IMG/VR virus record: IMGVR_UViG_3300045988_097954
Location: 1-64,000 of that record
Source: a virus
DNA length: 64,000 nucleotides
Direction: 5' to 3' (one strand)
Shown here: piece by piece, positions 1 through 64,000 of the stretch
Layout: the number at the start of each line of letters is the position of its first letter
How positions within the stretch are numbered: the first letter of the stretch is position 1
Notes under the pieces: generated by a model
What the model was told of the DNA's origin: nothing
The model's input: only the letters and a program-made list of their open reading frames with translations
The model's database searches: none
Position numbers and translations under genes: made by a program

Positions 1-9
1 AAAGATATT

Positions 10-426
10 ATGGATTTATACGAAGAAAACAGCGCTTACACATTAAGCGAGTTTATAGAATTATTTGAAGAGTTTGACGATGAACAACAACGAATATTCT
101 GTAAATTAGTTCAAGAATTAGATTTTATTGAGACTATTTCTATAGTAGAAGAATATGATTATTGTTTATATGAAAACTTAGAAGATTATATCTATAGTCA
201 ACTAGAAGAGTGTTATGAGTTCAATATTCCTAATTGGTTATGTATCGATATTATCGGAACATATATCTATAGTCTCCGCTATGAAGATAATTTATATTTT
301 ATGAGTGATAAACCTAAATGGGCAAAAGAGGGCGAAGAATACGGCGGAAGTGAAAAACGCCAATTATGGTACGATGGTATTAAATGTTTATGCGAAACTA
401 GCGAAGTACTTTATATTTATAGATAG
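10..426 (+). CDS. ArdA-like antirestriction protein (DNA mimic), possibly 5'-truncated by the window edge
   Basis: Very acidic 138-aa ORF. The pattern EDYIYSQLEECYEFNIPNWL..IDIIGTYIYSLRYEDNLYF resembles the ArdA C-terminal domains. The frame is open back to nt 1. Confidence 0.4.
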   Translation: MDLYEENSAYTLSEFIELFEEFDDEQQRIFCKLVQELDFIETISIVEEYDYCLYENLEDYIYSQLEECYEFNIPNWLCIDIIGTYIYSLRYEDNLYFMSDKPKWAKEGEEYGGSEKRQLWYDGIKCLCETSEVLYIYR

Positions 427-434
427 GTGTATAA

Positions 435-734
435 ATGAAAGATAACATACAAAAAGTAATAAACTTAAACGAATACATAGCGGAACTATCAAAAGAATTT
501 GAAGTCTTAACATATGCGGAAGTGTCATGGATTTATAGTTGCCCTATGTACGACAAAATGCATACGCTATTATATCATGATTATGATATACACATGTTTG
601 TTAGCGGTGAGAAATATTGTATAATGCTTAAAGGCAATATATACGAACTAAACGACATAGATTCATTTATTATTAAACTTAATAGGATTTTAGATATACT
701 ATATTATCTCGATTGTGTTAGGGGGTTTAGATAA
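435..734 (+). CDS. hypothetical early protein
   Basis: 99-aa ORF packed directly after the previous gene. Confidence 0.6.
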   Translation: MKDNIQKVINLNEYIAELSKEFEVLTYAEVSWIYSCPMYDKMHTLLYHDYDIHMFVSGEKYCIMLKGNIYELNDIDSFIIKLNRILDILYYLDCVRGFR

Positions 735-864
735 TATATGTCATTAGTTATTTTATCGCTTATCGTTGTATTTATAAAACGGACTAAAAAACAAGGATTA
801 TAATAGTAGTATAAAACCACTGTTAAAACGTTGTATTTAACCGTGGTACATAGGAGTTTTTATT

Positions 865-1428
865 ATGGAACAATACAGAAGAGTCGAATTATTTAACGCC
901 AATAGTGAAATATATTGGAATATTAATAAATTTGTAGAGTCTCAAGGGTTCTCAAACGTAGTGGAATATTGTGCGGAGATACTTAGTAAAATGGGTTCGG
1001 TTGATTGGTGTACAGCTACCGTAAAAGAAGACATGTACAACCAATCTAACAGAGACCTTGAATTTATCTATGAGGATACAATAGAACGACTAGAACGGAA
1101 CTATAAACTTTGTTATATTCCTTGTAATGGAACATTACAAGATATTTCTACCCTTGACCATATTCCGTGGTGCGATGTCATTAAGCTAGAAATTAAAGAC
1201 AAAACATTAGAAATTACAACCGCATACCATGGCGGACGAAGTACGTATGTAGTATATTGTATGGACTCAAATAGTCCTATGGTTGAAGAGTTCTATAATG
1301 AAAAACAAGAAAATGACTATTACGATTATGAACATGGTGCAACTTTGGACAACGACAAGGACATACAAGAATATATAAATACTTATTGTTTACCTATGTA
1401 TGATTTATTTTACGAGGGGAAAATTTAA
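865..1428 (+). CDS. hypothetical early protein
   Basis: 187-aa ORF with an AGGAG SD upstream of the ATG. Confidence 0.7.
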   Translation: MEQYRRVELFNANSEIYWNINKFVESQGFSNVVEYCAEILSKMGSVDWCTATVKEDMYNQSNRDLEFIYEDTIERLERNYKLCYIPCNGTLQDISTLDHIPWCDVIKLEIKDKTLEITTAYHGGRSTYVVYCMDSNSPMVEEFYNEKQENDYYDYEHGATLDNDKDIQEYINTYCLPMYDLFYEGKI

Positions 1429-1430
1429 AC

Positions 1431-1829
1431 ATGACACAATATATTGATATGATAGTCTCTTATGACGAATACCATAAAATAGAATACCGCCGTAAATTCT
1501 ATGTACAACCACGGCGAGTACTAGAGGGAGGTAATTATGAGCCGTGCCATACGGAATACAACTCTAAATATTCCGATGAATACGACTTTTACCACGCAAT
1601 TGAAGAAAACGGCGGTTATAATTATATAGCCGTTCCTAAGCCTAGTTATAGAATTATAACGCCTTATACGGTGATTGAAGTTAATTGCAATGATTATTTT
1701 AAAGTCTTTCAATCTGCTAACCACTTACAGTATGAAGAGTTGATGGCGGAGGAATTACAAGAAGGTAATTATATCGAGGTGGAAGAATATGAGCCACCGC
1801 AAGAAATTTCATATATTGAAGTCTACTAG
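1431..1829 (+). CDS. hypothetical early protein
   Basis: 132-aa ORF with a GAGGGG SD. It starts 3 nt after the previous stop. Confidence 0.7.
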   Translation: MTQYIDMIVSYDEYHKIEYRRKFYVQPRRVLEGGNYEPCHTEYNSKYSDEYDFYHAIEENGGYNYIAVPKPSYRIITPYTVIEVNCNDYFKVFQSANHLQYEELMAEELQEGNYIEVEEYEPPQEISYIEVY

Positions 1830-1836
1830 AGACATT

Positions 1837-1866
1837 GGCGGTATACCTTAGTATATCGCCTTTTGT
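1837..1866 (+). terminator. intrinsic terminator
   Basis: 9-bp stem GGCGGTATA/TATATCGCC followed by TTTTG. Confidence 0.7.
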
Positions 1867-2347
1867 TATATTCCATTGTTTTAATACAATTGAATCCATA
1901 TGCAACCCCATGCAGCACATTCTCAATTAGACAACCTAAATGATAATACCAGCGTAAAACCATATGTATTGAGAATGTTTATCAAATAAGTGTTTATTTA
2001 TTTGCGTTCTAAGGTCGCTCTAAAGAGTCCGCCTTATGATTATATGCGAAACATCTAAAAACGCATACAAGCGAAAATACGCATTTTTAAAGCATATGAA
2101 TTCTAATGAATCTACAATAGATACACCCATGACATACATATGTATAATTTTGTTCTTCTGTGGTAGACATGGGTAAAATCGCTGGATAAACGAGAATGTA
2201 TCTCAAGTAGGTATTCAGCAGGTTGCCATAGTTTAAAGCTATGGTAAAATACTTTGTTATAGACAAAAACTATTATGCATATGTTTTAAAACATGAGATA
2301 ATAAGACCATAGAAATAGGCAACGGTAGACCCTATAGGAGGAAACAT

Positions 2348-2656
2348 ATGAAAACTTTATTTGGTGTAGATAATTACAAAAACTATAATTTAGTATGTGT
2401 ACTTGACGGTACAGAAATTCACTTAATCGAGGTTGAACATATCTATATTGATAGATATACGGGCAGTATGTCGGTTATCGGTGAACGTCTTTGGGTGTGG
2501 TCAATGAATGCATTATGTAATATTGCTCATGGTATTGGCGATTGTACTCGTCAGCCTTTATATGATGTTAAATATTTTTGGACGAATTGGGAAGAGTTTA
2601 AAAATTTACCTACAAGAGATATTTATTTACGATTAGGCGAGTATTGGGAATACTAG
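2348..2656 (+). CDS. hypothetical early protein
   Basis: 102-aa ORF with an AGGAGG SD (TATAGGAGGAAACATATG). Confidence 0.7.
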   Translation: MKTLFGVDNYKNYNLVCVLDGTEIHLIEVEHIYIDRYTGSMSVIGERLWVWSMNALCNIAHGIGDCTRQPLYDVKYFWTNWEEFKNLPTRDIYLRLGEYWEY

Positions 2657-2712
2657 GAAGGGCGTTCTAGTGTCCTATCTGATAGAGTAAATATTAATAG
2701 TCGAAGACTATT

Positions 2713-2743
2713 GACGGTATACAATTATGTATACCGTCTTTTT
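2713..2743 (+). terminator. intrinsic terminator
   Basis: 10-bp stem GACGGTATAC/GTATACCGTC followed by TTTTT. Confidence 0.75.
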
Positions 2744-2767
2744 ATGTCCTAAAACAATAGAACGAAA

Positions 2768-3769
2768 ACAATCGTTTTTACAATCGTATTTTTATATGCT
2801 GATTACTATTAAGAAAACATAAGATATCTATTGTTTTCAAACCATAAGAGATATATTGTATTGTCTTATGTGTGTACGTTTGTATATTCAATAGATGTTC
2901 TATTATGTGTGTACATGTGTTTAGACATGGGTTTTGCTTGTGTATTGGGCTTTGGGTTGAGTCTTATGTACTAGAGAGTTTGAGCGTCCTATTGATGACG
3001 ACACCTAAGAAATACCCCACTATGGGACTGCTTATGACCCACCCCATGAGCCCACCAATTGTTATTACTATGTGGCAACAATCGTATAACTTAGGTGTAT
3101 ACATACGTATCGACATATACCAATATATTCATATGTAATCAACAATGGTTATACAATCGTTTTTGCTTATGCATATACTTTTGATACCACATATGAGCCA
3201 TACTAATTGATAACGTAAGTGAGAGTGAATGTAATATTATGGGTATTCTATTACGTTGACACATTGGCAAGCATTAGCCTTGCCTAGTGTTGTGTACATA
3301 TGTTTAACTGCTCATGTGTTCCTATAAGACACCCCCTAGCGTATCGAAAATTTTGAATATCCAAAAGGGGTACATATGTTCTGCTGGGGGCGGTTATATT
3401 ACACCAAACTCTCGCCGCATACTACAGATTAAAGCATATGTCCATACACCAGACTACTACAATGGTACATACTATGGGTTTCTACACGACATATACAAAC
3501 ATAAGTATATACTGTGGTTTACAACATAAGAACCACAACACATATGTATCATGCAATCGCAAATACTATGGAGAATACAATCGTTTAATACGATTTACAA
3601 CATATAGAAAAACATATAAGAAAAACTATGGATTATCCAATCGAGGTATGCTATTGTAAAAACAATCGTCTAAAAATTTTGTAGAAAATTTTATGGATTT
3701 TATATGAATTGACTTATAAACTCTATATAGAAAACCATAGTATAGTGCTATGGATAATACAATCGTTTT
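2768..3769. repeat. iteron family with ACAATCG core and longer unit CTATGGAnnATACAATCGTTT
   Basis: Long units at 3144-3164 (variant), 3566-3586, 3626-3643 and 3748-3769. Cores at 2768, 2780, 3078, 3553 and 3662. No credible ORF in the region. Confidence 0.7.
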
Positions 3770-4061
3770 ATGATATATAGATGCAATCATAAGATTGTGA
3801 TATGTTTAAAACATCTGACTAGATGTATGTCCTAATAGTATTGTGAAATACATTACAACATAGTTAATCACCATCATAGAATGGTGATTGTGTATTCTTA
3901 GTCAAGATAATATGCTTGCACAGCCCTAGTGATAAAATATTAATGACACACCATACTAATGGACTGTCTACTATGGATGCGTATATATATTCAATATACT
4001 ATGGAAATGACATATGTTGCCCTGTGATGGCATTTCATCCGTTGACCAAAATATGACAAAA

Positions 4062-4122
4062 ACCCCTGTTATTAACATATGTAATTAATAATAGTTATTC
4101 ATATGTGAAGATAAACAGGGGT
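4062..4122. repeat. about 60-bp imperfect palindrome
   Basis: Outer arms ACCCCTGTTAT / ATAAACAGGGGT enclose an inner inverted pair of ACATATGTAAT / ATTCATATGT. Confidence 0.6.
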
Positions 4123-4285
4123 CTGCATATGGGGTAGACAAGGGTAAATTTTCTTATGACCTGGTGATAATTTTTAAAACTTCATCAAAATTTCATAATT
4201 ACTATAAACACAGTAACTATATGGGTTCGTCGGTCTTTATACCTAACGGATAATCATTATTACTTCCGATAATTGAAAAAATAGT

Positions 4286-4320
4286 GTTACAAAATTTCAA
4301 TGTTTGACACTATAAGTAGA
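4286..4320 (+). promoter_or_regulatory. conserved 35-bp late-promoter-like motif, orphan copy A
   Basis: GTTACAAAAT-N3-AATGTTT-N3-ACTATA-N2-TAGA, with identical spacing to the copies at 6251 and 20152. Confidence 0.55.
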
Positions 4321-4654
4321 AGACTAAAGTTTTTAAAGCTAGAGGTTTTAAATCGAGGGATTTATAATCAGGTGTTTAGGCTAATAGTCTAAAACAGTTT
4401 GTCTAAAGCATTGTGCTCCAAGCTTTAGATACTGACTAAGTAACACTCCGTAGGAGTATTGCGAAGCAATCTAAAGAAGCATGCTCTTTAGAATACATAA
4501 GTATAAAACCTATAGGATTCCTTGACAGGAATAAACACTCCGTGTTTGCCCTATAGTCAGATTATGATTACAGCCTAAAGCAGTAGACTCAAAACCTCAG
4601 CAAAAGCATGAGCCATATGCATTAGACCAAACATGTCAAACATAAGAATATACA
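4321..4654 (+). ncRNA. candidate ORF-free transcript from motif copy A
   Basis: No ORF with an SD. Paired palindromic hairpins TCTAAAGC..GCTTTAGA (4401-4428) and TCTAAAGA..TCTTTAGA (4469-4491). AACACTCCGT is repeated twice. The region ends at a terminator. Confidence 0.35.
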
Positions 4655-4708
4655 AAAGGGGCATACATAAGTATATACCATAAGATATAAACTCATGTAT
4701 GCCCCTTT
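4655..4708. terminator. bidirectional hairpin between convergent units
   Basis: Arms AAAGGGGCATACAT / ATGTATGCCCCTTT with a 26-nt loop. A-run upstream and T-run downstream. Confidence 0.55.
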
Positions 4709-4720
4709 ATAAGACTTATA

Positions 4721-4975
4721 TTAATACTCTGGAAACTCTCTAATGAATTTCTGACCCAAGTATAAGAACGTAAAGACAATAACCCATGCAAATAATGAAT
4801 ATTCTACTTGGGTTGTACCATTAAGAATATTGTCGAATACTGCTCCACCAAATGCAATGGCAGCAACAATATATAAAATACCGACTGTGCGTGGGGATGT
4901 AAACCATCCAACAACTAATGCGATGGCTAATGAAACCCCAACAATTAAACACCATAATAGAACTAATGCAATCAT
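4721..4975 (-). CDS. small membrane protein (2-3 TM)
   Basis: 84-aa hydrophobic ORF with an AGGAGG SD, immediately downstream of the recombinase. Confidence 0.7.
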   Translation of the reverse strand: MIALVLLWCLIVGVSLAIALVVGWFTSPRTVGILYIVAAIAFGGAVFDNILNGTTQVEYSLFAWVIVFTFLYLGQKFIREFPEY

Positions 4976-4985
4976 AAATAACCTC

Positions 4986-5516
4986 CTATAAGGACATAAT
5001 AGAATAAACTTTAGTATTTAATTCCTCGGTTGTAATACCAATGTAACGCATTGTGATGGCTTCTGAGGAATGATTAAAGACTTGCATAAGATATGCAATT
5101 GGAACACCTTTGCGATACGCATGATACCCAAAGGTTTTACGCATGGAGTGCGTTCCGATGTTATCAAGTCCGCATTTAATGGATGCTGCTTTGATTTTTC
5201 TCCATGCTTGCACAGTGGTAATATGACCATCACCAGAACGACTTGGAAACAACCAATGCTTACATTTAGATGCATATTCGCACAACATATTATATACTGA
5301 CTTAGATAATGTAAATCGTTTGAACTTGCCTGTTTTTTGTTCATACAATTCCATCTCAGGTTTTACATCATCTATTGTTAAACCGACTAAATCACTGATG
5401 CGGAGACCAGAGTTGATGCCAAGTGTGAACAACATGCGGTCTCTCTCGTTACCGAGAGCTGTACGCATTTCATCTACTTTTGATAGTTCTCTGATTGGTT
5501 CTGTTGTATTAGCCAT
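4986..5516 (-). CDS. short tyrosine recombinase (catalytic domain only)
   Basis: R (GLRISD), K (KTGKFK), HxxR (HSMRKT), H (FNHSS) and Y (MRYIG) are present in order. ACAGGAGG SD. Only 176 aa, so there is no arm- or core-binding N-terminal domain. Confidence 0.8.
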   Translation of the reverse strand: MANTTEPIRELSKVDEMRTALGNERDRMLFTLGINSGLRISDLVGLTIDDVKPEMELYEQKTGKFKRFTLSKSVYNMLCEYASKCKHWLFPSRSGDGHITTVQAWRKIKAASIKCGLDNIGTHSMRKTFGYHAYRKGVPIAYLMQVFNHSSEAITMRYIGITTEELNTKVYSIMSL

Positions 5517-5556
5517 AATATATTTCCTCCTGTGTCTTACTTCTGTTATTAAGTAT

Positions 5557-5585
5557 ATGATACACTAGGGTCTTGTTTTTGTCAA
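5557..5585 (-). promoter_or_regulatory. sigma70-like promoter for the recombinase cassette
   Basis: Minus strand reads TTGACA-17 nt-TATCAT. Confidence 0.55.
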
Positions 5586-5621
5586 CAATTATTTAAAAAA
5601 TAATTCAGGAGATACACATAT

Positions 5622-6233
5622 ATGCAAGAAGTCGCATTAAAACGTAAAAAAGGATATGAGAATCGCATTGATTTCTTTGGTCTTGGCGATGATGTTACCG
5701 AAGCAAGAAACGCAGGGAAATCGTATATGCTGATTGCACGAGAGCTCAATAAGAAACATAAAAAAGAACTACAGTCAATCTTAATTACACCAAAGATGGT
5801 CGGCGATTGGTGTCGTACTAATTTAATACAAGAGCAGTCACCAACGCAAGAAACAGAGGTTATTAATACATACAATGAACAAAAAGGTCTCCTTGAGTTG
5901 GTTGAGACACAACTTGAGATGATTCAATTGTTTATCGATGATTTACAATGCCAAGACATCCAAGGCTCTGTACCGTCTGACCTTTTGTATGACCGTATGA
6001 AGAATCTTATGTTAGACCAAGAGAAATACATTGGGCGGAAACAGTCTATTCTCAAAGACATGCAAAATATCGCAGAAAAGATATACACTTTCCAAGCAAT
6101 GAACGCTATTATACTAGAAATCATGCGTATGGTCGAACAAGAAGACCCTGTTTTAGCCGAAAAAATCAAGAATAATATGAAAGAAAACAAGATTTTATTG
6201 GCGAATTATGCTAAAATTCAACAAAATTCATAA
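5622..6233 (+). CDS. terminase small subunit (candidate)
   Basis: 203-aa ORF directly upstream of terL. N-terminal HTH-like segment KSYMLIARELN. Assigned partly by position. Confidence 0.5.
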   Translation: MQEVALKRKKGYENRIDFFGLGDDVTEARNAGKSYMLIARELNKKHKKELQSILITPKMVGDWCRTNLIQEQSPTQETEVINTYNEQKGLLELVETQLEMIQLFIDDLQCQDIQGSVPSDLLYDRMKNLMLDQEKYIGRKQSILKDMQNIAEKIYTFQAMNAIILEIMRMVEQEDPVLAEKIKNNMKENKILLANYAKIQQNS

Positions 6234-6250
6234 AAATTCTGTTAAAAAGT

Positions 6251-6285
6251 GTTACAAAATCAAAATGTTTTATACTATATATAGA
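6251..6285 (+). promoter_or_regulatory. late-promoter-like motif copy B (upstream of terL)
   Basis: Same 35-bp motif and spacing as copies A and C. Confidence 0.55.
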
Positions 6286-6311
6286 GAGCAATTTCTACAG
6301 GAGGTGTGTCC

Positions 6312-7994
6312 ATGGCTGAAAACATTTTAGACTCGCTCTTAGGTGCATCCATGGCGAACACAGAGTCCACTGGCAACACACCTACTGACAAAGATATTAG
6401 TGCTACTAATTTAGAACATTTTGCAAAGACATATTTTCCTCATATCTTTTCAACACCGTTTTGTGAGTTTCATCACTCGATGTTTAAAGATGCGGAGAAT
6501 ATGATTTTATATTTTGACAATCTACACAATAAATTCGTTCGAGCTGCACCACGAGGTCACGGCAAAAGTCGTATCATCTCGGTTGTGTTTCCGATTTGGT
6601 TGATTGTGTATGGATACCGCAAGAATATACTAATTATATCAGATACCTTTGAACAAGCCAAAGAATTCATTCAAACGATAAAAGATGAACTGGAAGATAA
6701 TGAACGTTTGAAAAAGGACTTTGGTCTTTTAAAGGGTGATAAAACTTGGGCGTCCGACAAGATTGTAACAAAGAATAAAATACAAGTATTTGCAAAGTCA
6801 AGCGGACAGTCGCTCCGTGGCTCAAGTTACAATAATATTCGACCAGAAGTTGTAATATTAGATGACCTTGAGAATGACGAAGCGGTTGAAACTGAAAATC
6901 AACGCAAGAAATTATATGATTGGTTTATGAAGGTATTAATGCCAATTGGTAACCCAAGAACCGTATTCTTGTATGTTGGTTCTGTTCTTCATTACGAAGC
7001 ATTGTTATATAAAGTATTAACGGAACCGAAGTTTAATAACTGGAACCGTGCTATTTATAAAGCTGTATACTCCTTCTCAGAAAACCCAAGATGGGCGGTA
7101 TGGGAAGAGATATTTAATGACTTATCTGACCCAGATGCTGCACAGAACGCAGCCGATTATTTTAACGACCATCGAGAAGAAATGATGGAAGGCGTTGAGA
7201 TAATGTGGGAGGGTCGTAACTTTGGTTTATTTGAATCCCTCGATTGTTCATACGAAGAAAAAATGAGAATGTCTCGTGATAACTGGTATCAAGAACTCAT
7301 GATTTTACGTATGCAAGATGACGAAGCTTTCAACTCGGAGTATCAAAACAATCCGATGACCGAAGAAAGTCGCATTATTAAAGACTCATGGATTAAAGCC
7401 AATTATTATGACGACACGCAATTGCCTAAGATGAAACAGATTTATGCGGCTGTCGATGTATCCATGGGTAAATCACGCACGTCTGACTACTCGGCAATAC
7501 TGGTGGTTGGTCGTGGTGTAGACAACTATTTTTATGTACTCGAAGCGGATGTCGAAAGACGCTCACCAGACATAATCATTAATGATATTCTATTATACCT
7601 TGATAAGTACAATGGAAGACTTGATGGATTTATCGTTGAAGAAAACGTATTCCAAGAGTTTTTCTCTAAGACATTACAACAGACTGCACTTGATATGGGT
7701 CTGTATGTAAACTGGGTATCCGTTAGGTCTACTGCGAGCGACAACAAAGGAACACGTATCCGCTCGCTTGCTCCTAAGATTAAACAAGGGTATATTAAAT
7801 TTAATAAAAATCATCGTGTACTTGAAAGCCAACTAAAGAACTTTCCGAAAGACCATGACGATGCACCTGACTGTTTGGAACGATGCATTTCAAAATTCAT
7901 GGAAAACTCTTCGACAATCAACGTTGGTGCAATGGGTACACTTAGGAAAAAACGTATGGACACATTATCATTCATGAAAGGTTGGAAACGATGA
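6312..7994 (+). CDS. terL: terminase large subunit
   Basis: Walker A-like RGHGKSR, Walker B VVILDDLEND, and nuclease-domain acidic motifs (AAVDVS, DDAPD). The ATG at 6312 follows an AGGAGG SD; the ORF track starts at a GTG at 6306. Confidence 0.9.
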   Translation: MAENILDSLLGASMANTESTGNTPTDKDISATNLEHFAKTYFPHIFSTPFCEFHHSMFKDAENMILYFDNLHNKFVRAAPRGHGKSRIISVVFPIWLIVYGYRKNILIISDTFEQAKEFIQTIKDELEDNERLKKDFGLLKGDKTWASDKIVTKNKIQVFAKSSGQSLRGSSYNNIRPEVVILDDLENDEAVETENQRKKLYDWFMKVLMPIGNPRTVFLYVGSVLHYEALLYKVLTEPKFNNWNRAIYKAVYSFSENPRWAVWEEIFNDLSDPDAAQNAADYFNDHREEMMEGVEIMWEGRNFGLFESLDCSYEEKMRMSRDNWYQELMILRMQDDEAFNSEYQNNPMTEESRIIKDSWIKANYYDDTQLPKMKQIYAAVDVSMGKSRTSDYSAILVVGRGVDNYFYVLEADVERRSPDIIINDILLYLDKYNGRLDGFIVEENVFQEFFSKTLQQTALDMGLYVNWVSVRSTASDNKGTRIRSLAPKIKQGYIKFNKNHRVLESQLKNFPKDHDDAPDCLERCISKFMENSSTINVGAMGTLRKKRMDTLSFMKGWKR

Positions 7995-9280
7995 GTTTGA
8001 AGCAAAAGATATTAGCATGGATGAGTGCCCTCGTTACACGAGATACGGTTGCAAACATAAGTCAGACATGGTTTGGACGTTGGGGTCGCACCTCTCGTAG
8101 AAACACAGAGATGAAACTTAGTGTTGATGCTCTACGTAATATGGCGAGGACACCGATTGCTCGGTCAGCCATCAATCAGATTAGAGAGGGCGTTCTCGCA
8201 CTCCCATGGGAGGTTGTATCCGTTGATGGCAATGAAAATAAAAAAGCTATTCGACTTGTCAAAAACATTATCAACCAACCTAATCCAGTCGATGACTACT
8301 ATGACTTTATGGGAAAATTATTCGAAGACTTAATCGTTTTAGATATTGCGTTTTTCGAACAAAAAGTTGTCAAGCGAGACAGACCTTTGTATTTATTCCC
8401 TATTGATGCTCAAACGATTGAAGTCGCAACGAATTGGACAGGCGATTTAAACCAGCCACGATACTTGCAAAAAGTCAATGGCTTACAAGAGTGGTATAAA
8501 TGTGACAAAATCGCAATGTTACAACGAACGAAGTTGACTTATGATGAGTTCGGTTATTCACCATTAGAACAAGCATATCGACATATAATGTACTTACAAG
8601 AGGTACAAGCATATGCAAACGATATATCTTCTAATGCCATGCCGAAGTACTTAATCAACCTTGGTGATAAGGCATCTCAAGAAGAAATCGAAAAAGTTCG
8701 AGTATATATTGAGAATGAAATCCAAGGTCAATCTGCTGTTGCAATCGTTGGTACTACGACATTAGATGCAAAACAAGTATCTCCGATTGGTGACGAGTCA
8801 GCATCCTTGAATTGGCAAAAGCTATTGTTACAAATTATTGCTACATGCTTTAATATTCCACCAGAACGACTTGGGGTTGCTATCTCAAATGACCGTTCGA
8901 CATCATCTGAAAAAGACAATGAGATGTTGGAATACACAATTAAACCATGGGCGAAGATATTCGAACGTGCTTTCAACAAGTATGTAATCGATAGACTTGG
9001 CTATAGTGGCAAAATCGAGTTTCGTTTTGTGTTTACTCCTACGAAGGCACAACAAGCGGATGCTGTAGAACGTGTTCGTAAGTTGGTTGATGGAAATATT
9101 ATCACAATTAACGAAGCAAGACAAGAACTCAATGGTGTTCTTGGGATTGGTCTTTCCGATATTCCATCAGGAGATAAACTCTTGAGTGAATATAATACAT
9201 CTCTGAGTGGTAATGAAGATACCACCCCTTCAACCACAACAGAGAAATCTACGGAGAAAGGAGAGAAAACAGATGAATAA
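7991..9280 (+). CDS. portal protein
   Basis: About 430-aa ORF after terL with an ATGA overlap. Size, position and acidic C-terminus fit a portal protein. Confidence 0.8.
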   Translation: MSLKQKILAWMSALVTRDTVANISQTWFGRWGRTSRRNTEMKLSVDALRNMARTPIARSAINQIREGVLALPWEVVSVDGNENKKAIRLVKNIINQPNPVDDYYDFMGKLFEDLIVLDIAFFEQKVVKRDRPLYLFPIDAQTIEVATNWTGDLNQPRYLQKVNGLQEWYKCDKIAMLQRTKLTYDEFGYSPLEQAYRHIMYLQEVQAYANDISSNAMPKYLINLGDKASQEEIEKVRVYIENEIQGQSAVAIVGTTTLDAKQVSPIGDESASLNWQKLLLQIIATCFNIPPERLGVAISNDRSTSSEKDNEMLEYTIKPWAKIFERAFNKYVIDRLGYSGKIEFRFVFTPTKAQQADAVERVRKLVDGNIITINEARQELNGVLGIGLSDIPSGDKLLSEYNTSLSGNEDTTPSTTTEKSTEKGEKTDE

Positions 9281-10181
9281 GCGTAAAGTTTCCTTACAAG
9301 CTAGTGCAATTAGTGTTGTTTTAGATAATTCACATCCCAATGCAATGCGATTTACTGGCACATGTATGTTCTTGAATACTCCATCTGACTACACACCTGG
9401 TGGTATTAACAAACCTGTGTTATTGACATCGGAAGAAGCAGAAAAAAGTGCATCAACAATGAACCTCATGGGTATTAACTGTGATTATGAAACATGGATG
9501 TTCCCTGATGAAGTAATGATGGCTCACGACCGTCGCAATAAGATTGGCGTTGTTGAAAAATGCTGGGTTGATGGTGATGAGTTAAAATTTACAGGCATTA
9601 TGTATAAGAACGATTTCCCAGATATTGCCGAATTCATTAAAAAAACAGTAGACTCCCTTGGGTTCTCCGTGGAAGCAATGTTCAATATTAATGAACATGA
9701 CGACTACATTGAAGCAAAAGACGTTGAATTTACTGGGGTTGCAATCTTGTTTAAAGATGCAGCCGCATATCAAAATACGTATATCGCAGAAATTGCCGCT
9801 AAGGCGAAAGGAAAACAACTAATGGAAAAACAAGAAATTCAAAACCTTATTGAAGAAACAATCAAGGCTCAATTAGAAGCTAATGCTAAGGCTGAACAAG
9901 AAAAAGCAGAAGCACAAGAATTGGCAGATGCAAAAGCAGAAGTTGAACGCTTGACTGCTGAATGTTCCGCAAAAGACGAAGCAATCGCTGAAAAAGACGC
10001 TAAGATTGCAGAGCTTGAAAAAGCGGTTGAAACAAAAGATGCTGAAATCGAAGCAAGTAAAACAGAAGAAACCGTAGTTTCCGATGTTGCTAATTTGGAA
10101 ACAAAAGCGAAAATGGATGCAAGCAAAAAAGCTGTAGCACCGAAATCTTTCGCTGATGTTGTACGTTCCGCAATGAAATAA
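9273..10181 (+). CDS. prohead protease / scaffold fusion (candidate)
   Basis: The N-terminal part has an HK97-protease-like pattern (MAHDRRNKIGVV..DGDELKFTG..GFSVEA). The C-terminus is an Ala/Glu/Lys coiled coil. The ATG at 9273 has a GGAGAG SD. Confidence 0.55.
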   Translation: MNKRKVSLQASAISVVLDNSHPNAMRFTGTCMFLNTPSDYTPGGINKPVLLTSEEAEKSASTMNLMGINCDYETWMFPDEVMMAHDRRNKIGVVEKCWVDGDELKFTGIMYKNDFPDIAEFIKKTVDSLGFSVEAMFNINEHDDYIEAKDVEFTGVAILFKDAAAYQNTYIAEIAAKAKGKQLMEKQEIQNLIEETIKAQLEANAKAEQEKAEAQELADAKAEVERLTAECSAKDEAIAEKDAKIAELEKAVETKDAEIEASKTEETVVSDVANLETKAKMDASKKAVAPKSFADVVRSAMK

Positions 10182-10231
10182 TCATCGATATCTTTTATTA
10201 ATTCATTATCAATTACAGGAGAAACAAACTA

Positions 10232-11248
10232 ATGGCAGTAACAAAAACTGGTTTCATGAGTGCAGCCGCTGTTGCGGACTATAATCAATCTCACTACTTA
10301 GAACTTCCAAAGTTCCAATCTGAAATTCTTGACTTGTTAAATCGTCAAGTAACAATCCGTGACCGTATTAAATCTGTAATGGCAACAGGTCATCCATCTC
10401 GTTACTTCGAACAAACAAAACTTGCTCACAACGCTAAGTTCGTAAACGCACGTACAGGCGACTCTGGCAAGTTTGGTGGTGTAACCGATGAAGACTACGG
10501 TCGTGTAGAACGTGCGTTGTTCATCAAAGCGATTACAAGCGGTATTAAATACTCTTTGTTTGACCAAGATGTTGTAAAACAACAAGGTGATGCATTGGCT
10601 GAACAACTTTTGAACAAAGACATGGCTGATATGCTTGTTGATGTATACAAAACTTCTAACAAAGCGATTTGGACTGGTGCAGCAACTGAAGTCGATGACT
10701 CTACATCTCTTGAATACTGTGGCTTGGCTACACAAATTACTGATGCAGTATCTGTAGCTAACCCTTACAGCTTTGCAACAGGCACAGGCGAATTCGTAAC
10801 TGATGCTATTAGAACTAAAATGGCTCAAAACTTGGCTAATACAGATTTCATTGGTCGTCCAACTGCAATCTATGCAAACCCAATGACTATTGACTACATT
10901 AGCCGTTCTGAATTAAAGCGTCCTGGTGTTGCATTGAACCAAGATGCACAACAAGTTGACTTGGGTAACGGCTTTATTGTGAATACAATCCGTACACAAG
11001 CAGGTTTCTTACCATTGATTCCTGATAACTATATCCCATTCGATGCTGGTACTAAGAAACATACATTGTATGTTGTAAACGAAGACTTAATCGAACGTCA
11101 TTGGATTGGTGATTCCGAAGCTCGTGTTTACAAAATGGGTCTTAACCAAGGCTTATTAGACGAATATGTTGCAGTATTATTTGATGCTGTTGTTGCTAAG
11201 GGTACTTCTGCTGGTGCTCACTTCAAAGTTGAATTCATAGAAGCATAA
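10232..11248 (+). CDS. major capsid protein (HK97-fold type)
   Basis: 338-aa ORF after the scaffold with an ACAGGAG SD. Assigned by position and size. Confidence 0.8.
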   Translation: MAVTKTGFMSAAAVADYNQSHYLELPKFQSEILDLLNRQVTIRDRIKSVMATGHPSRYFEQTKLAHNAKFVNARTGDSGKFGGVTDEDYGRVERALFIKAITSGIKYSLFDQDVVKQQGDALAEQLLNKDMADMLVDVYKTSNKAIWTGAATEVDDSTSLEYCGLATQITDAVSVANPYSFATGTGEFVTDAIRTKMAQNLANTDFIGRPTAIYANPMTIDYISRSELKRPGVALNQDAQQVDLGNGFIVNTIRTQAGFLPLIPDNYIPFDAGTKKHTLYVVNEDLIERHWIGDSEARVYKMGLNQGLLDEYVAVLFDAVVAKGTSAGAHFKVEFIEA

Positions 11249-11266
11249 TTCAAACGATTAATCACA

Positions 11267-11286
11267 GGGGTGTCTAATGACACCCC
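11267..11286 (+). promoter_or_regulatory. stem-loop downstream of the capsid gene
   Basis: 8-bp stem GGGGTGTC/GACACCCC with a 4-nt loop and no T-run. Possible attenuator or mRNA stabiliser. Confidence 0.4.
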
Positions 11287-11312
11287 AATGTCTTAACCGA
11301 ATGGAGAAACAC

Positions 11313-11522
11313 ATGTTAGTAACTTTAAAGAATACGGATGCGAAACGCATTTATCTCTGTGGTCGAATCATTGATTCTGAAAACGGTCGTTTTGAGGTCA
11401 CAGAAGAAGAATATGCGTTAAACGAATCCATTTTAGAGCCTGTGGATAAAAAAGCAGGAAAAGTGGTAAAACCACTTGAAAAAACCGAAGAAGATGTAAA
11501 AGACGAAAAACCGTCCAAATAG
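11313..11522 (+). CDS. hypothetical head-associated protein
   Basis: ORF with a GGAG SD before the ATG at 11313. Start uncertain; the track gives 11277. Confidence 0.55.
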   Translation: MLVTLKNTDAKRIYLCGRIIDSENGRFEVTEEEYALNESILEPVDKKAGKVVKPLEKTEEDVKDEKPSK

Positions 11523-11531
11523 GAGTCAACT

Positions 11532-12104
11532 ATGTCGATGTATTTAGAACCATTTGAGATGGAAGAATATGGTGCAATTATCCCATTTGATGAAACTCAT
11601 GTTAAATTCGCATCGACAATGATTGATGCTTACATTGGAACAAACAATGGGAAATCCAAATTTACATCTAACACGACAACCGAAGTAATCAAGCCAACAC
11701 GCAAAGGATTGTTGATACTAAAGAATGACCCTGTGATAGACATTGTTTCTATACAAGGGGTAACAACAAGAGATGTGCATGAAGACGGAGTTGAGATTGA
11801 ACCATATTTATATGACTTCGATGGCAGCAAATATGTGTATTTATCAAACAATTCCGCCAATATGACATACTCTAAGATATTCTTACGAAACGCAAGATAT
11901 TATAAAGTCACATACAAATACGGATTCGATGAAATCCCAGAAGAAGTTAAAACGGCGTGTGCTATGCTTGCGATGAATATCTCTCAAGTATCAACATTTA
12001 CTGCATTGGATTCCATGACTACTTTGGATGCTAGATTTTCCCTTGCTGACCCTAATCTATTTACCAATGAGATTAAGTCTCTACTGTCTCGCTATAGATT
12101 TTAA
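11532..12104 (+). CDS. head-tail connector/adaptor (positional)
   Basis: 190-aa ORF in the canonical position after the capsid gene. Confidence 0.5.
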   Translation: MSMYLEPFEMEEYGAIIPFDETHVKFASTMIDAYIGTNNGKSKFTSNTTTEVIKPTRKGLLILKNDPVIDIVSIQGVTTRDVHEDGVEIEPYLYDFDGSKYVYLSNNSANMTYSKIFLRNARYYKVTYKYGFDEIPEEVKTACAMLAMNISQVSTFTALDSMTTLDARFSLADPNLFTNEIKSLLSRYRF

Positions 12105-12116
12105 ACGGAGGTATGT

Positions 12117-12704
12117 ATGAATCCAAAATATACACCAAAGTTTGATTGTACACGTATGTTCGCATCGTGGCGTGAGATAATAACCTGTATAGGCAAGAAA
12201 CCAGAATATGTACTATTTACTAGAATTGGTCGTGGTACAAAGCGTTTTCTTGTGAACAATGTCAGATGGGGAAGTCTAATGTCAGATTCTTCGCTAGAAA
12301 GTGGAGATATCTGTCAGCGGTCAAACGGAGATACGCTGTTTTTGGTCGCTAAAACAAACTCATTCAACGGTGATAAGGGTGAGTTTTATACAACAAACAC
12401 TACAGTAAATCTTTATAAAGTTTCAAATCAGTTAGATGAATACGGCAATACAGCTGGCACATCCGTTGAGAAGACTGCGGAGAACATCAAATGTGTATAC
12501 GAAGATGTATCCGCAAAAATGCATTTGTTTGATTATGGTTTGTTACCAACTACAACCAAGCGTTTTATCCTGCCAAAAGATACTAAAGTGGCACTACTTG
12601 ATAGAATCGAAAGCAATGGACAGTTGTTACAAATTGATGTAATTAACAAGTTTGACTTCGCTCCATTCTTGTATGTGCAATGCTCACCAGATGAGCGTGG
12701 ATAG
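12117..12704 (+). CDS. head-tail joining protein (positional)
   Basis: 195-aa ORF with a GGAGG SD. Confidence 0.45.
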   Translation: MNPKYTPKFDCTRMFASWREIITCIGKKPEYVLFTRIGRGTKRFLVNNVRWGSLMSDSSLESGDICQRSNGDTLFLVAKTNSFNGDKGEFYTTNTTVNLYKVSNQLDEYGNTAGTSVEKTAENIKCVYEDVSAKMHLFDYGLLPTTTKRFILPKDTKVALLDRIESNGQLLQIDVINKFDFAPFLYVQCSPDERG

Positions 12705-12706
12705 CC

Positions 12707-13300
12707 ATGGAAACGATACAAGATGTTGTCTCGAAAGTTGTCAAAGACCATTTAGATGTTCTCATGGAGCGTATCCGACAACAATGGAACGCTACTGATA
12801 AGGGCATCTATACTCGTCATGAGGTAATCTTACGAAGATATACACCAAGCAAAAACATGGTTAGACTTGGGTTAGACTTTCAGGGTCTTGGTGCATTTAT
12901 CCTTGAGTATGGCTCAGGGTCACTTATGGTGACTAATACGAGTGCAGAAATTGGTGAAATGGGCAACCCCTCTTTACCTGAGTACATTGGTTCGACTTGG
13001 TATAATGACGACAGAGCGGCAAACGGTAATGCAATCATGGGTCGCAAAAAAGGTGATGTTATACATTCACCAACCGAGGGTGTCGAAGATACAAAATCCT
13101 CTGGTAAGCTATATGGGAAAAATCTTGAACAACCCATTAAAAACTCAAAGCTAAAGCCATTAGAACCCCAAGAACCACTACATATTGTGGAAGAACAGGT
13201 TTTTTACTGGTGTATAGAACTTGAGGAAGCAATTAACGATGCTGTTTCTGATTGGCTAGATGACCAAATATCGAGCTGTTTTAAAGGAGCAAACGCATGA
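12707..13300 (+). CDS. structural protein (positional)
   Basis: 197-aa ORF, tightly packed with its neighbours. Confidence 0.45.
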   Translation: METIQDVVSKVVKDHLDVLMERIRQQWNATDKGIYTRHEVILRRYTPSKNMVRLGLDFQGLGAFILEYGSGSLMVTNTSAEIGEMGNPSLPEYIGSTWYNDDRAANGNAIMGRKKGDVIHSPTEGVEDTKSSGKLYGKNLEQPIKNSKLKPLEPQEPLHIVEEQVFYWCIELEEAINDAVSDWLDDQISSCFKGANA

Positions 13301-13716
13301 AGTATACGGTACAACTATTAGACGAACTATGGGATATATTCCGCAAGGATGAAACCATGGCACGTCTTCTCAAGGTATCAGACCCCAATAATCTCGCTGA
13401 GTGGAATACAAAGATGAGACGTGGATTGGCTGGTGCTGACCTAGTTGACGAGAAACAAGAGATTTACTTTGTTATGTCATTTATACCATCTGTTGGTGAA
13501 ACTAAAAATTGGATGGTAAATAAGAATTTGCTTGAGTTTCGCATTATTGGGCGAAGCAACAATCGTAAACTCGTGAATGACTTATATATTCACTTAAATA
13601 AACTTTTAAAGGGGCATTATGAAGATATGTCAGTATATGCCGAGGGTTCATTCTCTACTGGTACTGCTGGTTTAATCGGTTATATGTTCCGTGTTCGACC
13701 ATTTACTTGGTCTTAA
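13297..13716 (+). CDS. tail completion/terminator-like protein (positional)
   Basis: 139-aa ORF that overlaps the previous stop. Confidence 0.45.
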   Translation: MKYTVQLLDELWDIFRKDETMARLLKVSDPNNLAEWNTKMRRGLAGADLVDEKQEIYFVMSFIPSVGETKNWMVNKNLLEFRIIGRSNNRKLVNDLYIHLNKLLKGHYEDMSVYAEGSFSTGTAGLIGYMFRVRPFTWS

Positions 13717-13744
13717 TTACATCTTATTACAGGAGAAATACTTA

Positions 13745-14542
13745 ATGGCTACACAAACAGGCAAAAACTTTGTATTGAATGGTGTTGGTGAAGCATGGGC
13801 AAAACGTGTCGTAAACGGCAAAGTTGAAGCATACAAACTTGGCACTCTTCAAACAATGAAATTATCTTTCAGTTCTTCTGATGAAAAAGTGTATGGTTCT
13901 GATGCACTTCCACCAATCTATATCTTGAATAAAGAATCTTCTGTTTCTGCATCTTTTACAGAAGCACGTTTCAATCTTGACTACTTAGGCGTAACATCTG
14001 GTGCTGAAATTGATAACAAAGGTACTTTAATCTTTAGCGTTGAACCTACGTTGATTGCTACTGGTACTGCTTTCCAAGTTCCTGATGTAACTAATGTTGT
14101 ACCAGAGGACACTATTGTTGTTCTTGCAGATGACGTGCAAATGGAAAACAACCGAGAAACTTTGGCATATGTCAAAGCATCTCCATCCGCAGGTCAATTC
14201 ACAATTGATGCAAGCGGTCAAATCACTTTGGGTGCATCTGTAACAAACAAATACATTGAAGTCTCTGGCTTGCGTACCGATACAACTTCTCGCCGTGCAA
14301 CAATGAAGGCAACAAGCGTGCCACAATTCGTTGAAATTCGTCACGTTTCTAACCCTGTTGATATGGGCGATGGCAAAAAAGTTGTTCTCCATACACATAT
14401 CTTCCGTGCTCGTGCTACTGGCAAAATGGATATCGACCATGAACGTCAAAAAGCATCTGCTCCTCAATTGGAGTTTGAAGTAATGTATGACACAACTCGT
14501 ACAGACGGTAAAATCTTGGAGATTACTCAAGAAATTAAATAA
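13745..14542 (+). CDS. major tail (tube) protein
   Basis: ACAGGAG SD before the ATG at 13745. 265-aa ORF directly upstream of the chaperone/TMP pair. Confidence 0.7.
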   Translation: MATQTGKNFVLNGVGEAWAKRVVNGKVEAYKLGTLQTMKLSFSSSDEKVYGSDALPPIYILNKESSVSASFTEARFNLDYLGVTSGAEIDNKGTLIFSVEPTLIATGTAFQVPDVTNVVPEDTIVVLADDVQMENNRETLAYVKASPSAGQFTIDASGQITLGASVTNKYIEVSGLRTDTTSRRATMKATSVPQFVEIRHVSNPVDMGDGKKVVLHTHIFRARATGKMDIDHERQKASAPQLEFEVMYDTTRTDGKILEITQEIK

Positions 14543-14595
14543 TGAATGTGGGGCATCTTTGGATGCCCCTTATTTTTTATATATGGAGATTTAAC

Positions 14596-14988
14596 ATGGC
14601 AGACACATTAATTCCAAAAAGTAAGTATGTTCAGCTTGGGGGCAAAGAATATCAAATTTATCCGATGATTTTGGGTGATTATGCAAAAGTGGAACGATTG
14701 TTGTCAAAGATTAACGACCAATACTTATATTTGAATTTACCAACACCAATCACAAAAGATGATGGTTCATTCGAGCTCGATAAGAATGGTAAGGTGAAAT
14801 ATGACTATGTGGCGTTCAATGCCATGTGTGAATTATTTGAGTTGGCACTACACATTCCACGCAAAGAAGTAATGAATGTGGTTGACCTTGAGAGTGGTAT
14901 CGAGATATTAGATGAATACATGTGTATCTCAGGTTTAAAAAAAAAGATACTACAGGGGATTCAACAGATAGCGGACTCGACAATGTAA
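14596..14988 (+). CDS. tail assembly chaperone (G-like)
   Basis: ATG at 14596 after a GGAG SD. Lies upstream of the tape measure and contains a slippery A9 run. Confidence 0.75.
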   Translation: MADTLIPKSKYVQLGGKEYQIYPMILGDYAKVERLLSKINDQYLYLNLPTPITKDDGSFELDKNGKVKYDYVAFNAMCELFELALHIPRKEVMNVVDLESGIEILDEYMCISGLKKKILQGIQQIADSTM

Positions 14989-15188
14989 TCGCATCCCTTG
15001 TCCAACACACCAGCGAAACAAAAGCAAGTCTAATGCAATATACATTACCTGAGCTTGAGGGTTTATCTAATGCATTAAACGAAAACAATAAAATGGACGA
15101 TTCTACAGAGAATTCTTTCGTTGATTCTAATTCTGTAACTGGTGCGGATGCCATTAGAGGTCTTTTGAGTTCAGATTATGCAGAGTAA
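14596..15188 (+). CDS. tail assembly chaperone -1 frameshift product (GT-like)
   Basis: In GGT TTA AAA AAA AAG, the A run at 14937-14945 allows a -1 slip into the 14922..15188 frame (KKKDTTGDS...). Confidence 0.65.
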
Positions 15189-15201
15189 ATGGAGAAAATA
15201 A

Positions 15202-18200
15202 ATGGCTGATAAAAAGTTTGGATATGACATAAAGGTCAATTATAATAATATCCAAGATGACACACAAAAAGTCATCCGTGGTATCCAAGAGTTAGACAAA
15301 GCGATTGGTCGTCTCAAGAATGTTAAAGACATCTCGATTAATGTCAAAGCTGGTGGAGACCAATTTAAGAAATTAACCGAATATGCCGCACAACTGGATA
15401 AAAATCTAAAGACCGCATCCGTAAGTGGTGCAAACCTTAGCCAATCCTTGGGTCAAGTAACCTCACAGTTTAAAAACGTGCGTGATATGACTCGTGGTGT
15501 TTCCAAAGAAGTTACCGATGCATCACGTAATATTGAAAAACTTGGACAATCATTGCAACGGTCTGTATCCACGGCAAAAGAACAATCGCTATCAGGTCAG
15601 TTGTCTGCTCTAAAGAGACAAGCCGAAGAAAACTATAGACAAAACTTTAGTAAAAACCCAATTCTTTATAGTCAAAATATGTCTAACATTAACAGACAAA
15701 TGCAAGAAATCTATCGTGCACAACGAGCAATTAATCAAGCGACTAGAGAACAATTACCACTATTAAAACAATGGGGTATTGATACTGAAAACGTAGGTCA
15801 TCGTTTAGGGTATTTGGCAACAAGAATGGTGGCATCTTACGCTTTAAATACGGCATTGCAAGGTTTTACTCAATTAAAAGATGTTGAGAAAGATATGGCT
15901 GGTTTTGCTCAAGTTATGAAACATGGCACAGGAGCAACCAATGCTTTTGCTCGTAGCTTGATTGAAGTCAATCCAAGAGATATGATTAATGGTCTTCAAC
16001 TTACTGGTGAAGAAGCAACACATTTTAAGCACGAGCTTGATGATATGCAAGGCAAATTACAGTCATTGGCTATAAAATATGGCACAACAAGTCATGAAAT
16101 GATTGAGTCAGCAAAGTTATGGGGTCGTGCATATAAAGATAACAATACCGTACTTGCATTGACTGATGCAGCAACTAAATTGGCTGTTGCCGATGCGTTT
16201 GATATTGTATCTGCTAACAAAGCACTTGAATCCTCAATCATGCAATGGGGTTTCCAAATTAACAATGCTAATGATGCTATGAGTGTTTCAAACCGTATTA
16301 TTGACTCATGGACATCTCTGGCTCACAACTATACGGTATCTGCTCAAACATTGTCCGAAGCCAATAAGCGGATGGCTCAATCTGCCGCAGAAGTTGGTGT
16401 CGGATTCCATTCCGCTCAAGCATTAATCTCTGTAATGGCTCGTAAAACTCAAGCAGATGGTGGTGAAATTGGTAACGCCTTAAAGTCAATCTTTGGTTCC
16501 ATTCACTCGAAGAAAGCTATTAAAGAATTACAGGACTTTGGTATTGAAGTTTATAAGGTTGGAGAAAACGGAGAAAAATCGTTCCGTAAGGTTGATGATG
16601 TCTTGTTAGACCTTATGATTAAGGCTCAAGACTCCAAAGAATCTATGGAAGACTTATTAAAGGCAATCTCTGGTGGTAAATGGCAATGGAATAAAGCCGA
16701 TGCTATGCTTGATTTACAAGAGTACTTAGAAGCATTACGCCTAAGCTCTTCTGCCATGGGATTTACCAATGCTCAAGTTGGGATGCAACTCGATACAATT
16801 CAAACAAAATTAAAATCTATTGCAGCTCAATGGGAAAAAGTTATGACTGGCACAGGAAACATTTCTTGGCTGATTAAAGGTATTCTTGATGGTGTTCTTG
16901 AGTTATTACAATGGCTTGATAAACTACCGAAGAGTGCATTTATGCTTGGTTTGGCTATGACTGCTTTAATCATGATACATCGTAACTTTGGTAATGTATT
17001 CCGTCTACTAAAAACAAGCGTTGTCTCTGGTTGGCAACAAATGACATTATCTGCTGAAAAATACGCAAGAGCCGCACGAATTGCCAATGCATCTACTGGT
17101 GGTCTTCGTGGCAAGGTCGCCAGTGTTGGTGGTGTATTTACTGGTGCTGGTCGTGCGATTGGTTCTGCGACTGCCTTTATGGGTGGCTGGGTTGGTATCG
17201 CCTTAGTTGCAACTGATGTAGCATTCTCCATGTATGAAGCCTATAGATTCTCAAATGAAGCGATTGAGAAGTCTGTTGAGACAAATTCTAAGATGTTGCA
17301 ACAACATCAAGAGCTCCACGCACGACTTAGTGAATCTCAACAAATTGTATCTCAATTTATTCTTGCATATGATTCCCTTAATAAAAAAATGGTTGACTAC
17401 AAGGCTAATGGTCAAGATGTATCTCAAATTGAAAATCAAATGCAAATCGCAAAAGAAGGTCTTGTGGAAATCCTTGGTGAAGAAAACACAAATTGGGTAC
17501 TCAACGCATCAACTGTAGAAGAAGCTAATGACCGTGCTAAAACTGCTATTAACCAAAAGAAAACTCAACTTGAGGACTCTATCCAAGCAGAAAAACTGGC
17601 GTTGATTGACTCTGCAAAATCTGTAAGACAACAAGCCAAAGATAACCTTGCAAGTCTTCGTGAGGAGAAAAAAGGTTGGGGCGACCGTGTAATGGTAATG
17701 TATCATTTTGCTGATGCCATTGGTGTCGCAAAAGAAGCATACTACGGTTTGATGGAGTTGTTAAACAAACAACGTCTTAGCGATGCACTCAAGAATTCTG
17801 CGGCAATGGGTGAAGCATTACATGACATGAGGGTAGCAAAGAAAGAAGCTGCCGAACGTGGTGCAAGTCAAGCTGAACTTGATGATTTCGATGCAAAAAT
17901 TGCTCGTGCTTATGAAGGCATGCAAAACGCCGAAAAAGAAGTATATGATGCAAACTATAACTATACTTACTATAAAGACGAATATGCAAAACATATCGAG
18001 TCTATTGCTGCAAAAATTGTTGCAGATGAACAACGCCAGTTAGCAGACATTAATGAAAATGCATACGGCAACGGTCATGGCAACCCAGGCACAATCGGTG
18101 GTGGCACTACTGGTGATTATGCACGAGATGAATTACCTGAGGGTGCTGATGCTGGTAAAAAGAAAAAAGGTTCTAAGTCTAAAAAAGAAAAGAATCCTTT

Positions 18201-20145
18201 ATATGGCACTAAAAAAGGCGAAGCTATTGACTTTTTGATGAAACAAGGTTTTACCGCAAACCAAGCATATGGTATCGTTGGCAATCTAATACAAGAGTCA
18301 CAACTTGACCCAACTGCGGTTAATGCCACTGGTCATCGTGGTATCGCACAATGGGATGCAAATCGATGGAGTAATCTATTGAGTTTCGCTAATGGAAATA
18401 ATTCTGACCCAAATGCGTACGAAACACAACTTGCGTTCTTGGTTCATGAGTTACAAACCACACACAGAGATGCATGGCAAAAAGTCCTAGCAAAAGCTGT
18501 AAATCAAACACCAGAAGAATATGCTCATTATTTTGACGAATTTGTCGAAATCTCTGGTGGTGAAGAAACAGCACAACGACAAGCATATGCGAGAGAACTT
18601 GCGAATACTGGGTATGGACAAGATGATTTACATGGTGCTGAACGTGCGAACAAAATCGCTGATAAACAAAAGAAGATACAAGACCTTGCGGACAAACTTG
18701 CTGAAAAGCAAATCGAAATGGCTAATGCTATTAAGCCAGAGGAACAAGTTAAGTCAGCCAAGGCTACTGCGGAATTAAACAAAAAGATAAAAGACATCGA
18801 AAAGCAAATCGATGAGTTGTTAAAACTTAATCCACAAGCCAATGTTAAAGAACTTAGAGATACTATGGCTAAGTATACCGAAGTTATGAAACATCAGATT
18901 ATGGACGAAGAACGTGACTCTAATTATGCATCCGCAATGCAAATGGCTAAGGATAGACATGAGTTAGAAGACTTTGATTTAGATGGTAAGGCAGAAAACT
19001 TTTGGGTATCGGATGTTCGTAATGTACAACGTGCATGGGAACAAGCTGAAATTGCCAAGCGTGAATACTTAGATAAAAAAGCCAGCTATGACACTGGTAT
19101 GTCCAAATATACAGAGGATGACCTAAGGAAATCTTTAATCGCATGGAAAAAATACGAAAAAGAAGCTACTAAGACCTCAAAAGATTTGAATAAAAACATC
19201 AGACAACAAACGCATGATGTTTTCCATAGTTTAATCTTTGAAGGGAAATCCATTAAAGATATATGGAAAAATCTATGGAAACAACTTGCCGAAGATGCGT
19301 TGAAGATGATATTCAAAATTCAAGATGGCAATGGTGGTCTTTTTCAAAATATTTTGCGTAGAGTTGATAGCAGATATCAAAAAGGTATTAATGGTTTAGA
19401 TAGCAAAAACATTGGTGGCATTGATAATGCTGACAATCAATTGTTAATGGCTCAGTCAACACGTAATCTTGATAAAAACTTTGAAACCTTCTTGGCTAAT
19501 ACTGAGGGCGGTACAGCGTGGAAACAAGCGACATTTACTGATGCTGTAATCTATGGTAATATCCAAGGCGATAAATCAAACGTAGATATACCAGAGAATA
19601 CTACTGATAAAGACGACAAACAAGATGTTTCCCAATACATCAATGCAAGTATGAAATTGGCTGGTGGCAACAACAAGTGGTTGGGTACGCTTGGTACAAT
19701 CGCTGGTTTCGCTAAACAGTTTGGTCTTTTAAAGTTTGCTGGCGGTGGTTCTGTTGATAAAGACCAACTCGTACGTGTCGGTGAAGGTGATAAGAAAGAA
19801 TGGATTATCCCAACCGCTGACAAAGCAAGAGGTCGCCAATTGTTGAATCAAGCAGCAAAAGACTTGGGAGTTGGTGTTACAAGTGGTATTGAACCAAAGT
19901 GGCAACATGAGGATACTAAGAATGGTGCTTTGTCAGAACAAACTAAAAGGCAAGAACACTTGATGAATCAAATGGTTGCTAACACACAGGCAATGACAAA
20001 GGGCATGAACTACATGGCAAACGGTGGTTCTGGCACTAAAGAATCCATTGCACAACCTGTGTTTGTAAAACAAACGATTTCAGACCAAGACTTCCTTGCG
20101 AAGTATCAAAAGTTGATTGCACTTGGGAAGTTAAAACAATCTTAA
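15202..20145 (+). CDS. tape measure protein with embedded lysozyme-like domain
   Basis: 1647 aa and largely helical, with TM segments near residues 560-660. Contains the motif GIVGNLIQESQLDP..GHRGIAQWD. Confidence 0.9.
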   Translation: MADKKFGYDIKVNYNNIQDDTQKVIRGIQELDKAIGRLKNVKDISINVKAGGDQFKKLTEYAAQLDKNLKTASVSGANLSQSLGQVTSQFKNVRDMTRGVSKEVTDASRNIEKLGQSLQRSVSTAKEQSLSGQLSALKRQAEENYRQNFSKNPILYSQNMSNINRQMQEIYRAQRAINQATREQLPLLKQWGIDTENVGHRLGYLATRMVASYALNTALQGFTQLKDVEKDMAGFAQVMKHGTGATNAFARSLIEVNPRDMINGLQLTGEEATHFKHELDDMQGKLQSLAIKYGTTSHEMIESAKLWGRAYKDNNTVLALTDAATKLAVADAFDIVSANKALESSIMQWGFQINNANDAMSVSNRIIDSWTSLAHNYTVSAQTLSEANKRMAQSAAEVGVGFHSAQALISVMARKTQADGGEIGNALKSIFGSIHSKKAIKELQDFGIEVYKVGENGEKSFRKVDDVLLDLMIKAQDSKESMEDLLKAISGGKWQWNKADAMLDLQEYLEALRLSSSAMGFTNAQVGMQLDTIQTKLKSIAAQWEKVMTGTGNISWLIKGILDGVLELLQWLDKLPKSAFMLGLAMTALIMIHRNFGNVFRLLKTSVVSGWQQMTLSAEKYARAARIANASTGGLRGKVASVGGVFTGAGRAIGSATAFMGGWVGIALVATDVAFSMYEAYRFSNEAIEKSVETNSKMLQQHQELHARLSESQQIVSQFILAYDSLNKKMVDYKANGQDVSQIENQMQIAKEGLVEILGEENTNWVLNASTVEEANDRAKTAINQKKTQLEDSIQAEKLALIDSAKSVRQQAKDNLASLREEKKGWGDRVMVMYHFADAIGVAKEAYYGLMELLNKQRLSDALKNSAAMGEALHDMRVAKKEAAERGASQAELDDFDAKIARAYEGMQNAEKEVYDANYNYTYYKDEYAKHIESIAAKIVADEQRQLADINENAYGNGHGNPGTIGGGTTGDYARDELPEGADAGKKKKGSKSKKEKNPLYGTKKGEAIDFLMKQGFTANQAYGIVGNLIQESQLDPTAVNATGHRGIAQWDANRWSNLLSFANGNNSDPNAYETQLAFLVHELQTTHRDAWQKVLAKAVNQTPEEYAHYFDEFVEISGGEETAQRQAYARELANTGYGQDDLHGAERANKIADKQKKIQDLADKLAEKQIEMANAIKPEEQVKSAKATAELNKKIKDIEKQIDELLKLNPQANVKELRDTMAKYTEVMKHQIMDEERDSNYASAMQMAKDRHELEDFDLDGKAENFWVSDVRNVQRAWEQAEIAKREYLDKKASYDTGMSKYTEDDLRKSLIAWKKYEKEATKTSKDLNKNIRQQTHDVFHSLIFEGKSIKDIWKNLWKQLAEDALKMIFKIQDGNGGLFQNILRRVDSRYQKGINGLDSKNIGGIDNADNQLLMAQSTRNLDKNFETFLANTEGGTAWKQATFTDAVIYGNIQGDKSNVDIPENTTDKDDKQDVSQYINASMKLAGGNNKWLGTLGTIAGFAKQFGLLKFAGGGSVDKDQLVRVGEGDKKEWIIPTADKARGRQLLNQAAKDLGVGVTSGIEPKWQHEDTKNGALSEQTKRQEHLMNQMVANTQAMTKGMNYMANGGSGTKESIAQPVFVKQTISDQDFLAKYQKLIALGKLKQS

Positions 20146-20151
20146 AATATC

Positions 20152-20186
20152 GTTACAAAATCTAAATGTTTTTTACTATATGTAGA
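20152..20186 (+). promoter_or_regulatory. late-promoter-like motif copy C (internal, after TMP)
   Basis: Same 35-bp motif. Followed by the 5' hairpin GAGGGG-TTTTTA-CCCCTC. Confidence 0.5.
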
Positions 20187-20226
20187 GGGGTTTTTACCCC
20201 TCTCATTACATACTATTGGAGGTCAT

Positions 20227-20637
20227 ATGGAAGATATAACAAAATATCTTGGCTTGAAATATGGCTTTGATAAATCACAGGGTCAATACCATTGTGTTGA
20301 TGTATGTCGCATGTGGTATAAAGACCATGGATATAAACATTGTTTTGATGATGGTAAGACTGACCCCATTAGTTGCGAAGACTTTCACAAGAATCATCAG
20401 ACACGACTATTACGATATTTACTCAAGTATTTTAATAAAATACGAAATGTAGATGACTTAAAACAGGGAGATATCGTCTTATTCAATGTAGATGGTGATT
20501 TACATACAGGTGTATATCTACAGAATGGACAAATACTGGCGATGCAAGTTCCGTGCGTGACAAACGAGTCATTATCTGCTGTTTTTAAACGCAGTTATTG
20601 GCAACCATTGTTTTTCTGTGGTTTTCGCCAGCGTTAG
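20227..20637 (+). CDS. NlpC/P60-family peptidase (tail-associated)
   Basis: Cys motif HCVDVCRMWY and downstream GDIVLF..LHTGVYL, typical of P60. GGAGG SD. Confidence 0.55.
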   Translation: MEDITKYLGLKYGFDKSQGQYHCVDVCRMWYKDHGYKHCFDDGKTDPISCEDFHKNHQTRLLRYLLKYFNKIRNVDDLKQGDIVLFNVDGDLHTGVYLQNGQILAMQVPCVTNESLSAVFKRSYWQPLFFCGFRQR

Positions 20638-20650
20638 CGAGGAATAAATA

Positions 20651-21025
20651 ATGGCACAATTACCGAGATTCCCTTTGCCTTATATATTTGAGGTCGAAAA
20701 GGGTCTAAAATTTGCCACACAAGAAGTTGTGTTCACAAGTGGTAAAAAACAAATACGACAAAATGCGTTAAATCCACAGAGAACATGGTCTATCAGCTTG
20801 CGTGGAACTGTGGAACAACAAAAGATATTTGAACAATTTTGTGAGACCGTTGGTGGTAACACAAGAACATTTATATTTACCGATGAATTTAATCAAGACC
20901 AAATCTGTCGTTTTGCAACCAATGAATTCAATCTAAAGGTGTTGCGTGACTTTACCGTTGAGAATGGTACCCATGGTAATGCCATCGGTTTTACAGCAAG
21001 CGTACAGATTGAGAAAGTCTTATAG
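20651..21025 (+). CDS. minor/distal tail protein (positional)
   Basis: 124-aa ORF between the TMP and the hub-like gene. Confidence 0.4.
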   Translation: MAQLPRFPLPYIFEVEKGLKFATQEVVFTSGKKQIRQNALNPQRTWSISLRGTVEQQKIFEQFCETVGGNTRTFIFTDEFNQDQICRFATNEFNLKVLRDFTVENGTHGNAIGFTASVQIEKVL

Positions 21026-21032
21026 GTGATAC

Positions 21033-21851
21033 ATGATTAATTTACCTGTTGCTTTTAGAGAAGCATTAGAGGGCGGTTCTGTTTTTGATATTGAGTTGTA
21101 TGAAGTTCATATTCCAAATATGACTTTGTACTTATGCTCATGTGATATAAATATTCAATTCAATGGACAACAATATTTAGCACTACCAATCAAGCGTGGA
21201 GAAATTAATAAAACCGTTGATAATTCCATTGATTCATGCGAACTTGAGATTTCTAATGCTACCGATAAGTTTACTCAATTGTTATTCAAGGGTATTCCAT
21301 TCACAGGTAGTCGTATCTATATTTACAAAATACTGTATCCTGACTCCTTGGCTAATCCAAAGATGATTAAACCTGTGTTCATGGGTAGAGTTGATTCTCC
21401 TGAGTTGACAAACGATGGCATATTTAAAGTTGTGGTTACATCCGATGTTCCAAACGTGCGTGGCGGTCGTAGAACTCAATACACATGCACATCAACATTT
21501 GGCGACAGCAGTTGTCGTGCTGTGATTAAGAAAACACAAGCTGTTATTACGAATATTCAACAATCGAATGATGGCTATGTGGTGTCTATTGACACACCCA
21601 TTGAAGAAAAGGATTATATCAATGGTGTATTGATTGTCGAGGGTGAAGCACGTAAAATTGTTGGTATCCCAACCAATAAAACTATCAAGCTAGAATATCC
21701 ATTACTAACGGCAAAAGATATTCTAATGAATAAACAATGTACGGTACAAGCGGGATGTGATAAAACTCCATCTGACTGCAAGAGACATGGTAATCAAAAG
21801 CGATATGCTGGATTCTTGTCTGTACCGTTTGAATTTACAATTAGAACTTAA
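21033..21851 (+). CDS. tail hub protein, DUF2163/BR0599-like
   Basis: The C-terminal Cys motif CDKTPSDCKRHGNQKRYAGFLSVP matches the BR0599-type motif (C..C..N..F.GF). Confidence 0.5.
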   Translation: MINLPVAFREALEGGSVFDIELYEVHIPNMTLYLCSCDINIQFNGQQYLALPIKRGEINKTVDNSIDSCELEISNATDKFTQLLFKGIPFTGSRIYIYKILYPDSLANPKMIKPVFMGRVDSPELTNDGIFKVVVTSDVPNVRGGRRTQYTCTSTFGDSSCRAVIKKTQAVITNIQQSNDGYVVSIDTPIEEKDYINGVLIVEGEARKIVGIPTNKTIKLEYPLLTAKDILMNKQCTVQAGCDKTPSDCKRHGNQKRYAGFLSVPFEFTIRT

Positions 21852-21879
21852 TCAGCGAAACGAAGCGAGGTATTAATAT

Positions 21880-24800
21880 ATGGGTAAAGGCGGTGGCAAG
21901 GGCGGAAAAGGTCGTGTTGGTAAGATTGTTGGTCTTGCGGCGGCTGCTGTCTTTGGCTTTGGTGGCGGAGCATGGGGATTCTTAAAAGGTGTATCCATGT
22001 TCAGTCGTGCTATGTATGGGTTATCCCTTGGGATGTCCATTGGTGGTCTATTCGACAAACAAAAGAATACAACACCAGAATCTACCTTCGACTCTAAAAA
22101 CAACCAAGTCACATCAGAGGGTACAATTCCGATTATCTATGGACAATCTAAGGTTGGTGGTATACAAACGTATCACCACATGGACGTCGATGGTCGCAAG
22201 CTGTTGAAACACGTATTGATTGGCGAAGGTGAAATCGAAGGATTCTACGGTGCTACTGCTAATGGATATTTACTACCGATTAAAAGCGGTGGAAACATCA
22301 ACAGAAAAGTACCTGTGTTTGGTATACGGAATAACAAATGGAGCGATGCCACCGTTCAAATCTCAAGCGGTGTCGCACCATCAAAAGGCTTTAAAGGGAT
22401 TTTCCGTAAACCTTCTGAGTCTCAACAATCAATTTATCAAGACGACCTTGACTATGGACAATTCAATAAATTTCCTAAGTTGATATTGCATGCCAATGGT
22501 CGAGATGTATACATTTTCTTAACAGAAGACAATACTAAGATTGACGACAAATACTCTCTTGCATGTAACACCTTTGGTAAAGTCTATCAGATTATCTTGG
22601 GAGACACCTATTTGTCTACATTACAAGAAGACGGTTGGGAGCTTGTGAATCCTGTGGTTTGCCAAGATTCTCCAAACAAGATTCAAACAACTGATATTAT
22701 CTCTTGTTATCAAAAAGATGTATTCTTTACTACAAACGGCGAGCAAAATGCTAAAGAAAGTACTATTGAATTACACACAGGCAATGCTAATGCAGATGCC
22801 GTAAGTACATACTTAACTACAGGTGGCTATCCTAATGATGCGTATGTGATTGCAGACTTGCGTTATACCGATAAGATGGGTGCTGGTAATCCAACGATTA
22901 CTGCTATTGTAAGGGGTCGCAAGGTATACGATTGGCGTACCAAGGAGACAAAATTCTCTAAGAACCCTGCTGTTTGTTTGTATGATTATTTGACAAATAA
23001 TGTTTATGGTGCTGGTCAATATATCACGCCTGAAATGCTTGATATGGAGTCCTTTACTGATGTTGCTAACTATTGTGACGAAGTGATTACATATAATGAC
23101 CCATATGGCGTTACCAAGAGCGAAAAACGCTATGAGTTAGACTTAGTATTAAACGAGACAAAATCTCATTTAGAAAATATTCAGTCAATCTTAAACTCAT
23201 TCCTTGGGTTTGTTGTGTTTTCAAACAATCAAATCAAGCTACGGTGCGAACGATTGGAAACACCTGTGTATGCATTTAATGATGACAACATCGTTGAAAA
23301 CTCTTTATCTTACAAGGGTGCTTCGATTGAGCAATCCCCAAACAAATTCAATCTTACTTACGTTGAGCCAGCATTGGATTATACTGCGGTTAAATTAATT
23401 GTTGAAGATGCCACAAATCAACTACCACCACCAATTGGCATTGGTCGTCCTGTGGAACAAGACATCGAATTCAAGGGTGTTCGCAGACAAACCCAATGTT
23501 TACGACTTGGGAAGATTGCACGAGATATTGTTCGTTTGTGTCCAATTACGGTTACATTTAAGACTGGTCTTATGGCTTCTCATTTGGAAGCTGGGGATGT
23601 CGTTACGGTATCTAAAACATATATTGATGAGAACGGTGATAAACAAACCTTATTTAAAAATCAACAAGCACGTATTGTTGAAATCAAAGAAGAAGACGGT
23701 ACGTATGAAATCTCCGCTAAACAATACAATCCATCAATCTACGACGATACATTTGGGGCATCCCTCAAAGTATTTGCTCCTACAGGTGCTAATACAAAAG
23801 ACATTCAATTGTTACCTGAGACTGTTAAATCCGTTGAGAACATCAACGCTGAACAGGTGTATCGCCAACGAGTCAACGGTGTACCGACATATGATGTTGT
23901 ACTATCGTTTACCGAGCCTGATGACGTCAACTACAATTATGCTATGGTATCTGTTCAGATTGAACACAATGGTACTCTTAGCCCATGGCGAGTCTATGGT
24001 GCAACTCATGGTGTAATGCCTGTGATTGGCTTATATAAAAACGATAAGGTCAACTTTAGAATTATTCCATATGACTCCAAAGATTTACCACATGAAGAAT
24101 CCATGAGTACGTATACACACGTTATCGTGCCAAAGATTGGCAATCCATCTGCACCAACGAATGTAAATATTCGATTTACAGATGTGGCAACCATAAGTTG
24201 GAATCGTGTGACGACTGCGGATATAGACCGATATGAAGTGCGTTCATCTGAATCATTGACTGAGAACAATCTATTGTTGATGACTTCCGAACCTAGCGGT
24301 GAGATTGATTTATCAAGAATTGGTCGTAGTGGTACTGTATGGGTCTATGCGGTCAACTCTGAAGACATCTACAGCTCACCAACCAAGTATGGATACAATC
24401 TACCAAAACCAACGGCTCCTGCTATTAGTATTAAAACTTTTATACAATCCTTTAGAGTCACATACGGCTCAATACCGAAGTCTTGTACTGCGGTGATACG
24501 TATTGACAATCAAGATTATAAAACTAAGGATACGCTATTTTTTTACAACGAAAGTGCTGGTTTGTTTAATGTGTCGGTTGCCTTTGAAGATTACTTTGGT
24601 CTAGGGGAGTTCTCCCCACAACAAATGGTTGAAATTAAAGCGACAATACCAAAAGAACTGATTGATAAAGAAGCTCTTGGACTTCAAGGAATGGAAAATA
24701 AAATACGACAGTTAGATGCGGATGTCGAATCTATTGCTGGAGCTTGGACACAAAAGGTTCAAGACTTAGAGGATAACATCCAAAGTCGTATCACACAACT

Positions 24801-25596
24801 TGAAAATGGGATTGACTTGCGTGTTGAGGAGAAAGTCGGAAAATTAGATGGTAATACTATATTGTCACGAATTAATTTATCAAGTGGTGGTGTACGCATT
24901 GATGGTAAGCTGTTGCATGTCACTGGTCAATCACAATTTGACGACAATATTATTACAAACAAGATGTTGCAAGCCAATGCTGTTACTGCGGACAAAATTA
25001 AGACTGATACATTGGCTGCCTTGAGTGCAAACCTTGGTGATGTCAGAAGCGGTACAATCACAAGTACAACCATTAAAAACGAAAGTGGTACATTCTCTGT
25101 TGACCCTAATGGTAATATCCGTGGTGCAAATATTGTGGCTTCCACCATTAGTGCTGACTCTATTTTTAACGCAGGTTTTAAAGTCAAGAATATTGACTAT
25201 GCGGTTTTAACTGTGGCTCACGGTCAAGATTGTCCACCAATTGGTAATTACAGCGTTAGCGAATGTACGTTTGTTCCGATTGGGTATTACTTTACAAGCA
25301 CTTATTCAAATGACTGGTCTACTAGAGAGGGTCGAGAAAGATGGCGTGAGGTTCAAGATAGAAAACAAGACCGTTGTACTATTTACTTACAAGGTAATAT
25401 GCCACAAATGAATAACTCTGGTCGTTATGGCAATAGACATTTAAAAACCTTAGTTGGTCTCAATGGAAGAAAAGCCGTATGTCAAGCGACATGGGAAAGT
25501 TATTGGTCTTCTGGTGGCGACAACGGTAATGACGGCACAAATGAGTTTATTTCTTTTGGAGTAATCTATGTTCTCGTCATTGGCAAGAAAGGGTAA
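21880..25596 (+). CDS. host-specificity / central tail fibre protein (lambda J-like)
   Basis: 1238 aa, following the hub and P60 genes. Gly-rich N-terminus and FN3-like repeats. Confidence 0.75.
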   Translation: MGKGGGKGGKGRVGKIVGLAAAAVFGFGGGAWGFLKGVSMFSRAMYGLSLGMSIGGLFDKQKNTTPESTFDSKNNQVTSEGTIPIIYGQSKVGGIQTYHHMDVDGRKLLKHVLIGEGEIEGFYGATANGYLLPIKSGGNINRKVPVFGIRNNKWSDATVQISSGVAPSKGFKGIFRKPSESQQSIYQDDLDYGQFNKFPKLILHANGRDVYIFLTEDNTKIDDKYSLACNTFGKVYQIILGDTYLSTLQEDGWELVNPVVCQDSPNKIQTTDIISCYQKDVFFTTNGEQNAKESTIELHTGNANADAVSTYLTTGGYPNDAYVIADLRYTDKMGAGNPTITAIVRGRKVYDWRTKETKFSKNPAVCLYDYLTNNVYGAGQYITPEMLDMESFTDVANYCDEVITYNDPYGVTKSEKRYELDLVLNETKSHLENIQSILNSFLGFVVFSNNQIKLRCERLETPVYAFNDDNIVENSLSYKGASIEQSPNKFNLTYVEPALDYTAVKLIVEDATNQLPPPIGIGRPVEQDIEFKGVRRQTQCLRLGKIARDIVRLCPITVTFKTGLMASHLEAGDVVTVSKTYIDENGDKQTLFKNQQARIVEIKEEDGTYEISAKQYNPSIYDDTFGASLKVFAPTGANTKDIQLLPETVKSVENINAEQVYRQRVNGVPTYDVVLSFTEPDDVNYNYAMVSVQIEHNGTLSPWRVYGATHGVMPVIGLYKNDKVNFRIIPYDSKDLPHEESMSTYTHVIVPKIGNPSAPTNVNIRFTDVATISWNRVTTADIDRYEVRSSESLTENNLLLMTSEPSGEIDLSRIGRSGTVWVYAVNSEDIYSSPTKYGYNLPKPTAPAISIKTFIQSFRVTYGSIPKSCTAVIRIDNQDYKTKDTLFFYNESAGLFNVSVAFEDYFGLGEFSPQQMVEIKATIPKELIDKEALGLQGMENKIRQLDADVESIAGAWTQKVQDLEDNIQSRITQLENGIDLRVEEKVGKLDGNTILSRINLSSGGVRIDGKLLHVTGQSQFDDNIITNKMLQANAVTADKIKTDTLAALSANLGDVRSGTITSTTIKNESGTFSVDPNGNIRGANIVASTISADSIFNAGFKVKNIDYAVLTVAHGQDCPPIGNYSVSECTFVPIGYYFTSTYSNDWSTREGRERWREVQDRKQDRCTIYLQGNMPQMNNSGRYGNRHLKTLVGLNGRKAVCQATWESYWSSGGDNGNDGTNEFISFGVIYVLVIGKKG

Positions 25597-25602
25597 ATAC
25601 TT

Positions 25603-26094
25603 ATGTTTTACATATTTGACAAAAACACAGGATTATGCATCTGCTCATCACCAATCGCAGTAAACATTGATGGTACAACTGCGGTTGAAACAGATGTTTT
25701 CTATAACACATGGGAAATACAGTTGGTAAACGGTGAGATTAAACCATATCAACCACAAACGTATGAACCTGATGACGAACCACAAACCAATAACAGTATT
25801 CCGACTCTAGTATACAGAGTTAGACATGGGGATACCGTCTTTACAGACGAACACCCCATGAAGTCTTATGATGCAACGATTGTATCATTCCAAATGGCTG
25901 ATGGTACATTTAACTCACCAAATGTGGGGGCTGTGGTTGAGAAACCAAAGAATCCGATGTTTATCGGTAGAAATTATTCCGTTGGTATTAACTCAAGTGG
26001 TATCGCTTATTGTCGAACTGATGATACCACCGCTGAGAATACAATATCTGGGTGGATTACCGTTGTCTTAACACGAAAGCAGGTGAACAAATGA
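25603..26094 (+). CDS. hypothetical tail-associated protein
   Basis: 163-aa ORF. Confidence 0.6.
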   Translation: MFYIFDKNTGLCICSSPIAVNIDGTTAVETDVFYNTWEIQLVNGEIKPYQPQTYEPDDEPQTNNSIPTLVYRVRHGDTVFTDEHPMKSYDATIVSFQMADGTFNSPNVGAVVEKPKNPMFIGRNYSVGINSSGIAYCRTDDTTAENTISGWITVVLTRKQVNK

Positions 26095-26417
26095 ATGATT
26101 ACGTCCGCAACGAAGATGAGTTTCTACATGTGGGTGCGAACTGGGAACGCATGTACACAATAGAAAATCGGACGTTGGACACCGAACATTCAACTGCGGT
26201 TTTCAAAATCAGAGACCGCCAAGGCAATCTTGTGTGTGAAGCCGTATGCACGGTACAACCAGAGGGTGTTCTTGTGCAGATACCATACGAAATAACACAA
26301 AAGATTGACAAAAAAATAACCAAAGCGAAATATGACTTGTTTTTAAAAATGAATGAGAAGTCGTATAAATTAATCATGGGTAACATCGAGATTATTCATG
26401 ACATTTCAATGCATTAA
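26091..26417 (+). CDS. hypothetical tail-associated protein
   Basis: ATGA overlap with the previous gene. AGGTG SD. Confidence 0.6.
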   Translation: MNDYVRNEDEFLHVGANWERMYTIENRTLDTEHSTAVFKIRDRQGNLVCEAVCTVQPEGVLVQIPYEITQKIDKKITKAKYDLFLKMNEKSYKLIMGNIEIIHDISMH

Positions 26418-26434
26418 TCACAGGAGAAAAAATA

Positions 26435-27355
26435 ATGGCTGATAACAATCCAGTAAAAGTGTCTATTATTGACCCAATTCAATTAAATGTAAATATGCCT
26501 AATATTAAAGGCGATGCTGGTAAAGATGGCGATAGTGCTTACTTAACTGCTGTAAAAAACGGTTTTGTCGGTACTGAACGTGAATGGTTAGAAAGCCTAA
26601 AAGCAAACATCGATGTAACTCAGGCATACGAAACACTTATGAGAAATAATGTGTACTGTGCTTCTAAAGACGTAGTAGGTGTAGTAAATGGTTTCTTATC
26701 AGGACTAGGTGACTTAGCGAAAAAACAAGCTAGAGAATTTGAGTATGACGTACCTGTGCCAAATCAACTATATATTTCTATGCGTGGTGAGCCACATTAT
26801 TGGGTTGGCATTCAAAATGCACCAGCAAATGAACGTGTTGAATTTTCACAAAATGGTACTATATTGTTCCAATTGAAAACACCATTTGGTTCTGATAGTA
26901 TAACTTTTGAATATTATAATATGTTAAAAGAAAAAGTATCAAAGTCTACAATACAAGGTTCTGTTGGTGTAAAAACATCAATTAGTGATTATGAATTTGC
27001 TAGAAATGATGGTTCAACAGAATATTACTTCCCAGAAGTAACATCCGTTGGTGAACAAGCGTTCCATCCATATACACTAAAGATTAAATTGCCTAAAGCA
27101 ACAACTATTGCATCTAATGCATTCCTTATGTGTCGTGAACTAGAAGAACTAGAACTTCCATCGTATATCCTATCACAAAGCAATAAGTTTGATAATGTGT
27201 TCGGCAATAGCTTACAAACAATGGTTATCAATGATTCTTCCGCTATCGATGTATTAAGTGAATATTCTGACGAGACAGTTAAAGCAATCATCTACAACCA
27301 AGACAAAACAAAAAAATTCGACAAAGCGACTAAAACTTGGGTTTCTGCACAATAA
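26435..27355 (+). CDS. tail fibre / receptor-binding candidate (collagen-like triplets plus BspA-type LRR)
   Basis: KGDAGKDGDSAY near the N-terminus. The C-terminal part (FPEVTSVGEQAF..ASNAFLMCRELEELELPS) resembles LRR_5 repeats. Confidence 0.5.
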   Translation: MADNNPVKVSIIDPIQLNVNMPNIKGDAGKDGDSAYLTAVKNGFVGTEREWLESLKANIDVTQAYETLMRNNVYCASKDVVGVVNGFLSGLGDLAKKQAREFEYDVPVPNQLYISMRGEPHYWVGIQNAPANERVEFSQNGTILFQLKTPFGSDSITFEYYNMLKEKVSKSTIQGSVGVKTSISDYEFARNDGSTEYYFPEVTSVGEQAFHPYTLKIKLPKATTIASNAFLMCRELEELELPSYILSQSNKFDNVFGNSLQTMVINDSSAIDVLSEYSDETVKAIIYNQDKTKKFDKATKTWVSAQ

Positions 27356-27375
27356 CAACAAATGTTTTAACCATT

Positions 27376-27405
27376 GGGGTCTACTAAAGACCCCTTTGGT
27401 ATTTT
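27376..27405 (+). terminator. intrinsic terminator after the tail module
   Basis: Stem GGGGTCT/AGACCCC followed by a T-rich tract. Confidence 0.65.
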
Positions 27406-27420
27406 ACCAGGGAGATACCA

Positions 27421-27687
27421 ATGGAGTTATTGACAATGATATCCTTGATATGTGGCATACTTGTGTTTGTCGGCAGTTTCATTGGCTTTGTTTTTAAAGT
27501 CATGATTATATCGCCGTTGAAAATCTCAATTGACAACCTAAGCACAACTATTGCTGCAATCCTAAAGGATATTGAAACAGGGCGTATAGACCGCTACAAT
27601 ATGTCTATCAAATTGAGTGGAATGGAAAGCGATATCAAACATATAAGTCAACGGATTGACACCTTGGAAGAGTATACACGGAGGTAA
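27421..27687 (+). CDS. membrane protein (1 TM plus coiled coil), lysis cassette
   Basis: 88-aa ORF with an N-terminal TM segment. Confidence 0.6.
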   Translation: MELLTMISLICGILVFVGSFIGFVFKVMIISPLKISIDNLSTTIAAILKDIETGRIDRYNMSIKLSGMESDIKHISQRIDTLEEYTRR

Positions 27688-27690
27688 TTT

Positions 27691-28044
27691 ATGTTTCAAC
27701 AACTTAAAGATTATTACAACCGTGTGAAAACAGCTCACGTGAAAATCCAATCGCTACAATTTGTAAAGTTTGTAATCACAACATCTTTCGTTCCAATATT
27801 TATGTATTTAATCGTATGGCTATATGCTATATATGCCATGCACATTGGTCTCAACGTGAGTATTTTGCTTGCGTTGTTGACCGAATTACGCCAATTTGTG
27901 GCTGTTATATTCTCGACTCAAACTGTTGCTGGGGTGTTGGCGTATGGTGTTGCACTAATCGATTCGGACGGCAATGGAGAATCAGATGAACTCGATGCCA
28001 AAGCACACACGAAACAGACTATGGGGGCAGGTGATATAAAATGA
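27691..28044 (+). CDS. holin (candidate)
   Basis: 117 aa with about 3 TM segments and a charged C-terminus. Lies directly upstream of the amidase. Confidence 0.55.
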   Translation: MFQQLKDYYNRVKTAHVKIQSLQFVKFVITTSFVPIFMYLIVWLYAIYAMHIGLNVSILLALLTELRQFVAVIFSTQTVAGVLAYGVALIDSDGNGESDELDAKAHTKQTMGAGDIK

Positions 28045-28619
28045 GACAAATCGAAAAAGAAGAATTAATGCAGATGGCAACTAGAGCCGTTGGTCAAATC
28101 GACCGTATCTACTTACATTGGTCTGCTGGCAGATACAACCAAAGTCACACCGACAGCTATCACATATGTATTGACGACCAAGGACGTTGGTTTACCGATG
28201 TATACGAATTGACTGAACACAGAGACCATACATATATGCGAAATTATCGGTCTATTGCCATCTGTTTAAACGGTTGTTTTGATGCAACAGGGATTTACAA
28301 TATGGGCACTCAACCGCCAACAGATGCACAAATCTATGCAATGTCATATGTTGTGGCACTATTGTGTGTTCAAATGGGTATACCACTCGATATACAACAT
28401 GTAATGACACATGCAGAAGCTGCGGATAACAAAGACGGCATGGATTTGTATTATCTTGACTATACTGGATATCCAAACAATACTTACGGTCCAGAGTCAA
28501 ATTGTGACCGTTGGGATTTATGGGTTTTACATCAAGGAGACCCTGAGTGGTCTGGCGGAGAAAACATTCGTGGCAACGCACGATTCATCGCCAAGAACGA
28601 ATGGGGGTATGATATCTGA
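28041..28619 (+). CDS. endolysin, N-acetylmuramoyl-L-alanine amidase (Amidase_2/PGRP-like)
   Basis: IYLHWSAG and MTHAEAA motifs. Sits in the lysis-cassette position. No obvious wall-binding domain. Confidence 0.6.
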   Translation: MRQIEKEELMQMATRAVGQIDRIYLHWSAGRYNQSHTDSYHICIDDQGRWFTDVYELTEHRDHTYMRNYRSIAICLNGCFDATGIYNMGTQPPTDAQIYAMSYVVALLCVQMGIPLDIQHVMTHAEAADNKDGMDLYYLDYTGYPNNTYGPESNCDRWDLWVLHQGDPEWSGGENIRGNARFIAKNEWGYDI

Positions 28620-28894
28620 TGAAGATACACATGAAAGAACCATGCGTATGGAGAACCCTTGGTGCTGTCTTTAGTGTCTGTCTTGTTGGATTATTCGTAT
28701 GTGTGTATCTGTTGTTTAGTGGTATCCACGAGCATGAACAACAGTTACGACATACGGAACAACAACTGCATCAAACACAAATACAACTACAGATTACAAA
28801 ACAAGAACGCACAATATTACAACAAAAGATTGACATGCTAGAGAATATTGAATACGAGCGTGGTACATTAGAACCACCAATGGAGACACGATGA
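28619..28894 (+). CDS. TM plus coiled-coil protein (i-spanin-like topology)
   Basis: 91 aa with an N-terminal TM segment and a Gln-rich coiled coil. Confidence 0.5.
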   Translation: MKIHMKEPCVWRTLGAVFSVCLVGLFVCVYLLFSGIHEHEQQLRHTEQQLHQTQIQLQITKQERTILQQKIDMLENIEYERGTLEPPMETR

Positions 28895-29386
28895 ATGACA
28901 AAATCAAATCATATGTATTCAACCATCAGAAAAGTTCTATTGTTATCTGTATTGGGATTATTCTTTTGTGTGCCATCGGTATATGGTACTTCATCAGAGC
29001 CAACAGTAACATTGACACTACAGGAATACAACACGCTACAACAGAACTTCACAACGCTGGAGAATACAATCGACAATCAATTGAATACAATCAACGAATT
29101 AGAGACTCAATTATCACTAGCGAAAGCATCAACCAGCGAGCAACAACAGATGTTGAACGAATTATTGAATCTACTAAAGGAACAACATCAAGAATTGACA
29201 GAAGCCAAGAACTCGTTAGAGATGCAAAACAAGACGCTATTGATGCAAAAAGAATCGTTGGCGAAAGCAGAAGCATACTTGAAAATGCAAGAGCGAGAAC
29301 TGAAAAGAGCACAACAGGACAGCCGTAGAGCTAAGCTATTGAATGTTCTGTTGGGAGCAGGAGTTATCTATTTGGCATCTCGATGA
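28895..29386 (+). CDS. signal peptide plus coiled coil plus C-terminal TM protein (u-spanin-like topology)
   Basis: 163 aa. An alternative, almost co-extensive ORF at 28891..29328 in another frame also has an N-terminal TM segment. Confidence 0.45.
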   Translation: MTKSNHMYSTIRKVLLLSVLGLFFCVPSVYGTSSEPTVTLTLQEYNTLQQNFTTLENTIDNQLNTINELETQLSLAKASTSEQQQMLNELLNLLKEQHQELTEAKNSLEMQNKTLLMQKESLAKAEAYLKMQERELKRAQQDSRRAKLLNVLLGAGVIYLASR

Positions 29387-29457
29387 TTGGATGGTGGTCT
29401 ATCTTATCTCTACAGCATACAGTAGTGGATGTATGCATATATCTTGATATTAAAAAT

Positions 29458-29492
29458 GGGAGTATACCTAAGTGGTATACTCCCAAATTTTT
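29458..29492. terminator. bidirectional terminator (lysis cassette / dnaE convergent)
   Basis: 11-bp stem GGGAGTATACC/GGTATACTCCC flanked by an A-run and a T-run. Confidence 0.75.
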
Positions 29493-29496
29493 GCGT

Positions 29497-32253
29497 TTAA
29501 GGGGTATTTTGTTTTAGTTCTAATGGTTTAACCTTGCGAATTGTGTCACCATATACTTGGATATAATACCCTTTGCCACACTCAAGTTCGACCAAATAAT
29601 TAGACCACATGACATATCTATTGCCGTTATGGTCTAAGATATTCGCCATGGGTTTGCCTGCTTTGGTTGTTCGTCTCTCGAATTTGCTACAGATGATTGC
29701 CTTGACGTCACGACCATTTGCTAGATTTGTGTTATATCCCTTTAGAGGGTCTTCAAATGAACACCCAAGGTATTTATATCTAAGAGTACTCACAGACACC
29801 TTACAGGTTAAATTTGGCGATTCTATGAGCATTATAGAGTTATATTTATCAGTCCATTCTTGTATCTTGTTTTCAATAGATACCTTTTTCTTTTTCATTG
29901 ACTGTTGTTGCTTGAGTGTTACATTATCAAACTCTTGAGACATTAATTTCTCATGTTCTAACAATTTGGCTTTCCACTCGTCAATTTTCGCCAATGCGTT
30001 CTTTCTGTCTCCATCATAGGATTTATACTCAGGGATTAGTGCCATTAATTCATTGGTATCGCCCAAGAAATCCAATGCACCACTACCGACTAGACCTTCA
30101 AGTTGAAGCTTTGTGTATTTACTAAAGATAGCATCAATGGTATATTCATGTGGTTTTTCAATCTTGTTGATACCACGGATATATGAAAGTCCAACTCGGA
30201 TGGAATTCCCCTGTACTGTCCATTCACGTTTACTGTACCTTAGGTCAGGTGGTAAAATCTCGATACCCTTGCGTTTAATCTCTTGAATGTACGGTAGTAT
30301 TTTCTCTTGATTGCCGTCTTCGGAATTAATGGTTGCTACATAGAATTCCAACGGATAGTGAGCCTTTAGGTATGCAGTTATGTATGCCATATATCCGTAT
30401 GATTGACTGTGAGAGTTACATACGACCAAGCCATTGTTCACAACAAATGTATGGTTCGGATGTGCCATTTCTACGTCATAAACATCTTCAACACCGACAT
30501 ACGTAATAGACTTGATTTTATCAGCATTCAACAAATAACCGTGGTCGCCTTTTTTAGCACGCCCATGTTTATAATGTTCTTTTTTATGACAAGACACACA
30601 AAGCCATTGGAAGTTGTCTAAATCGTTATTCTTGCGATTAAAGTCTTTATGATGCATTTCAAATCGAGTAGACCCATATTCGCATCCGCACAATTCACAA
30701 GGTCTTTGTTCTTGTTTTGCATTTTCGATAGACTGCTCAAAGTTCCGATATGGACTGTAGTCTTTTCGTTGAAAACCTTGTTGACCTTTTGTTGGTAAAT
30801 TATCAGAACGCTTCAAACCAGTTAAATTATATGTATCTTTGACGACTGCTCTTTCACCTTTGGTATATAATAAATCACCGACTTGCAATTCACTCAATAG
30901 CTTGATACCATCTGGTGTAGGAAATTTATGTTTCATAGTTGATTTTACAAAAGAACCGTTTTCTGTTTCAACTAAGTAAACATCGTTTTTACCCTTATAG
31001 TAGATGTCAACAATATCATTTATTTTAATTCTATCGTCAACCATACTGAGAGATTTACCATAGCCATTTCTACGGTACTTACCCCTCAATGCTGTGTGAC
31101 CGTTCTTTTTCGCCCAATCATTATCATGCATTGTTTTATACATTTCTGCGACCGTCAATGGTTTATGACGACCCTTGTCTCTATACAGCACAGTATCACC
31201 AGAAATACAATGGTTAAACGAATAAGAGCCTGCTGCAACAATCATATCTAAAATCTGTTGTGCAACCTCTGGGTCTGTACCTGTGGATTTTGCACGTTCG
31301 ATGAATTCACCTGTAATCTGTTGCATTAAATCATGGTCTTTTTTGCCGATGGCTCTACGAACGGTGTCTGCTTCTGCCATACTGTAGCCACCAATTACTT
31401 GTACAACTTTCATAATGTCTTCTTGATATAGCATGATACCGTATGTTTCAGACAAGACATCTTTGAGTCGTGTGTCTAAATATTCAAACGGCTTGCCATT
31501 TCTTCGGTCAATAAACTCTTGTAATGTACCACCAAGAATACATGCTGGTCTATATAACGCAACAACAGAAATTAAGTCAACAAAAGACCTTGGTGCAATA
31601 TCTTTTAGAACTTGAGTCATGCCATATGATTTCATTTGGAATACACCAAGCGTATCGCCTTTACGTAATAACTCAAGTGTTTTCTCGTCATTCCACGGCA
31701 AATTAATTAAATCTAGGGTGTCCTTAACGCCTGCGATAGTTACACAATCGTCAATAACATCCAGTGTTCTTAACCCAAGAATATCCTCTTTTAGAAATCC
31801 CATGGACTCCAAATGTTTAAAATTTGTAGATGCCACATATGTTTCTTCCTTTGTTTTAGAATCTTTTTGCATTTCTAAAGAGCAGTACTTTGTAATATCT
31901 TGATTTGATACAATAACTGCCGATGCATGCTTACCAAAGCCAGTCATAATACCGACCAACTGTTTTGCTAAAGAGAATAGCTCTGGATATTTATGGTCGT
32001 TCACATGTTCTAGTTTTGCATGTTCTAGTTCATCATCGTAGAAATCTTTATCATCATCGAATGACACCTTTTTAATTTTCTTTGAGTACGCATCTGCAAT
32101 ATCTTTATCAACCCCAAGACATCGTGCGGCTTCCTTGAGTGCACCTGCTGCTTTCATGTATGAGAATGTACGACATTGGTATACATATTTGTATTTTTCT
32201 TTTAAATATTCAATGACTTCCGCACGTCTTACTTGGGAACAATCGTTGTCAAT
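29497..32253 (-). CDS. dnaE: DNA polymerase III alpha (DnaE-type), exon 2, includes the intein
   Basis: The frame is open upstream of the annotated Met and reads IDNDCSQVRRAEVIEYLKEKY. This completes the RVSxxDxDxD catalytic motif begun in exon 1. Confidence 0.85.
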   Translation of the reverse strand: MDNDCSQVRRAEVIEYLKEKYKYVYQCRTFSYMKAAGALKEAARCLGVDKDIADAYSKKIKKVSFDDDKDFYDDELEHAKLEHVNDHKYPELFSLAKQLVGIMTGFGKHASAVIVSNQDITKYCSLEMQKDSKTKEETYVASTNFKHLESMGFLKEDILGLRTLDVIDDCVTIAGVKDTLDLINLPWNDEKTLELLRKGDTLGVFQMKSYGMTQVLKDIAPRSFVDLISVVALYRPACILGGTLQEFIDRRNGKPFEYLDTRLKDVLSETYGIMLYQEDIMKVVQVIGGYSMAEADTVRRAIGKKDHDLMQQITGEFIERAKSTGTDPEVAQQILDMIVAAGSYSFNHCISGDTVLYRDKGRHKPLTVAEMYKTMHDNDWAKKNGHTALRGKYRRNGYGKSLSMVDDRIKINDIVDIYYKGKNDVYLVETENGSFVKSTMKHKFPTPDGIKLLSELQVGDLLYTKGERAVVKDTYNLTGLKRSDNLPTKGQQGFQRKDYSPYRNFEQSIENAKQEQRPCELCGCEYGSTRFEMHHKDFNRKNNDLDNFQWLCVSCHKKEHYKHGRAKKGDHGYLLNADKIKSITYVGVEDVYDVEMAHPNHTFVVNNGLVVCNSHSQSYGYMAYITAYLKAHYPLEFYVATINSEDGNQEKILPYIQEIKRKGIEILPPDLRYSKREWTVQGNSIRVGLSYIRGINKIEKPHEYTIDAIFSKYTKLQLEGLVGSGALDFLGDTNELMALIPEYKSYDGDRKNALAKIDEWKAKLLEHEKLMSQEFDNVTLKQQQSMKKKKVSIENKIQEWTDKYNSIMLIESPNLTCKVSVSTLRYKYLGCSFEDPLKGYNTNLANGRDVKAIICSKFERRTTKAGKPMANILDHNGNRYVMWSNYLVELECGKGYYIQVYGDTIRKVKPLELKQNTP
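30415..31209 (-). mobile_element. intein (265 aa) with HNH endonuclease domain
   Basis: Inserted in the conserved YSFNH|CISGDTVL ... NGLVVCN|SHSQSYGY site (host motif GFNKSH). The internal motif CELCGCE..HHKD..N..WLCVSCHKKEH is HNH-like. Confidence 0.75.
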
Positions 32254-33102
32254 CCTGTTTACCCTCTGTTTCCAGATATTTATTAGGGGAGTAGACTATC
32301 TCATCATCTTGTTAAAAACAAGAGCCTTGCACTTCCATTGGGGCAATATCCAATGTACTTCACTACTGTGAATAGTCGTTACACTTTATATGAAAACAAC
32401 CAACTTTACGATACTTATGCATAGAACTTAGTGAGCCACCATAAACTTTATGGAAATATCTTGACGCTTCAAGACACGACTGAAAACTTTTTATTGGTGT
32501 ATCACCGTTATATAATGTACACTCTCTAAAATTACGGACAGGCGACATTGTTTGGTAAGATTTATATAAATTTTCCTTTCTTGTTACCCATCTTAAATTA
32601 GAGACATGATTATTTTTAATATTATTATCTATGTGGTCTACTTCTGGCAAGTTATTCGGATTAGGAATAAAAGCCATTGCGACCAATCGGTGAACAGAAA
32701 ATTGTTTAGTTATATTATTCTTGTTTAGCCGAACGTACATATATTTACTTCTGGTTGTAGGTGCTTGAGAAATAAAACGTTTAGAATAATTGCTATAAAC
32801 ACGACCATCTTCATATACGATATAATTCTCATACCCCTTAATTGGTTTTGATTTCATTATTACCTCTTTTTAGAGGTTGTTTTCATACCTTAGCACGGTA
32901 TTATCTGCTATCTCGTGTATTATATACACTAGACCGTAGACTCTCTTACGAAGCGTATTCGCCTATGGATAAAGACTATAATTGTCATATAGCCAGTCTT
33001 ATTTAACTTCTACCGTTAGCCGTCTATTGACGACACCGCTTTTGCCATAGCGTTCACAAGGTTCTCAGCTATGTGTCACCACACGCTCGGACATTAAAAT
33101 CT
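32254..33102 (-). mobile_element. group I intron interrupting dnaE
   Basis: Exon 1 ends in U. P1 is exon CGGAU paired with intron GUCCG (33088-33092), giving a U.G pair at the splice site. The intron ends in G. Both exons are in frame (1197 + 2757 nt). Confidence 0.7.
32363..32857 (-). CDS. HNH homing endonuclease (NUMOD4/HNH_3 type), intron-encoded
   Basis: The start IKGYENYIVYEDGRVYS, plus VHRLVAMAF..EVDHIDNNIKNNHVSNLRWVT. Confidence 0.8.
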   Translation of the reverse strand: MKSKPIKGYENYIVYEDGRVYSNYSKRFISQAPTTRSKYMYVRLNKNNITKQFSVHRLVAMAFIPNPNNLPEVDHIDNNIKNNHVSNLRWVTRKENLYKSYQTMSPVRNFRECTLYNGDTPIKSFQSCLEASRYFHKVYGGSLSSMHKYRKVGCFHIKCNDYSQ

Positions 33103-34299
33103 ATCCGCTGGAGATACACGATTTGGGTTCGCAAACCGTTCAAAATACAAGTTGTTTTTAATGGCATCTAAACCGACAATATCGAGTAAATATGCACACT
33201 CGCATCCACCAACCGACCCCCTGCCCACTTGAGACACTGGTATGCCACGCTTGCGACATGCATCGAGCAAGTCTTTGGTAATCAACAAGTAGTCCATATA
33301 CCCAACTTGTTCCAAAATATCAATCTCGTGTAGCACGCGTTCGTCTACCTGTTTTTTGAATTCAGGCGTGACCTTGCCGATAATCTTTTGTTTATACCCA
33401 TCACGCAACGCCTGTAAAAACACAGGTTTAACATCCCCATCTTTAACAAACTTAGGGTATACGTCAAGATTGAAATCAATTTGTGTATTGCATTGGTCGA
33501 ACACAACATTAGTATTCTTTACCATTGTTTCAACCATATCTACACCAAATTGTGGATACAGACGGTCAAACACTTGTGCTTCCGATTGGATAAAAAAGTC
33601 ATTGCTTGCATAGTATTGGTCTTCGTCATCATCTTTAGACCGACCACGGAACGCTTTGTGTAATTCATAGTCTTCTTCATACACATAATGAGAATCACAA
33701 GCGGCAATCAATGGAACATCATACTTGACAGACATTTCTGCAACCATTGCATTAAAACGCTTTTGGTCTTCATGTTGATACGTGTGGATTTCAAAATACA
33801 AGTCGTCACCAAAGATATCTTTAAATTGTGGTATTAATGACTCACGATTATCACCTTTTAGCCATCCACCCATGCATGCAGACGTACAGATTAATCCCTC
33901 AGAGTACTGCTTGATTAAGTCTAAATCAATTCTTGACTTATAATAATAATGTTTATGTGCTTCTGTTGTCAACTTAAATAAGTTCTCAAGACCTGTTTGG
34001 TTTTTCGCAAGAAACAGTATGTGAGAATACGATTTATCTTTAATTGACACATCATATGTATAATACAACTCTGAACCAAAGACCATCTTTAAGTCGGTCT
34101 GATGTTTCTGATTGTATTTCTGTAGATGTACATATGTATCAATCAAGCCTGAGCAACCATTGTGGTCTGTAAGTGCAAACCCTCGTTGTCCAAGTTCATG
34201 TACACGCTTTATGATGCCGTCTACAGAACTTATGGCATCTTTCATACCATAGTTTGAGAATTGTGAATGTAGATGCAAATGAATAAAGTTATCTGCCAT
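33103..34299 (-). CDS. dnaE: DNA polymerase III alpha (DnaE-type), exon 1 (PHP domain)
   Basis: N-terminal FIHLHLHSQFS PHP motif. Ends at ...ERFANPNRVSPAD. The in-frame stop after RF lies in the intron. Confidence 0.85.
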
Positions 34300-34336
34300 A
34301 TATAGTCCTCCTGTTGAAAAATTATTTTATTCACTA

Positions 34337-34370
34337 TTGACATTATACACCATATAACGTATAATTGCAA
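34337..34370. promoter_or_regulatory. overlapping divergent promoter pair (ssb rightward, dnaE leftward)
   Basis: Plus strand: TTGACA(34337)-17-TATAAT(34360). Minus strand: TTGCAA(34365-70)-17-TATAAT(34342-47). Each -35 overlaps the -10 of the other. Confidence 0.6.
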
Positions 34371-34424
34371 GTGAAGACAATTGGTTCTTCAAAAGTATTT
34401 TTCCAACGGAAGGAACAAAAGAAT

Positions 34425-35042
34425 ATGGCAAAAGTAGTAGACAAAATCGTTGATGTAATGACACCAGTTGGTGAGTCTGTTTTCTGTAAAATCAATGGTA
34501 TCGTTGATGATTACATGGGTCAAAACAAGTACACCATTACAATGACTCTTGGTGAGAAAGAAGCTAAGGCATTACAAAAACAATTAGTCAAAATTTGGGA
34601 GCAATCTGAAACTTTCAAAAGTCGTAATGAAGACGAGAAAGAAACAGACCGTCCTAAGATTCCAATCACTAAAAGTAAAGAATATGGGTATCAACTCAAG
34701 GCATCTACCAAGACCGAATTCATTGACAAAAACGGTAATACAAAACAAAATGTGGTGTCCTTGGTTGACGGTCATAAGAAACCTTTGGATGCGAAGACAC
34801 AAATTTGGAAAGGCTCTAAGGTTGCACTATGGATTGGTGCAAAACCATATGAGACTCCAACGATGTACGGTGTGTCTTTAAAACTCAAGGGAATCCAAGT
34901 GATTGAACTTGTGAATGGTGGTTCTGGTGGTGCGTTCGGTGGTTCTGCATCTGATGATGTACAATCTTTTGGCACATCTTCTATGGCTGAAGCATTTGAT
35001 ACACCTGTGGAAGACACAGACTCAGACGCAATCCCATTCTAA
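34425..35042 (+). CDS. ssb: single-stranded DNA-binding protein
   Basis: Gly-rich linker and acidic tail ending DSDAIPF (canonical SSB tip D-x-IPF). Sits in the replication module. Confidence 0.7.
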   Translation: MAKVVDKIVDVMTPVGESVFCKINGIVDDYMGQNKYTITMTLGEKEAKALQKQLVKIWEQSETFKSRNEDEKETDRPKIPITKSKEYGYQLKASTKTEFIDKNGNTKQNVVSLVDGHKKPLDAKTQIWKGSKVALWIGAKPYETPTMYGVSLKLKGIQVIELVNGGSGGAFGGSASDDVQSFGTSSMAEAFDTPVEDTDSDAIPF

Positions 35043-35166
35043 CACAAGATAATACCCTGGTCTACAATTGAATAAACCAAAATTCAACCCAAGTCAAACG
35101 GCTTGGGTATTTTGGCGTTCAAACAATTGCGTTAAAAATTTTGTTGAAAAATTGTGATTTTAACTC

Positions 35167-35195
35167 TTGACAAATTTACTGAAATGTGATACCCT
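35167..35195 (+). promoter_or_regulatory. sigma70-like promoter with extended -10
   Basis: TTGACA-17-(TGA)TACCCT. Confidence 0.4.
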
Positions 35196-35371
35196 TTAAA
35201 ACCTAAGTTTTAATACATAAGAATACCTATGAATGAATACCATAGATTTAATACTGAGGTCTTAAAACATTGGTTGTTCATACCAAGGTTTCTAAAACCA
35301 CAGTTGATAAAACCATGGTTGTTAAAGCGTATGTCTTAAAGCCTACGTTTTACTCTTTATGTTTTAAAACA
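35195..35371. repeat. array of (T)TAAAAC(C) motifs including an 18-bp direct repeat
   Basis: Motif copies at 35195, 35260, 35291, 35307, 35334 and 35362. TAAAACATTGGTTGTTCA and TAAAACCATGGTTGTTAA form a direct repeat. Confidence 0.65.
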
Positions 35372-35461
35372 GTAGTGGAATACTTGTTTGGTAACTTATG
35401 TATACTCACTACGTTCGTATAACATAAGTTACAACGAAAACCATGGAAATTGCTTCGCAAT

Positions 35462-35485
35462 AATCGGCAAGCCGATTGTTTTTTT
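35462..35485 (+). terminator. intrinsic terminator
   Basis: AATCGG-CAAG-CCGATT followed by T7. Confidence 0.7.
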
Positions 35486-35512
35486 ATTCTTAGTCAGAAC
35501 AGAAATTCTTCC

Positions 35513-35541
35513 TTGACTTGGGTAATCTTGTATGATACAAT
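35513..35541 (+). promoter_or_regulatory. sigma70-like promoter
   Basis: TTGACT-17-(TGA)TACAAT. Confidence 0.55.
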
Positions 35542-35581
35542 AAGAGCATACTTAACGAGAATACATGAAAGGAAACCAACC

Positions 35582-35920
35582 ATGGCAATTGACTTTGAAA
35601 AACAAGAACCAAAGAAAAAAGCATGGACACTTACAATGATGTACTTTAAAAAGTGTACAGTTCATGGTGCATTTAAGAATAACAAACCTACATCAGAGTT
35701 CTTTAAGGTTCGCTCATTCTTTATGCAAATTGATGAGAACTCAATGTTAAAATTATACAAGTATATGAACGCTATGGAGCATGCAGATATGTCCTTGACT
35801 GAGTTATTTGTTCATGCCAATGAACTAAATGCAAAACAATTTGCCAAAGCAAATACAAATACAACAGTCAGAGAACGATTACCGTTTGACTTAAATGGGT
35901 GGCTTGATAAAAATGCGTAG
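35582..35920 (+). CDS. hypothetical protein
   Basis: The ATG at 35582 follows GAAAGGAAA. The track's longer start lies in promoter DNA. Confidence 0.6.
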   Translation: MAIDFEKQEPKKKAWTLTMMYFKKCTVHGAFKNNKPTSEFFKVRSFFMQIDENSMLKLYKYMNAMEHADMSLTELFVHANELNAKQFAKANTNTTVRERLPFDLNGWLDKNA

Positions 35921-36350
35921 AGTAACACAGCTTGGGTTCTTAGTTGTAAATAAACCAAAGCCAAAACCAAAAAGAGAAATTCAACAGATAAATCTAAATA
36001 ATTTCTTGAAAAGACTCAAGGAACATCGTTTTGTCAATACTATTGATACGACATCATTAGAAGACATTCTTATTGCACTACCACATATCACTGGTGTATA
36101 TGGAGAAACAACATATCAAACTGTTGGGTCTCTACTTAGAATGGAAATCAAACGAATTAATCGTGCGTTGTTGTCGATGCAATGGAATACTAAAGATATT
36201 GGATTTGGGTCATATAACCGTTCTAAGAACTCATGGATATTCTTGTTTGACTATCAAAGAAACCAAACATATGTGTTTGTTGATAAAACATCATCATTTG
36301 AAACCGAGCTATCCATATGGGAAAGCTCTGACGTAAATTACTGGGGGTAA
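35913..36350 (+). CDS. hypothetical protein (replication module)
   Basis: About 145-aa ORF. Start uncertain (35895 or 35913). Confidence 0.55.
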   Translation: MRRVTQLGFLVVNKPKPKPKREIQQINLNNFLKRLKEHRFVNTIDTTSLEDILIALPHITGVYGETTYQTVGSLLRMEIKRINRALLSMQWNTKDIGFGSYNRSKNSWIFLFDYQRNQTYVFVDKTSSFETELSIWESSDVNYWG

Positions 36351-36351
36351 T

Positions 36352-36981
36352 ATGGACGTTTTAATTGAAATGCATTTACGAAAGTTTATTCAAGTACGAG
36401 CAGAAATCTTGCGTTTACTGGATAAAATAAAAGAATATGGTTTTTACCAAGTAGCACCAGCAGAAAAGAATCTATTGGTTTTTTGGGATAAAAACAATCG
36501 CTTGTATTGCGAAGACCAATATCCATATAAGTTTGCTTTTGTTACAGACGACTGTATTGCAGACTTGACAGATATTAAAACATTTGTTGACTCCATTAGA
36601 ACCCATATGATTCAATGGGGTATCAAGAACACAACTATTGTTGATGACATCAATAAAACATATGATTCGCTAATGGGAATCATGTCAAATGTTGAAAACT
36701 CTTATAGTCCAACTGATATGTATTATCTGCAAAATAGAAACTCGGTATGGCGAAAGAATATTACATCTGAAAGTCATTTTGTAACTCATGTCGATGAAAT
36801 ACCTGAGTATTTACCAATTACGGTATATGGGTATGACAACGAGTTTGTAGACTTGAGAACGGCTGTCAATCAGATGTATTTGCTGAAATGTTGTTTTGAC
36901 CCATCTATTGACTATCAGCTTAATGACAAATATAAACAGGAGGACTTATTAAATGAACACAATAGCGACACTACGGTATAA
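36352..36981 (+). CDS. hypothetical protein (replication module)
   Basis: 209-aa ORF. Confidence 0.6.
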   Translation: MDVLIEMHLRKFIQVRAEILRLLDKIKEYGFYQVAPAEKNLLVFWDKNNRLYCEDQYPYKFAFVTDDCIADLTDIKTFVDSIRTHMIQWGIKNTTIVDDINKTYDSLMGIMSNVENSYSPTDMYYLQNRNSVWRKNITSESHFVTHVDEIPEYLPITVYGYDNEFVDLRTAVNQMYLLKCCFDPSIDYQLNDKYKQEDLLNEHNSDTTV

Positions 36982-37858
36982 AATTGACTTACAAGAATTA
37001 GTCGAAGAATACACAGAGCTGTCTCGCAACGGCGGAGCAGTACCACGTGGTACATGTCCAATTTGTCACGGAGATAATCCAACCGAGTTTTGTATTCTAC
37101 AAGACAGATACTATTGTCATCGCTGTGGTGCATCTGGTGATGCCATCAATTTTTATGCCGAAGTGGAAGGTCTACCGTTCTATCAAGCGGTTGAAGCCTT
37201 AGCTGAAAAATATGAGGTGTCTACAGATGACCCAACGTATCAAAAACAAAAGAGTATCGTTGGACAAAACACAAAGACAGCACTCAAGTATCATAAAGCG
37301 GTTGATGCCGTTCGTGAGTATATGAATGTTAAACGTGGTATTAATGATGAAACCTTAGAAGAATTCATGATTGGCTATGACAAGGGTGGATTTCTAAACG
37401 TAAAGTCCTCTGGTATTGTCATTCCGATTCAAGATGCTTATGGTCGTATCGTTGGTTTTTCCAAGAGACGACTCGAAGAAACCAATGAACCAAAATATAA
37501 GAATACACGAGAAGATGATGTATTTATCAAACGACAACTGCTGTTTAATTATCACAGAGCCATCAAGATGTTAAAGCCAAATGGTGTGTTACATGTTGCC
37601 GAGGGTTATCTTGATGTAATGTCTGCACATCAGCAAGGGATTCCATGTGTTGGATACTTGGGTGGACGACTCACGAAAGACCAAATTGTATTACTGTGGG
37701 AATTACAAAAGCGATACAATGGTGATATTACCTTTGCATTGGCTGTGGATAATCCAGAGTGTGATGCCACAGGTCGTAAAGCATTGTTAAAGACACGAGA
37801 GGACATTAATAAGTATGCCCCAGAGTTGAATGTTCGTGTTGTAATTTACCCAAAATAA
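36953..37858 (+). CDS. dnaG: DNA primase (DnaG-like: CHC2 zinc finger plus TOPRIM)
   Basis: CPICHGDNPTEF..YYCHRCGASGD zinc finger. TOPRIM-like VAEGYLDVMS and AVDNPECD. Confidence 0.85.
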   Translation: MNTIATLRYKIDLQELVEEYTELSRNGGAVPRGTCPICHGDNPTEFCILQDRYYCHRCGASGDAINFYAEVEGLPFYQAVEALAEKYEVSTDDPTYQKQKSIVGQNTKTALKYHKAVDAVREYMNVKRGINDETLEEFMIGYDKGGFLNVKSSGIVIPIQDAYGRIVGFSKRRLEETNEPKYKNTREDDVFIKRQLLFNYHRAIKMLKPNGVLHVAEGYLDVMSAHQQGIPCVGYLGGRLTKDQIVLLWELQKRYNGDITFALAVDNPECDATGRKALLKTREDINKYAPELNVRVVIYPK

Positions 37859-37862
37859 ATAC

Positions 37863-37891
37863 TTGACACTCCTATAGTATTGTGCTATAGT
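37863..37891 (+). promoter_or_regulatory. sigma70-like promoter
   Basis: TTGACA-17-(TGC)TATAGT. Confidence 0.6.
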
Positions 37892-37932
37892 ATAACCATA
37901 GAACAACGTATTTGATTAAACAGGAGGATTTT

Positions 37933-38049
37933 ATGAAAGTAGTATCTTACAGACATCTATTTGGAGACAATCAATGGGAGTCAGAAAACTTAGACAAATA
38001 TGCTGTTGTAAAAGATGGCGTTAAATATGCACCGTTAAAAAATTGTTAA
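37933..38049 (+). CDS. small hypothetical protein (38 aa)
   Basis: Not in the ORF track because it is under 60 aa. ACAGGAGG SD 6 nt upstream. Lies downstream of the promoter at 37863. Confidence 0.45.
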   Translation: MKVVSYRHLFGDNQWESENLDKYAVVKDGVKYAPLKNC

Positions 38050-38100
38050 AAAGACAAACCTTATTTATGAAGAGTATGCTGTAAAGGAGATTAAAGTCTA

Positions 38101-38826
38101 ATGAACATACTGATTGCATGTGAAGAATCCCAAACAGTTTGCTTATCCTTTAGAAAACTTGGGTTTAACGCCTATAGTTGCGACCTAGTGGAATGCTCTG
38201 GTGGTTATCCACGTTGGCATATCCAAGGCGATGCACTAGAAGTCATCAGAAATAACGGTGGTACAACTCAAGATGGTAAACGTGTGATAGTCGATAAATG
38301 GGATTTAATGATTGCCCATCCACCGTGTACATATTTGACATCTAGTGGTGCAAAATGGTTTTATCATCCAGATGACAAAGGTTTACCAATTGAAGACCGA
38401 AGACCACATCCAAAGTTTCCCAATCGCAAGAAAGACCAAGATGCTGGTGCTGAATTTTTCATGGCATTATACAATTCCGACATTCCATATATTGCAGTAG
38501 AAAACCCTGTTGGTGTCATGTCAACACGTTTTCGCAAGCCAGACCAAATTGTTCAACCGTTTATGTTTGGCGACCAAGCACGCAAAACAACTTGTTTATG
38601 GCTCAAGGGTTTGCCACTATTAGAGCCAACTAATGTTGTAGACGAGGGCGAGACTTTGACGTTTAAAAGCGGCAAGCGTATGCAAAAGTGGATTTCTGAT
38701 GCATTAACAAATACCAAGACTGCCGAAGAACGCAGACGATTACGTTCTAAGACATTCGAAGGTATGGCACAAGCAATGGCATCTCAATGGGGTGCATTTG
38801 TATTATCGCAGGAGGAAAACAAATGA
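38101..38826 (+). CDS. short C5-cytosine DNA methyltransferase-like protein
   Basis: HPPCTYLT (PC motif IV-like), ENPVG (motif VI-like) and a C-terminal RSKTFEGMAQAMASQW. No FxGxG motif I; it has ILIACEESQ instead. Only 241 aa. Confidence 0.45.
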   Translation: MNILIACEESQTVCLSFRKLGFNAYSCDLVECSGGYPRWHIQGDALEVIRNNGGTTQDGKRVIVDKWDLMIAHPPCTYLTSSGAKWFYHPDDKGLPIEDRRPHPKFPNRKKDQDAGAEFFMALYNSDIPYIAVENPVGVMSTRFRKPDQIVQPFMFGDQARKTTCLWLKGLPLLEPTNVVDEGETLTFKSGKRMQKWISDALTNTKTAEERRRLRSKTFEGMAQAMASQWGAFVLSQEENK

Positions 38827-39581
38827 AAGATTTTGAGATTATCAAAGATTTGGTTTCTACAGAAGAATATTACCAATATTTAGACCATATGATTTTTCAT
38901 TATTCAACAATGGAAGTTTCATTAGAACAAGCATTAGAATTAAAATCATATGTAGATGAATTGGTTGATACATTAGAAGAAAACAAAGGTAATAACACAT
39001 CTGCTGAACTTGATAAATACTTAGAGCGGTCTTATCGTGAATTTTTCAAAGAACAAGAAGAGTCGATGGTTGATGACGTAGAAGAGCCTACACAGGATAC
39101 ATCTGATGTAGAATTTAAAGTTGGTGACCGTGTTGTAGTACGCCCTGATAACAGGATTGTTGACAAACAATATTGGGGAACAGTTATCTTGGTACACAAA
39201 GATTTACATGGTGATTACAACTATTTAGTAGAATTAGACAATAAAAAACTTGGATGGATAGCAACTGTTGGACTAGAGGGCATCGCCTGTGACAATGCAT
39301 GGTGGGCAGACCCAGAAACTATGGTTCATATGAAAGATTATCTAAAGAAAGATGTTTGGTATGATTGCCATAATTTTACACCAGAGCAGCTCAAAGAAGT
39401 GTTGCATATTGGAACAACAATTGACGTTGTTGTATTGGACGATAGTGAAATTACAAAAGATGATTTAGTTGGTGAATTTTCTTGTGTGTCTCGTGTAGAA
39501 GATATTATCACACAGGATGGACAAACCGTAATCGAGGTTAATCGTGGTAATTGCTATCGTAGATATTTCAAACTAGCATAG
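38823..39581 (+). CDS. hypothetical protein
   Basis: CAGGAGG SD before the ATG at 38823. Confidence 0.65.
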   Translation: MKDFEIIKDLVSTEEYYQYLDHMIFHYSTMEVSLEQALELKSYVDELVDTLEENKGNNTSAELDKYLERSYREFFKEQEESMVDDVEEPTQDTSDVEFKVGDRVVVRPDNRIVDKQYWGTVILVHKDLHGDYNYLVELDNKKLGWIATVGLEGIACDNAWWADPETMVHMKDYLKKDVWYDCHNFTPEQLKEVLHIGTTIDVVVLDDSEITKDDLVGEFSCVSRVEDIITQDGQTVIEVNRGNCYRRYFKLA

Positions 39582-39603
39582 TATTACATCAGGAGGGCAA
39601 ATT

Positions 39604-40521
39604 ATGAAATACAGAAACGGTAATGCCGTTGTTACACTTGATTTAAGAGATGGAACACGTGTGATTGAATACCCAGATAACGAACGTTTAACTTTGGAGA
39701 CACCACTCAATATTGACGTTCGAGTATCCACACGTTGTCCATACGGCTACGATAGCACAACACAACATTCTACTTGTGGATTCTGCCATGAGTCTGCACT
39801 TGTAAATGGACATGAGTGTGATTATAATGCTTTGACTCAGGTTTTTACAGATGCCAGATTACCACGTGGTACGGAAATTGCCTTGGGTGTCAATGAAGTA
39901 ACGGACTCCTTAGTATATTTTGTCAAATATTTATATTTTTTGGGTCTAGTTGTCAACATTACAATGAACGAGCGTTATATTAACGAATATGGCGATACAG
40001 GGCTATTAAGATTAAAGCCGTATATCTTTGGTCTTGGGATTTCTTATCGCTCCTTACAGGGGTGTTTATCGCTACCAGATTGGATTGCAGAATATCCACA
40101 TACGGTTATCCATGTGATTAATGGCATTGATGATTTTACAGATGTCATGGAGCTTGGGGTGAAGTACCGTAAGTTATTAGTCTTGGGTGAAAAAGACTTT
40201 GGATTCAACCGTGGTAAAGTCGATTTGTCTACTAAAGAACATCAACAATGGAAAACCAATATTATGCAATTGACACAAATCTTTGATGTTGTGTCTTTCG
40301 ACAACTTAGGGTTGCAACAATTGGACATCCGTGGTAAAATATCCATACAGGAATACAATGAATTTTACCAAGGTGAACATTCTATGTATATCAATGCGGT
40401 AGAACAATATTTTGCACCATCTAGTCGGACACGCAATAATATTAAATACTTTAGCGAAACCGCAATTAAACCGTATTTCCAATATTGCGAACAACAGGGG
40501 GTATCTCATGAGACTTATTAG
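39604..40521 (+). CDS. hypothetical protein with CX12CX2C motif (possible radical-SAM-like Fe-S enzyme)
   Basis: STRCPYGYDSTTQHSTCGFCHES lies near the N-terminus of a 305-aa protein with an alternating beta/alpha-like pattern. The assignment is weak. Confidence 0.25.
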   Translation: MKYRNGNAVVTLDLRDGTRVIEYPDNERLTLETPLNIDVRVSTRCPYGYDSTTQHSTCGFCHESALVNGHECDYNALTQVFTDARLPRGTEIALGVNEVTDSLVYFVKYLYFLGLVVNITMNERYINEYGDTGLLRLKPYIFGLGISYRSLQGCLSLPDWIAEYPHTVIHVINGIDDFTDVMELGVKYRKLLVLGEKDFGFNRGKVDLSTKEHQQWKTNIMQLTQIFDVVSFDNLGLQQLDIRGKISIQEYNEFYQGEHSMYINAVEQYFAPSSRTRNNIKYFSETAIKPYFQYCEQQGVSHETY

Positions 40522-41002
40522 ACATAGTGTTTTCGAAACAAACAGCTCTTCTTGTCATTCAATGGCATATGTCGCAAGATTACAATTAAATGTACCACAG
40601 GAGACACAAACGATTACTCAGCAATTTGGTACTCTTGGTTTTACTCCAATGTTTAATGACCAATCTTGGGAAGTGCATTTTAAGAACTATATGTGGAAAG
40701 AACAAAAGTTATCATCACCACAAGACAAATTATGGTTTTTATTAATGGAAGTCTATAGTGAGTCTTTGCTTGATGAAGTGTTTGCTGATGAGTTCTATCT
40801 ACATGTAAAACAATGGCTACAAGACATCGGCATTTATCTGGAAGAAATTGGATATGATGAAAATGACTACATAGAAAATATACCAACCAACGGAATAGTA
40901 AAACAAGAGATGTTTAAAACACCACAAGATTTATATAAATACTTGTTTGATAATAATCTTATAATTGACATTCGTCAATATGAGGTCGAAGCTGAGTATT
41001 AA
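40508..41002 (+). CDS. FETNSSSxHS-family protein, paralog 1
   Basis: Starts MRLIRHSVFETNSSSCHSMAY. Shares the SPQDKLWFL, WLQDIGI and DLYKYLFDNN blocks with paralogs 2 and 3, but lacks the DH(Q/E)S block. Confidence 0.7.
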   Translation: MRLIRHSVFETNSSSCHSMAYVARLQLNVPQETQTITQQFGTLGFTPMFNDQSWEVHFKNYMWKEQKLSSPQDKLWFLLMEVYSESLLDEVFADEFYLHVKQWLQDIGIYLEEIGYDENDYIENIPTNGIVKQEMFKTPQDLYKYLFDNNLIIDIRQYEVEAEY

Positions 41003-41015
41003 TGGGAGGACTAAT

Positions 41016-41333
41016 ATGCAAACATATTTAACACAAGAGCAGCAAAGAGAGTTAAATACTTTGTTAAACGCAACTTATAGCGAAAAAGACGAGTTGTTTA
41101 GCGATTTTCTTTATAATTACCCATACTATCTAATGGAAGAAGATTCTGGGGTTGATTGGGTTGATGAGTATTATAGTGGTAAATGGATTGTTTATCAATG
41201 CATTGATGGTCGATATTTTAAGCTGACATATACAGAACACAACAGTATGCAAGACCGTGATAATTGGGAATTCTTTGAGGTTAGACCGTTCCCAAAAACA
41301 GTCTTTGTTTACGAACCAGTGGAGGAAAACTAA
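41016..41333 (+). CDS. small beta-rich module protein (homologous to the N-terminus of paralog 2)
   Basis: VYQCIDGRYFKLTYTE..FFEVRPFPKTVFVY aligns with VYMCSNGKYYMLECYE..FIEVEHKMKIVDY of the next gene. Confidence 0.65.
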   Translation: MQTYLTQEQQRELNTLLNATYSEKDELFSDFLYNYPYYLMEEDSGVDWVDEYYSGKWIVYQCIDGRYFKLTYTEHNSMQDRDNWEFFEVRPFPKTVFVYEPVEEN

Positions 41334-42415
41334 TGGATTCTCAAGACCAACATTCTTTAGAGTGTCTATTGGAATCATCCTTTGGTATGCGTTGTGATGT
41401 AGACATGATGCCGTCTTGCTTAGATTTAGTAAAAAGACGAGTTATTTTTGTTACTGATACTTATACTAAGGTTATGGAAGTCTATATGTGTTCTAATGGC
41501 AAATACTATATGTTAGAATGTTATGAGCCACACATAGGCACTCACAGAATGTTATATCGATTTATTGAAGTTGAACACAAGATGAAAATTGTTGATTATT
41601 TTTGTGCCACTACAGGAGGAAAACAAACGAAATTAATACGCAATGGTGTATTTGAGACCAACTCTAGCTCTGCACATTCGTTGGCATACACAAATAAAGT
41701 CTTGCGTGATTATGAGTATAAAATCAATCCATCCGAATGTTTGAAAGATAGCCGTTTTCGTCTAACAGAAATGCCAGAAGAATATCGCTCGTATGCATAT
41801 ATGCCGTTATACTTTGATGATTACGGCTGGAGTGGCAAATGCTTAACATCTCCTGCCCAAAAACTGAGTTATTTGATGTCGTCCGTTTACCAGTATAAAA
41901 CTTGGGGAGAAATGTATAGTGACCCATTCTTTAAGCAAATTGTACAATGGTTGACTGAACTAGGTATTAATCTTGAATATGAATACCCAGGTGATGACGA
42001 AAGAATTGACGGTTATGTAGACCACCAGTCTTATGACGTTGTGTGTAAACAGATGTTTAATTCTAAAGAAGATTTACTTACGTATTTATTCAATGATGCA
42101 ATTACTGTGTATATCGAAAATGATAACGATGATTTTCAAGAATGGGTTGAAAACCCGAGTGATACAATCGGTTATCAAGAAGCAATGTATTATGTTTGTT
42201 CTCGTGGTAAATGTGCTAAACGTAAATCTTGGGATGATAATACATATATTTATTCTGACTTGGTATATTCTCATGATAACAACTATTTGGGGCAAGCCAT
42301 TATAAAAGTTTGTGATAAATCTAAATGGTTATATGCTGCAAGTACGTCTGATGTAAATGCAAATGACTGGGTTATTCTTTGGGAGGTAAACAAATATGCG
42401 ATTAGTAAGAAATAA
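41333..42415 (+). CDS. FETNSSSxHS-family protein, paralog 2, with N-terminal beta module and C-terminal DUF2829-like domain
   Basis: Contains KLIRNGVFETNSSSAHSLAY, GYVDHQS and YLFNDAITVYIENDND. The C-terminus KRKSWDDNTYIY...NANDWVIL is DUF2829-like. Confidence 0.7.
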   Translation: MDSQDQHSLECLLESSFGMRCDVDMMPSCLDLVKRRVIFVTDTYTKVMEVYMCSNGKYYMLECYEPHIGTHRMLYRFIEVEHKMKIVDYFCATTGGKQTKLIRNGVFETNSSSAHSLAYTNKVLRDYEYKINPSECLKDSRFRLTEMPEEYRSYAYMPLYFDDYGWSGKCLTSPAQKLSYLMSSVYQYKTWGEMYSDPFFKQIVQWLTELGINLEYEYPGDDERIDGYVDHQSYDVVCKQMFNSKEDLLTYLFNDAITVYIENDNDDFQEWVENPSDTIGYQEAMYYVCSRGKCAKRKSWDDNTYIYSDLVYSHDNNYLGQAIIKVCDKSKWLYAASTSDVNANDWVILWEVNKYAISKK

Positions 42416-42932
42416 TCTGTTTGAAACCAATAGTTCCTCGGCTCATTCTTTGGCTTTTGGCACATCTAAAATCATTCGTGGTGCTGGATGGGGCATACCA
42501 GAAGATGAAACCGACTTCAGTAATCCATTGTATCACCTGTATGAAATCCCAAGTTGTTATCAAGGATATACACTGCATGAATGGCTTGGGGAATATGGCT
42601 GGGGTTATGACGTACTGTCTACACCACAAGAAAAATTCTCTTATTTAATTACAGGTATTTGGCAACGGAATGGTGGCTTCTCGTTAGAGAAGAGCATGTT
42701 TTATACCGAAATTAAACATTGGTTGACAGAGTTGGGTATTCCAGTGATTGAATCATCCGCAGATGAAGAAGGTTATATCGACCACGAAAGTACGCACTTA
42801 GTAAATCCATCGTTGTTTAAAACCAAAGAAGACTTGATTACATACTTGTTCAATGATAATATTGTGATTTACATTGAGAACGACAACGATGAATATCAAG
42901 AGTGGTACACAGGTGAAAGGTCAGAAGATTAA
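42396..42932 (+). CDS. FETNSSSxHS-family protein, paralog 3
   Basis: Contains MRLVRNNLFETNSSSAHSLAF, GYIDHES and YLFNDNIVIYIENDND. Confidence 0.7.
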   Translation: MRLVRNNLFETNSSSAHSLAFGTSKIIRGAGWGIPEDETDFSNPLYHLYEIPSCYQGYTLHEWLGEYGWGYDVLSTPQEKFSYLITGIWQRNGGFSLEKSMFYTEIKHWLTELGIPVIESSADEEGYIDHESTHLVNPSLFKTKEDLITYLFNDNIVIYIENDNDEYQEWYTGERSED

Positions 42933-43372
42933 TGAGAGATGTATATATTGTCTATTCTTGCAGTGGCGAATGGGAAGACTATATAGAATCTATTGTGTAT
43001 CTAGTGTATCACAAACATTATGCAGAGATACTATTGAAACAGCTACAAGAAGAAGACAAGCGGTTAGAACAAGAATATAGACAGGTTTACAAACAATTGG
43101 AATCATTCGAGGACGATGACTTAGGAGACCTTTGGTTAGATAGGGTAGAAGATATATATTTTGAAGACTTTTTAAATGAGCCTGAGCAGTACCCAAATGT
43201 CTTATCTCAGTTTACAATCCCTGAGCAAAAACGTTTGCTTGAATATGCACAGTTATATAAACGATGGGAACAACTCGGTGGATATATGTATGATGGCACA
43301 AATTATTTTATTCGTCAGTATGCCATGAGCGATGACGGTCGTATGACATATATCAACAGTAATTGGGGGTAA
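42932..43372 (+). CDS. hypothetical protein
   Basis: 146-aa ORF with a TAATG overlap. Confidence 0.6.
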   Translation: MRDVYIVYSCSGEWEDYIESIVYLVYHKHYAEILLKQLQEEDKRLEQEYRQVYKQLESFEDDDLGDLWLDRVEDIYFEDFLNEPEQYPNVLSQFTIPEQKRLLEYAQLYKRWEQLGGYMYDGTNYFIRQYAMSDDGRMTYINSNWG

Positions 43373-43375
43373 CGT

Positions 43376-43597
43376 ATGACATATGCAGAAGTAACAAAAG
43401 ATATTTACGCAGGTCTCATTGTAAAGCGAAAATCTTGGAATAATATTCGTGTTCAATACATGGATTTATTCGATGGGTTTGATAGTTTTGTAGATTTTGC
43501 CATGGTATTATATGATGAAATAACAAGAGAATACATTGGTATTTATACACCAGAACCACGAGATGAATTTGCCAACGATTGGGTGATTGTTAAATGA
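43376..43597 (+). CDS. DUF2829-like (Tad2-like) small protein
   Basis: The pattern AGLIVKRKSW...TPEPRDEFANDWVIVK matches the DUF2829 signature (G..v.R..W ... DW.iv). Confidence 0.5.
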   Translation: MTYAEVTKDIYAGLIVKRKSWNNIRVQYMDLFDGFDSFVDFAMVLYDEITREYIGIYTPEPRDEFANDWVIVK

Positions 43598-43917
43598 GAT
43601 TAGAACACAAGATTGATAATATATTGGGTAGAAATTATGCGTTTCTTATTGTAGATAACCCTGTATCTGTAGATACTTTAGATTTGATACAATGGATACA
43701 CAATAGTATTCACAGAGATATATCATATAGACAAATTCTTGGCATATTACATATGATTGACTTGTATGAACGGACAGGTGACAAAAACATTCCTGTGTCC
43801 GCCGAGTCTCATATTGGTAGAACTGTAGCAAAATACTTTTTGCCACACAAGATGTCATATGTGTTATCTGGTGAACTACAGTTTAAACCGTTGAATATGC
43901 CACAGGAGGATGAATAA
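43594..43917 (+). CDS. hypothetical protein
   Basis: 107-aa ORF with overlapping stop and start. Confidence 0.6.
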   Translation: MRLEHKIDNILGRNYAFLIVDNPVSVDTLDLIQWIHNSIHRDISYRQILGILHMIDLYERTGDKNIPVSAESHIGRTVAKYFLPHKMSYVLSGELQFKPLNMPQEDE

Positions 43918-44186
43918 TGAATTTTATTGATAATTGTCTAAATGCTGTATGGCTGACTTTAAGTGTCGAAGATAATCAAGCCGATGAAGTTTATGAATCT
44001 TTAAAGATTGTATGGTTCTCAAAGACACTACAAAATCATAAAGCCTTAGTTATGTCTACTTCTGGCTATTTTAATGAAACATATTGGGAAGTAACATACA
44101 ATGGCGACAAAGACGAGTATTATGTTGATGAGTACATTAAAACCTCTAATGAAGTAATATCTGGTGATGATATTGAAACAATGTAA
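43917..44186 (+). CDS. hypothetical protein
   Basis: 89-aa ORF with an ACAGGAGG SD. Confidence 0.6.
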   Translation: MNFIDNCLNAVWLTLSVEDNQADEVYESLKIVWFSKTLQNHKALVMSTSGYFNETYWEVTYNGDKDEYYVDEYIKTSNEVISGDDIETM

Positions 44187-45330
44187 AGATTATAACGATT
44201 TATTAATAAATGGATATGACATCTCTACACTTGAAACTGAACCCTTAGATATTACATGCTTAAATGTTTTACTGGAAGAGTACCCAAGACAAGAAGACCA
44301 ATACAAAAAGGCTGCACGCTTTTGTAAATCCGTAAACGACTCTATGGTTCTAGCAGATATTGCAACCATGCTGGCAAAACGATGGGAGCGTTCCATTGAA
44401 GAAGTCAAAAGTTATCTCAATGTGTCTGCAACTAATGGTGAAGAACTTTGGGAAAAAGTCCATGGTTTCTCTGATTCGTTTGAAGACTTGAAATCGTTCA
44501 TTGGGCAAGAAGGTGTGCCGCTTGGGTTTCCCTCTTTGGACTTGGCTTTGGGTGGTGTCAAACGCCGTGAGATTGTATTACTTGGGGCATACACCAACCA
44601 AGGTAAATCATTCTTTGCAGCCAAAGTTGCAGCACATCGCTTGATGGACTCAAGTGATAATATTTTGGTTTTCTCAATGGAGATGCCAAGGGGTCAATTC
44701 TTGGCTGAAATCATAAAAGAAATCTTGGGTGTCAACGATGATAAATTACTTGAGATGTTACAAACGGAGCATGGTGTTGAATTATATTCAAGAGTGTCAT
44801 CTGTTTTAGACAAGCGTATCCGTATTGTGGATGAACCAAACAAGGATATTGACGACTTGTTTAAAATTACCGCTGTATGTCAAGCGAATGATTTTCCTGT
44901 GGATTTTGTCGTGTTTGACCACTTCCATTTAATCCCAGAGGTTGATGACATTCCTGTAATGACACGTAATGCCAATAAGATGAAAGAATACGTAAAGCAA
45001 TTCAATTTGGTTTTATTTATGCTTTGTCAGTTCAATGAAGACTCCCAGTCCAACTTTAGCAAAGACAAAAATAAGAAACCTTATGAAGCTGTCTTGCGTA
45101 ACATCAAGGGTGCAAACGCACTCAAGGCAATCGCAGATATTGTTCTACTACTGTGGCGACCGTATAAAACGGATACACAACTTGACTTTGATGAACGTCA
45201 GAAAATCAAAAATATTTCCTGCGTTAAGATTGGGAAGTCTCGCAGACCAATCAAGGGTTATGCTGACATATTCCAACTCAAGTATAACGAGGAGACATCA
45301 CATCTCGAAGAAGTAAATTTCTTTAATTAA
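44167..45330 (+). CDS. dnaB: replicative DNA helicase (DnaB-like)
   Basis: Walker A GAYTNQGKS, Walker B-like VVFDHFHLI, and a RecA-like C-terminal domain. Start uncertain (GTG at 44164 or ATG at 44167). Confidence 0.8.
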   Translation: MILKQCKDYNDLLINGYDISTLETEPLDITCLNVLLEEYPRQEDQYKKAARFCKSVNDSMVLADIATMLAKRWERSIEEVKSYLNVSATNGEELWEKVHGFSDSFEDLKSFIGQEGVPLGFPSLDLALGGVKRREIVLLGAYTNQGKSFFAAKVAAHRLMDSSDNILVFSMEMPRGQFLAEIIKEILGVNDDKLLEMLQTEHGVELYSRVSSVLDKRIRIVDEPNKDIDDLFKITAVCQANDFPVDFVVFDHFHLIPEVDDIPVMTRNANKMKEYVKQFNLVLFMLCQFNEDSQSNFSKDKNKKPYEAVLRNIKGANALKAIADIVLLLWRPYKTDTQLDFDERQKIKNISCVKIGKSRRPIKGYADIFQLKYNEETSHLEEVNFFN

Positions 45331-45345
45331 TTTGCAAATTTATAC

Positions 45346-45374
45346 TTGACATTTTATCACGAATGTGATATTAT
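45346..45374 (+). promoter_or_regulatory. strong sigma70-like promoter of the RNA operon
   Basis: TTGACA-17-(TGA)TATTAT. Confidence 0.65.
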
Positions 45375-45457
45375 AATAATGTACCAAGGATTAGACAACT
45401 TGGTTCTAGCCCTCCTTTCTTAACATAGCCAGCGGAGTCACATCCGTTGGCACACAT

Positions 45458-45516
45458 GGGTCGTTGTTGGATACAATCAAGACACTTGAGCTTGGGTTCG
45501 ATTCCCAAGAGACCCA
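45458..45516 (+). ncRNA. tRNA-like element lacking an anticodon arm (59 nt, no CCA)
   Basis: Acceptor GGGTCGT/GAGACCC (6 of 7 pairs), D arm TTGG-ATACAA-TCAA, perfect T arm TTGGG-TTCGATT-CCCAA. Only 11 nt lie between the D and T arms. Confidence 0.4.
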
Positions 45517-45838
45517 ATAGCATAACCGCTTAGTTGATGTGCGGTGTCACAAACATCAAACAAGTTTCTGATAGCCTTGATAAAACTAACAGGGGTGTAT
45601 GACCTCATAGTCATACCGTCAGATAAGACGATAAAATCATATGTAAAATGTAGAGAACACTCTATATTTACTGCCGTCATTGTGAAGACGTTAAAACTCG
45701 CTTGAGCCTGTCAAGCTACAACAGGTACGCTATAGCATCTACCGCCGATGAGTATAGACGTATACGAACATAAGACACGTAGATTGCAATCTTTGCGTGG
45801 TCGAAAGATACAGCAGGGACTGTATGGCGGTAGAATAT

Positions 45839-45911
45839 CGAGAGATGGTGTAACGATAGCACAGTCATAACGTCTTGACAGGTACAGGTTTAATTCCTGT
45901 TCGCTCGACCA
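45839..45911 (+). ncRNA. tRNA-like element with a non-canonical anticodon arm (73 nt, CCA encoded)
   Basis: Acceptor CGAGAGA/TCGCTCG (6 of 7 pairs), D arm GTGT/GCAC, T arm ACAGG-TTTAATT-CCTGT, then A-CCA. The anticodon arm is a 4-bp stem GTCA/TGAC with an 8-nt loop TAACGTCT. Confidence 0.4.
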
Positions 45912-46068
45912 TATGGTGCTTATATACTGCCATTAAGGGCTGGACGCACGATGGGTGTCTAGCTGTATATACCATTCAACAGCTATACAGTAGTTTACAA
46001 GGAAAAACAGCATCCAGTATGGGTGAAGACGGGAGGTTCGATGCCTGCCATGTATAGTGGTGTTGTAT

Positions 46069-46142
46069 TCTTGGGTAGTTCAATGGTAGAGCATCTGGCT
46101 GTTAACCAGAGAGTTGCAAGTTCGAGTCTTGCCCAAGAGCCA
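46069..46142 (+). tRNA. tRNA-Asn (GTT)
   Basis: Hand-folded cloverleaf: TCTTGGG/CCCAAGA acceptor, loop CTGTTAA, T arm GCAAG-TTCGAGT-CTTGC, CCA encoded. Confidence 0.85.
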
Positions 46143-46143
46143 T

Positions 46144-46229
46144 GTCGTTGTGGTCAAGATGGATAAAGACAACAGACTGTAAATCTGTCGCTTATAGCTT
46201 CGTAGGTTTGAATCATCCCAACGGCACCA
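46144..46229 (+). tRNA. tRNA-Tyr (GTA), class II, weak T stem
   Basis: Acceptor GTCGTTG/CAACGGC, anticodon arm ACAGA-CTGTAAA-TCTGT, long variable arm, CCA encoded. The T stem has only 3 of 5 pairs. Confidence 0.6.
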
Positions 46230-46230
46230 T

Positions 46231-46304
46231 GTGGGCATGGTGTAATGTAAACACGTCGGTCTCCAAAACCGAAGATAGGGGTTAGATTCCTCTTGCCTAT
46301 GCCA
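46231..46304 (+). tRNA. tRNA-Trp (CCA)
   Basis: Acceptor GTGGGCA/TGCCTAT (two G.U pairs), D arm GTGT/ACAC, anticodon arm TCGGT-CTCCAAA-ACCGA, T arm AGGGG-TTAGATT-CCTCT, CCA encoded. Confidence 0.8.
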
Positions 46305-46305
46305 T

Positions 46306-46382
46306 ATCCCCATGATGAAACTGGCAAACATACTGGACTTAGAATCCAGGTTTTGTAGGTTCGAGTCCTACTGGGGATACCA
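46306..46382 (+). tRNA. tRNA with anticodon TAG (Leu by anticodon) but a short 5-nt variable loop
   Basis: Acceptor ATCCCCA/TGGGGAT, anticodon arm CTGGA-CTTAGAA-TCCAG, T arm GTAGG-TTCGAGT-CCTAC, A73, CCA encoded. Confidence 0.7.
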
Positions 46383-46385
46383 CAT

Positions 46386-46459
46386 AGAGATATGGTGTAA
46401 TGGTAACACAGCAGATTTTGACTCTGCAATCCTAGGTTCAACTCCTAGTATCTCTTCCA
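46386..46459 (+). tRNA. tRNA-Gln (TTG)
   Basis: Acceptor AGAGATA/TATCTCT, anticodon arm GCAGA-TTTTGAC-TCTGC, T arm CTAGG-TTCAACT-CCTAG, CCA encoded. Confidence 0.85.
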
Positions 46460-46555
46460 TTAAATCCACTGTGGGTCGCAACCACGGTGGTCGGTATTAG
46501 GGGTTTGCCGATAAGGGGAGAACGGATGCATGCTGTTTTTCTAACCCACCTACAT

Positions 46556-46645
46556 GGATAGTTGGCAGAGTATGGTTTATTGCGACAGTCTTGAAAACTG
46601 TTGAGCGGAAACGCTCCGTGGGTTCAAATCCTACACTATCCTCCA
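46556..46645 (+). tRNA. tRNA-Ser (TGA), class II
   Basis: Acceptor GGATAGT/ACTATCC, anticodon arm ACAGT-CTTGAAA-ACTGT, long variable arm, T arm GTGGG-TTCAAAT-CCTAC, CCA encoded. Confidence 0.85.
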
Positions 46646-46648
46646 TAT

Positions 46649-46767
46649 GAAGAATTAGCTTAAGGGTAAAGCACTATGAGGGGTGAATACTGGTTCGACT
46701 CCAGTAACGTAACGGTTTACAACACCATTAGTAGTAGATATTGGTTCAACCCCAGTATTCTTCACCA
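46649..46767 (+). ncRNA. tRNA-like gene with about 44 extra nt in the anticodon-loop position (119 nt, CCA encoded)
   Basis: Perfect 7-bp acceptor GAAGAAT/ATTCTTC plus A-CCA. D arm GCTT-AAGGGTA-AAGC and T arm ATTGG-TTCAACC-CCAGT. The insert carries a second T-arm-like hairpin ACTGG-TTCGACT-CCAGT. Confidence 0.45.
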
Positions 46768-46889
46768 GAGCCAGATACATATGGTACGCCATTGTATCAC
46801 CGAATGGGTTACTTAAGGGTTTCTCATTCGGATGGCATTCTACATAATTTTCCTCCTGATGGTTACATCTTATGTTTGCAACCATTCGT

Positions 46890-46953
46890 GTCGCCATAGT
46901 TTAATTGGTAGAACCCCAAATGGGCGGTACAGGTTCGACTCCTGTTGGTGGCT
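46890..46953 (+). ncRNA. tRNA-like element lacking an anticodon arm (64 nt, no CCA)
   Basis: Acceptor GTCGCCA/TGGTGGC, D arm GTTT-AATTGGTA-GAAC, perfect T arm ACAGG-TTCGACT-CCTGT. The mini-hairpin CCC-AAAT-GGG replaces the anticodon arm. Confidence 0.4.
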
Positions 46954-47123
46954 GCATGTAAAATCCATATGTTGTATATCGGACGTCATATACACGTGTG
47001 GTTATCGAGCTGTGGCGATATGAATTATTATGGGTCAGAACGTAAGCTGACACCACAGCAAAACCGAGAGGTGTTTCTCACAGGTTTCACCCAAAAACAA
47101 AAACCTGTGATTTATCATCAAAA

Positions 47124-47173
47124 GACCACTTGAGTATTTTCCCTCCTTTCATGCTCAGGTGGTCTTTTTTTTT
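47124..47173 (+). terminator. intrinsic terminator of the RNA operon
   Basis: 11-bp stem GACCACTTGAG/CTCAGGTGGTC with a 19-nt loop, followed by T9. Confidence 0.7.
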
Positions 47174-47174
47174 G

Positions 47175-47203
47175 TTGACAAACACAGATAAATACTGTAT
47201 AAT
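47175..47203 (+). promoter_or_regulatory. consensus sigma70-like promoter
   Basis: TTGACA-17-TATAAT. Confidence 0.7.
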
Positions 47204-47235
47204 ATACATAGAATGGAAACACAGGGGGTGAATAT

Positions 47236-48120
47236 GTGAAAGAAAATTCATTCGTGTGTCCTGATGGTGAAACCATATTAGTTAAAGACTGTATGAGCCA
47301 ATGTAGGATGCAACAGCGATGTCTAGCAAAACCATTATTGGTAAACGCAAGTCGTCTCAGAGACCTGAATCGGACACACTTTAGTGTCACAGAAGTATTG
47401 TCGCCAACCTTATATATGTATCTAAAGGCGAATAATCCTGAGACAATCAATCCGTTTTCATCCATCGCTGCAACTGTGGGTACATCACTTCATGGAATAC
47501 TTGAGAATTGCTTACCACAGAATTACGCTGGTGAGTTTCGATTGAATTACCAAGGTCTCACAGGTCAAATGGACTGTATTGACTTAGAGTATCACACTCT
47601 ATATGATTACAAGGTCGTTGGTGCATACAAGTGTGCGACAATGATGGGTGGACGACCATTGTGGAAACCCCATGTAATCACACGTGGAAAACGCAAAGGT
47701 GAAACCGAGATGAGACAACAATGGGTGTACGATGGATTGCATCATTATGGTGACTACTGTAAGCAACAAAACCTATATAGAATACTATTGAATAAACATG
47801 GTATTCCCATTAATGATATGTTCTTACAAGTAATCATTAAAGAACCAATCAATACGATTAAGACTTTTAATCTGTCACAACAATGCTATTTGATACAACT
47901 ACCAAAGATGAACGACCAACGTCTTCTTGACTATGCGTTATACAAAAAGGATGCCTTGGTAAATGCCATCGCAAACAATGAATTGCCAAAAGAATGTTCT
48001 GCAAAAGAACGATGGGTATCAAAAACATATCCATTGGGTCGAAAGTGTCAAGATTATTGCTCTGTTTCATACTGTTGTCCATATTATCAAAAGAAATTAC
48101 AGGAGAAGAAAAAACGATGA
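47236..48120 (+). CDS. PD-(D/E)XK nuclease, Cas4/RecB-like with Cys cluster
   Basis: DCIDL..LYDYK core. N-terminal CPDG..C..C..C and C-terminal CQDYCSVSYCCPYY cysteines. GTG start after a GGGGGTG SD. Confidence 0.65.
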   Translation: MKENSFVCPDGETILVKDCMSQCRMQQRCLAKPLLVNASRLRDLNRTHFSVTEVLSPTLYMYLKANNPETINPFSSIAATVGTSLHGILENCLPQNYAGEFRLNYQGLTGQMDCIDLEYHTLYDYKVVGAYKCATMMGGRPLWKPHVITRGKRKGETEMRQQWVYDGLHHYGDYCKQQNLYRILLNKHGIPINDMFLQVIIKEPINTIKTFNLSQQCYLIQLPKMNDQRLLDYALYKKDALVNAIANNELPKECSAKERWVSKTYPLGRKCQDYCSVSYCCPYYQKKLQEKKKR

Positions 48121-48416
48121 TTAATATTAAAACACAAGAGTTTATGACAACTACTAGATATGTGGTAACGTCAATCAAAAAACAATCACGAACTGCGTTC
48201 GTAAACGAAATCAAAGTCGGTGACGAATTCTATATTTGTACTAAGTTACATGGTGAAAAAACACAAGCAGGGTATCTCGCTCCACGAGTACGATTATATT
48301 TCCCTGATAAAAACAAATATACAAAGTATACTACACAAGAACGCATGCAACAAATCTTTGGTTTTAATTTTGATGCAGAACCTGTTAAATTACTCAGCGA
48401 AAGAGAAGACGTATGA
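48117..48416 (+). CDS. hypothetical protein
   Basis: ATGA overlap with the nuclease gene. 99 aa. Confidence 0.55.
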   Translation: MINIKTQEFMTTTRYVVTSIKKQSRTAFVNEIKVGDEFYICTKLHGEKTQAGYLAPRVRLYFPDKNKYTKYTTQERMQQIFGFNFDAEPVKLLSEREDV

Positions 48417-49066
48417 TTCTAGTCGGAAGAGCAGGCGTTGGTAAAGATACTGTTGCTGATTTATTGGTTGGTAACTTGCCGAAATATGCTTTTGCTGATG
48501 CCATTAAAGAAACAGTCCAAGTCATTCAAACCGATGGCGTTGATGCTGGTATGGAATACTTGGCAGACTTGAGTGGTCATACCACAGATGAAATCATTGG
48601 TATTCTCCCTGTGGTGCAGACGATTGAAAAAACCGTCTTAGACGGTAAACAACGAAAGCATTTACAATCGCTTGGCAATGGTTTACGAGCAATGTTTAAA
48701 GACTTTTGGATTATTGTCTTGCGAAATAAAATCATTCGAGATAACCCAGATGGATACATTGTTACTGACTGTCGTTATTTAAATGAGTTACAGATGTTGC
48801 AAGAACTGGATGTTGGTCTTCCGTGTTACCGCAAGTCAATCTTTATCAGTGCAAACAAAAAAGAACGCATTAAACGTATGAAACAACGTGATGGCTCTTG
48901 TGATATCACCAGACTCAATGATGTATCTGAGACATCTGTTGACGAACTCAAGGGGTATTGTGATTACAAAATCAATAATTCTAAGGGATATGCTGATTTG
49001 ATTGTCGCTGTAGATAAAATCAATGGAGATATCTTGCGTGAAAGACAGGAGTCCGACAATGGTTAA
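48413..49066 (+). CDS. dNMP kinase (T4 gp1-like P-loop kinase)
   Basis: N-terminal ILVGRAGVGKDTVADLL resembles T4 Dnk GxxRSGKDT. Confidence 0.55.
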   Translation: MILVGRAGVGKDTVADLLVGNLPKYAFADAIKETVQVIQTDGVDAGMEYLADLSGHTTDEIIGILPVVQTIEKTVLDGKQRKHLQSLGNGLRAMFKDFWIIVLRNKIIRDNPDGYIVTDCRYLNELQMLQELDVGLPCYRKSIFISANKKERIKRMKQRDGSCDITRLNDVSETSVDELKGYCDYKINNSKGYADLIVAVDKINGDILRERQESDNG

Positions 49067-49241
49067 AGAATTACATATGATTTCCATTATTGATTATCGA
49101 ACAAATGAACTGAAGGCAGAAGTCAGACGTCAAATGTTAGATTCCGAGTTATCAAAGGAGCAGGCTGTTAAGTTAATATCTAAGGCATATGATGACATAA
49201 CAGATACCGTATGCCGTTTATACGACAGAGCAGAGGTTTAA
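49059..49241 (+). CDS. small hypothetical protein
   Basis: ACAGGAG SD 7 nt before the ATG at 49059. Confidence 0.55.
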   Translation: MVKELHMISIIDYRTNELKAEVRRQMLDSELSKEQAVKLISKAYDDITDTVCRLYDRAEV

Positions 49242-49244
49242 TTA

Positions 49245-49664
49245 ATGAAATTAATTTATTCAGCAACAGTTTATGGTGAACCAGTACCACAAGGTAGACC
49301 ACGGTTGTGTGGTCGAGGACGTTTCGTGAGAGCATATGACCCTCCGAAGTCCAAAGCATACAAACAGTTGATAAAAGACACAATCAAACATCCAAAAGAG
49401 GTGACAGATGTGCCACTACTGTTTGAACTTGATATTTATCGTAAAATACCTAAAAGTGGTTCATATAAATTAAGAACAGACATGAGAGATGGTCTTGTGT
49501 TGCCGACTAAAAAACCAGATGTTGATAACGTGTTGAAAGGCGTTATGGATGCACTCAGCGGTATTGTATGGCACGATGACAACCAAGTGTGTGATGTCAT
49601 CTGTCGTAAACGCTATAGTGATAATCCTCGGATTGAATTCAAGGTGTACGATATTACACCATAA
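49245..49664 (+). CDS. rusA: Holliday junction resolvase RusA
   Basis: GEPVPQGRPR.., KPDVDNVLKGVMDALSGIVWHDDNQV. Confidence 0.85.
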   Translation: MKLIYSATVYGEPVPQGRPRLCGRGRFVRAYDPPKSKAYKQLIKDTIKHPKEVTDVPLLFELDIYRKIPKSGSYKLRTDMRDGLVLPTKKPDVDNVLKGVMDALSGIVWHDDNQVCDVICRKRYSDNPRIEFKVYDITP

Positions 49665-49679
49665 CAGGAGATTACATTT

Positions 49680-50240
49680 ATGTTAGAACAAAAATTAATT
49701 AATACAGATGGACTTGATAAAATGTGGGGGGAACACCTTGTGTGGTTCGATAGTGTTAAATACCATTTGATTTCTACCGAAGACCCACAATCGGAAGATG
49801 TTCGCAAGTATCATAAACATTGGGTTGTATTCTTGACAGGCAATGTCGATGAAGATATTTCTGAAATTCAACGACAAACATTCTTGACAAATGAAACATT
49901 GGATGAGTGCTTGTGTGACATCGGTATTGTAGAAGATGACTGTGGTATTGAACCAGAAGATATTGTCAAAAGAGCAACAGTTGATAAAAATGGCGATGTC
50001 TCTGAGGACTTATTTCTCAAAGAGCATCTTGCATTAAACAACAAAAATACCATTGCTGTATATGAGATTGCAGACGATAATCAAACGAAAACTGCGAAGA
50101 TTATCTCTGGTGCGATTGAGCATGGATATACTTTAAAAGAAGCCATGATTTGGGCGATGCAACTTGGATATATGGCTCAAGACAAGATTGTCAAACAATT
50201 AGAAGACACAATTAGTGCGGTGGAATCATGGACTATTTAG
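49680..50240 (+). CDS. hypothetical protein
   Basis: 186-aa ORF with an ACAGGAG SD. Confidence 0.65.
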   Translation: MLEQKLINTDGLDKMWGEHLVWFDSVKYHLISTEDPQSEDVRKYHKHWVVFLTGNVDEDISEIQRQTFLTNETLDECLCDIGIVEDDCGIEPEDIVKRATVDKNGDVSEDLFLKEHLALNNKNTIAVYEIADDNQTKTAKIISGAIEHGYTLKEAMIWAMQLGYMAQDKIVKQLEDTISAVESWTI

Positions 50241-50350
50241 TAATACTTGTAATATTAAAACACATATTAAACATCACGTTTACCGTATGGTTTGCATATG
50301 TTATTTATGCGGCATTGCGTGAGTGGTACTATTGGTTTAAACATAAGTAA
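50228..50350 (+). CDS. small hydrophobic peptide (40 aa)
   Basis: MDYLVILVILKHILNITFTVWFAYVIYAALREWYYWFKHK. Fills the gap between neighbouring genes. Not in the ORF track. Confidence 0.35.
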   Translation: MDYLVILVILKHILNITFTVWFAYVIYAALREWYYWFKHK

Positions 50351-50365
50351 ACAGGAGATACAAAT

Positions 50366-50701
50366 ATGATTAAAATTATGGATAAATTATTGGGCGTGAC
50401 GATGTTGGCTGGTATGTTGTTATTCTTGGGTGTTCAACCCTCGCATGCATACCCAATACAAGCCAATGTATCAGCCTATGCAGAACACGGAACGATGGCA
50501 AACGGTGAGTGGACACATGAGGGTGCTATTGCAGCAGACGACTTACCGTTTGGTACACATGTAATTATCAATGGTCGTGAATATGTTGTAAAAGACCGAT
50601 TCGGTGGTGGTTATTCTAATGCAATTGACATTTGGATGCCATCATATGATGATGCCATTGAATTCGGTCGTCAGTATTTGACTGTGGAAGTATTATTGTA
50701 A
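50366..50701 (+). CDS. secreted 3D-domain protein (MltA/YuiC-like)
   Basis: Signal peptide, then GAIAADDLPFGTHVIINGREYVVKDRFGGGYSNAIDIWMPSYDDAIEFG (3D-domain pattern). Confidence 0.65.
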   Translation: MIKIMDKLLGVTMLAGMLLFLGVQPSHAYPIQANVSAYAEHGTMANGEWTHEGAIAADDLPFGTHVIINGREYVVKDRFGGGYSNAIDIWMPSYDDAIEFGRQYLTVEVLL

Positions 50702-50710
50702 GAGGAAATT

Positions 50711-51154
50711 ATGTCAAAACAAACAAGAGGATTTGAATCAATTGGTGATTGCACACAAGTGATGCCTGTCAGGGGGTCAGCTCATAGTGCAGGATATGAT
50801 ATTTGTGCTATAGATGATTATGTGATTAGACCAAACCAATCAGTAGTCATTCATACAGGCGTTAAAGCATATATGCCAAAAGATGAATACTTGGATTTAC
50901 GTGTGCGGTCTTCTTTGGGGATTAAACGACAATTAATGCTTGCGACAGGGGCATCTGTTATTGACTCTGACTATTATAATAACCCAGACAATGAGGGCGA
51001 AATTATGGTCGTATTACACAACTATGGGTCTGTAACACAAAAGATTGATGCTGGCGAACGTATCGTTCAAGGTATCTTTACTAAGTATTTCTTGGCAGAT
51101 AATGACAACGTAACTACAAAACGCACAGGTGGCACAGGTTCTACAAATAAATAA
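50711..51154 (+). CDS. dut: dUTPase (trimeric)
   Basis: Motifs GSAHSAGYDI, RSSLG, VIDSDY and the C-terminal RTGGTGST. Confidence 0.9.
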   Translation: MSKQTRGFESIGDCTQVMPVRGSAHSAGYDICAIDDYVIRPNQSVVIHTGVKAYMPKDEYLDLRVRSSLGIKRQLMLATGASVIDSDYYNNPDNEGEIMVVLHNYGSVTQKIDAGERIVQGIFTKYFLADNDNVTTKRTGGTGSTNK

Positions 51155-51172
51155 CAGGAGTTTAGACAATCC

Positions 51173-51493
51173 ATGTATAAGCGATATATGTTTTTAGTGG
51201 ATATGTTTAAGAATGGGGAGTTGTATCGTGTTTCAATCTATGGACAAAACAGGGAATTGATACAACAATATTTATACTCGATTTCACCAGAGGTTATCTT
51301 CTTGCGTGAAGACGAGGAAACAGAAAAACAACAAAAGAAACGCACCAAAGGCAAGTTTCGGTCGATTTATTATCACGGAGAAAACATTGGTACAATTGTT
51401 CAATGTGAGTTTCGTACCGACCGTTGTCAATCCATTGGTGACAGGTCAAAGAAGTTGCCTGGTGTTGATGAAAGATATATGGTGGTCGAATGA
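51173..51493 (+). CDS. hypothetical protein
   Basis: 106-aa ORF with an ACAGGAG SD. Confidence 0.6.
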   Translation: MYKRYMFLVDMFKNGELYRVSIYGQNRELIQQYLYSISPEVIFLREDEETEKQQKKRTKGKFRSIYYHGENIGTIVQCEFRTDRCQSIGDRSKKLPGVDERYMVVE

Positions 51494-52143
51494 ATAAATT
51501 AATGGGATTCTTTTGTTCGAATGTTGACGAATTAGCCACAATACACGAGTTTGACAACCGCATGTCTTTCGAAGAGTTTAATCAAAATCGGATTTCAAAC
51601 AAAATTATCCGTAAGTTAAAACGCTATAGAGAATTCGATTATGAACGCTCACCAGAAGACATCTTGATTGAACAAGAAGAATTAACCGAGATGACGTATG
51701 CGTTTTTACAACTACAGAATAAATTGGGGTCTGCGAACATGAGTCGTCTTATCATGCGATACGGACACAAGATGAAAGTCAAAGATATTGCCATACAGTT
51801 TGGCGAATACAAGATGATGACCTCAAGACGTCTCAAGAAGGCATATAAGATGGCTCAAGAGATTATCGAACGGTTGATTAACGATGGCGTTCTCGATAGA
51901 GAAGTATTATATCAAGACGTTCGATACTATGAAGCAAAGACACCAACCATTAAAGTCAATTATCCTTTTGACTCTGCACGAGAGACATTTAAACGCATGT
52001 ATAAGTACGCAGGCGAGCAACGACCAATGACAACTTGCAAAGCCATTGAATATCTTGACGAGTCATTTGGTGATACAAACACTATTTGTAATTTCTGCGG
52101 CAACCAATGTTCTCGCAAGAAAACCATGGAGGAGCGCATTTGA
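51490..52143 (+). CDS. sigma-70 region-4-like / ArpU-RinA-like transcription regulator (candidate late activator)
   Basis: ANMSRLIMRYGHKMKVKDIAIQFGEYKMMTSRRLKKAYKMAQE resembles a sigma region 4 HTH. The C-terminus contains a C..C motif. Confidence 0.35.
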   Translation: MNKLMGFFCSNVDELATIHEFDNRMSFEEFNQNRISNKIIRKLKRYREFDYERSPEDILIEQEELTEMTYAFLQLQNKLGSANMSRLIMRYGHKMKVKDIAIQFGEYKMMTSRRLKKAYKMAQEIIERLINDGVLDREVLYQDVRYYEAKTPTIKVNYPFDSARETFKRMYKYAGEQRPMTTCKAIEYLDESFGDTNTICNFCGNQCSRKKTMEERI

Positions 52144-52940
52144 ATATTGCTGAACAATCATTTAATTTAAACAAACTGGATGTACGTGTCACGGCAGACA
52201 GAGCATTTGTCGCTGACGTATCAGATATCCACGTTGGTAATATCTATCATAATCGAACAAAATTTGAGGACTTCTTATCTAAGGTCAAGTCTATTGACAA
52301 TCTATATTTGATTATCGGTGGTGATTCTACTGATAATGCCACCACGTCATCCGCATCATCTGTGTTTGAACAATCGGAACACGGTGGAGACCAAGTACTG
52401 ACTGCTTATAGATTACTAGAACCGATTAAAGACCGTATTTTGTTTTGCCGAAGTGGTAACCATGGATATGAACGTGCGTTGAAATACAACCGTTTAATTC
52501 CTGAGCAGATGCTGGCGGAGTTGTTGGGTGTGCCGTTTTACCATGGTATGGCATCGGTATTCTTTAATGTCAACAAAAACTTGTATGTTATTGGTACATG
52601 GCATAACTCAAAGAAACCAGATAAAATGGAATGGCTTCATACCGATGTTACGTTCTATGAACATCTACATAAGACAACTTATGAGCGAACACTCGTGGCA
52701 GAACCGAATCGCATCGCCAAGTGCTGGTCTTTGATTGAACATTATGATGTGCAAACAGGCTCATTCCTTGGTTGGGGTGGGTATTCTGCTGATAAAGGGT
52801 ATCGTCCAAACGACAGTGGTACATCTGTGGTTGAATTTTCTGGTGAACGCAACAAAAAGTCAATTCGAGTTCACGACAGTATTGACCGTCTGTTGGAGCT
52901 TGAGGAATTGCGAAAGCGTGTATCGGATGGCAACAAATAA
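52140..52940 (+). CDS. calcineurin-like metallophosphoesterase
   Basis: Motifs DIHVGN, GGDSTDN and SGNHG in order. Probable TTG start at 52140 after a GGAGG SD. Confidence 0.7.
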   Translation: MNIAEQSFNLNKLDVRVTADRAFVADVSDIHVGNIYHNRTKFEDFLSKVKSIDNLYLIIGGDSTDNATTSSASSVFEQSEHGGDQVLTAYRLLEPIKDRILFCRSGNHGYERALKYNRLIPEQMLAELLGVPFYHGMASVFFNVNKNLYVIGTWHNSKKPDKMEWLHTDVTFYEHLHKTTYERTLVAEPNRIAKCWSLIEHYDVQTGSFLGWGGYSADKGYRPNDSGTSVVEFSGERNKKSIRVHDSIDRLLELEELRKRVSDGNK

Positions 52941-53100
52941 GAATACAACCAAACGTAAACGCAAGCCATCAATACCAAAAACACCACTTGATGCAATACA
53001 TAAGAAATGTCGTGAGTGTTGTTGTGGAACACTTGAAGAGGTTCGTTTGTGTGAAATCACGGAATGTGCCTTATGGCATTACCGATTGGCGGAAGATTAA
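52927..53100 (+). CDS. small Cys-rich zinc-binding protein
   Basis: KCRECCCGTLEEVRLCEITECALWHYR. Confidence 0.5.
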   Translation: MATNKNTTKRKRKPSIPKTPLDAIHKKCRECCCGTLEEVRLCEITECALWHYRLAED

Positions 53101-53119
53101 TTTCTTCCGTCTTTTTTTT
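53090..53119 (+). terminator. intrinsic terminator
   Basis: CGGAAGA-loop-TCTTCCG followed by T8. Confidence 0.75.
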
Positions 53120-53127
53120 ATTTGTTG

Positions 53128-53156
53128 TTGACATAAGTTATATTCCGTGATATTCT
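53128..53156 (+). promoter_or_regulatory. sigma70-like promoter
   Basis: TTGACA-17-(TGA)TATTCT. Confidence 0.55.
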
Positions 53157-53193
53157 ATATGTAATTAATCTATTGTTTACTACAGGAGGATAT

Positions 53194-53367
53194 ATGTTAC
53201 AATCTAAATATTTAACACAAGATGGCATCACAGGATTTTTACAAATGATTTATGACCGAGGGTATAACTTTGTGTTTCGTAACCCAGATAAATGTGAATA
53301 CACCTTATCAAAGAAAGAGCCTGTGTTCCGTGGGAATACATTCTTGAGATGTGATGGTGACAAATAA
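53194..53367 (+). CDS. small hypothetical protein
   Basis: ACAGGAGG SD before the ATG at 53194. Confidence 0.6.
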   Translation: MLQSKYLTQDGITGFLQMIYDRGYNFVFRNPDKCEYTLSKKEPVFRGNTFLRCDGDK

Positions 53368-53641
53368 CAACTGGGGCGGTGGTCGCAAGATACCGCAAAA
53401 GCGTGAGTATTATTTGGAATATGGCGATGGCTTTGACGACATTTTAAACAAATGTAAATCCCTGTGCGGATGTCATAAGTGTGGTTCAAAGCCAATCCCC
53501 ATTATTCAACATCAGCGTTCAAAAGATGAACGTTGGATATACTTATGTTGCCCCAAGCACCCAAAGAACCGTACATACATAAATCTTGATTATAATGCCA
53601 TGTTTAAAGCATGGGAATTTTTACAACGAAAGCAGGACTGA
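53351..53641 (+). CDS. Cys-rich hypothetical protein
   Basis: 96-aa ORF with CxxC-type pairs. Confidence 0.55.
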   Translation: MMVTNNNWGGGRKIPQKREYYLEYGDGFDDILNKCKSLCGCHKCGSKPIPIIQHQRSKDERWIYLCCPKHPKNRTYINLDYNAMFKAWEFLQRKQD

Positions 53642-53643
53642 TT

Positions 53644-53808
53644 ATGGATAGAGAATTAAAAGAGAAATTATTTATGTTTATCGACATAGCATCGGTATTG
53701 ATTACCCTTGGGTCATTTATTCAAGTGTTTGTCTTTGGTAATCAAGATTGGTTTGGAGCAATGTTATTATGTCTAGCAATCTCTTGTTTCTTACCATTGT
53801 TTGATTAA
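53644..53808 (+). CDS. small membrane protein
   Basis: 54 aa with two hydrophobic segments. Confidence 0.5.
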   Translation: MDRELKEKLFMFIDIASVLITLGSFIQVFVFGNQDWFGAMLLCLAISCFLPLFD

Positions 53809-53820
53809 CAGGAGGTATAT

Positions 53821-54081
53821 ATGCGTTTTAGTCAAGCATATGAACAATTGTTAAATGGTGCAGCCATCCGCAGATATCATTGGGGTACACACCAATATCT
53901 ACGCATGAAAAATCATCAGTTATATATGTATGCCAATGGTACTCAACAAAAGGTTGACTGCATTAAGGCTTCTGCCATTATTGCAACCGATTGGCAAACT
54001 TGTGATGATATCTATAAAACAACACGAGTACAACAAGACGATTTATTACAGTATTTACAAGAGTTGAATAACTCGTTATAA
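53821..54081 (+). CDS. DUF2829-like (Tad2-like) small protein
   Basis: FSQAYEQLLNGAAIRRYHWG...IIATDWQ. ACAGGAGG SD. Confidence 0.5.
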   Translation: MRFSQAYEQLLNGAAIRRYHWGTHQYLRMKNHQLYMYANGTQQKVDCIKASAIIATDWQTCDDIYKTTRVQQDDLLQYLQELNNSL

Positions 54082-54095
54082 ACACAGGAGGACAT

Positions 54096-54491
54096 ATGAA
54101 AACATCGGTAAGAATCAATGGAGTAGTCATACAGGATTCTATTAAAAAGATTGAAGATTCTTCTGTATTGGTCGATAAGTTATTGGCGACATTCAATAAT
54201 ACAGCATTTACATCCGTTGAAGATGTTATGTTATATTTGTATAGACTTAAAGAAAATATGAGTACTAGACACCAGTGGAAACATAAAAAATTGCGTGGTT
54301 TATTACGACAACACCACATTCGTTTATGTGATTTATCAGAACGGACAGGGATTAATATTGCGACGTTGTCTCTAAAGATGAATGGTCGCAAACTATGGAC
54401 TGAATCAGACAAAGACGCTATTTTGACAGCACTTGGATTGCAATATTCCAAACAACTGGATAAAGAATTGTTTGAAACACAGGAGAACTAA
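54096..54491 (+). CDS. HTH DNA-binding protein
   Basis: The C-terminal half IRLCDLSERTGINIATLSLKMNG is HTH-like. Confidence 0.5.
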   Translation: MKTSVRINGVVIQDSIKKIEDSSVLVDKLLATFNNTAFTSVEDVMLYLYRLKENMSTRHQWKHKKLRGLLRQHHIRLCDLSERTGINIATLSLKMNGRKLWTESDKDAILTALGLQYSKQLDKELFETQEN

Positions 54492-54493
54492 TT

Positions 54494-54904
54494 ATGGATA
54501 TTACACAGGGGAACATTATTAGATACGCAGGTACATATTATGCGGTATTGTCTGTTGATTATAAAGATAAGACTTGCTTATGTATAAATAAACTTGGGGT
54601 TGTCTCTACGTTCGACCTAAGTTCTATTAGCCAAGTTTATAAGACTGAAGTGTTAGAGACCGTATTGTCTGCTTTAGATAATTTTGAGATAGATAGACGT
54701 AATGACATATCCAACAATACCATCGAACTAATTAAACATTTGAATGAAATGCTTTTTAGATATAATGATGAATATTATCAAGTAACAGATAAAATTAAAC
54801 GAGATGGTAATTATTTCTATATTCAAGTTGAATGTTGTGAAGAAAAACGTTTTGATTGGGTAGAACTACAAGTTTTACTCAATAGAATTACACATGGAGA
54901 TTAA
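54494..54904 (+). CDS. hypothetical protein
   Basis: 136-aa ORF with an ACAGGAG SD. Confidence 0.6.
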   Translation: MDITQGNIIRYAGTYYAVLSVDYKDKTCLCINKLGVVSTFDLSSISQVYKTEVLETVLSALDNFEIDRRNDISNNTIELIKHLNEMLFRYNDEYYQVTDKIKRDGNYFYIQVECCEEKRFDWVELQVLLNRITHGD

Positions 54905-54909
54905 TAACT

Positions 54910-55422
54910 ATGAGTAAATTTATAAAAGGTGAACTAGTACAATACTGGTTTGGAAAAACAGTTGTTTTCTTAAACTATTGTATTGCTGGTGCAGAATGTA
55001 TTGTTTATAACCCAAAACGTGATGTATTTGAAGTCCTCGACAGTAGAAGATTAAAACCTATTGACAGATATGGTTTCCATAGATATACAATCGATGTTGA
55101 AAATGGTATTGATTCAATAAAAGAAGAATATAACTTTAAAATGTTTGATTTATATTTCAAGGCATTACCAATTGCAGAAAAACACTTAGCTCTGTTTAAA
55201 TCTTTAGAAGGGTGTACATTAGATTTGTCTGACAGCAAACTACAGGTTACCAATGTTACTATTGGAGAGAATGAGTCTCACGATTGGAAAGACTTAATTG
55301 AAATCACTGGTGTTAGAACACGTAATGACTGTAGTAAAAACTATTGTGCACCACTTAGTGTTTTAAACCCCAATAGTAAACTGTTGAGAAAAATGACTGA
55401 ACAAACATGTGAGGACTTATGA
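54910..55422 (+). CDS. hypothetical protein
   Basis: 170-aa ORF. Confidence 0.6.
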   Translation: MSKFIKGELVQYWFGKTVVFLNYCIAGAECIVYNPKRDVFEVLDSRRLKPIDRYGFHRYTIDVENGIDSIKEEYNFKMFDLYFKALPIAEKHLALFKSLEGCTLDLSDSKLQVTNVTIGENESHDWKDLIEITGVRTRNDCSKNYCAPLSVLNPNSKLLRKMTEQTCEDL

Positions 55423-55649
55423 AAGAAAAGCATATGAAGTACGGTGGAATCATTAAACTAATGGATAATGTCTACGGACATATATTGCCGCAAGATACAT
55501 ATGAAAAGGCACAAATGGAATTACAAAGATGTTGTATGAGATGTCGACCAATTTTAACTGAATATTGGGTCGGTGAAATTGCCGATGCAGGTTTGTATCA
55601 TTATTTAGACCATTGGTTTTTAGATGAGTATGGAGAGTGGGTGTTTTAA
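55419..55649 (+). CDS. hypothetical protein
   Basis: 76-aa ORF with an overlapping start. Confidence 0.55.
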   Translation: MKEKHMKYGGIIKLMDNVYGHILPQDTYEKAQMELQRCCMRCRPILTEYWVGEIADAGLYHYLDHWFLDEYGEWVF

Positions 55650-55903
55650 TGCTGCAAAACACACAATACACCGTCCAATGGACTAACAGCTTAACAAATG
55701 AGTTGCATACACACGGAACTTATGATACAATAGATTTGGCAATACAATCAATTTACGATTGGTGGGAAGAAAATGATTATACACCAAAGTATATGCGTGT
55801 GATAGACCACGGAGACCATCTCATGATTGACTATGGGTTGCACTATTGCTTTTATTCCATTGTGAAAACAACAGATTGTGAAAACAACAGGAGGAACGAA
55901 TGA
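55649..55903 (+). CDS. hypothetical protein
   Basis: TAATG overlap. 84 aa. Confidence 0.55.
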   Translation: MLQNTQYTVQWTNSLTNELHTHGTYDTIDLAIQSIYDWWEENDYTPKYMRVIDHGDHLMIDYGLHYCFYSIVKTTDCENNRRNE

Positions 55904-56241
55904 ATAAAGACCAAAGTCCATACCAACGAGTTCACGAAACGATGTCTACCATTGCAAAGGGCGTTGGGAAGAATACTAATGACATAACAGCAAACGATGA
56001 GTCCATAAAAGAGCTATGGGAAGCTCACAGAAATGTATTACATACGTTTGCAAAACTTAATGGCGTCCTCGATAGTAACACTGAATTACATAAATTGCAT
56101 ACGCAACGTATGGACAGACATCAAACACAAATTCAAGAATTACAACAGGATATTAAACATACAAAACGAGTACTATTGGTGTACGTATGGTTTATTGCCG
56201 TAGTGAATCTTGGGTTCTTGCTATATGGCTTGTTTCAATAG
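55900..56241 (+). CDS. C-terminally membrane-anchored coiled-coil protein
   Basis: 113 aa with a C-terminal TM segment. ACAGGAGG SD. Confidence 0.6.
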   Translation: MNKDQSPYQRVHETMSTIAKGVGKNTNDITANDESIKELWEAHRNVLHTFAKLNGVLDSNTELHKLHTQRMDRHQTQIQELQQDIKHTKRVLLVYVWFIAVVNLGFLLYGLFQ

Positions 56242-56250
56242 GGGGTACGT

Positions 56251-56592
56251 ATGTATTACTTAGACAAGTTTAAAAAGCATGGGTGGAACTCTTTAGAGCC
56301 ATATGAGCAGAATATGTTGGCGGTCTCATGTTTTAGTGTTTATCCAATAGAAAAATTCTATAAAGATATTCTTGTCAACGAAGTGTTATACAAAAACTTT
56401 GGAACATATCATTTAATCCACCAGTCTGTATCCATAGGGTTTTATTCTAAGACACATAAAACTATATATCATAAGCCTGATACAGATACATATTGGATGA
56501 TAACGTGGCAAGAAGATAAATTCAGCGGATATACTTATGAATTCGATTTGTATCAACTAGAGAGATATGCAGATGGTTTCAGAAGGGTGTAA
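56251..56592 (+). CDS. hypothetical protein
   Basis: 113-aa ORF. Confidence 0.6.
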   Translation: MYYLDKFKKHGWNSLEPYEQNMLAVSCFSVYPIEKFYKDILVNEVLYKNFGTYHLIHQSVSIGFYSKTHKTIYHKPDTDTYWMITWQEDKFSGYTYEFDLYQLERYADGFRRV

Positions 56593-56595
56593 CAT

Positions 56596-56931
56596 ATGAA
56601 AAGTACATGGGATATAGACAAGGGTTATCAGCCGCCGTTTGACCGCTTGTGTCAAAAAGTGAAAGAGCAAGAAAAAACTATTAAAGAATTAAACGAAAGA
56701 ATTAATGCTTTAGAGTTTGTGTCAGGGAATCATTCAGACAGCATGGTTACTGCTGTTAAAACAGAGTTGATGCTGTCAAGTTCTATCGACAGAATAAAAC
56801 AGGATATTCAATATTTAAAGAAAACACAAGGTGTTCCGCTAAAGGCATACGATTGGTTATTAATTTTTGTTGTCCTTTCTGTGATATTCTGTTGGGTGAT
56901 TATCCCTGCGTTTAGTCTTTGGTTTAAATAA
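56596..56931 (+). CDS. C-terminally membrane-anchored coiled-coil protein
   Basis: 111 aa with a C-terminal TM segment. Confidence 0.6.
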   Translation: MKSTWDIDKGYQPPFDRLCQKVKEQEKTIKELNERINALEFVSGNHSDSMVTAVKTELMLSSSIDRIKQDIQYLKKTQGVPLKAYDWLLIFVVLSVIFCWVIIPAFSLWFK

Positions 56932-56944
56932 CAGGAGAAAAGCT

Positions 56945-57127
56945 ATGATGTTTAAACATAATAAAAAATATATGTGTAAGCATTTGAATACTTGTAGTAT
57001 TTGTGCTCCAGAAGGACACTTAAATAATTTATTTGAAGAAGGCTGGCAATTCCATAGCGTATTTACTGCTGGTCTTGCCAATGGTGGTTCAGCCGAATAC
57101 GTGATTTTGTACAAACAGGAGGATTAA
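56945..57127 (+). CDS. small protein, DUF4177-like (GW motif)
   Basis: EEGWQFHSVF..AEYVILYK. Paralogous in pattern to the next ORF. Confidence 0.45.
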   Translation: MMFKHNKKYMCKHLNTCSICAPEGHLNNLFEEGWQFHSVFTAGLANGGSAEYVILYKQED

Positions 57128-57333
57128 TGAGACAAACAGTACAGACATTCTTCCCTGATAAAGACGATGGTCTTGAACAAAGTATAAACAATTTTCTTAA
57201 ACTTGGGTGGCTTGTAGTTTCAATCGTTCCTTTTACCGCTAGTGATGGTCTCATGGCTTATACAGTTGTATTCCAAGAAAAGGAAGCCACAGGATATAAA
57301 CTACAGGGCAAACAGGAGGATATATGCGAGTAG
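57127..57333 (+). CDS. small protein, DUF4177-like (GW motif)
   Basis: KLGWLVVSIVPF..MAYTVVFQ. Confidence 0.45.
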   Translation: MRQTVQTFFPDKDDGLEQSINNFLKLGWLVVSIVPFTASDGLMAYTVVFQEKEATGYKLQGKQEDICE

Positions 57334-57992
57334 AACTACAGAATTATACACCACTCAATACATCGGCTCATGCCATGGGTCAATGCTATGGTAAGACAGT
57401 AGATGAAAACGCATTGGTGCGTGCCATCCGTAGTGGACATTTGTCTCTTTTAGAGCATACAATCGTATCATTTGACATCGAAATGTCTCAAAAGTGTTTG
57501 GCTCAAATCACACGACACAGACATCTGTCATTTACGGTCAAGTCAACACGTGGTACAGACTTTGGAGATGCATCATGGTTTAACAACACACAACATCCTG
57601 AGATTTCAAATGACATGGGTAAGCTGATGAATAAGCTGGTGGAGAACCAAATTATCGAATACAGGCGTTTGATTCAATCAGGTGTTCCATATCAAGTTGC
57701 AGCATATGTACTACCATTGGGAACAAACGTAACAATGACCGTGAGTGGCAACCTGAGGGCATGGATGGAGTATTTACCCAAGCGACTTTGCAAACGAGCA
57801 TCTACAGAACACCAACAGATTGCACGTTTGATTTTTGAACGCTTGAATTATTTGTATCCGTCTATTGTAAATTTAGAAATGCTTGGTATGTGCGTTGGAT
57901 GCAAAGAAATCTCGTGTGACTTTACGTCTCACAAGAAACAGCCAAAAGAACCAGTTATATTGGATTTAAAACAGGAGAAAACACATGAATAA
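57324..57992 (+). CDS. thyX: flavin-dependent thymidylate synthase ThyX
   Basis: ThyX signature ITRHRHLSFTVKSTR (RHRxxSxxxxSxR). Confidence 0.85.
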   Translation: MRVELQNYTPLNTSAHAMGQCYGKTVDENALVRAIRSGHLSLLEHTIVSFDIEMSQKCLAQITRHRHLSFTVKSTRGTDFGDASWFNNTQHPEISNDMGKLMNKLVENQIIEYRRLIQSGVPYQVAAYVLPLGTNVTMTVSGNLRAWMEYLPKRLCKRASTEHQQIARLIFERLNYLYPSIVNLEMLGMCVGCKEISCDFTSHKKQPKEPVILDLKQEKTHE

Positions 57993-58224
57993 ATTAGTAG
58001 TTGGATTCGCAGCATTATTGGCAATTGTTTTAACCATTGGTGCTGTTGCCACAAAAATCGTATGGATTGCCACATTTGGTGCATTTGTATTGGCATTAAT
58101 TGGTCTCTTTGGTGTCACAATGAGCGTGGCATGGGGATTACTATGGTTTGCACTCAAGTTGACATTGGGCATGTTCATTTTGTTAGTCATTGGTAAAGTC
58201 GTTGGCGACAATATGAAAGCGTAA
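57985..58224 (+). CDS. small membrane protein (2-3 TM)
   Basis: 79-aa hydrophobic ORF. Confidence 0.6.
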   Translation: MNKLVVGFAALLAIVLTIGAVATKIVWIATFGAFVLALIGLFGVTMSVAWGLLWFALKLTLGMFILLVIGKVVGDNMKA

Positions 58225-58228
58225 ACAT

Positions 58229-58435
58229 ATGGATAACAAGTTATATACCATCAGTATGCACGGCAATTTTTCAATCGAGAAAGACTTTGTGGCACAGTCT
58301 AAAGAAGATGCATACTCTTTAGCAGAAGAATTTCTTGATGATTTATATCTAAACAGTATGAATTTTGATGACGACTTTGACTCAGTTATTTATAGCACAG
58401 TAGATATTGTATCAGAAATACAGGAGGATTTATAA
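58229..58435 (+). CDS. DpnD/PcfM-like small acidic protein
   Basis: Pattern YTISMHGNFSIEKDFVAQSKEDAYSLAEEF. Paralogous to the next ORF. Confidence 0.4.
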   Translation: MDNKLYTISMHGNFSIEKDFVAQSKEDAYSLAEEFLDDLYLNSMNFDDDFDSVIYSTVDIVSEIQEDL

Positions 58436-58623
58436 TGCAAACATATGAAGTAGAAATTAGCGGTGAACTATTAGGTACGGTTCTTGTTGAAGCAGAGTCG
58501 GAAGAAGCTGCGGAACAATATATCAATAGCCTACCTCACGATGTAAGTATTAAAACTTTATTACAAATGGATTTAGATGCTGATGTTTCAAATATTGGTG
58601 TCGAATCTGTCAACGAGGAATAA
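58435..58623 (+). CDS. DpnD/PcfM-like small acidic protein
   Basis: MQTYEVEISGELLGTVLVEAESEEAAEQYI matches the Y.V.I....V.VEA.SeEEA pattern. Confidence 0.5.
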   Translation: MQTYEVEISGELLGTVLVEAESEEAAEQYINSLPHDVSIKTLLQMDLDADVSNIGVESVNEE

Positions 58624-58625
58624 CA

Positions 58626-59066
58626 ATGGATATAAAAATACCGTTTCAACCAGGAGACATCATTCAACATAAAGACGGTGGTTGTGCCATTGTCAATCAT
58701 GTGAATGAGCACTTGTGCCTAGTCGGATGCTTCAATAGCACCACAGCATATACCCTCGGTGAAGGAGACTTTGGAATATGGCATAAGATTGGCACATATG
58801 ACTTAACCAATATTGCATCCGCCATCAAACAAGCTAAAGATGAATACATTGACATACAAACTCAAGTTAATATGGCACTTCAAATCATGGGTCATACATA
58901 TGCTCATGCAGGCGACTCACGCAGAACTTTAATTGGAGACACAATTTCTGTAAATAAAGAATTAAACAAAGTTTTTATTCAAGTGTATCCTGATATTGGA
59001 GACCCATATACGTCTGAGCCAGTATTAGATATTATTAAAAGATTTGATATAAAAATTTCAAAATAA
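58626..59066 (+). CDS. hypothetical protein
   Basis: 146-aa ORF. Confidence 0.6.
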   Translation: MDIKIPFQPGDIIQHKDGGCAIVNHVNEHLCLVGCFNSTTAYTLGEGDFGIWHKIGTYDLTNIASAIKQAKDEYIDIQTQVNMALQIMGHTYAHAGDSRRTLIGDTISVNKELNKVFIQVYPDIGDPYTSEPVLDIIKRFDIKISK

Positions 59067-59069
59067 TTA

Positions 59070-59098
59070 TTGACACACAAAACCCCAGCTGATATAAT
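59070..59098 (+). promoter_or_regulatory. consensus sigma70-like promoter embedded in a long inverted repeat
   Basis: TTGACA-17-(TGA)TATAAT. The -10 lies in the 5' arm of the inverted repeat 59083-59099 / 59165-59181. Confidence 0.65.
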
Positions 59099-59218
59099 GT
59101 AATCAATAGGTAGATATAACACCTGTTAGACATTCGATGTCATTAGACATCATATGTTGTAAAACATTAGATTATCTGGGGTTTTTAATACAAACGACTG
59201 AAAGGAGTAGGACAACAT

Positions 59219-59419
59219 ATGGAACTACCAGAGAAAGAATACAAGAGGTTCACTCGCAGTCTTAACAAAGGTCGAAAGTTACTAAATGGGATACAAAAGA
59301 AAAAGACTCTGACGGAAAACGACCGTAAGGACTACTGGGAGAAACAATCAGAATTATTAAAAGAACCAACTTGTGCATGGTATTGCGCAATGGTTCGAGA
59401 CATTATTTTAAGAAAGTAG
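59219..59419 (+). CDS. hypothetical protein
   Basis: 66-aa ORF with an AAAGGAG SD. Confidence 0.6.
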   Translation: MELPEKEYKRFTRSLNKGRKLLNGIQKKKTLTENDRKDYWEKQSELLKEPTCAWYCAMVRDIILRK

Positions 59420-59427
59420 GAATCATT

Positions 59428-59742
59428 ATGTTATTTAAAATCAGTTTAGACACAAGTACACACTTTATTAGAAGTTTTTCTTTCGATGCACAGGCATCTA
59501 AGATTATTATTCTCGACAATGAACTTAGTGGAGTTTCTATTCCATTGAAAGTCTCAAGACATGAACCAGTGTTGTTATCTAAAATGTTTAATACAATGAC
59601 TCACCAACTCATGGAAGAAGCCATTGAAACAAACAAAGGATATGTATACATCAATCTACGTACCTTCTTGGAAAATTACGAATCGGCACTTAAAGATACG
59701 CCTGTAAGAACCATGCGAAAACGTAAGGTATATGAGTTTTAG
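59428..59742 (+). CDS. hypothetical protein
   Basis: ATG at 59428. The track's earlier start overlaps the previous gene. Confidence 0.55.
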   Translation: MLFKISLDTSTHFIRSFSFDAQASKIIILDNELSGVSIPLKVSRHEPVLLSKMFNTMTHQLMEEAIETNKGYVYINLRTFLENYESALKDTPVRTMRKRKVYEF

Positions 59743-59754
59743 CGGAGGTGCATC

Positions 59755-60036
59755 ATGAGTAATTTACCAGAGTTTCTACAGGGCAAATCTTGTTTTGACG
59801 GTAGACCATCTCCGTCCGTATCAGAAGACTTCCTTAAAGAGTTCTATGCCAAAGAAAACGAACGCAAAAAACACATGAAGGTGTGTCCAGGGTGTGGTAA
59901 ATGGTTTACACCAAAACGTTCAGACCAAGTATATCACACAAATACATGTAAACAACAATACTTTAGCCGTTTATACCAACAACAAAAACAAGAATTAATT
60001 GATGAAGAATTAATCGCAGGAGGATGGGTTTTATGA
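59755..60036 (+). CDS. zinc-ribbon protein
   Basis: CPGCGKWFTPKRSDQVYHTNTC. Confidence 0.55.
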   Translation: MSNLPEFLQGKSCFDGRPSPSVSEDFLKEFYAKENERKKHMKVCPGCGKWFTPKRSDQVYHTNTCKQQYFSRLYQQQKQELIDEELIAGGWVL

Positions 60037-60464
60037 CAGACAATCAAATTACAAAAGAAGAAATTATTGACGCCACAGCTAGCTATTATTTGACTTACTA
60101 TATGAATAAAATTGCAACTAATATGGAGTCAAACAAAACCAAAGAACGAAATATTGTGCTACACCACTTGAGATATTCTATGTATAAATCGTTACTAAAA
60201 ACTATTCAAGACCAGCATTTGTCGATTTATGGTTTACAACAACAGATTGCCGAATGGAAAACCATTCGTAAAATTAAAGATATTAAACTATTGTTGCCAA
60301 ACGCCAATACAGAGGAACTAACGAAAGCTGATTTACAGAATGTCCGTTTGTTAGTACGTGAGATAGACCAAATTGTAAAATTAGTAATAACTCAACTAAC
60401 TAAGGTATTGGACAAATGCGATTCTTTGGTTGATAAACAAGAACCAACACAGGAGGATAACTAA
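60033..60464 (+). CDS. hypothetical protein
   Basis: CAGGAGG SD 9 nt before the ATG at 60033. ATGA overlap. Confidence 0.6.
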   Translation: MTDNQITKEEIIDATASYYLTYYMNKIATNMESNKTKERNIVLHHLRYSMYKSLLKTIQDQHLSIYGLQQQIAEWKTIRKIKDIKLLLPNANTEELTKADLQNVRLLVREIDQIVKLVITQLTKVLDKCDSLVDKQEPTQEDN

Positions 60465-60724
60465 TGGAAACGCAAGATTTAAACGAAATAATTAAACAAC
60501 AGAACGAAATTATTGCGGTTAAAGACTCTAAGATTGAGATTCTGGAAGAACACATCGGTGAGCTAAAGAATAAAATCAGAAACCTCTCAGATGAAGTCTT
60601 TTGGCTTGAATACGATAAGTCTTACCGCCAACAGGAATCAAAAGAATCTCATGACTGGTTCGGACTTGTTATGTTTATTGTTGCTCTAGGGGCAGTTATG
60701 GCAATGGTGATGTTATGTCGATAA
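60464..60724 (+). CDS. coiled-coil protein with C-terminal TM
   Basis: 86 aa. ACAGGAGG SD. Confidence 0.6.
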   Translation: METQDLNEIIKQQNEIIAVKDSKIEILEEHIGELKNKIRNLSDEVFWLEYDKSYRQQESKESHDWFGLVMFIVALGAVMAMVMLCR

Positions 60725-61158
60725 ACAATAATAAAGATTTTTGGGATACAATGTTTAATGCCTTGTATAATACATCAGAACAAGATTGGAGTGACTTTGT
60801 GAAAACATTTGACGAGCAACATAAGAAAAATACAAATGTTATTCAATGGTTTTCTAAAGGATATATCTTTAAGGGCAACCAAAGATTACCTATTGATGAA
60901 AAACTATTGGTAAATAAATACATATGTTTTTATATGAAAGAAAATACTCCAGATGCTGACAGCGGATATCTTATGTCTACTAAAGAGTTGCAAGCTTTGG
61001 GTGATTTCTTAGGCGAAAATCAAGATATTTTTACAGAAAACATGAATTCTCAAACTGCTGCACTTTATGTAGAATCCTTAGAGTGGCTACAAGGAGCACT
61101 AGATTTTGCAAATGCTGGTCTTGAAGTTTATATTAAGGTAATACAGGAGGTAAACTAA
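60715..61158 (+). CDS. hypothetical protein
   Basis: 147-aa ORF. Confidence 0.6.
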   Translation: MSINNNKDFWDTMFNALYNTSEQDWSDFVKTFDEQHKKNTNVIQWFSKGYIFKGNQRLPIDEKLLVNKYICFYMKENTPDADSGYLMSTKELQALGDFLGENQDIFTENMNSQTAALYVESLEWLQGALDFANAGLEVYIKVIQEVN

Positions 61159-61571
61159 TGTATATAACTAATGAAAAACAATGGTGTTGGACTACAGATT
61201 ATACTTGTGGAGAACCACAGAATTCTATTGAAGATGCCATTAGAAACTTTTATGAATATGACTGCGATAACTTGGATTACCCCTTAGTAGAAATCGGTCA
61301 TCCGACATATTATGTTCCACAAATGTTTGATGCAGAAGCAATTATGTGGGATATGAATGATAAAATTGCAGAAGAATTTGATATTGATTTAAACGATGAA
61401 TTAACGACAGACCAAGACTTAGAATTAGAGGACTTATTACAACAGACTTTATATAAGTTCTTAAAACAACATAATTTACATGAGCGTGTATGGACTGTGT
61501 TTAAGTCTAAAGAATACAGACCAGAGGATTACGGCATTAGTCGCACAGATTATGATTATTCACAGGAGTAA
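61158..61571 (+). CDS. hypothetical acidic protein
   Basis: 137-aa ORF with an ACAGGAGG SD. Confidence 0.6.
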   Translation: MYITNEKQWCWTTDYTCGEPQNSIEDAIRNFYEYDCDNLDYPLVEIGHPTYYVPQMFDAEAIMWDMNDKIAEEFDIDLNDELTTDQDLELEDLLQQTLYKFLKQHNLHERVWTVFKSKEYRPEDYGISRTDYDYSQE

Positions 61572-61597
61572 CACCTGAGCAAGTAAGCACAAGGTTG

Positions 61598-61879
61598 ATG
61601 CAAGCAAGACCAATTGTAGAGCCTGAAATGATTAAAACCTTAAAAACTCCCAAGGGTCTTATTAGAGTTGGTGACATCATTGTTTATAATATCACTAACA
61701 ACGCAGCATATATCGGCACAGTCAATAATTTTGACAATAATAAAATCTATATTACAGATTCTTTACTAATCAGTATCCTGGATGGGATTAAGGTCTCTAG
61801 GGGAACTATATATAGTTGTTTTATAGATGACATAGATACTATTATACCAAAAACCAACGACCAAACTCCAAAAAATTAA
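61598..61879 (+). CDS. hypothetical protein
   Basis: About 93-aa ORF. Start is the ATG at 61598 or the TTG at 61595. Confidence 0.55.
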   Translation: MQARPIVEPEMIKTLKTPKGLIRVGDIIVYNITNNAAYIGTVNNFDNNKIYITDSLLISILDGIKVSRGTIYSCFIDDIDTIIPKTNDQTPKN

Positions 61880-61958
61880 AAACCAAAATTTAGAATTTAA
61901 GATTTCAAAAATAAGATTTAATACCATGGTTTTTTACCATATATTTCACCCCTAGGTG

Positions 61959-61987
61959 TTGACATATGTTTATAACTATGGTATTAT
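61959..61987 (+). promoter_or_regulatory. sigma70-like promoter
   Basis: TTGACA-17-TATTAT. Confidence 0.6.
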
Positions 61988-61993
61988 ACTTGT

Positions 61994-62219
61994 AGACAAC
62001 AGCTGTTTAGTGCTTTGGATGTGGTTGATAGTTCTTTTGTAGTCTTTAGTAGTCTTTTATAGGAGTATAGTTTTGTTTTTATGTGGATGTTCTGTATATG
62101 GTGTTTAGTGTCTATGGATAAACTGTTGCTGTTGTCTACACAAGAGACCACCTGAGTTTATCAAGCCGATGTATCGCCATATGCGGCATCATATATGATA
62201 CTCCTGGTGGTCTTTTTTT
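61994..62219 (+). ncRNA. candidate about 220-nt sRNA (promoter to terminator, closed by a 15-bp stem)
   Basis: CTTGTAGACAACAGC (61989-62003) is the perfect inverse of GCTGTTGTCTACAAG (62128-62142). The terminator is AGACCACC...GGTGGTCT plus T7. The only ORF is 24 codons with a poorly spaced SD. Confidence 0.4.
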
Positions 62220-62544
62220 GTTGATATACTTGTGTTCTTATATACAATTTCACGACCAGAGAATACATATGAATAATCGCACACGATGTTTTGTTTATGT
62301 TTATGTCATGAAGTCTATTGGTGAAACATGTGTTGTAATGTATATGCTTATTACTTACGACATCATAAGTCAAGAAAGAAAACATTGTTTTGTTATCATA
62401 TGTCTTTTATAGATGACACCACGGACATCTACCATAGAATAAAACACTTGTATTTACCCTGTGTGGTGTGTCTCTGGCTGTGCCAAGCCAAATATATCAC
62501 CGTGGTATTTAACATACCATATAGACGACATATGTGAATTTTAT

Positions 62545-62720
62545 TGGTATATCTCCACGGATTTTTATATATGTATATATACGTATGGATGTCCACGGTA
62601 TTTTACATATGTATATACATATATCACACCGATATTTTTACATTAATATATACATATGTCTCTCCACCGATATATACATATATACTTACATATATTTTGA
62701 TATACATATGTATTATTTCA
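62545..62720. repeat. four degenerate tandem repeats of about 36 bp (CCACGG/CACCGA core plus T-tract plus ACATATGTATATAC)
   Basis: Cores at 62555, 62593, 62627 and 62664. An inverted copy (CACCGTGG) lies near 62496. Confidence 0.65.
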
Positions 62721-63028
62721 AGCCATTGTATATTGACCGCCAGCGTGTTCTCGTTGCGTTCTCAACTAGCCTGTAACCTACGAACAAATGTTCTGTTTAA
62801 TACATTGAAAAATCTCGATATTGTAAATCGAAAGTTTTCTATCTTTATTATACTAAAGTATTCAATCTAATCGAAAACTTTAGATATACCGTCATAGCTT
62901 TAGACTATGGCTAGCTATGCGTAAAAACTATTGTACAAACTTTGGTATTCATGATATAATGAGTGTAACGAAAGATGATAAATGTCTTTCGTGGGTCTTT
63001 TATAATTTTATACGGAGGGCGTTTTATA

Positions 63029-63294
63029 TGGAATATACATATAGAACAATTCAAGATTATTTTTATAAGAATAATCTACACGCTAGCGACACTATCTATA
63101 ATGACTTAGACAGTATAGCTTATGTCTTATGCGAAGTGCTAACGAGTCAAGAAAAAGCACGAGCAAGAAAAGCGGTTAAAAACGGCGGATTCTTTACATT
63201 TGGGTACAACGGTTTATACTGCTGTAATAGTCTTAAAAAATCAACTGTACAACGCTTTTTCAAAAAGAATTATAATCTTAGTTTAGAGGTGTAG
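63029..63294 (+). CDS. hypothetical early protein
   Basis: GGAGGG SD 8 nt before the ATG at 63029. The track's longer start lacks an SD. Confidence 0.6.
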
Positions 63295-63297
63295 AAA

Positions 63298-63477
63298 ATG
63301 AGTAAAAATAATCAAATTACAGACAGCCTAATTTATCTATTGGATACATGGTATGAAGAAGGTGAACTCACAGACTTCGACTATAAGAATTATACCACTA
63401 TAGCGGAAGGCGGAACGCTTAGACAGAAAAAGGCTTTATGGTATGACTTAACGGGCTCAGATTTTGAATTTGAATAA
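63298..63477 (+). CDS. small hypothetical early protein (59 aa)
   Basis: MSKNNQITDSL... with a GAGGTG SD. Below the ORF-track length cut-off. Confidence 0.55.
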   Translation: MSKNNQITDSLIYLLDTWYEEGELTDFDYKNYTTIAEGGTLRQKKALWYDLTGSDFEFE

Positions 63478-63486
63478 TTAGCAGTC

Positions 63487-63515
63487 GAGCGGTACTTATG
63501 TACCGCTCATTTTTT
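63487..63515 (+). terminator. intrinsic terminator
   Basis: 9-bp stem GAGCGGTAC/GTACCGCTC followed by ATTTTTT. Confidence 0.75.
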
Positions 63516-64000
63516 ATACCTAATTTTAGATCTAAATTGTAAAACCATAGTTATTGACAATAGTTCTCAATAAAAAGTTTCTATATTTGCGTTATACGCT
63601 CGTTTTCACATGTTCCCCTAGGGTTTATACACAATAGGGGCAAGCGTCCATACAAGCGAAAATGCGCAATTATAAGACATGCGGTTATTTGTGATTGAAA
63701 ACGCTAATATATCCATGTAGACATATACATATGTTTTGTATGCATGGAATAGACATGCATATATACCGCTGGGTATTTGAGAATTATTTTCATTTGTTCA
63801 AAATATGGTCTCCGCTGGCGGAGGTTATACAATTTAGTTGTATACAATAGATATACACCTAAGATATATGTTAATGTGTTCATATGTTAATCATGATAAA
63901 AAACTCATGATTGAATACATGATGATATATTCATATGTATAAAACACTTGATATAATTCTATTGCGTGCCATATAGTTGTGTTGCCCAAACCTGCTGAAG

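Follow-up and report, generated by a model that had tools for sequence, protein, structure and literature searches.

Genes whose products carry a short FETNSSS tag have a predicted radical-SAM gene as their near-obligate partner across thousands of phage contigs, and the sequences point to an undescribed system in which a radical-SAM enzyme is paired with tagged partner proteins. The example described here lies in a window of 64,000 nucleotides (positions 1 to 64,000 of IMG/VR record IMGVR_UViG_3300045988_097954), and its features are listed in Table 1. A first-pass annotation of this DNA rightly placed a Cys-motif gene at the head of the cluster, but left out its partnership with the tagged genes; this linkage shifts the reading from stand-alone enzymes to an enzyme with tagged partners.

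Linkage and genomic context

Among loci flanked on each side by 3 kb or more of sequence, the radical-SAM gene is present at 57 of 62 from IMG/VR and 31 of 34 from GTDB genomes, a physical linkage of ~91%, and the linked loci cover 44 radical-SAM clusters (60% identity). The radical-SAM and tagged genes are always on the same strand, with a median gap of 0–16 nt and usually within 100 nt, and a single ~300-aa radical-SAM gene accompanies one to nine tagged genes. The same arrangement is seen in Microcystis phage Ma-LMM01 (gp130–gp128) and in the Lak megaphages, where four tagged ORFs come after the radical-SAM gene of Lak-B1. The module lies among replication and nucleotide-metabolism genes (NrdD, dUTPase, Thg1, DnaB and primase), and its neighbourhood holds no conserved third gene family. 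The habitats are mostly anaerobic, being gut and rumen metagenomes.

Table 1. Features of the module and adjoining genes in the window.
Feature	Coordinates	Strand	Remarks
Predicted radical-SAM enzyme, divergent, 305 aa; partner gene of the module	39604..40521	+	CX12CX2C = C45, C58, C61
Paralog 1 (P1), 164 aa, tagged, long-type body	40508..41002	+	Tag 40508-40561; lacks DHxS and NDN blocks
Small module, 105 aa, stand-alone, untagged	41016..41333	+	Divergent paralog (~24% identity) of the 98-aa gene 5' of P2 in relatives
N-terminal extension of the P2 ORF	41333..41629	+	Orthologous to a 98-aa gene that stands alone in relatives; ends at ACG 41627-41629
Paralog 2 (P2) proper	41627..42415	+	Tag TKLIRNGVFETNSSSAHS 41627-41680, long-type body with DHxS and ENDND, then Tad2-like domain
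P2 C-terminal Tad2-like domain	42173-42376 (residues 281-348)	+	PF11195
Paralog 3 (P3), 178 aa, canonical long-type tagged protein	42396..42932	+	Tag 42396-42449; GEYGW, EKFSYL, GYIDHES and IENDND blocks
ORF of 146 aa, function not assigned	42932..43372	+	Same position in relatives; only sub-threshold profile matches
Tad2-like (DUF2829) protein, stand-alone, 73 aa	43376..43597	+	PF11195, 27.3 bits

Organization of the locus in the window

The 3' end of the radical-SAM gene overlaps the start of P1 by 14 nt. The three tandem paralogs with a common N-terminal block reported initially are all present as ORFs, and pairwise BLASTP relates P1 to P3 (32% identity, E = 9e-25) and P2 to P3 (43% identity, E = 5e-45). 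The alignments also contain the other blocks attributed to them, so that R..VFETNSSSxHS is accompanied by (S/T)P(Q/A)xK(L/F), WL..(I/L)GI, GY(I/V)DH(Q/E)S and YLF(N/D)...I(ENDND). P1 has indeed lost the DHxS block, with DYIENIPT where GYIDHEST is expected, and the NDN block as well (IDIRQYEVE for IYIENDNDE); both blocks are also missing from its orthologs P0122 and P0124, and P1 is therefore a stable subtype and not a decaying copy. The three tag copies are written with different codons, and serines alternate between the AGY and TCN families; their conservation thus reflects selection on the protein and not a repeat at the DNA level.

The 105-aa ORF has no Pfam, PHROG or NCBIfam match and is absent from the close relatives L010, L150 and L151, and its proposed homology to the N-terminal extension of P2 holds (25% identity, E = 7e-4 by pairwise BLASTP). 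In the window phage the 98-aa gene of its relatives has been joined in frame to P2, whose ancestral ATG is now ACG with an AGGAGG still upstream, and the P2 tag is consequently internal (residues 99–116) unless the ACG serves as a start codon. The 73-aa Tad2-like gene is absent from relative L151, and the 146-aa ORF may or may not be part of the module. Gene copy number at the locus changes between near-identical phages; the duplication and shuffling noted at first are matched by quick turnover among relatives, as at accessory and arms-race loci.

The tag, the tagged proteins and the partner enzyme

The tag is a segment of ~18 residues with the consensus M-x-x-[IV]-R-x-x-[VT]-F-E-T-N-S-S-S-x-H-[SA]. 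Among 273 unique N-termini R(-5) is conserved in 100%, F(-1) in 99% and H(+7) in 99%, none of which was included in the search pattern, and the motif E lies 9–10 residues from Met1 in 252 of the 273. Homology between long-type and short-type proteins is confined to residues 1–26 (hhalign probability 99.1%, E = 9e-19). At the variable tag positions, long and short paralogs within a locus agree at 6.75 of 14 versus 5.14 of 14 between loci (permutation p ~0.003, from only 8 independent loci), a sign of concerted evolution that could stem from gene conversion. It is the tag and not the fold that defines this very large phage-borne family: the tagged proteins are acidic and 90–260 aa long, their bodies diverge beyond recognition into ~34 BLAST clusters, and those of ~100 aa carry none of the other blocks. 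The family was correctly described as uncharacterised, as neither Pfam nor NCBIfam offers a model for it and it has no functional name, PHROG 28997 ('unknown function') is its only assignment, and the FETNSSS motif was not found in the literature searched.

Two AF2 models of P3 (33 and 71 sequences) both place the tag outside the fold and disordered, with pLDDT of 23–42 for residues 1–33 and reaching 90 or more in the core. The core gives no match to a solved fold with Foldseek (best E > 1), and the best hit among PDB sequences in a profile search has E = 0.69 or worse. The tag strand could nonetheless contribute to a catalytic site, its docking having been missed by AF2.

The 305-aa partner reads RC-PYGYDSTTQHST-C-GF-C, and its homologues (E = 1e-35) carry the canonical CX3CX2C. 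It matches phrog_16999 ('Fe-S oxidoreductase', E = 1.3e-19), two of its homologues pass the PF04055 gathering score, and the family profile finds radical-SAM enzymes of solved structure with E of 1e-4 to 1e-2; as judged from these matches it is a divergent radical-SAM protein, in keeping with what its cysteines had first suggested. The enzyme family has no Pfam or NCBIfam model of its own and no functional name, but has specific blocks at its N-terminus (Y-x-N-G-N...D-G-T) and C-terminus (SFDNL...Q-L...Y-x-G-D-D-G). One ortholog has an intein in the GGGN region. The three cluster cysteines are the only invariant ones, and the enzyme shows neither an RRE nor a SPASM or twitch domain in the searches made. 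Most known peptide and protein maturases need auxiliary clusters, and the enzyme is in these respects unlike them.

Possible roles of the module

We tentatively propose that the radical-SAM enzyme is a maturase that recognises and modifies the tags of acidic accessory proteins, an arrangement that seems quite possible but short of probable. The enzyme would bind each tagged protein by its flexible N-terminal tag, a SAM-derived 5'-deoxyadenosyl radical would modify a residue within ETNSSSxH, and the acidic proteins, once matured, would play accessory roles during infection. Physical recognition of the tag, the modification itself with its chemistry, and a role against host defence are all things that we infer. 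One enzyme with many tagged genes is the pattern expected of a maturase and its substrates, and the linkage, the invariance of the tag, its disorder in the AF2 models and the closer agreement of tags within loci speak for the proposal. The internal P2 tag, unless the ACG is used, makes a strict requirement for a free N-terminus less likely, and the missing auxiliary-cluster domains and the DHxS and NDN(H) blocks of the long type, which follow beta-strands as do the active-site loops of alpha/beta enzymes, count against the proposal.

Several known systems share parts of this design. The anaerobic sulfatase-maturating enzymes (anSME/AtsB) convert Ser or Cys to formylglycine, and PFL-AE and NrdG are glycyl-radical activases; as in the module, a dedicated radical-SAM enzyme is co-encoded with partners bearing an invariant short motif in a flexible segment, the motif of the module being rich in Ser, and the mostly anaerobic habitats are a further shared trait. 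However, anSME has a SPASM/twitch auxiliary-cluster domain that the module enzyme lacks, neither a CxPxR/SxPxR motif nor the RVxG glycyl-radical motif is present, the fold of the tagged proteins matches no sulfatase or glycyl-radical enzyme, and the enzyme's matches to these families are limited to the generic cluster region; moreover, the tag lies at the extreme N-terminus and is common to many divergent bodies. RiPP systems (SCIFF, sactipeptides and His-Xaa-Ser HxsABC) likewise have one radical-SAM gene beside several paralogs of varying copy number with a conserved N-terminal segment and a variable remainder. Their partners are short peptides, whereas those of the module are folded acidic proteins with a conserved segment (~18–26 residues) that itself contains many modifiable residues; an RRE domain could not be detected, and hits to the HxsB/HxsC models score 12–17 bits, far below their cut-offs of 268–370.

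The linkage and the tag also speak for an arrangement in which the tag docks each protein on the enzyme and the true substrate is a nucleotide, DNA base or metabolite, the tagged proteins being specificity, delivery or follow-on catalytic subunits with the long-type DHxS and NDN blocks as a follow-on site. At ~300 aa and with a single CX3CX2C cluster the enzyme is like the prokaryotic viperins (pVip), QueE and MoaA, and the small-molecule enzymes viperin and QueE give weak, core-only matches; the nucleotide-metabolism neighbours and the conserved polar blocks would also agree. These matches are confined to the first ~100 positions of the core, with scores of ~30 bits or well under the curated cut-offs, and the N- and C-terminal blocks are specific to the module's enzyme family. 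Many tagged proteins, among them P1 and all of the short type, do not have the polar blocks, up to nine 'subunits' for one enzyme would be unusual, and neither a ligand-binding nor an enzyme fold could be detected in the body; we think this arrangement unlikely, if still a serious contender. More doubtful, and not supported by the analysis, is the initial proposal that the motif is a metal- or phosphate-binding hydrolase or transferase active site with the DH motif as catalytic partner, in which case the tagged proteins would act alone on nucleotide immune signals or NAD-derived molecules and the radical-SAM gene would have a separate role. Conserved E, N, S, H, D-H and N-D-N-H residues do follow predicted beta-strands, Tad2-like fusions recur, NADAR and PARP genes are sporadic neighbours, and an NAD-salvage cluster (nicotinamidase, NAPRTase, NadD-like, NadE and AAA_28) surrounds the module at L001, a context found at that one locus only. 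Yet no hydrolase or transferase shows sequence or fold similarity, AF2 excludes the motif from the fold, the N-terminal block is invariant where the DHxS and NDN blocks are not, down to ~100-aa proteins bearing the motif alone, and the linkage would go unexplained. T4 internal proteins have a capsid-targeting sequence, and a fixed N-terminal tag on diverse acidic cargo, with several paralogs per genome, could similarly be a signal for capsid packaging or export unrelated to radical-SAM chemistry; we regard this as very improbable, as the tagged genes lie in the replication/early region and not beside head genes or a prohead protease, the tag is polar without signal-peptide character, and the adjoining radical-SAM gene has no place in it.

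Tad2 proteins (DUF2829, PF11195) are phage sponges that sequester gcADPR and cyclic dinucleotides. Both DUF2829-like domains recognised at the outset score above the Pfam gathering cut-off of 25 (29.0 and 27.3 bits) and are related to each other (E = 9e-6 by pairwise BLASTP of the 73-aa ORF and the P2 C-terminus). They partly keep the RK(S/G)W(N/D) loop and the (S/T)xD...ANDWV segment, where HgmTad2 contacts gcADPR through W21/N22 and D93, and the 73-aa protein weakly matches HgmTad2/AcrIIA7 (chain 8kbi) at its RKxWN and ANDWVIV segments; the 73-aa copy lacks T92 and S90 of HgmTad2, and the P2 copy has D for N22. One copy sits fused behind a tagged long-type body, a combination not described in the passages of two Tad2 papers that mention fusions or DUF2829. 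In terms of the proposed maturation system, the lineage of the window phage would have recruited two Tad2-like sponge domains into the same cassette, and a counter-defence role is a plausible candidate because the proteins are acidic, Tad2 fusions occur and copy number varies between phages that are otherwise near-identical. Tagged bodies joined to a Tad2 domain are also numerous among relatives, at 262 aa, with more than 40 clusters among the matches listed.

Organization of the cassette

The window is a Caudoviricetes genome, and its seven close-packed or overlapping ORFs between the primase and DnaB helicase genes include P3, the last of three tandem paralogs, which is 100% identical to a protein in Caudoviricetes MAG contigs. 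No catalogued phage gave a megablast match to the window, and tblastn of catalogued phages with P3 returned nothing at 1e-5; the radical-SAM protein as query did match.

Coordinates of features in the window and in the compared loci (L-numbers, other phages and genomes)
Feature	Coordinates	Strand	Description
ORF block	39604-43597	+	between primase and DnaB helicase genes
Sigma-70-like site	37863-37891		upstream of the block
Methyltransferase and 264-aa ORF	38101-39581		upstream of the radical-SAM gene
Head gene	39604-40521	+	305-aa radical-SAM protein
P1	40508-41002	+	first tagged paralog
105-aa ORF	41016-41333	+	free-standing
P2	41333-42415	+	second tagged paralog, as ORF
P2 N-terminal extension	41333-41629	+	within the P2 ORF
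Region of ancestral P2 start	41600-41632		includes AGGAGG 7 nt upstream of the start
Ancestral P2 start	41627-41629		ATG to ACG
P3	42396-42932	+	third tagged paralog
146-aa ORF	42932-43372	+	between P3 and free Tad2
Tad2-like domain of P2	42173-42376	+	P2 residues 281-348
Free Tad2-like ORF	43376-43597	+	73 aa
E-T-N-S-S of the tags	40535-40549, 41654-41668, 42423-42437		P1, P2, P3
tRNA cluster	46068-46645		six tRNA genes
L001 module	4280-10288		inside an NAD-salvage set
L008 gp129	3535-3873		Microcystis phage Ma-LMM01
L069 radical-SAM ortholog	9612-11153		N-terminal extension
L095 radical-SAM ortholog	3629-5704		intein-like insertion
L102 radical-SAM ortholog	8993-10528		N-terminal extension

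The first-pass annotation described the three FETNSSS genes as paralogs, and they are indeed related (P1 versus P3, E = 9e-25; P2 versus P3, E = 5e-45), with all of the conserved blocks recovered in the alignments. P1 lacks the DH(Q/E)S block as reported, and the ENDND block as well, but it is not a decaying copy; because its orthologs in other phages lack the same two blocks, it represents a stable subtype. The three copies of the motif differ in their codons and their serines switch between AGY and TCN, so motif identity cannot be put down to a repeat at the DNA level or to gene conversion inside the window; selection therefore acts on the protein.

The proposed relationship of the 105-aa ORF to the N-terminal extension of P2 also holds, the ORF and that module being paralogs with 24% identity. 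The extension corresponds to a 98-aa ortholog that relatives encode as a gene of its own immediately upstream of P2; in the window its stop codon has been lost, with in-frame read-through into P2, and the ancestral P2 ATG, preceded by a perfect AGGAGG, has become ACG, a change found in an independent assembly too. P2 is therefore made either from a non-canonical start or as a fusion of 360 aa whose tag is internal, a choice relevant to any requirement of the tag for a free N-terminus. Cassette content varies among near-identical phages: one relative (P3 97% identical; L150) has no P1, a second (P3 93%; L151) lacks the free Tad2 together with the 105-aa genes, and a third (L010) lacks the 105-aa genes.

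Both DUF2829 calls were confirmed, with PF11195 (Tad2-like, formerly DUF2829; gathering cut-off 25 bits) scoring 29.0 bits in P2 and 27.3 bits in the 73-aa ORF. Characterised Tad2 is a tetramer that sequesters gcADPR or cyclic dinucleotides and blocks Thoeris or CBASS. We compared the gcADPR contacts of HgmTad2 (W21, N22, G23, S90, T92 and D93) with the two domains. The 73-aa ORF has KSWNN and PRDEFANDWVIV, keeping W, N and D and neither S90 nor T92; the P2 domain has KSWDD and STSDVNANDWVIL, keeping W, S, a Ser for T92, and D, with N22 replaced by D. Of these contacts, W21 and D93 are thus kept in both domains.

Several neighbouring features are of note. The 146-aa ORF is conserved in relatives and has sub-threshold matches only (RiboL-PSP HEPN, E = 0.088; DUF6557, 0.029; PADLOC CARF_m9, 0.0019). 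The DNA methyltransferase gene upstream (phrog_757, E = 1e-59) is accompanied by a 264-aa ORF that has shrunk to 68 aa in L010. The strong sigma-70-like site could head the whole block, but such sites are no more frequent than in shuffled sequence. A region without long ORFs downstream of the DnaB gene contains the tRNA cluster (Asn-GTT, Tyr-GTA, Trp-CCA, Leu-TAG, Gln-TTG, Ser-TGA).

The radical-SAM protein

The head gene does encode the C-X12-C-X2-C motif noted in the first-pass annotation, and its three cysteines C45, C58 and C61, the expected ligands of a [4Fe-4S] cluster near the N-terminus of the core, are invariant across 44 family members. Homologs have a canonical CX3CX2C at the same place (alignment E = 1e-35), the window protein and its close relatives carrying a 9-residue insertion between the first two cysteines. 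Expanded cluster spacings exist elsewhere, such as CX14CX2C in Burkholderia QueE. The window protein has no Pfam match of its own and matches phrog_16999 'Fe-S oxidoreductase' (E = 1.3e-19); its orthologs in L006 and L008 score 32.9 and 31.5 bits against PF04055 (Radical_SAM; gathering score 29.5), with that of L001 at 27.3, and a precomputed table has PF04055 in ~40% of the family members listed. A profile of 44 family sequences matches solved radical-SAM enzymes (GDGT-MAS, SuiB, SkfB, QueE and others) in the cluster region with E = 1.4e-4 to 1e-2.

Where the glycine-rich SAM-binding 'GGE' motif is expected, after the second strand, the sequence is E-x-A-[IL]-G-G-G-N in many members, EIALGVNE in the window, and has NLN in place of GGGN in L003 and L005; E91, A93 and N97 are its sole invariant positions. 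Because the three cluster ligands are the only invariant cysteines, we conclude that a C-terminal SPASM or twitch auxiliary-cluster domain, of the kind in anSME and sactisynthases, is absent; NCBIfam matches to SPASM families cover just the N-terminal core and fall far below cut-offs. The same is true of the NCBIfam and PADLOC matches to MoaA, NrdG, viperin, HxsC and others, which extend over the generic core. The window protein has no match to the prokaryotic viperin pVip, and its orthologs match only model positions 2-103 of ~260, at ~30 bits. Membership in the viperin, QueE or MoaA families is ruled out by the restriction of these matches to the generic core. The family comprises ~2,100 clusters at 90% identity, all of ~295-305 aa and none functionally named.

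A few orthologs are longer. That of L095 (691 aa) contains an intein-like insertion of ~390 aa in the glycine-rich motif region (...ELA|C ... HN|CGGGN...), with matches to the family profile on either side of it, over positions 1-86 and 86-295. Those of L069 and L102 have a Cys-rich N-terminal extension of ~210 aa with an HNH/AP2-like look (IENCRW), which may represent a homing-endonuclease-type domain joined to the enzyme or else an artefact of ORF calling. Fusion between a tagged protein and the enzyme, as Rosetta-stone evidence, was sought among the long ORFs and rejected; these are accounted for by the intein, the HNH/AP2-like additions and ORF-calling extensions, and none matches the FETNSSS profile. 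A possible further candidate is a BFVD match (E = 0.011) of 461 aa, annotated 'Radical_SAM domain containing protein'.

The N-terminal tag and the FETNSSS family

As first described, the FETNSSS family is uncharacterised: it has no Pfam, NCBIfam or PADLOC model, and its sole match is to PHROG 28997 'unknown function', founded on gp130 of the cyanophage Ma-LMM01 (gp130, 5e-115; the long type of Prevotella megaphage Lak-B1, 2.6e-20; window P3, 3.9e-5). It is nonetheless large, with 2,147 representative clusters at 50% identity in an exhaustive HMMER search and, in a profile search, 2,807 or more at 90% identity.

Many loci contain 2-9 motif-bearing ORFs. Between the long type and the enzyme there are proteins of ~100-135 aa that resemble the long type over their first ~26 residues only, and hhalign of short against long type gives an alignment confined to residues 1-26 (probability 99.1%, E = 9e-19). 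Stripped of the tag, the bodies fall into ~34 BLAST clusters, comprising the long type (218 proteins in 138 loci), the short type, with the C-terminal sequence VAFGKYGYDG (70 proteins in 67 loci), and ~30 minor groups, some of which retain a KLxYL-like helix and could be far-diverged long types. The tag positions R(-5), F(-1) and H(+7), which formed no part of the search pattern, are 99-100% conserved among 273 unique N-termini, as are the E, the T, the N and the three S residues, and in 252 of these N-termini the motif E stands 9 or 10 residues after Met1. The largest arrays seen, in Prevotella and Fibrobacter MAG contigs (L138, L141), have nine ORFs within 12 kb, each beginning with the tag at the same offset. 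Tagged proteins are acidic (median pI 4.6), with 88% below pI 5 as against 24% of neighbouring ORFs.

At the variable tag positions, long- and short-type paralogs share 6.75 of 14 residues within a locus against 5.14 of 14 between loci (p ~0.003, from just 8 independent loci), an agreement that suggests either a shared locus-specific tag reader or homogenisation of tags by recombination. A glycyl-radical site was considered and rejected, the Gly two residues before the motif F being just 50% conserved and the RVxG motif absent. The bacterial N-glycosylation sequon is D/E-X-N-X-S/T, and E-T-N-S-S fits it, perhaps by coincidence, as no glycosyltransferase is apparent among the genes of the module.

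AF2 models from two runs (33 and 71 sequences) have a confident alpha/beta core (pLDDT 80-97 at residues ~40-160), and in both the most conserved part of the protein, residues 1-33, has pLDDT 23-42; the deeper alignment left the tag disordered. Foldseek with the two models gave a best E above 1 against PDB, and against BFVD two uncharacterised phage proteins alone fell below 0.001. The metal- or phosphate-binding hydrolase or transferase active site envisaged in the first-pass annotation therefore finds no counterpart in these Foldseek searches of PDB, in Pfam, NCBIfam or PADLOC, or in sequence and profile searches of PDB, where the best match (ENPP5, E = 0.69) is not significant. This same ENPP5 match (domain E 17) was the sole hint of a minimal alkaline-phosphatase/NPP-like site (acid after beta1, Ser nucleophile, DH), which was likewise discarded as unsupported.

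Pairing of the enzyme with tagged proteins

A radical-SAM gene adjoins the distant family members in all neighbourhoods first inspected. Loci were then retrieved via the motif (79 from IMG/VR and 61 from GTDB genomes) and scanned for members of the two families by HMM search, linkage being counted only where flanks of 3 kb or more were present on each side. The enzyme gene is present in 57 of 62 such IMG/VR loci, always on the same strand (57/57), with a median gap of 0 nt and 51 of 57 within 100 nt; the corresponding values for GTDB genomes are 31 of 34, 31/31, 16 nt and 25 of 31. The paired loci cover 44 radical-SAM clusters at 60% identity, and in Lak-B1 the radical-SAM gene is followed by four tagged ORFs. 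Such conserved pairing of an enzyme with proteins bearing a short invariant motif is the pattern expected of a maturase with co-encoded substrates. As 185,579 species genomes hold only 61 loci, almost all in gut or rumen MAGs, the module is essentially phage-borne and mainly from anaerobic habitats.

Locus neighbours are assorted replication and nucleotide genes, with neither a third recurring gene family nor a consistent metabolic context among them. In a single locus (L001) the module is inside an NAD-salvage set, with isochorismatase/nicotinamidase, NAPRTase, NadD-like and NAD synthase genes upstream and AAA_28 downstream; the gene neighbours of other loci include one NADAR and one PARP domain.

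Because ~91% of loci have the radical-SAM enzyme and nearly all have the tag and one or more long-type bodies, the simplest account would be that the enzyme reads the tag. We tentatively favour a maturase-substrate relation, since there is one enzyme to many tagged genes, the invariant Ser/His-rich tail is flexible, and the habitat is compatible with radical-SAM chemistry. The main rival, in which tagged proteins are adaptors or co-subunits of an enzyme acting on a small molecule or DNA, strikes us as rather unlikely. A free-standing hydrolase is conceivable for the long type only and appears improbable, having no fold support and leaving the linkage to the radical-SAM gene unexplained, and it would be surprising indeed if the tag were a sorting signal. 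As to the biological role, the Tad2 fusions, the acidity of the proteins, the changes in copy number and the occasional NAD or ADP-ribose neighbours suggest that the module may act in counter-defence. It is possible, if doubtful, that phages of anaerobes and cyanobacteria carry an undescribed maturation system in which a single-cluster radical-SAM enzyme modifies the ETNSSSxH tag on diversifying small acidic effectors, some of them Tad2-fused, that neutralise host immune signalling or other defences.

The radical-SAM superfamily is already known, as is the general idea of a radical-SAM enzyme encoded together with its protein partners. The present enzyme-tag pairing, the tag and the partner fold appear to be new, being absent from Pfam, NCBIfam, PADLOC, functional PHROG annotations, PDB and the literature searched, in which neither the motif strings nor, by keyword, a paper on such a phage radical-SAM module was found. 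Modification of the tag by the enzyme would amount to a post-translational chemistry and a substrate class that are both new, the latter being whole proteins with an 18-residue N-terminal tag, and thousands of phage lineages would encode it, among them Lak megaphages and the cultured Ma-LMM01. It would explain two large 'hypothetical' families together (~2,800 and ~2,100 clusters at 90% identity), make FETNSSSxH a sequence handle for finding fast-evolving phage accessory proteins, and, through the Tad2 fusions, tie radical chemistry to phage-host conflict.

The system is directly testable by heterologous co-expression or in Ma-LMM01 gp128-gp130, where gp130 is the tagged protein and gp128 the 'Fe-S oxidoreductase'. 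The intervening gp129 is not of the short type and has a domain similar to the ProQ C-terminus (PF24203, E = 6.7e-15).
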